A stretch of 63,843 nt of DNA, counting the filler, from Reclinomonas americana ATCC 50394 (Eukaryota): NCBI GenBank assembly GCA_048213135.1. It is 8 parts of 5 records of this genome, joined end to end, with 100 filler letters (N's around TTAATTAATTAA, not from the genome) between each part and the next. Parts side by side here need not be neighbours in the genome. Positions count along the whole stretch, not along the records: positions 18,941 to 40,175 come from PS015576.1; 7 more parts are not named here. One strand, given 5' to 3'. Each line of letters begins with the position of its first letter. Positions within the stretch are counted from its first letter, which is position 1. Of this stretch, positions 1 through 63,843 are shown piece after piece. The notes beneath the pieces are model-generated. The model was not told the DNA's origin. It saw only the letters and a list, made by a program, of their open reading frames with translations, and did no database searches. Position numbers and translations under genes: made by a program.

Positions 1-32
1 CCAAGAGAGAGGCGCGTGCGCATTCTCACTTA

Positions 33-69
<37 letters not shown>

Positions 70-71
70 AG

Positions 72-567
72 GTGTGGTACATGACGTGGTCCACGCCGTT
101 CCAGGAGGGCGCGCAACGTCTGCACAAGGTCTCCATGAAGGAGATCATGAAGACGTCCAACATGGGGTGCGTTTTGCGTGCATTCTTCCGCAGCTCGCTC
201 GCACTCTCACTTTACACACGCGCGCAGTCTGGCCATGGGCTCTGCATCGCTGTGCGGCGCCATCATGTGCATCTGCCTCAACATGCTCTTCCAGCTCACC
301 GAGCCCACCAACCTGTGCCAGTACATGAGCATCGCTTTCCTTGTTGCGTCTCACTCTCTCTGTCTCTCCACTCGCACTCACTCGCGAGACTGACTCGCTG
401 CTTTTTTCCTTTCGCAGGCGTTTGCCGGCTTCAAGCTGTCCAACTTCCCGCACTACGCGTTTGTGCAGGTGCCGCTGCAAATGTACTTTATCGACATGGG
501 TCACGAGTTGCTGCAGAGCCAGCTGATGGCCGTCGGTCTCTTTATGGCTCGAGCCTACATGGCTTGA
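72..567 (+). CDS. DUF1761-like small membrane protein, 5' end outside the window
   Basis: Exons at 72-166, 228-342 and 418-567 splice to VWYMTWSTPFQ...LAMGSASLCGAIMCICLNMLF...YAFVQVPLQMYFIDMGHELLQSQLMAVGLFMARAYMA*. The WY start and the hydrophobic helix pattern resemble DUF1761. Confidence 0.55.
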
Positions 568-765
568 TTCCTCTGTCTCTCTCCCCTTTCTTTCTTTCCC
601 TCCTTCTCTTCCTTCACTGCTCGTTTCTCTTTCTCAAGCACGCAATGAACTACGCAATGGAAGCGAGAAGTCACAGTCGTCCTGCTGTTGTTGTTGTTGT
701 GATGAATGCCGGCGAGTGGGTGCGTTCTCTCTCTCTCTCTCTCCCTCTCTCTTGACTGAGAGGCG

Positions 766-3544
766 ATGCTCATGCGACGTCTGCGCGTAGGGCACTCGGT
801 TGCTGTCGTGGGTGGTCGGGCCTGGCGTGGTACTGACCTCGGTGCTGGCGCTTGTCAACTTGTACGCGCACGACAATGCATGCATCATGCATGCAAAGAA
901 TGCGCGTGTGTGACTCCTTTATGTGTGCGTGTGACTCTGTGCACAGGACGCAGCGTGGACGCGAGGGTGGCGATGATGCGCCTGTTGCTGCGGCGGTGAG
1001 TGATGATGCAGGCAATGTGACGCGACGTACATCGATCGCCGATGCAGGCGACAGCAGCAGCAGCGATCCGTCGTCGCGCTTGTTGGGCGCACTGGGAGGT
1101 CTGTTGGCATGTCGGCGAAAGCTGTCTGCGATCGCGCTTGTTTTTGGCTCAANNNNNNNNNNNNNNNNNNNNNNNNNNNNNNNNNNNNNNNNNNNNNNNN
1201 NNNNNNNNNNNNNNNNNNNNNNNNNNNNNNNNNNNNNNNNNNNNNNNNNNNNNNNNNNNNNNNNNNNNNNNNNNNNNNNNNNNNNNNNNNNNNNNNNNNN
1301 NNNNNNNNNNNNNNNNNNNNNNNNNNNNNNNNNNNNNNNNNNNNNNNNNNNNNNNNNNNNNNNNNNNNNNNNNNNNNNNNNNNNNNNNNNNNNNNNNNNN
1401 NNNNNNNNNNNNNNNNNNNNNNNNNNNNNNNNNNNNNNNNNNNNNNNNNNNNNNNNNNNNNNNNNNNNNNNNNNNNNNNNNNNNNNNNNNNNNNNNNNNN
1501 NNNNNNNNNNNNNNNNNNNNNNNNNNNNNNNNNNNNNNNNNNNNNNNNNNNNNNNNNNNNNNNNNNNNNNNNNNNNNNNNNNNNNNNNNNNNNNNNNNNN
1601 NNNNNNNNNNNNNNNNNNNNNNNNNNNNNNNNNNNNNNNNNNNNNNNNNNNNNNNNNNNNNNNNNNNNNNNNNNNNNNNNNNNNNNNNNNNNNNNNNNNN
1701 NNNNNNNNNNNNNNNNNNNNNNNNNNNNNNNNNNNNNNNNNNNNNNNNNNNNNNNNNNNNNNNNNNNNNNNNNNNNNNNNNNNNNNNNNNNNNNNNNNNN
1801 NNNNNNNNNNNNNNNNNNNNNNNNNNNNNNNNNNNNNNNNNNNNNNNNNNNNNNNNNNNNNNNNNNNNNNNNNNNNNNNNNNNNNNNNNNNNNNNNNNNN
1901 NNNNNNNNNNNNNNNNNNNNNNNNNNNNNNNNNNNNNNNNNNNNNNNNNNNNNNNNNNNNNNNNNNNNNNNNNNNNNNNNNNNNNNNNNNNNNNNNNNNN
2001 NNNNNNNNNNNNNNNNNNNNNNNNNNNNNNNNNNNNNNNNNNNNNNNNNNNNNNNNNNNNNNNNNNNNNNNNNNNNNGCTGACGAAGGCTGCATGCGTGG
2101 CACGTCAGGCGCGCGATACATCCAGCCACAACCACAACAACAACAACACACCAATGTCGCGATCCAGGTAGCCACCGGGCGGCCGGATACGCTCGACTTG
2201 TGCTTGCGGCATCGATTCTCGCACGAGAACATGCCGCTCAGGGGGTTCTGCCCCCATGCTCNNNNNNNNNNNNNNNNNNNNNNNNNNNNNNNNNNNNNNN
2301 NNNNNNNNNNNNNNNNNNNNNNNNNNNNNNNNNNNNNNNNNNNNNNNNNNNNNNNNNNNNNNNNNNNNNNNNNNNNNNNNNNNNNNNNNNNNNNNNNNNN
2401 NNNNNNNNNNNNNNNNNNNNNNNNNNNNNNNNNNNNNNNNNNNNNNNNNNNNNNNNNNNNNNNNNNNNNNNNNNNNNNNNNNNNNNNNNNNNNNNNNNNN
2501 NNNNNNNNNNNNNNNNNNNNNNNNNNNNNNNNNNNNNNNNNNNNNNNNNNNNNNNNNNNNNNNNNNNNNNNNNNNNNNNNNNNNNNNNNNNNNNNNNNNN
2601 NNNNNNNNNNNNNNNNNNNNNNNNNNNNNNNNNNNNNNNNNNNNNNNNNNNNNNNNNNNNNNNNNNNNNNNNNNNNNNNNNNNNNNNNNNNNNNNNNNNN
2701 NNNNNNNNNNNNNNNNNNNNNNNNNNNNNNNNNNNNNNNNNNNNNNNNNNNNNNNNNNNNNNNNNNNNNNNNNNNNNNNNNNNNNNNNNNNNNNNNNNNN
2801 NNNNNNNNNNNNNNNNNNNNNNNNNNNNNNNNNNNNNNNNNNNNNNNNNNNNNNNNNNNNNNNNNNNNNNNNNNNNNNNNNNNNNNNNNNNNNNNNNNNN
2901 NNNNNNNNNNNNNNNNNNNNNNNACGATCGCCGTTGCCGCCACACCACGTAGTAGCTGTCACGTCGGTCCACCTGCTTCATGCGCTTGAAGCGGCGAAAC
3001 GCGTGCATGAGCGGACTCTCGTACACCGACAGCGGCATGTCGGTCTCCCCNNNNNNNNNNNNNNNNNNNNNNNNNNNNNNNNNNNNNNNNNNNNTTAATT
3101 AATTAANNNNNNNNNNNNNNNNNNNNNNNNNNNNNNNNNNNNNNNNNNNNGGTTGGCGAGAAGACGGCAACCGTCGCAGTTGTCGTCGTCGTCGGGAAGC
3201 AGCTTGCCGGCCACGGCGGCGGCACACGATCGGTGCGAGTGACACCAATGTGACACAAAGCGGATCTGTGTTCTCATGCCCCTCCCTCCTTCCCTCACGA
3301 CAGGTCGTCGTACAAGAGCGTATTGCCGCCAGCGAGATCGACTGCCGGTGAGGATGACGGTGAGGACGACGACAGCGACGACGATGAGCAGGAGGTTTGG
3401 TTGATGTACGGACGCGGACCGGTGTTCATGCCGCACGAGGTGCAGCAGCAGCGATCGGCAGACGGGAGAGCTGTCGATATGCGATGGAGGCCACTGGATA
3501 CGGAGATTGATGACGACGACGACGACGACGGTGGTGTTGGGTGA
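766..3544 (+). CDS. Fragmentary hypothetical protein(s) interrupted by N gaps, with an acidic C-terminus
   Basis: Coding-like segments at ~947-1151, 2078-2261, 2925-3050 and 3304-3544 (...EDDDSDDDEQEVWLMYGRGPVFMPHE...*). No recognisable domain, and the pieces may belong to more than one gene. Confidence 0.3.
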
Positions 3545-3573
3545 AAGAGTCCCTCGTTTCTGTTTCATCATCA

Positions 3574-4467
3574 TCATCGCACTCTCAAATCCGCTCTCAC
3601 CACCTCCACCATGGCCGGCGGCAATTCCGCAACGTGCGAGTACCGCGGATGACGACACACCACCTGCACCGACTGCGTGCGCTTCGCATCCAGAAACTCC
3701 TCGCGCAACTCCGGCGTGCGGAACTCAAACGACAAGAAATGCACGGCCGAGGTCCGCACCGCCGACCGCGGATCCTCAAAGTCACTCTTCAACGGCCTCG
3801 CCACCAGCTCGTTCCACGGCTTCTGTCCTCCCCCGAACTGCAGCGCAAAGTGCTCCTCCACGCCGACCAACGAGCGCAACAACACATCGCGCTTGTCCTT
3901 GTCGGCCTCCTGGAACATCCACGTCACCACTGTGGAGGAGGAGGGGTGAGAGGACTGCTGCAGGAGGAGTACAATGGCACAGGCGACATGCCGAGATTGT
4001 TCCCGCCCGGCACCATCTCGCTGTACGTGGCCAGCTCGTCGCGCAGCTGCTCCACGCCGCCCTTCTCAATGTGCACCATTTCGTGCACCTGGAACCACAT
4101 CAGATCGTAGCTGCACGGCATCTCGTTGAGAAGTCTGCGGAGGGCGGTGGGGAGGGGGTGGGGAGAGGCACAAACCACTCAAAGGCCGCCGAGGCCACCG
4201 GACCGACGCGGACTTGTCGCGAATGTCGCAATCCGATCCGCATGCGCAGAAACTCGCCACGCCGGTGCTTCGCGTACTCCTCCATCGCCATGCAGTCCTG
4301 TTCAATCGTCAGCACCAGGTGAGGAGAGAGAGGGAAAGAACGTCCGAGTCTGTGACCGATTCCAACAATCGACTGGTCGTGCTGGCGAGCGTGGACGGCA
4401 TTCGAGGGCCACCGTTCACCATCGTCATCGCGCGACGAATGCCACTGCGTACCAATGATGCAAACAT
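3574..4467 (-). CDS. DUF3501 family protein with a predicted mitochondrial presequence
   Basis: Spliced product MFASLVRSGIRRAMT...SRLLES|DCMAMEEYAKHRRGEFLRMRIGLRHSRQVRVGPVASAAFE...WFQVHEMVHIEKGG...ELATYSEMVPGGNNL|VVTWMF...LVGVEEH...RTSAVHFLSFEF...HPRY. It carries DUF3501 hallmarks (QxxEMxxIE, TSAVHFLxF, HPxY) and three GT-AG introns. Confidence 0.8.
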
Positions 4468-4532
4468 TTTCTGTTTCCGCAGGCGCAGGACACGCGCTGT
4501 CCTCTTGGTCATTGTCGATCGTCATCGCAGCC

Positions 4533-5176
4533 ATGAGCACTCGTGCAGCCTCACAGCAGTGGTGCGTTTGATTCTCCTCCACGCATGTATGCGTGTGTGC
4601 ATCCATCACGCACGCTCTCGTTTCTCTCTCTGTCTCTGCTGTGTCGTGTGAAGTTTTTGCTCGTGCACATGCACATGCGCTCCCCCCACTCACCCTCCCA
4701 CCACGCAGCGTCTTTTGCGCCGAGTGCAACAACCTGCTGCGCTTCTCACTCGGCAGAGCCGGCTTTGTCGAGTGCACCGTGTGTGGCCACGAGACACCGG
4801 TCGCTGGTGAGTCACTCTCACTCTCACACACTCTCTCCCGGCCTCTCAATCGCTGCTGGTGGAGAGCGCAGAGTTTGAGCGACTGGTGATTGTCACGCGC
4901 TCGGCCAAGAACGAGCTGCCGTACTGGGCGCGTGAGGACTATGGCGAGGTGACGGCCGAGCAGCGCAAGTCGGAGCTCGCGCAGGTGGACGAGCCGTGCC
5001 CCGAGTGCGGCAATCCCACGCTGCTCTACTGGACCATGCAGCTGCGCAGTGCTGATGAGGGCTCCACTGTCTTTTATCAGTGCCCCGCTTGCAAGTTGCG
5101 TTCGACGTCGCTTCTTCACTTCTCAGTCGCATGCTCACTCTCGCTATACAGTCACAAGTTTTCGCAAAACAACTGA
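4533..5176 (+). CDS. RPA12: RNA polymerase I subunit RPA12 (two zinc ribbons)
   Basis: N-terminal ribbon FCAECNNLL...CTVC and TFIIS-like C-terminal ribbon CPECGNPTLLYWTMQLRSADEGSTVFYQCPACNHKFSQNN*; three introns. Confidence 0.9.
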
Positions 5177-5419
5177 GGAGGAGAAGCAGGAGAAGAAGAG
5201 ACAGAGGTGCCCCGCTTGCGGTCAGCGCAACACACACACGCCACGAGAACGAAGAAGATGTCGATTGTTGCCGATCTTGCGAACAAGCAGGGTGGCGACA
5301 AGGCAGCGCTTCATCGCGTGCGCTGGCTGGCTGGCGTAGAGCAAGACAGTCACCGACGTCATCGTCGCAGTAAACAACGAACGAACGACGCTGGCAGGAC
5401 GCTGCACTTTTGATCAATC

Positions 5420-6329
5420 ATGTCGGAGAAATCGCTGTTGTTGGTCTCCACCCTCCTCCTCGCGCTCTTCCTCTCCGCGTGCATTGTCGTTGCCACTGGC
5501 GACACCACCTGCTGCTACCCACCGCAGCATCGATACACACAGCTTGAACAGCGCAACGTTGCGACGAGACCCTCACACTTGTCGGCTGTCTCTCTCTCTA
5601 CGCTGACTGCCTTGTGCGTGCGACAGGGAGTGCTTGGTGTGGCAGCCAAGGGCTCGTGCGAGGTCGATGTGCCCACGACCACCCCGTGCATCATCCGTGC
5701 CGACTACAAGGCCATGCGTGTGCTGAGTGAGTGCCAACTCGCCGAGGCCAAGGATGCCGAGTTCGTGTTGCATTATCTGCTCAGTGCCACACAGGTGCGA
5801 CTCTCTCCCTCTCTTCCCCCCTTGTCCCTCCAGTGCACTGACCTCGTGCGCTCTTGTTTCCAAGGGTGTGCGATACCAGTACAACTCGACCGTGTGCGCG
5901 TGCATCACGGTGGAGGCTGATGATCCGATCTTTACGGTGCCGTGCACCTCCGTCGGTTCGCAGTCGCCGCTGCTGGTCGCCCCGCCCAGCACACGTGGAT
6001 ACCTCGTGCAGCAGTCGTCCATGGTTCCCGGCTTTCTCGAGTCGTCGTCGACGCGAATCTTGGCGCTGCTCGACGAGGCGCAGCACTGTGCTCCACTCTC
6101 TGCCTTCCTGCAGGAGCACTGTTGCGTGTGTTCACGCAGCGTCGCTATGCTCATTCTCTCATGCACTCACCGCCTGCGCAAAGACTTGTACCCGAAAATG
6201 ACCCTGGCCTCCACCACCAGCCTGGTGTACACGGATTTTGCCAGCACCCTCACCCCGGACGACCAGCACGCGCTCAACACGCTGCCGTCGACGTGTCCAG
6301 CACCCAGCAAGTGTCAGTCGCCCGCATGA
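5420..6329 (+). CDS. Secreted/lysosomal ependymin-related (EPDR-like) protein
   Basis: Signal peptide MSEKSLLLVSTLLLALFLSACIVVATG, then CCYPPQ, ADYKAMRV, spaced Cys, an N-glycosylation site (NST) and a C-terminal LPSTC. Three introns, with donors at 5558, 5795 and 6121. Confidence 0.55.
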
Positions 6330-6377
6330 GAATTCGCAATGCAGCTCATACAAAGGCATTCATTGGCAGCTGCTGCA

Positions 6378-9300
6378 TTAGTACAGTCGAGACAAGCGGT
6401 AGGCAAACTCCATGAGCCTTCCGCGAGTGGCCACAATGTGCACCTTGTCGCGCACCAATGCCTCTTCGTGCCCGCCTTCGGCAGCCAGACGCTGTCGCTC
6501 GGTGAGCCCAAGCAGCGCATTGACGTCGTCACGCAAGTGAGCCTGCTCGTTGTGCAGTTGTGCCGTGACCTTGTGTACTGCCGGGAACTGGCTCCAGTCG
6601 GAGAGCAACACAAAGGCAATATGACGGAGAATGGCGTGGTGAGCATCGCCGACTGCCTTGTCCGACGGACGCAGGTGCAGAGGCGATCCCGTCAATGTCA
6701 TGGTCTTTACACGCAGCAAATGCGCTCGCCACTGTCACAGCACGGGAGAGTGAGTTGCATAGCGAAGAAAGGAGAGGTGGGTGACTCTCACAACAATTTT
6801 CGCCACCTCCATGGTCTCCTCATGCCAGCTCTCGACAATCGAATTGACCTTGTCGAGATGGAGACCGGCGGCCTCCAAGAAGTGGTCGGGATTGTCGGGA
6901 ACCACACGAAGTGCCGGATTGGTGACAAACTCGACCACCCTACAAGCAAGCAAGCAATCAACGAAAGTGATCTCTCGCACACAGGCTCAGTCAACGAAAC
7001 TGTGATAGGCCGTATCCACCGGATCCACGATGTGCCCAGGCCACACCACCAAACAACCGCACGCGCGTGTCAGCATCGGGATCGGCACCAATGCGCGCCA
7101 GAACCTGCATTCGAAAAGTGAGTGCGCCATTGCAACCAGGAGTCGTGCCATGCAAATCACGCAACATCAGCTACCGAGCGCATGAGCTCAATGAGGTCGA
7201 CGGTGTCGTAATTTCCACGACGAATCTCAAAGCCAAAGCTGCATGCACAAACGCGAGTGAGATGCACACACAAGCCACGCTCAAAGGGAGACACACACAT
7301 ACCGATTCTTGGCACAGTAAATGTCGGACCCGTGGAGACCAATGTGCTTTTGCTGGAAACGTGCAGAAGAGAGAGGCCGCGGGCCCCGACTCGGCTTCGT
7401 CGCCAGTGCATCAATGGCATCGAGGCTGTCGGCAGCGGCAGCAAACAGCGCATCCACATCCGAGTGCGTCCACAGCGTGTTGATGTCGTCGACAATGTTC
7501 TTCTCAAATAACCGCAGGAAGCAGTAGTCGTCCAGATGCACGAGGAAGGCCATCACTTGTTGTACGATCTCTCGCGGCGCAGCCTCCAGCGGGAACGAAA
7601 CGTAACCGTTGAAACCCGAGTCCACGATGCGGTCGCCACACGACACAGTGGCATCTTCCGCCTGCACATACACACGACTGTCGTGAGCGCGCACAACTTG
7701 GGACTGCGGAAACAAACTACCTCTCCACAGGAGCACACACCGACAGCATCTCACTGCCGACCTCGTCCAAGTCCACCGAGTTGCCAGACCTGTCACATCC
7801 ACAAAGCAGTGTCAGGAAACAGAGATGCAAAACAGCAGCTGCTGCTTCTCTCCTCCTCCCACGCAACGCTGCCATCCACGCCAGATCCGAGTCTTCGCTC
7901 TTCATTTGCCGCGACATCCACGGGAAGGCGGCTTCATCGATGCGTCGCTTCAGCAGCATCCACTTTTTCTCCACACGTGAGAAGCGCTCTTCCAACGGCA
8001 ACTTGGCCAACTCCTCAGCAGCTTCGGCCGCATCCGAGACATTGGTGAACCCCAACATATGCTGCGACTCACTCTCCACGGCAAACGCAAACGTCATCGC
8101 GTCACTGCAATCGGCAGCCGGTGTGCTGAGCATCAACCAGCCGGGGCGAATGGCTCGTGACGGGTCACCAGCAATGGTGGTGTCGGCGCCGGCCAGCTCT
8201 TTCCGTCGCTGCCACATGATGAGATGGTCCAGGATGCCTGCTCACGTATGAATGAGCAGAGAGGGCGAGCACAACATCACCGAAGCAGCAGCTCTCACCT
8301 ATCTCGGCAGCCGGTCCAATCAGCTCGTGCCAGTTGCCGCCCCACTCTTCCAGCGTGCGTCCATCGTCTGCCTCACATCGACGCAGCACCTCGACCAGGT
8401 TTTCGTGCCATGCAGTGCCCTCCAGCAGCTCGTGATCAGGTACGTCGAACCGCGAGAACCACGTGTCATCGCTGGCCTCCAGCAGTGGAACCCACAAACG
8501 CGGAAGCGACGGCTGCCACGCAATACACATGAGACGAGAGAAGAATGGCGAAAACGCGAGTGACACACGCTCTACCTGGTCAATTACAGACGCAGCGGTC
8601 TCGTCGACCAGGCGAAACTCAAACGCATGGCCCGGTTCGGAGAGGGCGGGCATGTCGCTCGCAAACAAATGGCCTGGTGCGCCCTCCGATGCCTGGAACG
8701 GATTCAACTGGGTGGCACAAGTGTGAGCGACTTGACACCTAAATAACAGAGAAATGCGGACTTACCTCTACCACATACCACTTGCCGGTGGGTACTGTCA
8801 ACAAGCAGCCGGACAAGTAGGTGAGGAAGCACAAGAAATGACAAAAGGTCGATGATAGCGCACCATGATAGTACAAGTCGCACGTGTACTTGCTGCACTG
8901 CGCACTCAACGTGCACAGACGATCACGCAGGTTGTCGCGGAAGAATGCACGAGCGCCCTCCCCCAACTCCTCCTTCATGTTCTGCACTTGCGGGTACGCC
9001 ACTGGACCGATACCCATCGTGGCCTGCACGTACGTGTTGGTGCGACAAGCCGGCGAACAAGCAGGGGAAACTTTTGTGCGCACATACCAACTGCGACAGG
9101 CCAACCATCTCGCCGTCGACAATGAACGCACGAAACTCGAATGCCGGATCCAGGTCCACCCACTCGCGCAGAATGATACTGACCGGCACCGGGCTCGTGC
9201 ACACCTCCAGCTTGCGCTCCAACTCGGCAGCCTGCATCAACGTGTGCGTGAGAAATGAACACGGAACATAACACATTCGAGAAGAAGCGTCACGGGCGAA

Positions 9301-10201
9301 CCACTGCGACACATTCCGCAGGTGTTAGTCTACGTGACTCGGCACGACACAAGCGATCAGCCAGAAACACACGCAGACAAACCTCGCTCGCTCTTGCACA
9401 ACAGGTGAATGACTTCGGCGCCGCTGCGGCACACCATGAGCTGCGTCTTGGCCCAGATGAGCGCCTGCAGATGCGTGTTGTTCCAACCAAACGTCGCCGT
9501 CTGTCGCACACGAGTGCGGTACTGATCGAGGAAGCGCTCGTGCAGCTTGCCAGAGCGGTCGTCGCCACCCTGCACCGCATCTTTGGGGCTGTAGTCGGTC
9601 AACTTCGCAAAGCAGATCTTGCGCGGCGCAAAATGCGTGCGCAGCGCCTCGTCGATGCGTGCCGCCACCTTGCGCAGCATGGCATGATGCTCCAGAGTGG
9701 CCGCAGGCGCCTCAGGCACACGCCGCCGATGCCGATTGACTTGCAACAGCGCTGCAGCCTCCTCGGTCGACAGCGGGATCTCCACCGTGCTACATGCGCG
9801 GTGGTGTGAGACACGTGCGAACACACGCACACTTCTCTCTCTCTCTCTCTGTTACACAACTCGAAAGTAAAGTCGCGGATGAGCGGCACAAAGGCGGCAG
9901 TGGAGACGCGCGAGAAGGCAGAGTTGAGCTCATCGACAGCGCCGGCGTCGAAGCGCATGGAGGAGCTTCGTGGCCGCGACAGTGACGTCAGCGAGCCCGA
10001 GCTGCCTGCGCTCTTCATCACAGCGGCTGGAGGCAGAGGAGGAGGGCGGTGGTGGAGGTGCTGCACTGCGCCCAACACCGGCTCAGAGGCCGCTGGTTGC
10101 AGCAGTGCGTCGTCATCTCTCGCGGCAGTGACAGTGGCAGTGGGAGCAGCAGATGCCGCGCTGAGTGTCGCACTCAGGTCGTCCTGTGCGTGTGAGCTCA
10201 T
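6378..10201 (-). CDS. CDC123/D123-like (R2K clade) ATP-grasp protein with a long unknown C-terminal extension
   Basis: Motifs CFAKLTDYSPKDA, LLCKSER, IILREWVDLDPAFEFRAFIVDGEMVGLSQ and WYVVE|LNPF are typical of D123. Minus-strand exons appear to continue to the stop at 6378. Confidence 0.75.
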
Positions 10202-10224
10202 GATGCACGCGTGTGATCGATTTG

Positions 10225-10571
10225 ATGAGTCACTTCTCTTGCATGAGGTTTGTGTGTGCACACTGCGGCACCCCTCTCCCTCCTCTCCCTTCCCCGTGTG
10301 TTCGCTAACGATCGGGGGGGCGAGTTGCAGTGGCGCGGGAGGCTCCACGCGAAGAGAGCGTGTAATTGGTGTGGAGTTCACCGAGTTCCACCCAGACGAT
10401 GCGAGTGTGCCAGTGGAGGCCGTGATCACTCGCGTGGTGGGCGACACGAGCAGCACCGCCACTGTGCGGCTCTTTGTGGTGGCCAGGACAGGGGAGGGAG
10501 AGGAGGTGTTGAGTTTGGACAAGGAGGCACTGGATCGCGTCAGTGCTGCGTATTTTGAGTTGGCCAGCACG
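10225..10571 (+). CDS. Hypothetical protein, N-terminal exons (truncated by gap)
   Basis: ATG at 10225, intron gtttgt...ttgcag, then exon GAGGSTRRERVIGVEFTEFHPDD...AAYFELAST ending at a gtgaga donor. Confidence 0.4.
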
Positions 10572-10725
10572 GTGAGAGTGTGCCCCCCCCCCCCGCCCTC
10601 TCTCTCTCTCTCNNNNNNNNNNNNNNNNNNNNNNNNNNNNNNNNNNNNNNNNNNNNTTAATTAATTAANNNNNNNNNNNNNNNNNNNNNNNNNNNNNNNN
10701 NNNNNNNNNNNNCACACACCCGCAG

Positions 10726-11653
10726 CATCGACGCTGGAAGCGTTGCGCTATATCCCACCCAGTGTCTACGTGGAGAAGAAGAAGGCTCTCGAGGCCGGCA
10801 TCGAGTTGCGTCGTCTCCTCTTTGCCGAGGGAAACAAACGTGTGTTGTTGACCTGACCGCCTACCGTGCGAGCAGATGGTCGTCAGCCTACTTCCGCGTT
10901 CCGGGGAGCATGAAGGTCGGCTGCCCCGAGTATCACGCCATGCTGGCCAAGGATGCGACCGAGGCTGGTGACTTCCCCGTCGGTGTGTTCTCGGTGGTGC
11001 ATGCAGTGTTGATCATCGTCATCGTCGTCATCATCATTCCCGCCTTTCTGCCGTCGCAGCTGCGTCGCACTTTATCCGCTGCTCTGCGGCCGACGCGTTT
11101 GCCGACATGTTGATCTCGTGGGCGTCGGTCGGCAAGCCAGAGGAGATTGACTTGTTTTTGGCGCGTGCAGTCATGCAGTTGCGCGCAGCAGGAGGAGATA
11201 ATGTCACTGCTTTGCTCTCAGTCCTCATTCGATTTGCAGGTCGTTTTGTGTCAGCAAGGACGCACCGGCATTGGCGCTGGTGAAGGAGTTTGTCGAGAAG
11301 AGCCACATGAGCGATGCACCGCTCATCCACTTTTCCGAGTTTCTGTGTCACGCGGTGGCCTCGGGCGACGCCCGTGCGTTCAACTTCCTGGTTTCGCAGT
11401 ACAGAAAGTCGCTGGATCGCGATCCGGCATTCAGTCAGCTGCTGCAGGAAATCACACGTGTGTGCTTCCCCGATTCACTCGAGGCTCGGCGAGCGGCACC
11501 GGTACGCTGCTTTTCCCCCTCGCTCCACTCTCGTCACACATCCTTGTCTCACTCGCCAGCGCTGCTTTGCAGTCACAAGACCTGTTTTCGACCATCTTGT
11601 CCAGTGTTATGGGTGGCGGCGCAGGTGGCCTCAGCGCTCTCTTCCCTCAATGA
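10726..11653 (+). CDS. GET4: GET4 (Golgi-to-ER traffic protein 4, tail-anchored protein pathway), 5' partial
   Basis: ALEAGIEWS, GCPEYHAMLA, ASHFIR, EEIDLFLARAVMQ, PLIHF, FNFLVSQYRKSLDRDP and a C-terminal DLFSTILSSVMGG match GET4 motifs. Confidence 0.85.
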
Positions 11654-11726
11654 GTCTCCTCCTCGGTATAATCGTGCAATTCAACAACAGTGCGTCTGCA
11701 TTAGCGTCTTTTCTCTCTACAATCCA

Positions 11727-14700
11727 TTATCGTACGGCGCGAGCCAGTGGCAGCATGCCGAGTGTCGGCTCTCGCGAGGCCGGCAGCGGCACCAGTCGAA
11801 CCAGGATGCTGCGGGTGGGACATGAGTGAGCGCGCGAGTGGAGACCTCCTCGGTGGATAGCGTGTGTCGGCTCACCGTTCTCCTACCGCCAGCGAAAAAT
11901 CGGTAATGCCATCGACAGAGACAGTGTGCGACTTGCGCGGCCCATCAAAGACGACTCGACGCAGGTGCGCCGCTTGCGTCGACGGCACAAACAGGCCTTG
12001 CACTCGTGGACAGCACTCCAGCGCAAAGCGCACTCGCAACGCCGACACCTCCACCACCACCTGTGCGCACGTTAGAGATGAGATGTGTGGATCGGGAATG
12101 AAATACACAGCTGCCGAACACGGCCAAACGCACCGCCACCTCCTCCACCGCCAGCCGACTGGAAATTGTCTGCAGATTCTGAGCATTCACCTTGCTGGTT
12201 GCCGCCTGCACAAGTTGTGCAACAGCCGTCGCGTGCGCGCAGAACTGCAGGGGTGCGAGGTGAGCGACTCGCGACGTGTGAGGTGCGCAATCTGGTTGGG
12301 GGGAGGTACCTCATCAACTGCAGCCTCATCCAAGTGCACGTCCAATGGGAGCGACAAGACGTCGCGTTTCAGTAAGCGGTGCACCGTCAGATCCATGTAG
12401 CTGCCAGCGACCAAGTCAGGGGTGAGTGAAAGAAAAGAGAGGTATGATGGCAGAGAGGAAACAAATACCGTCGCAGGGGCGCCACAAAGTGCGTGTGCGC
12501 CATGGTGTTCAGACCAACTGAGAGAAGAGCGACGTCAGGCACACAACGAATTCACACTCAAACATTCACAACGCAGCGCGCAACAGTGAATCCAGCGGTC
12601 GGTAGGTGTCGTGGCATCAAAGCGTGCCAAGGCGCACGGCGGAATCACCTTGGTGACATGAATACCGATGATCTACCACCGCGAACATCGATGTGAGCTC
12701 ACAGCTGGCCAGCACAATGTGCAACAATCATGGGACACACCATTGCCAGCGCCGGGTTCACCGTCATCGCAAACTCCATCTCGCGATGAATGGCACGCAG
12801 CAGCGTGTGCGCCGACTCCTGGTAAAAGGTGTGGTCCACCACCTCCAGGTCGAGCGGGAGTACCGGCATCTGTGTCCACCACGCGTAAGCAGTGAGTAAA
12901 TAATCATTAACCCCACTGTCGCGGTGGCGATACACACCTCCTCGTCACGGATCCTCAAACCGTAGCGACGACACAGTTCCGCCAGCCGCACCTGCTGCAG
13001 CGGAGCAATACTCGGTTGCACAGAGAGCGGACACAACTGCAAGCGCCGAGTCGGTGAGAACGTGTAGCGAACACGCAAAACGCGAAGAGAGACAGTGCCC
13101 ACGCCACCTTGCATCCAGTTTCCAACAGCCGCCGAGTGACCAACTGGTTAGCCACGAGAGCGCACTCGTCGATCGCGCGAGTTGCATCGAGCGTCTCGGC
13201 AGAGCGGAAACCGCGAGGCAAACCCTGCGCATCGAACGTCAACGCAATCTGCGGCACGTCAAACACTCGAGCATCTGCATGCACAACAAAAATCCAGACA
13301 ATCAGCAACCGTCGATGCAAGAGGAGTGGTGTGTGCAACAGACAGACCGCCTTGTTGCAAGCGGCGCAGATGGCGGGGAAGCATCAACTGGCAGAAGAGA
13401 CGAAGGAGCTCCGCCAGCTCGGCGGTGACGCCCGGAACATCGTCGTGCCCAGCCTGCAAGTTGCAGAGTGGGTCAGTCCAATAACTCACTGTCTCATGCA
13501 GGCTATCTCAAACACACAACGCACCATAACAAGCTGTGCTGCGTCGCGGGAAACCAACGATGTGGGTCGAATCACACACTGACCGAGCCACGGCGTATCG
13601 GGGCACACTTGCCCATCCAACGTCATGTACCACACAATGGAGAGGGTGAAGAAATCGCGATCAGTGCGCAGCGCGGCCATGTCCAGCACAGCCTGCGGCA
13701 GCATTTCTTGTTTCTACGCACACAAAGATGAGCACTGGGAATTCACACGCACACACATCTGCAAACACAAACCCTGTCGGACAGCTGGTACGTGCACACG
13801 CGCTTACGACACTCCAAATCCAACTCGGAGCCAGCCTCCACAAAGTGCGTAATGTCGGGCACATGAAGACCCTGCACAAACGTGTGTGAGCGAAAGACAG
13901 ACACTCAGGGAAGATATCTTTAGGCAAATGACGCAACAACTTCACACACGCCTGGGCGATCGGGCATCATGCGCAAGTGTACCGCTGCATCAAAGGGTGC
14001 CGCAAATGGCGGATTCTCAAACGCAAACAAGTGACCGCGCCCGCGCAAATCCAGACGACCCGCAAATTCTGGCAGCTGGTGGCGCATCACATGAGCGTCG
14101 TTGACAAGAGAACAATAAGAGGAAGCCAGAAGAGAACCTGTGCAGAAGAGGCAAGACGGCATGCTTCCGCGGTGAATGGCGGCAACGGCACTCGATTGGG
14201 TCCAGTCGGCAACGCACACGAAGCAAGCACCGCATTGAACTGCACCTCCGGATCCGACTGCGAGCCTGCACATTCATCGGCGCGATTCAGCAACGGCTTT
14301 CAGCGTGGCACAAAACAAACAATGTTACCACACACCAAACACTGCCACCAACTTGCCCCGTGGATGCTTTCTGTTCTCCGGCCAGTCCGCAATCTGCACT
14401 TGCACCATCGTGCTTGCCGTCCTGCGCAACAAAACAGTGAGCATCAGTGTGACGGCGACAAACAGCCGTCCGAGAAAACGCAACAGCGGCTGCTGCACGG
14501 CCCCATCCACTTCCACATCCACCAACGGCAACGAACGATCCGACGGCACCATCAACAACCCACTGCGCGACACGATCAGAGTCTGGAACGCAGCCAGCAA
14601 ACGAGGAGAAAAAGTCTCTGAGTCGCAACTCATGCGAGCGGAATCGCTGCATCACACCCACTGCAATCACTGGCGCCAGTCGGTTCACGGCCACCACGCG

Positions 14701-17700
14701 GCCCACCGGTACACGCTGGAATCCGGGCGGAGGAATCACTCGATCTGAGGGGAAGAAGGACGTGTGAGTCTCAGTAGCAATAAATCAACAGGTTTGCAGC
14801 GCACAGCAAGACGTAACCGAGCTCAGACACAATATGCACACGTCGGGGGACAGCCTGCAGACACTTGTGTGAGTAGCACACAACGCCAAACACACACGCA
14901 CAGTCCCTCCGCGTCTCACCTCATCTGCCTCCTCATCCAAAAACAAATCCCCGTACACGCCCATCGGTTCACACGACTCATTGGTCGACTCCTGCGGGCG
15001 ACAACACGTCGTCAGTTTCACCGCCCAACAGCCGCACATGATGACGACAACAACGACGGCCATGACTCACCGGCACAATAGCCTCTTCGCCACACAAGAA
15101 CACGTGCACCTCGTCGCCGCGCACGGCACGGTTTGCATGCACCAAGTCCGGCAAAAGGACACGCGGAACACCTTCTTCAGCAAATTCCACCCACCGTGAA
15201 TCCGTCGACACCACACCCTTCAGCACCGTGCTCAACTGGCGGACGGAGAGAGAGGGAGAGAGGAAGTGAGCGGGTGCGAGAGACGATTGGATGGGACAGC
15301 AAGACACAGCGCTGTCAAACCTCCAGGCCCTTGCTGAGTACACTAGCGGGCAAATACTTGACGTATCCGGTCAACGGATCCTTCATCTCCTCCACACAAT
15401 GTGCCACCTCACCACGCATCGAATTCAACACCACCCAGCCACGCACCAGCCGGTCAAACTGCAGCAGACGAGAGTGCGATTCAGAATCACAACATAATTG
15501 GATAAGCATGTGCATGGGGAACACGTACCTCCTCCACCGTGGACGGACGGTCCAAGCTGACCACCGATCTCATCGCCATGCACTGATACGCCATGTCCAT
15601 CTGCTTTGAACGCATCTCTTTCAACTCGCGCTGCAGCGAGGCCACCACATCTTGATAGTACTGTTTCGCAGTGGTGTAAGCCGCACTGTCACATACACAC
15701 ACACACGCTTCGTGCGAATGCAGGTGGCGCACCTTTTCGGATCGCGCCAGCTCCTGCTGTACGACTTGGCTCGCGCTCGCCGGTGACTTTGGTACTGCGA
15801 CAGCTTGAATTTGCAAGTAAGTACGGTGGGCGGATTCATGTCAGCGCGGCGCACCACGTATAAGTTACCTTGCACAAGATGCATCGCGTGCTCCACGTCA
15901 CTGGCAGCGGCACGTAGAACCGACTGCTGCGCACTCGGCACCTCGGTCGCCACGGACGAGAGTCCACGAAGCGCTCGCTGTACGCGAATGGCGCAGTCAG
16001 ACGAGGAGCATGTCATGCATGCGACGGAATCTGCTGCGTTACCTGCAGCAGCGCCACAAGTCCCTCCGCCATTGCTGGAGCACCACCACCTCCATTGGTC
16101 ACCGGCGGTTGTGTCGCAGCAGCAGTGGCAAAAGAAGCGCCACCCAAAGACATCTGCGTAACCTTCATGATGATGATGCCGAAAGAGTGGGAAGAGAAGA
16201 GCAGACTGCGCTTCGCGCGACTCACCGGCACCGGTGACATTGCTGGCGGCGTCAAGCCTGTGACCGCAGCCATGTTGGCACTACCCGCCATACCGGCACC
16301 AGCTACACGTGTATATCGCGAATGAGTAACGTGAGGCTTCGTTGCTATTCACGTCTCTCGCACTCACCACTCGGCGACACAAACGCGTCGTTTGCTGTTC
16401 GAGCACAAACAGGGTGAGCGTTGCGGAACTCAAAAATGCACGTGCATAATGACACTCAACGAGACTGCTGCGGACGGATCTGCGGCGAGGATGGATTGCT
16501 GTTTGTCTGCTGCACGTGTCACTTGTGAGTCTACAACACGATCGCCACCCCTCGCGAGCAACAAGCAACTCAATCAAACGCGCACCATCGACGAAGCATC
16601 GGCGCCACCACCTGCCACCTCTCCCAACATGGACGACACACGCTTCTCCACCACCGGCGTCACCACCGGACGAACCACTGCTGCCGGCTTTCGCGCTGTC
16701 GCACCCACTCCACCGACCGCTGCCGGAGGTTTACGAGCCACCCGCACCACCTCACGAGCCTGCAGGGCCAGCAAATTTGGACGCTGCGGAAGAAGCAGAA
16801 CATGTTGTCAGAGCATGAAGTAATATCGATACACACACAGTAACGCGACGCAACATCCATGTGCACAATTCGGAATCGCACTTCCTTGCCATTCATCTGA
16901 TCCGGCGTCACACCCGTCACCGAGCCATTCTCGAGATGATCCCACGGAAAGTAGATACCAATCTTTTGATCCGCCGCTGTGTCGCACAAATATTTCACAC
17001 ACAATAAAAAAGCAGGGCCAGAAAACATGTCGGTGTACGTACCAACATAGGGCGCCACCACACGCTCGTACTCGGGATTCACAATAAAGCCGAACTGCCC
17101 GGGTTTACAATCCAGCAGGCGCCCAACATGCTCCGAGTGCACCGGAAACGTCACACGCAGCTTCTCATCCAGCGACATCTTCTTGTTTGCTGCACCCTTG
17201 CCACCAGCACCACCCGCCACCGCTGCCGCCGCCGAGCGACTCGACTTGTCGCTCCACGGCTGCGCAAACACCTCTTCTTCAGTCAACTCGGCAATTTCCG
17301 GTCCCTGAGAGAGGTGTGAGTCTTGGTGGCACCAAACACGTCCGTCCCCATTACACGCACACACACACACCTCCTGCCACAGCCGCTCCCCTGGCACTGC
17401 CGGATGAGCGGCATGCGGATCGCTCCCTTGTCGCTTCCGCTGGTCACGCCCACCATTCCGTTGCAACGTCCCACTGGCCCACTCCTGCAAATCCGAGTCG
17501 TCACCCGACACGTGCTTACCGCCCTTGGCCTTTGCATCCATCGCCTTTCCGCCACCGCCACCACCATTCACATCATGATCTGCATCCACCNNNNNNNNNN
17601 NNNNNNNNNNNNNNNNNNNNNNNNNNNNNNNNNNNNNNNNNNNNNNNNNNNNNNNNNNNNNNNNNNNNNNNNNNNNNNNNNNNNNNNNNNNNNNNNNNNN

Positions 17701-19799
17701 NNNNNNNNNNNNNNNNNNNNNNNNNNNNNNNNNNNNNNNNNNNNNNNNNNNNNNNNNNNNNNNNNNNNNNNNNNNNNNNNNNNNNNNNNNNNNNNNNNNN
17801 NNNNNNNNNNNNNNNNNNNNNNNNNNNNNNNNNNNNNNNNNNNNNNNNNNNNNNNNNNNNNNNNNNNNNNNNNNNNNNNNNNNNNNNNNNNNNNNNNNNN
17901 NNNNNNNNNNNNNNNNNNNNNNNNNNNNNNNNNNNNNNNNNNNNNNNNNNNNNNNNNNNNNNNNNNNNNNNNNNNNNNNNNNNNNNNNNNNNNNNNNNNN
18001 NNNNNNNNNNNNNNNNNNNNNNNNNNNNNNNNNNNNNNNNNNNNNNNNNNNNNNNNNNNNNNNNNNNNNNNNNNNNNNNNNNNNNNNNNNNNNNNNNNNN
18101 NNNNNNNNNNNNNNNNNNNNNNNNNNNNNNNNNNNNNNNNNNNNNNNNNNNNNNNNNNNNNNNNNNNNNNNNNNNNNNNNNNNNNNNNNNNNNNNNNNNN
18201 NNNNNNNNNNNNNNNNNNNNNNNNNNNNNNNNNNNNNNNNNNNNNNNNNNNNNNNNNNNNNNNNNNNNNNNNNNNNNNNNNNNNNNNNNNNNNNNNNNNN
18301 NNNNNNNNNNNNNNNNNNNNNNNNNNNNNNNNNNNNNNNNNNNNNNNNNNNNNNNNNNNNNNNNNNNNNNNNNNNNNNNNNNNNNNNNNNNNNNNNNNNN
18401 NNNNNNNNNNNNNNNNNNNNNNNNNNNNNNNNNNNNNNNNNNNNNNNNNNNNNNNNNNNNNNNNNNNNNNNNNNNNNNNNNNNNNNNNNNNNNNNNNNCT
18501 CGTCGAGCTGCAGCAGCGGCCTCTGTGGTGTCCACCAATAAGCTGCTGACCAAGAATACGTTTGCACTGTTGGATGATTCCGATTCGGGTTCGGCCGACG
18601 ACGATGGTGGCGATGTTGGCGGTGACGATGACGAGGAGGAGGAAGAGGGCGATGATGGTGATGAGGATGATGGCGCCGACCGCGGTGGTGCCATNNNNNN
18701 NNNNNNNNNNNNNNCAGCCGCCAACACACCCGGCGCCGGTGCCGGTGCCGGTGCCGCCGCTGACGTGGTGGTGGTCACCGCACCTGTCGGCGACGACACC
18801 TCACGCTCACCCGCCGCCGCAACGCTCGACGACGACGCCTNNNNNNNNNNNNNNNNNNNNNNNNNNNNNNNNNNNNNNNNNNNNTTAATTAATTAANNNN
18901 NNNNNNNNNNNNNNNNNNNNNNNNNNNNNNNNNNNNNNNNGCGACGCGGATCCACCCACCGCCTGCCTCACATTGACGGCCACCATGGGATCCCGATCAC
19001 CGAATTGCTGCTCCCGGAGAAAAAATACATGAGAACAGGGAACAACGCACACACACACATACACACAGACACGCACCGGTGCCGACGGATAATGGACATT
19101 GAAGAGCACCGGGTCTCCGCGCTTGAGGCGCACCTCGGGCGGCACCTTGAGCTCATTCTGCGCGAAAAAGATGCCCTTGTGTCCATCGCCCGTCACTCGC
19201 TCCCAGTCCGGATGGAACAGGAAGCCAAATCCAAGCCCAATGCCCGCATATCGCGACATTAGCGTGCCCGTCTGTTTGTTGTTGTTGTGAGCACGGGCGA
19301 GAGAGAGAGAGAGAGCACAACGAAACGCACACGCGCAAACCATTTCAGCACCCTCGTGAAACACCTCTTTCAGCTTGGCCACGTTGAGCACACGCTTACG
19401 CGGCGCCTGTGCGTTGTTAAACACAACAGTGTGNNNNNNNNNNNNNNNNNNNNNNNNNNNNNNNNNNNNNNNNNNNNNNNNNNNNNNNNNNNNNNNNNNN
19501 NNNNNNNNNNNNNNNNNNNNNNNNNNNNNNNNNNNNNNNNNNNNNNNNNNNNNNNNNNNNNNNNNNNNNNNNNNNNNNNNNNNNNNNNNNNNNNNNNNNN
19601 NNNNNNNNNNNNNNNNNNNNNNNNNNNNNNNNNNNNNNNNNNNNNNNNNNNNNNNNNNNNNNNNNNNNNNNNNNNNNNNNNNNNNNNNNNNNNNNNNNNN
19701 AGTGAGTGAGCGCGTGGGAGAGTGTAAGAATGAGTGTTGCTTTTACAACACCTCTTTGGCGACCGGACCCCAAGGTTTGATGTTGCTCCGTTTCTCCAT
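11727..19799 (-). CDS. Dis3/RNase II (RNB) family protein, predicted pseudonuclease, with two extra N-terminal cold-shock domains
   Basis: Dis3-type CSD1 (ANRAVRGDEVHV) and CSD2 (MVPSDRSLP...IADWPENRKHPRGKL); RNB (RLDLRG...[41 protein letters not shown]). Upstream CSD-like exons GFGFLF...GIFF...GDPVLFNV...AVNV (~18960-19270) and QFGFIV...GIYF...EVRFRI...QAREV (~16750-17130). The start at 19799 and the linkage across N gaps are tentative. Confidence 0.7.
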
Positions 19800-19962
19800 C
19801 TCAGTTGCTGCACAATCGCATGTCAGGCACACAAAGCAGGAGAGGGAGGAGAGGAGGGAGAGTATGGTCTCGCACACCGCAATGGTCAGACTCAGTGGAA
19901 ATTTCGTGGTGATGATGAATGTCGGCCTCGTCCATCAATCACGCAAAAAACGAACTCAAATA

Positions 19963-22900
19963 ATGCGCGGGGGCGCGGCCTTTGTGTGTCTCCTGCTTGC
20001 CACACTGGCGCTGCTTGCGGCGAGGTCAGTCCACCAGCACGCTCACCAGCACACACACACACTCCACGCACAGACAGCGACAGTGTGTGACGTGTGCGAC
20101 GCCACGTGGGCGATCTAAGAGAGAAAGAAATGAGAAAAAAACGACGCGTGCCACCACTCATTAACACTCACTCATTTGCACAGCAGCAGTGTGGCAGTCG
20201 TTGAAGCCGACAGCGATGCGGTGACTAGCGCAACACAACAACAGCCACCGCCGCCATCATTAGAGAAAGTGGAGCTTTCAGCAGTTATCGACAAGAATGA
20301 TGATCCATCGACAGCATCATCGTCGTCGTCGTCGTCGTCGTTTGATGACGCTGATGCCGATGGGCTGTTGCCATCGGCGCCTTCCTCGTCTGTAACCGAC
20401 GTTGTTGTCGATGTCGTGGAGAGGGGAGAGGAGGAAGAGGAGGAGAAGACCAAGGACGACGGTAATCAGAGTGAACTTGAGGCGGTATGTGTGTGCGTCG
20501 TGCGTCTTGTGTGTCTGAGTGTGTGCTCATTGTCGTCATTGGCGTCGTAGGCGAGTGTGGAGGTGGAGAAAGAAGAGGTCTCTTGTTTGTTTATTGATTC
20601 GGCGTGTGTCTTTTTTTCTTTTGAGTATTGACGACGATTTGTGTAGGTGGTGGTGGTGGGAGGGACCGCTTCCAGCGCAATATGGGCGGTGGTTGATCCC
20701 GAGACGATTGTCATTGGTGGTAGTAGTAGTGGTAGTGGAAATAGTGGTAATGCGAGCGACGGTGGCGACGCTGTGGAGGACGGTGCTCAGGGAACAACAG
20801 CAGCGGAATCCGAACATGGGTCCGAGGGCGGTGGTGCTGCGACGATCGACGAGGCGACTGGTGCGCCCAGTGGTGGAATCTCTACGCCAGTGTGTGTGCC
20901 AGGTGCGCGATTGGCGGTGGTGCGAATGTCGGTTGGACTCTGCGGACTGACGTGGTTTCATTTGGCACAGACACGGACGGAGCGTGTCCGATGACCGACG
21001 CCGAAATCGTGGCCTCGTTGACCGACACAGCTGGCGACGCCGTGACGGCCGCTGGCAGTGCTCTGGGTAGCGCGAATGGAGAAACTCTCGCCGCCGAAAT
21101 TGCGGCGCTTGTCGATGGGGAGAATAATGATGCGGAGGTTGCGGAGGGAGACAGCTCGTGGTTGAAGGAGTCGGCCGCTTCGTCTGCGCCTGTTGCGGAC
21201 GCTTCGGCGGCGACTGCTGCCGCCGCTAGCAATGTCGCCCCAACCGATGCTGCGGCTTCTGCCACCGGCGATGGTGCTCGTGAATCGTCGACGACCGCGG
21301 CCGCGGATGCAGGTGAAGGCGAGCAGAGCGATGCCAGCAGTGGCCCCGGGACACCGGAGGAGATTGACATTGCAAACGACACGCAAGACGGTCCCGGTGC
21401 GCCGAAGCTGTCGGCCGCCGAGATCCCTCTGCCACCCGTGCCGCCAAACGAGAACGAAACTCGGTACGTGGTTTTTTGGGAAGGTTTTGGTGCTCATCTG
21501 CCAACGATGACCACTCATTCTCCACCTCCAGTTTGTTCAACTACGCAGCGTCGTCGGTGGGCGCCAAGGTCCTTCGTGCGAGCGCCGAGACCAAGGTCGG
21601 TTCTCTCTCAGTGATATTGGGGAGTGTCGCTGGCACTGACACACATCGCGCGCAGGGCGCCTCTAAAATCCTCAACGATGACCAAGACCAGTACATGTTG
21701 ACGCCGTGCGATCTGCCGGACAAGCATGTGGACATTGAGTTGTCGGAGGAGGTGATGCCGAGCGATGTGGAGATGGCGAACTTTGAGTACTTTTCGTCCT
21801 CGGTGCGACAGTTTCGCATTCTCGGAAGCCAGCGGTGAGTACTGTGACAGCAGCGCCATGCCAGCCAGCTGATGCTGATTTCGCGCGCGCCGCAGGTATC
21901 CGTGTGATCAAGCACGTGGATGCCAGTGGCACATCCTCGGCACGTTCGAGGCAGAGAATTCGCGCAATGTGCAGCGCTTCTCCGTGCCGCAAGCAACCTC
22001 GATTTGGGCCAGGTTTGTGCGTGTGTGTGTGTGGACATTCTACTTTGCGATCTGTGGCACTCACACGCGCACGCGTAGGTATATCCGACTCCAGTTGCTG
22101 TCACACTACGGCAAGGAGCATTACTGCACGCTGACGACGTTTCGTGTGTACGGCTGGAATCTGATCGAGGATCTCAAGTCCGACATTAGTCAGGATGCCA
22201 CCCAGGCCGAGGTGCAGTGGCGCGCCGTTCGACCATGTTTTCTTTGAATACGTTGCTCATTTCGTATGTGTGTGTAACTGCGCAGCCGTCCATGTCGTCG
22301 GATCTCGATCCCATTATGGATGCCGCTGAGGCTCCGAGCGACATCAAGCGCATCTTGCAGCAGCTGGAGGAACTGCACACCGCGAATAGTGACATGCAGC
22401 ATCTGGAGGGTGTGCTGAAGCTTGCCACGGAGGTTACCGAGGCTGCCCCGGCCGCTGTCGCCGCCTCCACTGCAGTGGAGGAGGCGGAGCCTGTGGAAGA
22501 GGAGGTGGTGTTGCTGTCCACCGTGCCGACTGCCGTCGGTGTCGGAGCGCCTGTCCATGAGATCGCAGTCGTCGCCCCGGCTACTACAGCGACGACAGCC
22601 ACGGCCACGGCCACGGCCACGGCCACCGCTACGGACTCTGCAACAGCCACGCCGACTCCCACTGCTGCCCCTGCTGCTGAAGAGGTGAAGCCAGCGGCGG
22701 CGGAAGCTCCCGCTACTACGGACGCCGCTCCTGCCACACCGACCAGCGACGCACCAGCTTCGACTGACAGCGAGTCGGTGCCGCCGGCGACTGCTGTCGC
22801 TGCTGGAGCGGCACCGACTGTCGCGAAGCAATCAGCAAGTGAGACAACAGCGCCGACTCCCGCGAAGCAACCAGCAAGTGAGACAACAGCGCCGACTTCC

Positions 22901-25252
22901 GCGAAGCAACCAGCAAGTGAGACGACGGTACTGACTGCCGTCAAGCAAGTTGCAAGCGAGACACCGGCGCCGACGGCCACGAAGCAATCTGCAAGTGAGA
23001 CGACGACGACGTCGACTCCTGTCAAGCAATCTGCAAGTGTGGCAAAGGAGGCCGCGTCCGCAGAAACTGCACACGCCGCCGCCGCCGCTGCTGCCGCTGC
23101 TGCTGCTGTTGCCGTCGAAGACGGTGAGACCGCTGCGGAGACGACGACACCAGCCGAGGCTGTCGCGGAGCCAGCGGTGGAGACAGCGACTGTCGCTGCC
23201 GAGAAGTCTACTGCGGACGCACCTGGAGAGTCATCGGCGGCGGCGTCCTCTGCCGTCGAACCAGTTGCTTCAGAAGCCGACAACTCCACTGCAGCGCCTG
23301 TCGCGTCGCCTGCGGCTGATAGCAGCAGTGCGCCATCAGCAGTCGACGACCTGACGGCGGAGGTTGTTGTTGTGCCTCCTTCTAGCATGACGGAGAAGTC
23401 TGCCACTTCCACTGGTCGCCGAAGTGCGGCTGCGGCCGATTCGCCGTCGGCTACTGCTGCCGACGCGCGTGCAGATTCAGCGCCTCCGTCTATCGATGCT
23501 GCTAGCGTGGAGGAGACCCCTGCAGCGGCACCCGAGCTGCCATTGGCGACGGAGACAGTTGAGGCGACGGCACCTGTCGCCGTTCCTTCCGCTGCTCCCG
23601 CTGCCTCGGATTCCGATGCCAGTGAGGAACGCACGGAGGAAAAAGCGACCACCACCACAAGCACCGCCGCTACCGCTGCCGTGGTCGACGAGTCTGCCGC
23701 AGCGGCAAAGTCGGCAAGTGAGGAGGTGCATTCAGCGCAGGAGTCGACGACAACCACAACAGATGCGACTGCATCCTCTGCCGAGGAGCCATCAAGTGCC
23801 GACACGCCGACGGCGGAGTCATCAACTGCTGCGCCGGAGGGTTCTCAAGCTGTGCCGACGGCGAGTGCTGAGACGACGACAAGTGAGTCGCCGGCTACGC
23901 CTGTCGAGGCTCCGCAGGAGGCAACGGTGGCCGCCACGACGACTGCAGCACCTGCAACTCCAGCAGCTGCAGCTCCTGCCGCGTCAGCCACGCCCTCAGC
24001 GCCACCGGCACCGGAGAAGACGGCACAGTCAGCACCTTCATCATCTTCACCGCCGCCACCACCAGTCCCGCAGAGCCATGCGGCCGCCACCAACTCCACG
24101 TTGGTGCATGTGGTGGTGCCGCCGATGTACCACCCCCCCATGGCGGTGGCCGCGAGTGCACTTGGCACTCCACCGGCACTCACGCAAGGCTTGCCGCCGC
24201 TGGCTCGAGTCCTCGCGAAGCCTCCGTCAAGCAAGGACGGCGTGTTCAAGATGCTCACCGCCCGAGGTACGTCCCTTCATGCATCATGCGTTTTATTCTT
24301 GTGTGTCTCACTCCTCCTCCTCCCACAATGCGCAGTCAAGGCGCTGGAGACTCTCAGCGAGCACTACCTCAAGGCGCTGGTCGATCTCAACAAGGTCGTG
24401 CGCAGCTCGAGCCAGGCCAGCGTCGCTCGCGTGGTGGTCGACTTGACGAAGCGCATTCAGTCGCAAGAGAATAAGCTGGACGACCAGAAGCGCAGCCTCT
24501 CCAAGTCACACGATGCACTGAAATACCTTTCCCGCGTCCTGGATGCCTCGGAAGAGCGCTGGAAGCGTCGTGTGGAGGAGCTGCAAGTGCAGCAGCGCGT
24601 GTTTTTCGTGTGGACCATCCTGGCGTGTGTGGTGACGGCCGTGGCCGTCACACTCATCATCATGTTCCTCATGTCGTTTTCGTGGACGTTGCGTTGGTCA
24701 TTCATCACTTGTCTTCTCTTTGCCACATCCTCTCTCTCTCACTCACGCACATGTGTGTTCCATGCGCGCAGTCGCCGCAGGCTGGGTGTACTGACCGACG
24801 TGTCGCCACCGACACCCATCGATCTCGACTGCCTGCCGCCTGGTACGCCAGTGGACCACATTCCACTACCGTCGCCGGGACACCGCAGCGTGATTCCACG
24901 ATCGCCCAGCGCCGCCAGAAGTGCGACTCTCTCTTTTTCTCTCCATCATTTCCCTGCTGCTGACGGCATGTGCACAGTGCTGGCATACGCGCAGGATGAG
25001 TCGGCGAACGACGGCAGCAGTACGGGCGCCACCGACACGGGAACTCCCGCGCCGCTACCCTCCACCCAATTACAAAAGCTGGGTCACATGTCGGAGACCA
25101 CGTCTCCGCAGAACTCGCCGCGCGTTCGCTTCCCCGCATCGCCGGTCAACAACAACACGCTGCTGTCGCAGCTGGCGCAGCGACAAAAGGCTCAATTACT
25201 GACTGCCGGCTACGGCGCCAGTAGGCGGCGGCACAGCATGTCGACTTACTAG
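19963..25252 (+). CDS. Mid-SUN domain ER membrane protein (SLP1/SUCO-like)
   Basis: Signal peptide MRGGAAFVCLLLATLALLAA; SUN domain FNYAASSVGAKVL...KILNDDQDQYMLTPC...IELSEEV...ANFEYFSSSVRQF...YIRLQLLSHYGKEHYCTLTTFRVYG; Ala/Thr/Glu-rich linker; coiled coil; TM segment VFFVWTILACVVTAVAVTLIIMFL. Confidence 0.85.
22820..23040 (+). repeat. Coding 39-bp tandem repeat (KQ[P/S]ASETTAPT[P/S]A), about six copies
   Basis: Units of gcgaagcaaccagcaagtgagacaacagcgccgact are visible in the SUN-protein linker. Confidence 0.85.
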
Positions 25253-25312
25253 CCCCCCTCTTAAACAAGACTCTGTTTTTTTGTGTGTACACTACTAATA
25301 CAACAACGCGAA

Positions 25313-26414
25313 TTAATATCTTTGGTAATCGGCGCCCTCGGGTGCCACTGGGTCGCCGACCTGTGTGTAGTGTGGGCACAGAGGCAAAGGAAGGGGGAAA
25401 AGGGGGGAAGGGGGAAAGAAGGGGAAGGGGGTACGAAACGTAGAGTTGCGTAAAGTCGTCCAGTAGGTAGACGTTGCCTGGGGGGGGGGATGTGAGTGAT
25501 GAGGGGAAAGAGGAGAAGCAGAGAGAGAGAGAGAGAGAGAGGAGGGGGAGGGGGAGGAGGAGGAGAGGAGGGACGGACGANNNNNNNNNNNNNNNNNNNN
25601 NNNNNNNNNNNNNNNNNNNNNNNNNNNNNNNNNNNNNNNNNNNNNNNNNNNNNNNNNNNNNNNNNNNNNNNNNNNNNNNNNNNNNNNNNNNNNNNNNNNN
25701 NNNNNNNNNNNNNNNNNNNNNNNNNNNNNNNNNNNNNNNNNNNNNNNNNNNNNNNNNNNNNNNNNNNNNNNNNNNNNNNNNNNNNNNNNNNNNNNNNNNN
25801 NNNNNNNNNNNNNNNNNNNNNNNNNNNNNNNNNNNNNNNNNNNNNNNNNNNNNNNNNNNNNNNNNNNNNNNNNNNNNNNNNNNNNNNNNNNNNNNNNNNN
25901 NNNNNNNNNNNNNNNNNNNNNNNNNNNNNNNNNNNNNNNNNNNNNNNNNNNNNNNNNNNNNNNNNNNNNNNNNNNNNNNNNNNNNNNNNNNNNNNNNNNN
26001 NNNNNNNNNNNNNNNNNNNNNNNNNNNNNNNNNNNNNNNNNNNNNNNNNNNNNNNNNNNNNNNNNNNNNNNNNNNNNNNNNNNNNNNNNNNNNNNNNNNN
26101 NNNNNNNNNNNNNNNNNNNNNNNNNNNNNNNNNNNNNNNNNNNNNNNNNNNNNNNNNNNNNNNNNNNNNNNNNNNNNNNNNNNNNNNNNNNNNNNNNNNN
26201 NNNNNNNNNNNNNNNNNNNNNNNNNNNNNNNNNNNNNNNNNNNNNNNNNNNNNNNNNNNNNNNNNNNNNNNNNNNNNNNNNNNNNNNNGTAGGTCCGGAG
26301 GCGGTGGAGAGTGACGCGAGTAAGCGGTAATGGCAGTGGCAGTGCGCCACGTTCCGTGGATGTCAATCGCCAAACATCTCCCACTTCGTTCGGCTCTGTT
26401 CCGAAGGTGACCAT
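25313..26414 (-). CDS. Small hypothetical protein interrupted by an N gap
   Basis: Putative exons MVTFGTEPNEVGDVWRL..., GNVYLLDDFTQLY and VGDPVAPEGADYQRY*; the last two have polypyrimidine/AG acceptors. Confidence 0.3.
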
Positions 26415-26568
26415 CGCCAGTGCATGTCTTTAGGGCAGCAGCAGGTTTTCTTGTGTGTGTGTGTTCGCTCTCGGAGCTCCGAACAAGTCGACAGCGATGG
26501 TATTCCAGCGCTGAGCCACAACGCCAGTTCACTCCTCGTGCCATTGGCTCAATTCACTTACTTTGATC

Positions 26569-29500
26569 TCAGAGTTCCAGCGTAAACTGCCCACACGCCT
26601 CCCTCAGTGCGCGCATGACATCCAGCACCTCCTGCGAGGTCGGCCTGTCAGGGCGCATCGTCATGCATCGCATGCCGAGTTCAAACATCGGCTCAGCGAT
26701 GCGTGGCGTCCACTCTGCTCCGCCGTCCACCAGTTCCATGGGGCGTAGTGAGGCGGCACCGGAACGATCCCATGCCACGGACCAATCAACGACGGTAGAG
26801 ACGGGCTTGCCGGTGACCAGCTGCACCAGCACAATACCCGTGCTGTACACGTCGTGCTCTGGGTGCGGGCGACGCATGCGCATCGCCATTGGGTCCATGT
26901 AGTCCAGAGTGCCGGCGGCGGTCGTGGTCTACGAGGAGAGAGAAGGTGAGAATGAGAAAGAGAGAGAAGGAGAAGGACCCCAACACACTTTGCCATCTGC
27001 AATCGACCTCGCAATGCCAAAGTCACCGAGACATGGCTCGAAACGGTGATCGAGGAGCACATTGGAGGGCTTGATGTCGCGATGCACCACATTGTTCTGC
27101 GAGCGGAGGTGAGTGAGGTGAGGGACAAAGCATGAAAACACAACTGAAGGGTATGTGGAGAACGCATAATGCTGTCAGAGACAAAAACAACAATAGAGTG
27201 ACAAGGAGAGTAGAGAGATTATGAGCGCAAGCAGAAAGAGAGCAAGGGTGGAGAATGAGCGAGAATGAGAGAGACAGAGAAAAGAGTGCGGAGGTGGAGA
27301 ACACGAGAGACTGAGAGAAACAACACAAAAAGAGTGACAAGGAGAAAGAAAGAGAAGAGGCACACACAAAGAGCGAGTGTGAGGAGTGACCAAGAGGGAG
27401 AATGAGAGAGAAAAAAGTGCGGAGGTGGAGAACACGAGACTGAGAGAAATGACACAAAAAGAGTGACAAGGAGAGAAGAGAGATAATGAGTGCAGGCAGA
27501 AAGAGCGAGTATGAGGAGTGGGGAAGGACAGCACGAGAAACTGGGAAATACGAGACGAAGTGACAGAGCGAAGAAGAGAAGAGTGGAGAACGCAAAGATA
27601 GAGCAAGGGCGACGGAAAGGGAGAATGGGATGGAGGATTGCATCTACATCGCACAAACCTTGTGCAGGAATGCCACAGCCTCGGCCAGTCCGAGACCAAT
27701 TTGCACACGCTGCACGACCGTGAGTGGTGCACGACCGGCGCGTGGCAGCAGCAACAGATCCTCCAGGTTGGGAACTCTGTGTGCTTTCACAATGAGGTGA
27801 TGATGGATAGAAGGAAGAGAGATGGACACGCACTGCAGGGCCTTGTACACGAGACAGCGTGCCTTGTCGTCGCCCACCGAGTAGCCGACAAGAGGCACAA
27901 TGCGACGATCACGCAGGCGTCCGAGGGTAGCGACCTGTGAGGATGGGGAAGATGGATGAGGGGAGAGAGAAGAAACAGGAGAGAAGGAGAGACACAGACC
28001 TCGCTCTCAAACGACTCCATCGTCCATGGTGCGTCGGGGTCGAGCACCTTGATGGCCACATGCATCTCGCGAAGCAATGCGATGAAGACGGCACCCTGGC
28101 CACCCTCGCCAACCTTGAGGCGTGGGGAGAATGAATTGGTGGCGTGCACGATCTCGGGCCACTCGAAACGCTGCACGGCAGTGTCGACTGTGGACGGCAT
28201 GATGGGAAGTGAGATATTGGTGAGAATGAAGGACGTTGAACATCGATATGAAGAAAGAAAGGGAGAGGCAAACAACAGACCTTGGGCGAGGAGAAGATCC
28301 TGTCGCAGCTGGGAGACGAGTTGATCCTTTTCTTGCAGCTGTGTGGTGAGGTCGTCCTTCTCGCGCAGTGCTGCAGTGAGCTGAGCCTGCAGTTGGCAGT
28401 GAGCTTGCTGCCATTCTGTCACAGTCCGTTGAAGTTGGGAATTCTGCTCCTCCTTCTCGGCCTTGCCTTGCTGCAGCTCCGTGATGGCTTGTCGCAGCTG
28501 GGCATTCCTTTCGAGCTCCTCAACCTTGCTTCGTTCAAACTCTACATTCGCTCGCTGCAGATCGGCGACGACATGTTCGTGCTCTTGCCGCTGCCGCTCC
28601 CACTCCAGCTGCTGCAGCTCTCGCTCCTGCTGTGCTGCTTGAAGATCGCGATGGAGTTGTGCATTGAGTGCATAAACACCGGCGAGCTGGCGTGCCACGG
28701 TGGGAGCATCAGCCGCCTGCACAGCAATAAGATACGGCGTGAGCGGGCGAAAGCGACAAGGAATGAACGCAGGAGTGACAAGGACACTTGAAGATTACTC
28801 GTCGTCGCACCTGGCGTGCTGGCGGTGCGTCTGTGAAGGGATAACAAGGCGGAAAGTGAACGCGAGGAGTATGAAGAACACATCGTCGTACCCGACAAAA
28901 TATCACACCTGCTGGCGGAGGAGATCGCATCTGTTGTTGTTGTTGTTGTTGACGGGGTAGTGGAGGCCGCGCCGCGAGGCGGTCAAGCAACTCGGCTACC
29001 TGCTGCTTTCTCGCGTCCCGTGCCATTTGCGCTGCTGTCTTGCCCAGCTTGTTGACCATCGGCACAAGATCGGGACAACGAGTGGTGAGGAGTCGCACAA
29101 CGGCTTTGTGGCCTCCCCAGGCAGCATAGTGCAGTGCAGTGGACTGCGAATTGATGGCGCGGTCATTGGAGACCGCCCGCACCATCTCCGGCGGACATCG
29201 TCGCTCATCTGCCAGCAACCACTCCACCACGTGAAGATACCCATAGGTGGCAGCCGCCGTCAGTGGCGAGTAGCCACCGTCGTCGACCATTTGTGCGAGT
29301 CGTGGCCCGACGCCACTCTCCTCCCACAAATACTCCAACACAGAGAGACGACCTTGTGCAGCGGCCCAGAGAAATGCCGAGCCGCCCTCATACATCTCCT
29401 CTCTCTCCAGCAGAGAGTGTGCGCCCTCACGCGCCACCAACTCGCACAGTGCTTTCACATTGCCCTCCATTGCTAAAACCCACGCTTTCTTCCGAAGAGC

Positions 29501-29589
29501 ACTGCCACCAAAGAGGCAAAAGCAGAAGCGCGAGTGAGAGTGAGAAACAGAGAGTGAATGCCAACTGACATAATCACCGCACACCTCAT
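26569..29589 (-). CDS. Ankyrin array copy 1: ANK repeats - coiled coil - RLK/Pelle (IRAK-like) protein kinase
   Basis: 5-nt first exon ATGAG, ANK exon, Q/E-rich coiled coil, then kinase FEWPEIVHATNSFSPRLKVGEGGQGAVF...VAIK...HRDIKPSNVLLD...DFGIAR...GTLDYMDP...DVYSTGIVLVQLVTGK...DRPT. Confidence 0.9.
27200..27600. repeat. Intronic ~130-bp degenerate tandem repeat (about three copies)
   Basis: gtgcggaggtggagaacacgaga...actgagagaaa...acacaaaaagagtgacaaggag recurs inside a kinase intron. Confidence 0.7.
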
Positions 29590-30085
29590 TTTCTTTGATC
29601 CCGAGACTGGAGGGAAATAACAGTAACGCTCTCTCTCTCCCTCTCTCACACACACGAACACACTGTGCCGTCTCTTTGCACACTCAGCTTCGTCTTCGTC
29701 TTTTTTCCGAGCGTCCTGCTCCACGACGGACAGTGATTGCATAGTGGCGACGTTGTGTGTCGCAACTCGCGAGTGGAGTCTGGAACAGCTTCATCGCATG
29801 ATACACACAATCAAGCTATGATGGCAAACTTGGGGGTTGGTGATACGTTCAAGTCGGCAGCACGCAATCAAGATATCGATCCGCTTCGCAGTGCGCGTCA
29901 AACAAACAAAACACTTCATTCACCACATTCCAATAATGCGATAAAAGCCCACAAATCCCTTGCCGACAATGACCTATTAAATGCATCCACCGCTGCATCT
30001 CTTGGCCGTGTCAGTCCTTCCGCAATTCCTTGAATCATTTCACATACGTTCGCCTCAACGCTTCCGCGAATTGTCGGACTTGGGC

Positions 30086-31222
30086 TTACTCCTTCTCATG
30101 CAGCTGCGCCACAAGATCGTCCCTGTCACGCAAGGCAGCAGTCAATTGAGCCTGCAGTTGACCATGAGCTCGCTGCCACTCCGCGTTGGCTTGCTGAAGC
30201 TGGGCAACGACGTCCTCGTATTCCCTACGTTGTCGATCCCACTCCCGTTGCTGCTGTTCTCGCTCCTGCAGTGCGGCGGCAAGATCGCGCTGGAGTTGAG
30301 CAAGGAGTGCGTCCTTCTCGGCCAGTTGGCGTGCCATTGCCGACTCATCGATAACCGCCTGTACAGAAGGCAAATGTGACACGAGAGTGCGAGGGAAACA
30401 TGAAACGCACGCGAAAACGAGTAGGAACATAAGCAGATGCAGAATGGCTCTCTCCGTCTCACCTGTCGCGCCAGCTCTGCATGTTCCGCAACGTCACACC
30501 AAGACACACATGGCGGAGTGTAAGCAACAACAGAGTGAATCACACAACGCGCTAACAGAAAGATGAGACAGCACCTGAAGGTGCAGGAGTCTGTGGCTGT
30601 TGCGCAGCGAGGCGATCAAGCAACTCGGCCACTTGCTGCTTGCCCTTGTCACGTGCCGCCTCAGCCGCTGTCTTGCCCGCCTTGTCGACCATCGGAACGA
30701 GGTTGGGAAAGCGAGTGGCGAGGAGGCGCACAATGTCTTCGTGGCCTTGCCGAGCAGCCTCATGCAGCGCAGTGGACTGTGGAGTCACAGCACCATCATT
30801 GGAGACCGCCCGCACCATCTCCGCCGGACATCGTCGCTCATCTGCGAGCAGCCACTCCACTGCGCAAAGACGCCCACAGTAGGCAGCCGTCATTAGCGGA
30901 GTCCAACCATAGTCGTCAACCTGCAGTGCGAGTTGTGGTCCCACGCCACTCTCCTCCCACAAGTACTCCAACACGGGAACGTGGTCCTCTTGAGCGGCAC
31001 AGAGATACGCAGAGCAGCCGGCATCAAGCATCTCCGCTCTCTTCAGCAGAGTGTGTGCGCCCTCACGCGCCACCAACTCGCGCAGTGCCTCCACGTCGCC
31101 ATCAATTGCCATCTCCCATGCTTTCCTCAGACGAAAACTGTCGCACAAAGAGGCAAAAGCAGAAGCGCGAGTGAGAGTGAGAGAAAGAGAATGCCACCTG
31201 ACAGCATCACAGCATACCTCAT
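30086..31222 (-). CDS. Ankyrin array copy 2: ANK repeats - short coiled coil, no catalytic domain
   Basis: Same exon layout as copy 1 (ATGAG exon, ANK exon, 14-nt micro-exon ELARQ, coiled-coil exon), ending ...LVAQLHEKE* at 30086. Confidence 0.75.
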
Positions 31223-31728
31223 TTTCTTCAATCTCGAGGCGGAAGAGAAACGACACCAACTCTCTCTCTCTCTCTTTCACACACTGCGCCTTCCCTTCAC
31301 ACACGCTCTGCCGTTTCGATCGCCGTTTCCCCGACTGTTGTTGCGAGCGTCCTGGACGGACGACGTCGCGCTTGCATCGCTCGGTTGTCATAAAAAAAAA
31401 ACACTTCATTTACCACATTCCGATAATGCGACAAACGCCGACAAATCCCTTGCCGACAATGACCTTGGCACACCAACAATATATAAACACATTGTACTTC
31501 TCCAACAGTCATCTAGATCTTCCCTTTCAGGAGGCAAAGCCAAAAAAACGCATACTATATATATATGCATCCCCGCCTTCTCCAAACAAAACACTTCATT
31601 CACTTTGTGAATGAAACCCACTGCACATTCACTGCTCATCTGTGCGAGAGAAAACACAAACGTGGAGTGTGAACACGCACGCACAACGTGGCAGCAGTTG
31701 ACGAGAGAGTGCACACCTGCAGTTGTTC

Positions 31729-32360
31729 CTATTGCTCCTCGGCAAGTCGATCGAGCAACTCGGCCACTTTGTTCTCGTCACTCTCGCGTGCCAGCTGCGC
31801 CGCCGTCTTGCCTTTTTTGTTGACCATGGGAATGAGGTCGGGAAATCGAGTGGCGAGGAGTCGCACAATGGCTTTGCGGCCCATCTTTGCAGCATAATGC
31901 ATTGCGGTGGACTGCTTAGACGAAGCACGGTCATTGGTGACCGCCCGCACCATCTCCGGCGAACATCGTCGCTCATCGGCAAGCAACCACTCCACGACTT
32001 GCAGACGGTCTCCGGAAGCAGCGGCCATCAGTGGCGTCCATCCTTCGCCGTTGAGCAGTTGTGCGAGTTGAGGTCCGACGCCGCTCTCCTCCCACAAGTA
32101 CTCCAACACTGGCAAATGGCCCCGCCAACAGGCACGGAGAAATGCCGAGCTGCCATGCCTATCAATCTCCTCTCTCATAAGCAGAGTCTCGGCGCCCTCA
32201 TACGCCACCAACTCGCGCAGTGCCGCCACATCGCCCTCATCCGCCATCTCCCATGCTCGCTTCCGAGGGTCACTGCCACCAAAGAGGCAAACGCAGAAGC
32301 GCGAGTGAGAGTGAGAAACAGAGAGTGAACGCCAACTGACATAATCACAGCACACCTCAT
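31729..32360 (-). CDS. Ankyrin array copy 3: ANK-only (premature TAG; possible decoy or pseudogene)
   Basis: The ANK exon is intact, but a TAG at 31729-31731 lies four codons before the conserved cag|gt donor, and no coiled-coil exon follows. Confidence 0.7.
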
Positions 32361-32742
32361 TTTCTTTGATCCCGAGGCGGAAGGGAAACGACACCAACTC
32401 TCTCTCTCACACACACACACGAACACACTGCACCGTCTCTTAGCCTTCGTCTTCGTCTTTTTTCCGAGTGTCCTGATTCATGACGGACAGTGATTGTGTG
32501 CGACGTCGTGTTCTCGACTGATCTGTGGAGTCTGAAATGCTTCATCACACGGTACGCAGTCAACTTTTGCTTCCTGACATGCTCTTGCGAAGAGGCGACA
32601 GAGTTTTGTTGCGATACCACGCGTAAGAGATCAGTGCACTTCGAGAAGGCGATCAACTCTCTTGTTAACATATTCCAAGGCTGCCTGCAATGCAGTGCAC
32701 TCATCACGTGACTTCCTGTGGCTCATTTCACTTGCTTTCACC

Positions 32743-32830
32743 TCACAGTTCCAACGTAAACTGCCCACACGCCTCGTGCAGGGCGCATGGTCCTGCAGCG
32801 CATGCCGAGCTTGACATGGGTTCGGCGACT
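32743..32830 (-). pseudogene. Relic of the RLK/Pelle kinase C-terminus
   Basis: Reads VAEPM../KLGMRCRTMRP../HEACGQFTLEL*, matching copy 1 IAEPMFELGMRCMTMRP...REACGQFTLEL* (26569-26700) with a frameshift and a deletion. Confidence 0.85.
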
Positions 32831-32856
32831 AATCCACACCGGCGGTCCAGCTCGCA

Positions 32857-35800
32857 CTATGACGACCCAGCCACCGCTCCTACTCCTCCTTGCACTGGCG
32901 TCGCCTCACACAATCGCCTCAGCTCGTCGAGCACGTATATTGCCGACACGCGAGTTGCTTGAGGCCTCTGCACCACACGCAATCAATGAACAATCCTCCA
33001 TTCCCTTGCACCCCATCTGTCTCCCATGCGCAACCCAGCACTGCCGAATCAGACTGCGAATGTCCTCTGGCACGGCTGCCCGCACTTCATCGTCGTCCAG
33101 GTCGCCCGGCAAAACGCCGTCATGCATTCGACGCATGATGGCTGGTAGCGCCACTCCACTGAATGGCTCGCGGCGAGTTGCAATTAACCAAAGCAGGGAA
33201 CCGAGTCCATAAACATCCGCTCTTTCATCATACTGCGAGTGGTCAAAGGAGTGAGTCCACCTATTTTGAGAGGGACCGAGAGAAGGCTAATCACTCACCT
33301 GCTGTTCCAACATGGCCTCTGGCGCAGCATACGCCGCTGTTCCGTGATTCGACTGCATCTTGCCGAGAGTGCCGTGAATCTTGGCCTCCCCAAAGTCACA
33401 CACCTTGGCCACGAGTCGATCCTCGCTGATGAGAATGTCTGCGGACATTTAGGGAGGAGGTAAGGGGAGAGGGCGAAATGCAATCGGGGAATGAGAGCGG
33501 ATAAAGAAGCTTGATTGACAACGAAGAGACTCTTCCTGCCCCGCTGAGTCACTCTCGTCGTCATCACAGAAAACGACAGCGGGAAAAGCTCGCCGAATAA
33601 GTCGAAGGGAATATCCACCTTCTTCGCTTGACGGAATCTGAGTTATCTCTCTCGCTCACTCACATCACTTTCTCTCCATCTTCAGTCACCCTCCGTGACA
33701 CGCAACTCTGCGGCTTGAGATCCCGATGCACCACTCGACGAGAGTGCATGTACACCACCGCCGATGCCACTTGCAAGAGCAGGCTGAGCAGATGCTGTGT
33801 CGTCGTGCGCTCATCCTTCACCAGGTCGTGCAGCGTCTCGGCGTTTCCTTCCTCGCCTTCTTGACCGACATACTCGAGAACGAGAGCGAGGCCGTTACGG
33901 TCGTCGTCGCAAACGGCCACCAGTTTCACAATGTGCGGATGGCTGTGCGCGCAGGTACATGAGTGACGGTGATGAGCATTCAAGTGAGATTACGAAGAAT
34001 GCACGCAACTCGAGCTGCATAAGCAGTGAATGTTCGTTCTCGAAGCAATCTCGAATGCGCCTCCAGTCCACTGACTGCGAAACGCGTGCTTGCTGCCTGA
34101 CAAAGTAGCGCTTGTACGCCACGGTCTGCGAGTTGCCACCGAGTCGGAGAGTGGCGTGGAAGACGGCATTCTGGGCTGAAGTATAGACATATATCAGACG
34201 AGCCTAGACTACTGCCAACAAAAGCGAAACCCTCACCAATGGCGAGCTGTCTTGTCGATAGTTCGAGTTCCGAGAAAGGCACAACAGGCGCACGAATGGC
34301 GAATCTCGCTGCTCTCTCCGTCACCAACTCGGCCGTCACGTTGATACGACACACATCTGTGCACGAGGAGAATGAGATGAGAGAACGAAGAAATCAATGG
34401 CAAGTGCAGTCGCAACTCTCGTATGCTTGAAATAGCAGACGAATGCTCTCGTGCGATCCATCGGGGAACAGCGTGTGGAGCGAATCACGCACCAGCCGCA
34501 TGACGCTCACGTACTCTGCGTCCTCGAGTGCAGATAGACGGGCCAGGTGAGACACGCGATGGCGCACATCCCTCAAGCTCTCCACGGCTCGAATCTACGA
34601 ATGAAAAAATCAAGTGAGAACACAATAGCACGCAGACATGTGCACAACATGAAAAAAGAAAGCACGAACAAGGAGAGCAGAAACGCAGAGTGTAGGACTC
34701 CTCATCCTCCGTCCTCCTTCTTTCGTTCCCCTCTAATGCTGCCCTCCCTCCTTCACTCCTCTGTCTTCTTGTGCTCTCCCCTCCTTCCCTCACACCTTGG
34801 CGTCGTCAGCAAGCAAGCGCACTGCCAGTCGATCTTCGTTTGTGACGGGATCCAGACGAATGCCACTCTTCAGCAGATCCTCATCCCGACAGGCAGCACG
34901 AGGAATAAATGTGATATACAACAGCAGAGTGCTCAGCAGTGACACATCCATGCCCGTGGTCACTCCACTCCCCTTGAATGTGCGAATGGCTTCGCGGTTG
35001 GAAGGGAACAACTCGACGGAGCGCATGCGAATGTTGCCGCGCTTGTCCAGCGTCATTCGGCAGTATCTGTGAGGCAGAATGAGTGGAGATGGCAACAGCG
35101 CAGCTTGACGACATGTCGAGCACCTTGGTGGTGGAGATGGCAGGCAGAGTTGCTCAATGTCGAATTCGCCAGGGAAGAAGTCAGTGACGAGTTGGTGCAG
35201 GAGGGAGCCGAGAGCCAGTGGAATGATTTCGTGCACGACTTCGGTGAGCATCAAGATTGGACGACGGTCACTGTGCATGCAAGAGAGAAGTGAGAAAGAA
35301 GGTCGTGCACACGAGGCAAAGAAGCTGTCCAATAGGAACCTGAGAAAGTCCATGTGGAAGAGGGCGCGCAGCTGGCATTCCATCTCATCCACCCTCCGTC
35401 GGAGCTGATCGCGTTCTTTGGCAAGATTGGCAAGCTGCGCACGAAGAGCATTCCTCTCGACAGTGGTGACGTTTGCGACACGCTCAGCGTCAGTGAGAGC
35501 TTGTTGGAGCTGACTGCGACCGGCCGTGAGCGACTCAACAACAGCTTGGGTGGTAGCCAGTTCTTCGGTGCGCGAATGATATTCGGCAGAGATGGCCGCG
35601 ACGGTGGCTTGAGATGCGGCAAAGTACTCGGCGAGTTGGTCACGCTCCGCAGTGACATTCGCTGTGGAACCGTAAAGTGAGGAACGAAAGACGGATCACG
35701 AGCACACAACAAAATCAGCCTGGCGAAACGAACCGAGGGTACGATCTTTCTCAGCCAGCTGGGTGGAGAGTCGATCCCTCTCGGACTGCAACTGGGCATT

Positions 35801-36870
35801 CTTCTGCTGCTCTTCGGCGTTGGCTCGCTGCAGCTGAGCGACAATGTCCTCGTGCTTTCGTCGCTGCCGGTCCCACTCCCGCTGTTGCTGCTCCCGCTCC
35901 TGTTGTGCTGCGGCAAGGTCGTGTTGGAGTTGGGCGAGGAGTGCGTCCTTGTCGGCGAGCTGGCGTGCGACGGTGGGATCATCATCAACCGACTGCAATT
36001 TACGAGAGTGCGAGGGAGACACGGAACGGATGTGAGAAGTGAGTTTCACGAGCAACAAGAAGCAGAGAGTGGCACTCTCCGTCTCACCTGGCGTGCTGGC
36101 ACTGCATCATATTCGCCAGAAACGACACACAAGGACAAACACAGGCGTGGAGCGTGAGCACGAACACAATATGCCAATAGACATAGAGGTCATACCTGCA
36201 GGAGGCGGGGATCGCGGCTGCTGTTGTTGTTGTCGGCGTGGTGGTGCTGGTTGCGCAGCAAGGCGATCGAGCAAGTCGGCCACTTTTGGATTGTAGGTGT
36301 CGCGTGCCCACTGAGCCGCCGTGTTGCCCTCCTTGTTGACCATGGGAATGAGGTCGGGAAAGCGAGTGGCGAGGAGTCGCACAACGGCTTCGTGGCCATA
36401 TGCGGCAGCCCAATGCAGTGCAGTGGACTGTGGATATTCGGCACTGTCATTGGTGACCGCCTGCACCATCTCCGGCGGACATCGTCGCTCATCGGCAAGC
36501 AACCACTCCACCACTTGCAGATGCCCTCCGCCGGCGGCCACCATCAGCGGCGTCCAGCCATAGAAGTCGACCATTTGTGCGAGTTGTGGCCCGACACCAC
36601 TCTCCTCCCACAAATACTCCAACACAGAGAGATGGCCTTTGTAAGCGGCACAGTAAAATGCCGACTGGCGACGATCATCCATCTCCTCTCTCTTCAGCAG
36701 AGAGTGTGCGCCCTCACGCGCCACCAACTCGCGCAGTGCATTCACATCGCCATCCAGCGCCATCTCGAATGCTTTCTTGCGACGAGCACTGCCACCAAAG
36801 AGGCAAAAGCAGATGCGCGAGTGAGAGTGAGCGAGAGAATGCAACCTGACAACATCACAGCGCACCTCAT
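32857..36870 (-). CDS. Ankyrin array copy 4: ANK repeats - long coiled coil - putative HEPN RNase domain - TKL-like protein kinase
   Basis: ANK and coiled-coil exons are paralogous to copies 1-2. A helical domain follows with MDVSLLSTLL and IRAVESLRDVRHRVSHL, then a kinase VAYK...HPHIVKL...HRDLKPQNILI...KVCDFG...GTAAYAAPE...ADVYGLGSLLWLIATRREPF...CW. The exons join in frame with GT-AG introns. Confidence 0.8.
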
Positions 36871-37335
36871 TTTCTTTGAGAGAAAACAACAGCGTGCTCT
36901 CTCTCTCTCGCACACACACTCTCCTTCACACACACACGCCCTCTCTGCCTCGCGCACTGCCTTGATCTGCTTGCCTTTTTTTCTGCGTGTCCTCTTGCTT
37001 GGCGGACAGTGATTGCAATGCGATGTCGGAATTCTCTTGCCACGATTGCACGACAGATCCATGAACTTCTGCAACGCTCCACCACATGTACTGTCTTCCT
37101 TCGCCACTGCTGCTTTACAGCGCGAAGTCGCACCCATTTTCCTCATCACTTCTGCTCTGCTTCTCCTCCCTCCCCCTTTCCCCTTCCTCCCCCCTCTCCC
37201 CCTTCCCTCACCACCACCAATCGATTATACTTGAACAATAAAAAACAAACAAAAAACAACACTCCCATCTACGCACACTCTCCTCTCCCCCAACCCACCC
37301 CCACCCGAGCATGCACAAACACCCATCCCTCCTCC

Positions 37336-62897: not shown

Positions 62898-63843
62898 TGC
62901 GTGTTCAACGAGCTCGTCAGTCGCGGCACAACCAGTCTGCGACAACTGATGCAGTACCTGGACGCGGAACTCGATGCGGCTGCACTCGCGGCTGCAGGCG
63001 GCAGCAACAGCAGCAGTGATCGCGTGGCAGCCGCAGCAGCGAATGCCTCGAACTCATCTGCCAATCGCCGGTCTCTGTGCCTCTCTCTTCGTGCCTCTCC
63101 CTTGTCTCTCAACACTCACTTGTGTGTGACAGACTGGGACCGCGTCTGCAATCGGAGCACGTTCGCGACGCGTTGCGAGTGCTGATTGCGCACGGCGTGG
63201 TGACGTACGATCCGCACTCGAAGCGCGGAAACTCAGAGTTGACGCTGTACGATGCACACCCCGAGGTCGTGGCCTGCGTGTGTGCTTGTCTCTCATCTGC
63301 ATAATACTCAAACCATGGTTCACTGCCAGGCGGCCATTGGGAGGTTGCGATACCCGCGCTACTTGGAGACCGTGCACTCGGCGGTGCTGAAGGAGTGCGC
63401 ACACGATGCCGAAGACGAACTCGACGTGAAGCTGGCTGCAGTTGCGATTGTCGCGTGTGTGTGTTCGGGCACCACTGGCTGAGTTGTGCACGCCTCGCAG
63501 ACCACCATGTTGGCCAAGTCGTTGATGGTGCACGGCCGCATGCAACGGCGCAAGTGCATCGAATTCGCTCACGAGAGTGTTGGCTTTGACGGCAAACGTT
63601 GTGTGCAACAACCTCCACACATGCACATGTATATGAACATCCTTTGACGTGTGGCGTTGTGGCACAGCGCAAGAGTACTTTACGCCGGAGGTGTGGAGCG
63701 AGGCATTCCGCTTGTTGATCCGCTTGCGTTTCATCAAACCGGCAGCGGAGATTGGTTCGCCTCGCCTTTTTTTCTCTCTCTCTCGTGGTGAGTGTGCTCA
63801 TCCTGTGTGCATGCAGTGCCGCAGCGCTCGTCAGCCGCGCAGG
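62898..63843 (+). CDS. RPC3: RNA polymerase III subunit RPC3 (RPC62/82), partial
   Basis: VFNELVSRGTTSLRQL, VRDALRVLIAHGVV, LYDAHPE|AAIGRLRYPRYL and LMVHGRM match the extended winged-helix motifs of RPC3. Confidence 0.75.

Follow-up and report, generated by a model that had tools for sequence, protein, structure and literature searches.

The four ankyrin-repeat (ANK) segments in the window, meaning the whole 63,843-nt stretch of DNA analyzed here, are best read as fast-evolving recognition heads at the N termini of a kinase-linked signaling family that arose by tandem duplication, each head with a different ligand; we give this reading a probability of roughly 55%. An earlier note on this DNA had described four ankyrin paralogues. 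Four related ANK heads are indeed present, but they are not self-contained, as two of them head ANK-coiled coil-kinase genes and the other two belong to truncated duplicates.

Gene models and locus organization

The ANK open reading frames (ORFs) of genes 1 to 4 lie on the minus strand at 29470-28709, 31112-30552, 32247-31729, and 36763-36107, and no fifth copy was found in the window by tblastn. They had been taken for whole, stand-alone genes; according to the predicted splicing, each is instead the first large exon of a gene with several exons. An upstream ATG, a GT donor, and an AG acceptor are kept in four of four copies, which points to a 5' mini-exon, and the predicted removal of the first introns (83, 80, 83, and 77 nt in genes 1 to 4) leaves every copy in frame. 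The alternative that the conserved ATG starts an upstream ORF was rejected because indels shift its frame between copies, whereas under the splice model all four keep a common frame. A putative microexon (..ARQ, with flanking AG and GT) is common to genes 1, 2, and 4, and the predicted spliced frame runs through it continuously. The features of the locus, with splice models predicted from these signals, are as follows.

29585..29589, minus: proposed 5' mini-exon of gene 1 (ATGAG), from conserved signals
29502-29584, minus: conserved first intron of gene 1, 83 nt, from splice signals
28909..29501, minus: ANK exon of gene 1, with N-cap, three repeats, C-cap-like repeat, and Q/P-rich tail, from Pfam ANK, alignment, and the donor after PPPA
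28811..28830, minus: proposed microexon of gene 1, 20 nt, between the ANK and coiled-coil exons, from the conserved ..ARQ
26572..28716, minus: downstream exons of gene 1, with coiled coil and RLK/Pelle/IRAK-like kinase, ending in ..ACGQFTLEL*, from three-frame reading, Pfam, and PDB matches
31218..31222, minus: proposed 5' mini-exon of gene 2 (intron 31138-31217), from conserved signals
30575..31137, minus: ANK exon of gene 2, from Pfam and alignment
30086..30476, minus: gene 2 microexon (30463-30476), intron (30359-30462), and coiled-coil exon to the stop (30086-30088), predicted
31729..32360, minus: gene 3, with mini-exon (32356-32360), intron (32273-32355), and ANK exon (32272-31729), predicted
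36196..36870, minus: gene 4, with mini-exon (36866-36870), intron (36789-36865), and ANK exon (36788-36196), from Pfam, alignment, and AlphaFold2
within 32909..36101, minus: downstream part of gene 4, with microexon (36088-36101) and coiled coil (35992 to ~35390), from reading and Pfam
~35390-34793, minus: helical region of gene 4 belonging to no known family, downstream of the coiled coil
34393-32909, minus: Ser/Thr kinase of gene 4, different from the gene 1 kinase, with HRDLKPQ and DFG, from Pfam and reading
32741..32905, minus: remnant of a gene-1-type kinase C terminus (..MRCRTMRP.. and ..ACGQFTLEL*, in two frames), from three-frame reading against the end of gene 1

The host is an intron-rich protist. 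Gene 2 is truncated to ANK and coiled coil (284 aa in the spliced model); its homology to genes 1 and 4 stops at its stop codon, and the upstream region of gene 1 comes next. Gene 3 is ANK only (182 aa in the spliced model), with an in-frame TAG 15 nt ahead of the conserved donor (31716), and the kinase remnant is located between gene 4 and gene 3. A protocadherin-like scheme, with alternative variable first exons spliced onto one constant region, would be unproductive for gene 3, where the stop precedes the donor; gene 2 may be used as an alternative first exon in this way. The other long ORFs of the window mostly gave no Pfam matches.

Fold and fixed frame of the ANK heads

The Pfam profiles Ank_2 (PF12796; 56-73 bits, gathering cut-off 27.3) and Ank (PF00023; 46-63 bits, gathering cut-off 21.1) matched four of four ANK proteins. 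In the AlphaFold2 model of gene 4 residues 1-172 (pLDDT 92.9), helix pairs are present in every repeat, and the top Foldseek matches of the head were DARPins and designed ANK proteins (E ~1e-8). The best PDB matches were N3C DARPins, with TM values of 0.69-0.78 by query length and at most 0.85 by target length. Aligning the heads to DARPin chains with HMMER fixed the repeat register. The repeat count is identical in all four copies, and the repeats inside each protein share 15-35% identity (26 canonical positions). In repeats 1 and 2, helix 2 is followed by a long conserved insertion that contains one more short helix in the model, and repeats 1 and 4 have a degenerate TPLH motif.

The mutual amino acid identity of the four ORFs is 66-72% (core, 70-72% to copy 4), and their DNA identity is 73-79%. 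The stretches first reported as essentially invariant, VLEYLWEESGVGP, VEWLLADERRC.EMV.AV.ND, and VA[E/D]LLDRLA, were confirmed on re-reading, as were the variable strings between copies. Since the columns invariant in amino acid carry a dS of 0.30-0.56, the scaffold has been kept by selection and not homogenized; on the same grounds, gene conversion was discarded as the cause of its identity.

Variation is concentrated on the concave face

The variable residues occupy the beta-turn and helix-1 positions of the ANK concave face, as the earlier note had proposed, and three definitions of that face set a priori agree on this. The first consists of positions 2, 3, 5, 13, 14, and 33, which we take to be the set randomized in DARPins (Binz et al.) and which agrees with the aligned DARPin chains. 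Variable columns make up 20/24 at these positions and 57/145 elsewhere (Fisher p = 9e-5), or 24/28 versus 53/141 when position 10 is included (p = 2e-6), and position 33 itself is almost invariant in the four copies. Framework positions 12, 16, 22, 25, 26, and 30, which are usually variable among ANK repeats and served as a control, vary here in just 5/23 columns. Furthermore, Trp and Tyr account for 18/111 residues at binding positions and 18/562 elsewhere, against a compositional expectation of 4.3%, although these counts are not phylogenetically independent. Enrichment in these two residues is typical of binding surfaces.

The second definition is the ANK-N5C library set, taken from the available extract of PMC4308713, and the third assigns the columns to surface classes according to the table in the available extract of PMC8415598. 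By class, 27/32 concave, 16/36 convex, 6/22 basal, 9/36 core, and 19/43 other columns are variable.

Probable selection on the concave face and the case for drift

Codon models were fitted with our own likelihood implementation (not PAML or HyPhy) to four codon sequences, all of them paralogues and mosaic. Under a shared synonymous rate, omega was 2.77 for the concave class (95% profile confidence interval, ~1.9-4.1), 0.52 for the convex, 0.19 for the basal, 0.22 for the core, and 0.41 for the other columns. A concave omega of 1 was rejected (2dlnL = 28.6, p = 9e-8), and the estimate stayed at 2.6-3.0 across F1x4, F3x4, and F61. When data were simulated with a concave omega of 1, all 22 of 22 datasets gave a 2dlnL of at most 3.6 and an estimated omega of at most 1.42. 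Site models favored M2a over M1a (2dlnL = 48.7, p = 3e-11), also with two trees (2dlnL = 49.8) and with gamma synonymous-rate variation (2dlnL = 15.7, p = 4e-4). Among the 20 sites with P > 0.9 in the two-tree M2a, 13 are DARPin positions, or 15 if position 10 is counted with them.

The earlier expectation that dN/dS exceeds 1 at the variable sites is thus borne out by the standard models, but not when the class receives its own synonymous rate. In that case, the concave omega fell to 1.71 and omega = 1 was not rejected (p = 0.13); the DARPin sets gave 1.4-1.6, with p from 0.13 to 0.40 over all own-rate tests, and the additional parameter for the concave class was itself unsupported (2dlnL = 2.1). 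Nei-Gojobori estimates inside the binding codons were dN 0.74 and dS 0.75, a ratio of ~1.0. Of the replaced binding codons, 82/118 codon pairs differ at two or three bases, and single-step codon models perform poorly on such changes. Intron divergence is uninformative as a neutral yardstick: the identity of intron 1a (63-71%) compares with 62% for shuffled introns under the same aligner, and intron 1b diverges among the copies by K = 0.18 to 0.54.

These estimates bear directly on neutral drift, in which tandem duplication would have left the concave face functionless or redundant, with an omega of ~1, while the rest was kept for folding or docking. The class-specific rates and the Nei-Gojobori ratio agree with drift, and the divergence of the binding codons is near saturation, so that four sequences offer low power. 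On the other hand, omega = 1 is rejected wherever the classes share one synonymous rate (p = 1e-6 to 9e-8) and the concave class does not need the extra rate parameter, M2a is still favored with gamma rates, and drift does not predict a content of Trp and Tyr fourfold above expectation. The basal and convex surfaces are strongly conserved in these heads, although in human ANK domains they are the less constrained ones, as far as the available extract of PMC8415598 describes them. We regard drift as unlikely. The codon comparisons show purifying selection on the frame and partly support diversifying selection on the concave face.

Mosaicism and relatives of the family

The ANK copies are mosaics of one another, with segment exchange. 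Of their parsimony-informative sites, 14, 8, and 12 favor the respective topologies out of the three possible, and allowing a second tree beyond a breakpoint around codon 70 improves the fit by 17.9 lnL units. A single tree for the whole ANK exon was accordingly abandoned in favor of two, and the selection tests, once repeated, gave unchanged results.

The sole close public relative is P0001, an EST-derived protein labeled jakobid, which matched at 76%, the others among 13 matches at near lengths reaching at most 39%. Compared with each copy, P0001 is identical at 4-10 of 20-21 binding positions and at 88-97 of 111-113 positions elsewhere. Among the 120 matches listed for longer proteins, none was close and none had a Pkinase Pfam domain. 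A metagenome scan with the patterns [SP]VLEYLWE and [VA]VEWLLAD yielded 248 pattern matches and no relative, and a literature search, with most subscription journals outside its coverage, found no paper on this ANK-kinase family.

Kinase tails, subfunctionalization, and the truncated copies

In gene 1, Pfam Pkinase matched the exons 26932-27174 and 26572-26928, and GEGGQG, VAIK, HRDIKPSN, and DFG were read directly from the exons, so that the predicted protein carries the catalytic motifs of an active kinase. In the PDB, CERK1, IRAK1, and LYK3 lead the matches of the N-lobe exon, nearly all of which are RLK or IRAK kinases; seven of seven matches of the C-lobe exon are BIK1, an LRR-RK, or IRAK4; and MKK7 and MEK1 come first for the catalytic-loop exon. 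Judged by its best solved relatives, the gene 1 kinase is a putative RLK/IRAK-like kinase on two of three exons. Pfam scans of the gene-body ORF pieces returned coiled-coil-type and kinase matches only, with no NACHT or NB-ARC, and the scanned pieces likewise lacked a transmembrane receptor part, a death domain, and a U-box.

The different kinases of genes 1 and 4 suggest different pathways, and this is what ordinary subfunctionalization would produce, that is, a short adaptive burst at each duplication that fitted the heads to endogenous partners (kinase substrates, scaffolds) and left them as stable adaptors. ANK-kinase fusions such as ILK, RIPK4, TNNI3K, and DAPK are ordinary adaptor modules, and our analysis revealed no link of the genes to infection or non-self. 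Against this, the pattern is repeated in a fifth, EST-derived member (P0001), and segment exchange together with constrained truncated copies resembles a birth-and-death repertoire, although four sequences cannot separate episodic from continuing selection. Subfunctionalization of this kind also seems improbable to us.

Even less likely is that genes 2 and 3 are dead fragments of unequal crossing-over and the apparent repertoire partly genomic debris: each breaks off at the border of a duplication unit, gene 3 has its early TAG, and a kinase remnant persists, yet their ANK ORFs are intact over ~170 codons despite a dS of 0.3-0.5, both retain the 5' mini-exon, the signals of its intron, and an open frame, and their lineage-specific non-binding changes, in admittedly small counts, are 8:6 (gene 2) and 7:8 (gene 3) synonymous to nonsynonymous, compared with 5:5 and 2:4 in the complete genes and ~1:3 expected without constraint.

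Proposed mechanism

If the ANK segments are kinase-linked recognition heads, the genes would encode soluble signaling proteins in which a tiny 5' exon is followed by an ANK head of N3C DARPin size, a microexon, a coiled coil, and, in the two complete genes, a kinase, which would be of the RLK/IRAK-like kind in gene 1 and another Ser/Thr kinase in gene 4. Purifying selection holds the frame, made up of the core, the long loops between repeats, and both the convex and the basal face, while the concave beta-turn and helix-1 face would be replaced faster than silent sites. Each head would bind a different protein ligand on that face, the coiled coil would pair the molecules, and ligand binding would switch or relocate the kinase. 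The truncated, constrained copies (ANK with coiled coil, or ANK only) could act as competitors, regulators, or sequence donors. If the heads prove to be ligand sensors, their ~170 residues and predicted high stability would make them a tractable system for finding what a free-living flagellate must recognize.

A broader and more doubtful interpretation, close to what the earlier note had in mind, is that a jakobid-like protist encodes in its germline a DARPin-like repertoire for recognition. Concave-face selection and cassette exchange with truncated donors would diversify this repertoire, and the coiled coil would wire it to IRAK/RLK-type and other kinases. It might serve innate-immunity-like functions, including recognition of non-self, or the sensing of prey, symbionts, or viruses, and its origin would be separate from that of NLRs, LRR receptors, and antibodies. 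If true, this would place such a repertoire in a lineage only distantly related to animals, plants, and fungi.

Comparison with known systems

ANK repeats and a kinase-fold domain are joined in one soluble polypeptide in ILK, RIPK4/ANKK1, TNNI3K, DAPK1, and RNase L as well. In RNase L, an ANK sensor is followed by a pseudokinase and an RNase, and ligand sensing by the ANK part drives dimerization. To our knowledge, each of these is a single, conserved gene that lacks a hypervariable face, whereas the heads in the window are arrayed in tandem, evolve fast, and have kinase tails that are interchangeable. The RLK/Pelle/IRAK kinases (plant CERK1, LYK3, and BIK1; animal IRAK1 and IRAK4) resemble gene 1 as the best solved relatives of its N- and C-lobe exons and in their active-site motifs, but gene 1 has an ANK head and a coiled coil in place of the transmembrane receptor part, the death domain, or the U-box. 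Kinases of the RLK/IRAK type are used in plant and animal innate immunity.

Plants, animals, and fungi have hypervariable repeat sensors built on LRR, WD40, TPR, and ANK scaffolds, and the same evolutionary signature is now found on an ANK scaffold in an intron-rich protist, with the putative sensor coupled to protein kinases, one of them RLK/IRAK-type, instead of a NOD module. In the available extract of the work on Podospora anserina (Dyrka et al. 2014, PMC4986451), the positively selected and polymorphic sites of ANK-type NLRs map to the inner helices and beta-hairpin loops of the concave surface, and diversity is further increased by recombination. Both systems join an ANK sensor to a signaling module, but in the window genes a kinase stands behind a coiled coil and neither NACHT nor NB-ARC was found. 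The fungal NLRs shuffle near-identical internal repeats (at least 85% identical) and are polymorphic in repeat number, while the copies in the window have repeats of 15-35% identity in fixed number and their diversity lies between tandem paralogues.

The closest structural parallel is with the N3C DARPins and the ANK-N5C library, which, as far as the extract of PMC4308713 goes, share size, fold, a fixed framework, and variability at positions 2, 3, 5, 10, 13, and 14. The heads in the window differ in having long conserved insertions after helix 2, a degenerate TPLH in repeats 1 and 4, and a near-invariant position 33; furthermore, they are natural, their binding is putative, and a coiled coil and a kinase are attached to them. 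Should they prove to be ligand sensors, nature would also have reached the DARPin solution of a fixed frame and a variable face, on a kinase chassis.

Four ankyrin copies and their variable face

The ankyrin (ANK) segments of genes 1 to 4, numbered upward along the window, were delimited by ORF calls:

29470-28709, minus strand, ANK ORF of gene 1
31112-30552, minus strand, ANK ORF of gene 2
32247-31729, minus strand, ANK ORF of gene 3
36763-36107, minus strand, ANK ORF of gene 4

All four ORFs passed the Pfam ankyrin gathering scores, and tblastn over the whole window recovered no fifth ANK copy. The copies align over 169 columns with one single-residue gap; core identity to gene 4 is 70-72% and DNA identity 73-79%. 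Short introns interrupt the genes of the window, which also carries 6376 N in 26 runs. The earlier note had described the four paralogues as hypervariable at ligand-binding positions, and each string that it quoted was found in the sequence exactly as given, confirming the observation.

The TPLH motif, through its T/S residue, anchored the repeat register, and HMMER alignments to chains of designed ankyrin repeat proteins (DARPins) assigned the same residues to positions 1-16 of repeats 1-4. The binding face was defined a priori in three ways, by a DARPin set, an ANK-N5C library set and a published surface table. Binz et al. reportedly randomised positions 2, 3, 5, 13, 14 and 33, a set with which the DARPin repeats in the HMMER alignments agree. 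The ANK-N5C library set comprises positions 2, 3, 5, 10, 13 and 33 (PMC4308713), and the table of Utges et al. (PMC8415598) classes positions 1-5, 10, 13 and 14 as concave in DARPin numbering.

Variable columns account for 20 of the 24 at DARPin positions versus 57/145 elsewhere (Fisher p = 9e-5); this concentration at binding positions supports in part the earlier interpretation of recognition specificity under selection. Adding position 10 gives 24/28 versus 53/141 (p = 2e-6). By surface, with concave placement based on register and secondary structure rather than measured solvent exposure, the variable columns number 27/32 on the concave face (the usual binding face), 16/36 convex, 6/22 basal, 9/36 core and 19/43 unclassified. 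Framework positions 12, 16, 22, 25, 26 and 30, normally variable among ANK repeats according to PMC4308713, vary in just 5 of 23 columns among genes 1-4. AlphaFold2 modelled residues 1-172 of gene 4 confidently (pLDDT 92.9, pTM 0.89), with the expected helix pairs; repeats 1 and 2 are each followed by a long loop that contains one additional short helix. The best PDB matches of the model were N3C DARPins.

Diversifying selection or lack of constraint

Gene-wide Nei-Gojobori dN/dS was 0.44-0.67 (dS 0.32-0.52). Since dS is 0.30-0.56 even in columns with an invariant residue, the frame is under purifying selection and has not been homogenised. With our own GY94-type likelihood program (four taxa, 169 codons), a single-omega model gave 0.61 on the best tree, ((1,2),(3,4)), and a class model with shared branch lengths gave 2.6 at the 24 DARPin positions versus 0.43 at the rest, omega = 1 being rejected for the former (2dlnL = 22.0, p = 3e-6). 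M2a was better than M1a (2dlnL = 48.7, p = 3e-11; 17.5% of sites with omega 6.3) and was still preferred when synonymous rates were gamma-distributed across sites (2dlnL = 15.7, p = 4e-4).

Omega by ANK surface class
Concave: 2.77
Convex: 0.52
Basal: 0.19
Core: 0.22
Other: 0.41

For the concave class, omega = 1 was rejected (p = 9e-8; profile interval about 1.9-4.1) and the estimate was stable across codon frequencies F1x4, F3x4 and F61. In calibration, 22/22 simulations with concave omega = 1 gave 2dlnL of at most 3.6 and estimates of at most 1.42.

Several results speak against selection and bear on the main alternative, a complete lack of constraint on the binding face. At binding codons Nei-Gojobori dN (0.74) equals dS (0.75), and 82 of 118 replaced binding-codon pairs have two- or three-base differences, results softened by the range of dS among small position classes (0.23 to 0.75). 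Giving the binding class its own synonymous rate lowered omega to 1.4-1.7, with omega = 1 not rejected (p = 0.13 to 0.40), although an own-rate parameter for the concave class itself was unsupported (2dlnL = 2.1). The dN/dS above 1 anticipated in the earlier note was thus obtained at variable sites under shared-rate models and was not significant under a class-specific synonymous rate. A face free of constraint sits poorly, however, with its composition, Trp and Tyr making up 18/111 residues at binding positions versus 18/562 elsewhere (compositional expectation 4.3%; counts non-independent across paralogues), and with the strong conservation of the basal and convex faces in genes 1-4, which in human ANK domains are the faces that tolerate variation (PMC8415598). 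We consider diversifying selection the probable source of the concave-face variability.

Mosaicism of the array

The ANK copies are mosaics of one another. Parsimony-informative sites split 14, 8 and 12 over the three topologies, the N-terminal third favouring (1,4)(2,3), and allowing two trees that switch near codon 70, where repeat 1 meets repeat 2, raised lnL from -1698.2 to -1680.3. Rerunning the selection models on two trees left the results unchanged (DARPin-position omega 2.7, p = 1e-6; M2a versus M1a 2dlnL = 49.8), and 20 sites had a posterior above 0.9 under M2a, 13 of them DARPin positions and 15 DARPin positions or position 10. Repeated reshuffling has shaped the array.

Copy groupings shift along 28960-32560 and 35800-37020, being 1+3 in the distal upstream region, (1,4)(2,3) over codons 1-70 and (1,2)(3,4) over codons 71-169. 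Intron 1b is 84% identical between genes 2 and 4.

Proposed gene structure and kinase tails

Comparison of the copies suggests splice models with putative small exons:

29502-29589, 31138-31222, 32273-32360 and 36789-36870, minus strand, putative 5' mini-exon ATGAG (5 nt) plus a 77-83-nt intron (conservation, frame)
28811-28830, 30463-30476 and 36088-36101, minus strand, putative 14-20-nt microexon (..ARQ) of genes 1, 2 and 4 (conservation, reading frame)

The ATGAG model is in frame in 4/4 copies and would extend the protein by some ten residues (MSxxRKKAWE) ahead of the ANK head, the N-terminal ANK module. Between copies, the 180 nt preceding the main ATG diverge by K = 0.13-0.24, less than the synonymous dS of 0.3-0.5, which suggests either that the first intron harbours a functional element or that gene conversion has acted locally. 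An intron of about 80-100 nt lies on either side of the ..ARQ microexon, which would join the ANK and coiled-coil exons. The predicted spliced frames are continuous, giving 284 aa for gene 2 and 182 aa for gene 3 and opening into kinases in genes 1 and 4.

Gene bodies were examined by three-frame reading downstream of each ANK ORF and by Pfam scans of the pieces. In gene 1 a coiled coil precedes a kinase with GEGGQG, VAIK, HRDIKPSN and DFG, whose N-lobe exon best matches CERK1, IRAK1 and LYK3, its C-lobe exon BIK1 and IRAK4, and its catalytic-loop exon first MKK7 and MEK1. In gene 4 a longer coiled coil and a helical region (34793-35390, minus strand; no Pfam family match) lead to a kinase unlike that of gene 1, with CDK6, Snf1 and MARK as best matches. 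Just downstream of this unrelated kinase lies what looks like the vestige of a kinase tail that was lost or replaced:

32741-32905, minus strand, frame-broken remnant of a gene-1-type kinase C-terminus (..ACGQFTLEL*)

Gene 2 ends after the first coiled-coil exon, and gene 3 has an in-frame TAG 15 nt upstream of the conserved donor; both are truncated duplication units, because each passes directly into the upstream sequence of the following gene. They do not look decayed, lineage-specific synonymous to nonsynonymous changes at non-binding codons being 8:6 in gene 2 and 7:8 in gene 3, with 5:5 and 2:4 in the complete genes (small counts).

Relatives

Only one public protein is close: P0001 (154 aa; 76% identity with gene 4), a EukProt entry derived from an EST, whose source label is Reclinomonas americana; therefore at least one family member is transcribed in the organism so labelled. 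Its binding residues are a set of their own, 4-10 of 20-21 being shared with each copy versus 88-97 of 111-113 elsewhere. Metagenome contigs yielded no relative, and longer proteins gave no close match, none of the 120 matches listed having a Pkinase-type Pfam domain.

Other features of the window

An ORF piece at 44429-46135 (minus strand) probably belongs to a gene for a sterol transporter of the Niemann-Pick C1 type; its Pfam hit is the NPC1 middle luminal domain (PF22314, E = 1.8e-10). A stop-free frame of 1020 codons at 22190-25252 (plus strand) has no Pfam match. Diverged tandem and dispersed repeat blocks (38200-39600, 41100-41900, 45600-45950, 57400-57900 and 60500-60850) show strong strand-compositional skew and are mutually related across the window by self-blastn. 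Paired runs of exactly 44 N with 12 bases between them occur at 3051-3150, 10613-10712, 18841-18940, 40176-40275, 41621-41720, 57505-57604 and 62741-62840; these seven gaps look like masking or scaffolding, not biology.

Comparison with known systems

We put at roughly 0.55 the probability that the ANK segments are sensor heads of tandem ANK, coiled-coil, kinase genes. The ANK-kinase architecture alone is not new, since proteins of this kind, such as ILK, RIPK4, TNNI3K, DAPK and RNase L, already exist; what is new is that a tandem array pairs a fast-evolving ANK face with exchangeable kinase tails and includes truncated copies still under constraint. The papers searched do not describe this family. 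Its closest described counterpart is the set of hypervariable ANK repeats in Podospora NLRs, whose positively selected sites likewise map to the concave face (PMC4986451). However, Pfam scans of ORF pieces found no NLR-type NTPase domain in genes 1-4, within-protein repeat identity is 15-35% versus at least 85% in Podospora NLRs (same source), and the repeat number is fixed, unlike in those NLRs; thus, the family is not an NLR family. Its anatomy is like that of a natural DARPin library, with ligand binding putative, and the array is a variation on the hypervariable-repeat-sensor theme.

Follow-up and report, generated by a model that had tools for sequence, protein, structure and literature searches.

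According to the accessible sections of PMC3710099, HEPN domains are four-helix up-down bundles in which an insert separates helix 2 from helix 3; they have an Rx4-6H motif at the end of helix 3 in which the residue after the arginine is 'mostly N, D or H', and a conserved acidic residue in helix 2 that is typically part of Ex3[KR]. The same sections report that DZIP3-type HEPN domains occur in fusions with adaptor modules such as ankyrin and are expanded in Nematostella, oyster and the protist Capsaspora, and that DZIP3/Swt1-type HEPN effectors are so far known mainly from animals and Capsaspora. In pearl oyster, as described in the accessible part of PMC9646362, DZIP3-type HEPN domains occur in tandem arrays with Rx4-6H kept in 194 of 202, and the arginine is typically followed by Asn, not His. 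HEPN enzymes need to dimerise for activity, and both Ire1 and RNase L work as nuclease-kinase machines; in yeast Las1 the catalytic motif has the form R-H-x3-H (Arg129, His130 and His134; accessible part of PMC10942766).

Here, we analyzed a locus in a window of 63,843 nucleotides (the whole stretch, filler included) from Reclinomonas americana ATCC 50394, in which one gene (gene A) encodes an ankyrin head, a coiled coil, an orphan, predicted helical region (domain X) and a protein kinase. With the DZIP3/hRUL138-like (PF18738), Cxorf38 and Swt1-like HEPN proteins, it shares a helical domain with an Rx4H motif (domain X being the candidate), fusion to ankyrin repeats and membership of a tandem, lineage-specific family. 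However, the Pfam models of the DZIP3/Swt1-like domains fail on domain X, and the link to them consists of language-model neighbours of the motif-bearing exon only. For DZIP3-type HEPN, the accessible sections of PMC3710099 and PMC9646362 list neither a protein kinase nor a long coiled coil as fusion partner, whereas gene A has both, and no DZIP3/Swt1-type HEPN domain fused to a protein kinase was found in the literature searched.

If domain X is a HEPN domain, the likeness of gene A to RNase L and Ire1 would lie in a nuclease-kinase machine with a dimer-dependent RNase and, for RNase L, an ankyrin module. RNase L and Ire1 carry the KEN domain (Ribonuc_2-5A) C-terminal to the kinase, whereas the candidate HEPN domain of gene A precedes it, and no Pfam match to KEN was found on any gene A exon ORF. 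In addition, RNase L and Ire1 use back-to-back kinase dimers, whereas in gene A the long coiled coil would give the dimer contact; gene A also has 4-5 ankyrin repeats at most and a kinase with Lys, HRD, DFG and APE kept. The description 'RNase L-like' in the initial annotation thus holds as a functional analogy and not as family membership, with KEN absent and the domain order reversed. If domain X is HEPN, the resemblance would have come about by independent assembly, and the architectures would not be homologous. Las1-Grc3, as covered in the accessible part of its description, has the same R-H-x3-H spacing as domain X, and Las1 combines a HEPN dimer with an adjoining CC domain. However, Las1 is a conserved rRNA-processing enzyme with a separate polynucleotide kinase partner (Grc3), whereas gene A has a fused protein kinase, and the Las1 Pfam model had no match in the gene A exon ORFs or in P0001, the 284-residue read-through translation of the domain X region.

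All features described below lie on the minus strand. The model of gene A occupies 32857..36763 (ATG 36763-36761, stop 32859-32857). Its exon joins, which are predictions from sequence alone, gave one open frame of 909 aa from 13 exons; the 12 introns were 57-268 nt long, all with GT..AG borders and 11 of them with a CAG acceptor, and the CDS had a GC3 of 0.635 against an intron GC of 0.44-0.56. Exon 1 (36196..36763, aa 1-189) encodes the ankyrin-repeat head (Pfam Ank_2 3.7e-20, Ank 6.3e-17 and Ank_4 6.1e-16), and a 14-nt micro-exon (36088..36101) is needed to keep the frame from the head into the coiled coil. Exons 3 and 4 (35992-35734 and 35661-35340, together 35340..35992) encode the long helical/coiled-coil region (aa ~195-387), exons 5-7 (35270-35124, 35066-34796 and 34594-34417, together 34417..35270) the orphan ~200-aa domain X (aa 388-586), and exons 8-13 (32857..34356) a linker and the protein kinase domain (aa ~587-909), with the C-terminus ~35 aa past the kinase C-lobe. 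Two introns (69 nt, 35339-35271; 57 nt, 35123-35067) are in frame and stop-free and could be coding. One uninterrupted ORF (34790-35695) spans the coiled coil and domain X, and the kinase N-lobe is not a separate gene because it lacks its own in-frame Met upstream of VAYK. The initial placement of ankyrin repeats, coiled coil, an extra domain and a kinase in a single gene was therefore supported. Rfam and tRNA scans of the whole window gave no match.

A profile of the four ankyrin heads at the locus gave 433 matches among 8000 candidates; the 120 listed were generic ankyrin proteins (23-44% identity), and PF18738, PF18731 and PF15112 were absent among the matches listed. A metagenome scan with this profile gave 248 pattern matches, none of which was confirmed. 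The following region (aa 201-380) contained no Pro and a single Gly, and AlphaFold2 run without an alignment predicted two long helices (residues 2-60 and 66-117 of the folded piece) with a block-mean pLDDT of 68-88 over residues 21-90. Coiled-coil-type Pfam matches in this region were weak (E 3e-4 to 0.007).

Gene A is one of four tandem paralogues that have the same ankyrin head and differ in their tails. The other three, B, C and D, lie at 26572..32247, and their ankyrin heads were matched by tblastn at E 1.6e-63 to 3.7e-70 and are 70-71% identical to that of gene A, with an ANK dN/dS of 0.44-0.67. Paralogue B (32247-31735) consists of ankyrin repeats only, and paralogue C (31112-30089) of ankyrin repeats and a coiled coil; paralogue D (29476-26572) has ankyrin repeats, a coiled coil and a different kinase with a canonical Gly loop (Pkinase 2e-09 and 2.5e-06). 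Paralogue C repeats the 14-nt micro-exon of gene A with CAG|..|GTGAGACGG borders, whereas the acceptor of paralogue D differs. As in other ankyrin-repeat kinases, in which a TKL-type kinase is joined to an ankyrin head, paralogue D and gene A each combine ankyrin repeats and a Ser/Thr-type kinase in one chain. They also share head and coiled coil; however, the two kinases are unrelated at the tblastn level and domain X is present only in gene A, no copy having been detected in B, C or D by tblastn.

The candidate catalytic motif of domain X is R-H-R-V-S-H (aa 538-543; 34547..34564), an Rx4H motif with His after the Arg, within IRAVESLRDVRHRVSHL (34594-34544). The candidate helix-2 acidic residue lies in MDVSLLSTLL (aa 476-485; 34922..34951), whose Asp opens a predicted helix of low confidence. 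These three stretches were recovered on the minus strand exactly as first described. RHRVSH is the sole R[NDH]xxxH of the 909-aa model and has the HEPN Rx4-6H form with a polar residue after the Arg; yet among 20000 shuffled versions of the domain 7.2% also contained an R[NDH]xxxH, as did 26% of whole-protein shuffles, and it occurred 42 times in 65295 residues of six-frame ORFs. The motif alone is thus explicable by chance. Its combination with D..LL 40-110 aa upstream occurred in 0.5% of shuffles, a value to be read with the fact that D..LL was picked after the sequence had been seen. Asp477 lies 61 residues before Arg538, and its surroundings do not have the Ex3[KR] form. In the gene model, the predicted exon 6/7 join builds the motif helix of this candidate HEPN domain.

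Profile and homologue searches with domain X were largely empty. None of the HEPN models in Pfam matched the exon pieces or P0001, and PF18738 (DZIP3/hRUL138-like HEPN) and PF18731 (Swt1-like HEPN) gave nothing at E<=10 for either. The only Pfam match was DUF7062 (E 0.07-0.18; 0.068 on P0001), for which nothing was found in the literature. PADLOC and NCBIfam each returned 0 families for all three queries, and PHROGs returned three families of unknown function for the motif exon only (E 0.04-0.28). The 158-aa N-terminal half had no match among 1,835,955,588 protein representatives (HMMER, E<=0.001), and a word-indexed search for longer proteins with a 301-aa ORF found none among 8000 candidates. 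Likewise, no relative was confirmed among 214 pattern matches in metagenomes, 8 in viral contigs and 125 in prokaryote contigs. By tblastn, the motif exon had no match in phages and one in plasmids (E=10, in aconitase), and spliced domain X reached at best 6.1 bits against 125 comparison proteins by phmmer. Against PDB sequences, P0001 matched BEND3 (E 0.37) and thiazole synthase (E 0.38), and the motif exon matched designed helical repeat proteins and the PTK2B FAT domain (E 0.15-1.2).

Fold prediction was of similarly low confidence. The AlphaFold2 model of P0001 without an alignment had a mean pLDDT of 39.8, none of its 284 residues reached 70, and domain X was below 50 in a second AlphaFold2 model. 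Of the '~200-aa helical domain' proposed at the outset, the ~200-aa orphan domain is present, whereas its helical nature comes only from these low-confidence models. In the P0001 model, MDVSLLSTLL fell in a helix at 109-125, and DSSP placed a helix at 227-244 that ends just after the motif, then a break and a second helix at 250-267. A motif at a predicted helix end that is followed by a short loop and a further helix corresponds at this low confidence to the placement given in the accessible sections of PMC3710099.

The search that pointed to HEPN was a language-model comparison of the 59-aa motif exon (recognition 2397), in which named HEPN-type neighbours were among the nearest clusters. 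These were DUF4559, which we take to be the Cxorf38 family (0.87, 175/256 features), HEPN_DZIP3 (0.85, 177/256 features; 0.76 in a cluster where it is present in 55% of members) and HEPN_Swt1 (0.75), all of which serve as leads only. The two top matches (0.91) were viral proteins without a family, and of the top ten family-bearing matches three shared family or clan with the best, for which the tool itself warned that 'that family is probably wrong'. The N-terminal half (recognition 1328) gave nothing usable. The HEPN assignment of the initial annotation therefore has the motif and the language-model lead (0.75-0.87) on its side, and draws no support from the profile searches, the homologue searches or the fold predictions.

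The kinase of gene A is of the Ser/Thr type and TKL-like. Pfam Pkinase matched three exon ORFs (2.2e-13, 4e-07 and 0.0011), and the spliced domain matched 9 of 125 comparison proteins (E 1.7e-51 to 5.7e-16); unrelated kinases aligned gap-free over exon junctions 9/10, 10/11 and 11/12 (for example P0126, 80.4 bits). A search with a kinase exon gave five weak matches among 743 candidates, the best being a Phytophthora kinase (37% identity). As had been reported, VAYK (Lys648), HRDLKPQN (754-761, across a splice junction), DFG (775-777) and APE (799-801) were all located in the spliced model. The sequence of the Gly loop depends on which splice sites are used for intron 8 (34170..34237). With the strongest donor, GTGAGG (61-nt intron), the loop reads I-A-Q-N-A-V and contains no Gly; the in-frame donor GTTTCG (55 nt) gives IGEAQNAVF, and GTTGGC with a second acceptor (49 nt), also in frame, gives IGEGFAFNAVF. 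The GxGxxG loop may therefore have zero, one or two Gly by choice among the three donor/acceptor pairs. The kinase alignments stop short of the N-lobe, and their summed scores (578.5, 578.4 and 578.4) do not discriminate the variants. The 'degenerate Gly loop' noted earlier is thus obtained with the strongest donor but not with the two alternative pairs, and a pseudokinase-like loop depends on the gene model.

On this evidence, domain X probably has a HEPN fold. That it is a strongly diverged HEPN domain of the DZIP3/Cxorf38/Swt1 type, with the dyad Arg538/His539/His543 and Asp477 kept and with the mechanism proposed below, is a reading to which we give a little less than an even chance. A different reading, of appreciable though lower probability, is that domain X is an orphan with no catalytic function, either a helical spacer or a regulatory/docking domain, that R-H-x3-H arose by chance, and that the only output is phosphorylation by a TKL-like kinase scaffolded by ankyrin repeats and coiled coil. 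The failure of the searches run to find a HEPN profile, homologue or fold agrees with a spacer, as do the shuffle frequencies of the motif, the retention of all kinase catalytic residues, with alternative donors restoring most of the Gly loop, and paralogue D, which joins the same head directly to a kinase without domain X. However, three HEPN-type families that are rare and related to one another are among the neighbours of the motif exon, the motif lies where HEPN domains carry it (in a low-confidence model) with an allowed polar residue after the Arg, and exactly this R-H-x3-H form is catalytic in Las1. Another helical fold before a (pseudo)kinase, such as an MLKL/HeLo-like four-helix-bundle executioner or a BEN-like domain, appears very improbable. 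Domain X does immediately precede the kinase, whose Gly loop is degenerate when the strongest donor is used, and residues 4-96 of P0001 weakly match the BEND3 BEN domain (7v9i_A, phmmer), with the DUF7062 match falling over the same stretch. However, an E-value of 0.37 in 177,635 sequences is at chance level, the BEN alignment crosses the stretch resembling the 57-nt intron, Pfam BEN, MLKL, HeLo and Helo_like_N gave nothing at E<=10, and these families were absent among the language-model neighbours listed.

It is also improbable, if less so, that gene A is a decaying duplicate or is spliced otherwise, with intron 7 retained so that the ankyrin, coiled-coil and X part ends at a stop at 34393-34391 and the kinase is not translated with it. 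The predicted nature of the exon joins leaves room for such a model, and the truncated appearance of neighbours B and C, the relaxed constraint suggested by the ANK dN/dS, the many N runs in the assembly and the need for a 14-nt micro-exon would fit it. On the other hand, the 13 exons join into one open frame through 12 GT..AG introns, the kinase subdomains are exactly rebuilt over the junctions and gap-free against other kinases, the kinase N-lobe lacks a start codon, and the micro-exon recurs with its splice signals in paralogue C.

Returning to the HEPN reading, the product of gene A would be a cytoplasmic protein with an ankyrin head, a coiled coil of ~190 aa, a helical domain X that evolves fast, and a TKL-like kinase. 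The ankyrin head may bind a trigger or partner, and the coiled coil would keep two chains in register, upon which the paired HEPN domains could build the composite, metal-independent RNase site required by enzymes of this kind. The adjacent kinase might tune the RNase through nucleotide binding or autophosphorylation, or send a parallel signal. That domain X is a dimer-activated RNase is a reasonable possibility, though clearly less secure than the fold. A tandem family with one ankyrin/coiled-coil head and varied tails would fit a lineage-specific sensor-effector family of the stress or defence type. The fullest version, a convergent Ire1/RNase L-style machine of a protist in which ankyrin repeats and coiled coil dimerise a DZIP3/Swt1-type HEPN RNase before a catalytically competent TKL kinase, at an effector-swapping, innate-immunity-like locus, is rather unlikely.

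If domain X is not a HEPN domain, the locus would represent nothing more unusual than a lineage-specific kinase family with ankyrin heads and an orphan insert. If it is an active HEPN RNase, gene A would provide a second, convergent coupling of HEPN nuclease, kinase and ankyrin repeats, outside KEN and with a coiled coil as the dimeriser. DZIP3/Swt1-type HEPN effectors would then extend to another eukaryotic microbe and to kinase fusion, and the paralogue array would show one sensor head coupled to differing effectors: a kinase by itself, an RNase together with a kinase, or none.

Ankyrin, coiled-coil-like and kinase pieces were found on minus-strand open reading frames (ORFs) from 36925 to 32857, and 13 predicted exons could be joined into a single open frame of 909 amino acids (gene A; ATG at 36763, stop at 32857). 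All 12 introns are GT..AG and 57-268 nt long, most being very short (57-95 nt); the acceptor is CAG in 11 of them, and four carry the donor GTTGCG instead of GTRAGT. The GC content was 0.55-0.71 in exons versus 0.44-0.56 in introns, with an overall GC3 of 0.635. Kinase subdomains were restored exactly over exon junctions (slashes: HRDLKPQ/N, LMQLD/HPHIV and EQQ/YDERAD), and the spliced kinase aligned with unrelated kinases free of gaps at the junctions. Joining the ankyrin head to the coiled coil required a 14-nt micro-exon; the neighbouring paralogue C has the same micro-exon with identical flanking signals. Two introns (69 and 57 nt) preserve the reading frame, contain no stop and might be coding sequence; they were favoured as introns because their 3' ends are pyrimidine-rich. 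The exon joins of gene A are predictions.

The ankyrin head, the coiled coil, the orphan stretch that follows it (domain X, exons 5-7, 34417-35270) and the kinase probably form a single gene. One unbroken ORF (34790-35695) holds the second half of the coiled coil together with the first half of domain X. Moreover, no in-frame Met precedes VAYK in the exons of the kinase N-lobe, and therefore a stand-alone kinase gene would miss its first strands.

The ankyrin head matched Pfam Ank_2 (3.7e-20). The helical region (residues 201-380) contains no Pro and one Gly, and in the folded piece AlphaFold2 predicted long helices at residues 2-60 and 66-117; block-mean pLDDT was 68-88 over residues 21-90. 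Pfam Pkinase matches were obtained on three exons; Lys648, HRD, DFG and APE are all kept. The kinase may well be active. The degenerate Gly loop reported in the initial annotation appears when intron 8 (34170-34237 with its alternative splice sites) is spliced at its strongest donor (GTGAGG), whereas two other in-frame donor/acceptor pairs restore Gly: the sequence beyond the strongest donor reads in frame as a Gly-loop-like string, and the donors GTTTCG and GTTGGC (introns of 55 and 49 nt) would bring back one or two Gly-loop glycines. Kinase alignments stop short of the N-lobe and do not discriminate between these variants.

Four paralogues lie in tandem on the minus strand (26572-36763), gene A being the first; their ankyrin heads, about 170 residues long, share 70-71% amino acid identity and have a dN/dS of 0.44-0.67. 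Their tails differ: gene A continues into coiled coil, domain X and kinase, paralogue B (32247-31735) is an ankyrin head alone, paralogue C (31112-30089) adds a coiled coil, and paralogue D (29476-26572) has a coiled coil plus a different kinase, whose Gly loop is canonical. Domain X was absent from all three of the other paralogues. According to the available parts of PMC3710099 and PMC9646362, a tandem array of one head with swapped tails is the pattern of lineage-specific defence-type families, DZIP3-type HEPN proteins among them. A stretch of about 110 nt ahead of every start codon (36764-36900, 32248-32380, 31113-31250 and 29477-29610, minus strand) shows stronger conservation than the coding sequence and holds an upstream ATG, then CAG/GT.. 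and, some 60 nt further, ..GGCAG/. These signals suggest a 5'-UTR intron and a short out-of-frame upstream ORF.

Elsewhere in the window, Pfam matches were obtained for 9 of the 140 ORFs scanned, and the neighbours of the array are ordinary eukaryotic genes: a TFIIS-type Zn ribbon (4811-5173, plus), D123 (8926-9324, minus), GET4 (11202-11822, plus), SUN-domain (Sad1_UNC) exons and, after them, an open frame of 1020 aa with a high content of Ala, Thr, Ser and Pro (21368-25249, plus), and NPC1-like pieces with Pfam matches to the sterol-sensing and NPC1 middle luminal domains (42836-46135, minus). The N runs often consist of 44 N, 12 bases and 44 N (for example 3051-3150, 10613-10712 and 40176-40275), and larger gaps span 267-925 N.

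The sequence strings on which the initial annotation based its HEPN assignment are present in domain X (residues ~388-590) at the coordinates it gave, including R-H-x3-H at 34564-34547. Neither the exon pieces nor P0001, a read-through of two introns with the letter X placed at four stops, matched a HEPN family in Pfam; their sole Pfam match was DUF7062 (E 0.07-0.18). PADLOC and NCBIfam gave no match, and PHROGs gave three families of unknown function at E 0.04 or worse. HMMER found no match for the N-terminal half among 1.84 billion representatives, scans of metagenome, viral and prokaryote contigs revealed no relative, and no close relative was found among the collections searched. PDB sequence matches were at chance level, and AlphaFold2 without an alignment gave no usable fold. 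The first part of domain X (35067-35269, including a putative 57-nt intron) weakly matched the BEND3 BEN domain 7v9i_A (E 0.37) and weakly resembled DUF7062 (E 0.068); both likenesses were judged chance-level. The 909-aa protein has a single R[NDH]xxxH motif, but the motif also arises in 7.2% of domain X shuffles.

The single independent positive result for HEPN came from a protein-language-model search with the 59-aa peptide of exon 7 (34594-34417), which holds RHRVSH (recognition value 2397). Scores below 0.9 serve as leads only, and family agreement in the top ten was flagged low. The nearest two clusters (0.91) contain viral proteins assigned to no family; among the named neighbours are DUF4559 (0.87), clusters in which 10% (0.85) and 55% (0.76) of members carry HEPN_DZIP3, and a Swt1-like HEPN cluster (0.75). 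These HEPN-type neighbours are rare families and precisely the HEPN branch named initially. A low-confidence model places R-H-x3-H where a predicted helix ends, with a short loop and a further helix after it; this agrees with the description in the available part of PMC3710099, where the motif sits at a helix end and His after Arg is permitted. The yeast Las1 catalytic site has the same R-H-x3-H form (PMC10942766, available part). The key element of the architecture rests on the motif plus one lead, and a HEPN fold for domain X is somewhat favoured.

The most likely reading of the mechanism, offered tentatively and by analogy, is that a coiled-coil dimer would unite two HEPN domains to form a composite RNase site; the ankyrin head would serve for sensing or docking, and the kinase would act as a regulator or provide a parallel output. 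In Las1, Ire1 and RNase L it is established that HEPN activity depends on a dimer and that activation is coupled to a kinase (PMC10942766, available part), and we infer that both features may extend to the gene A protein. In contrast with the KEN/RNase L family, this protein lacks a KEN domain and its domain order is reversed, and it is therefore not a member; it also matched neither the PF18738 nor the PF18731 profile. A DZIP3/Swt1-like HEPN-protein kinase fusion behind a coiled coil was not found in the available portions of the literature searched. The architecture is attractive. If domain X is indeed HEPN, it would represent a new variant, in which a DZIP3/Swt1-like HEPN follows a coiled coil and is joined to the N-terminal side of a protein kinase.
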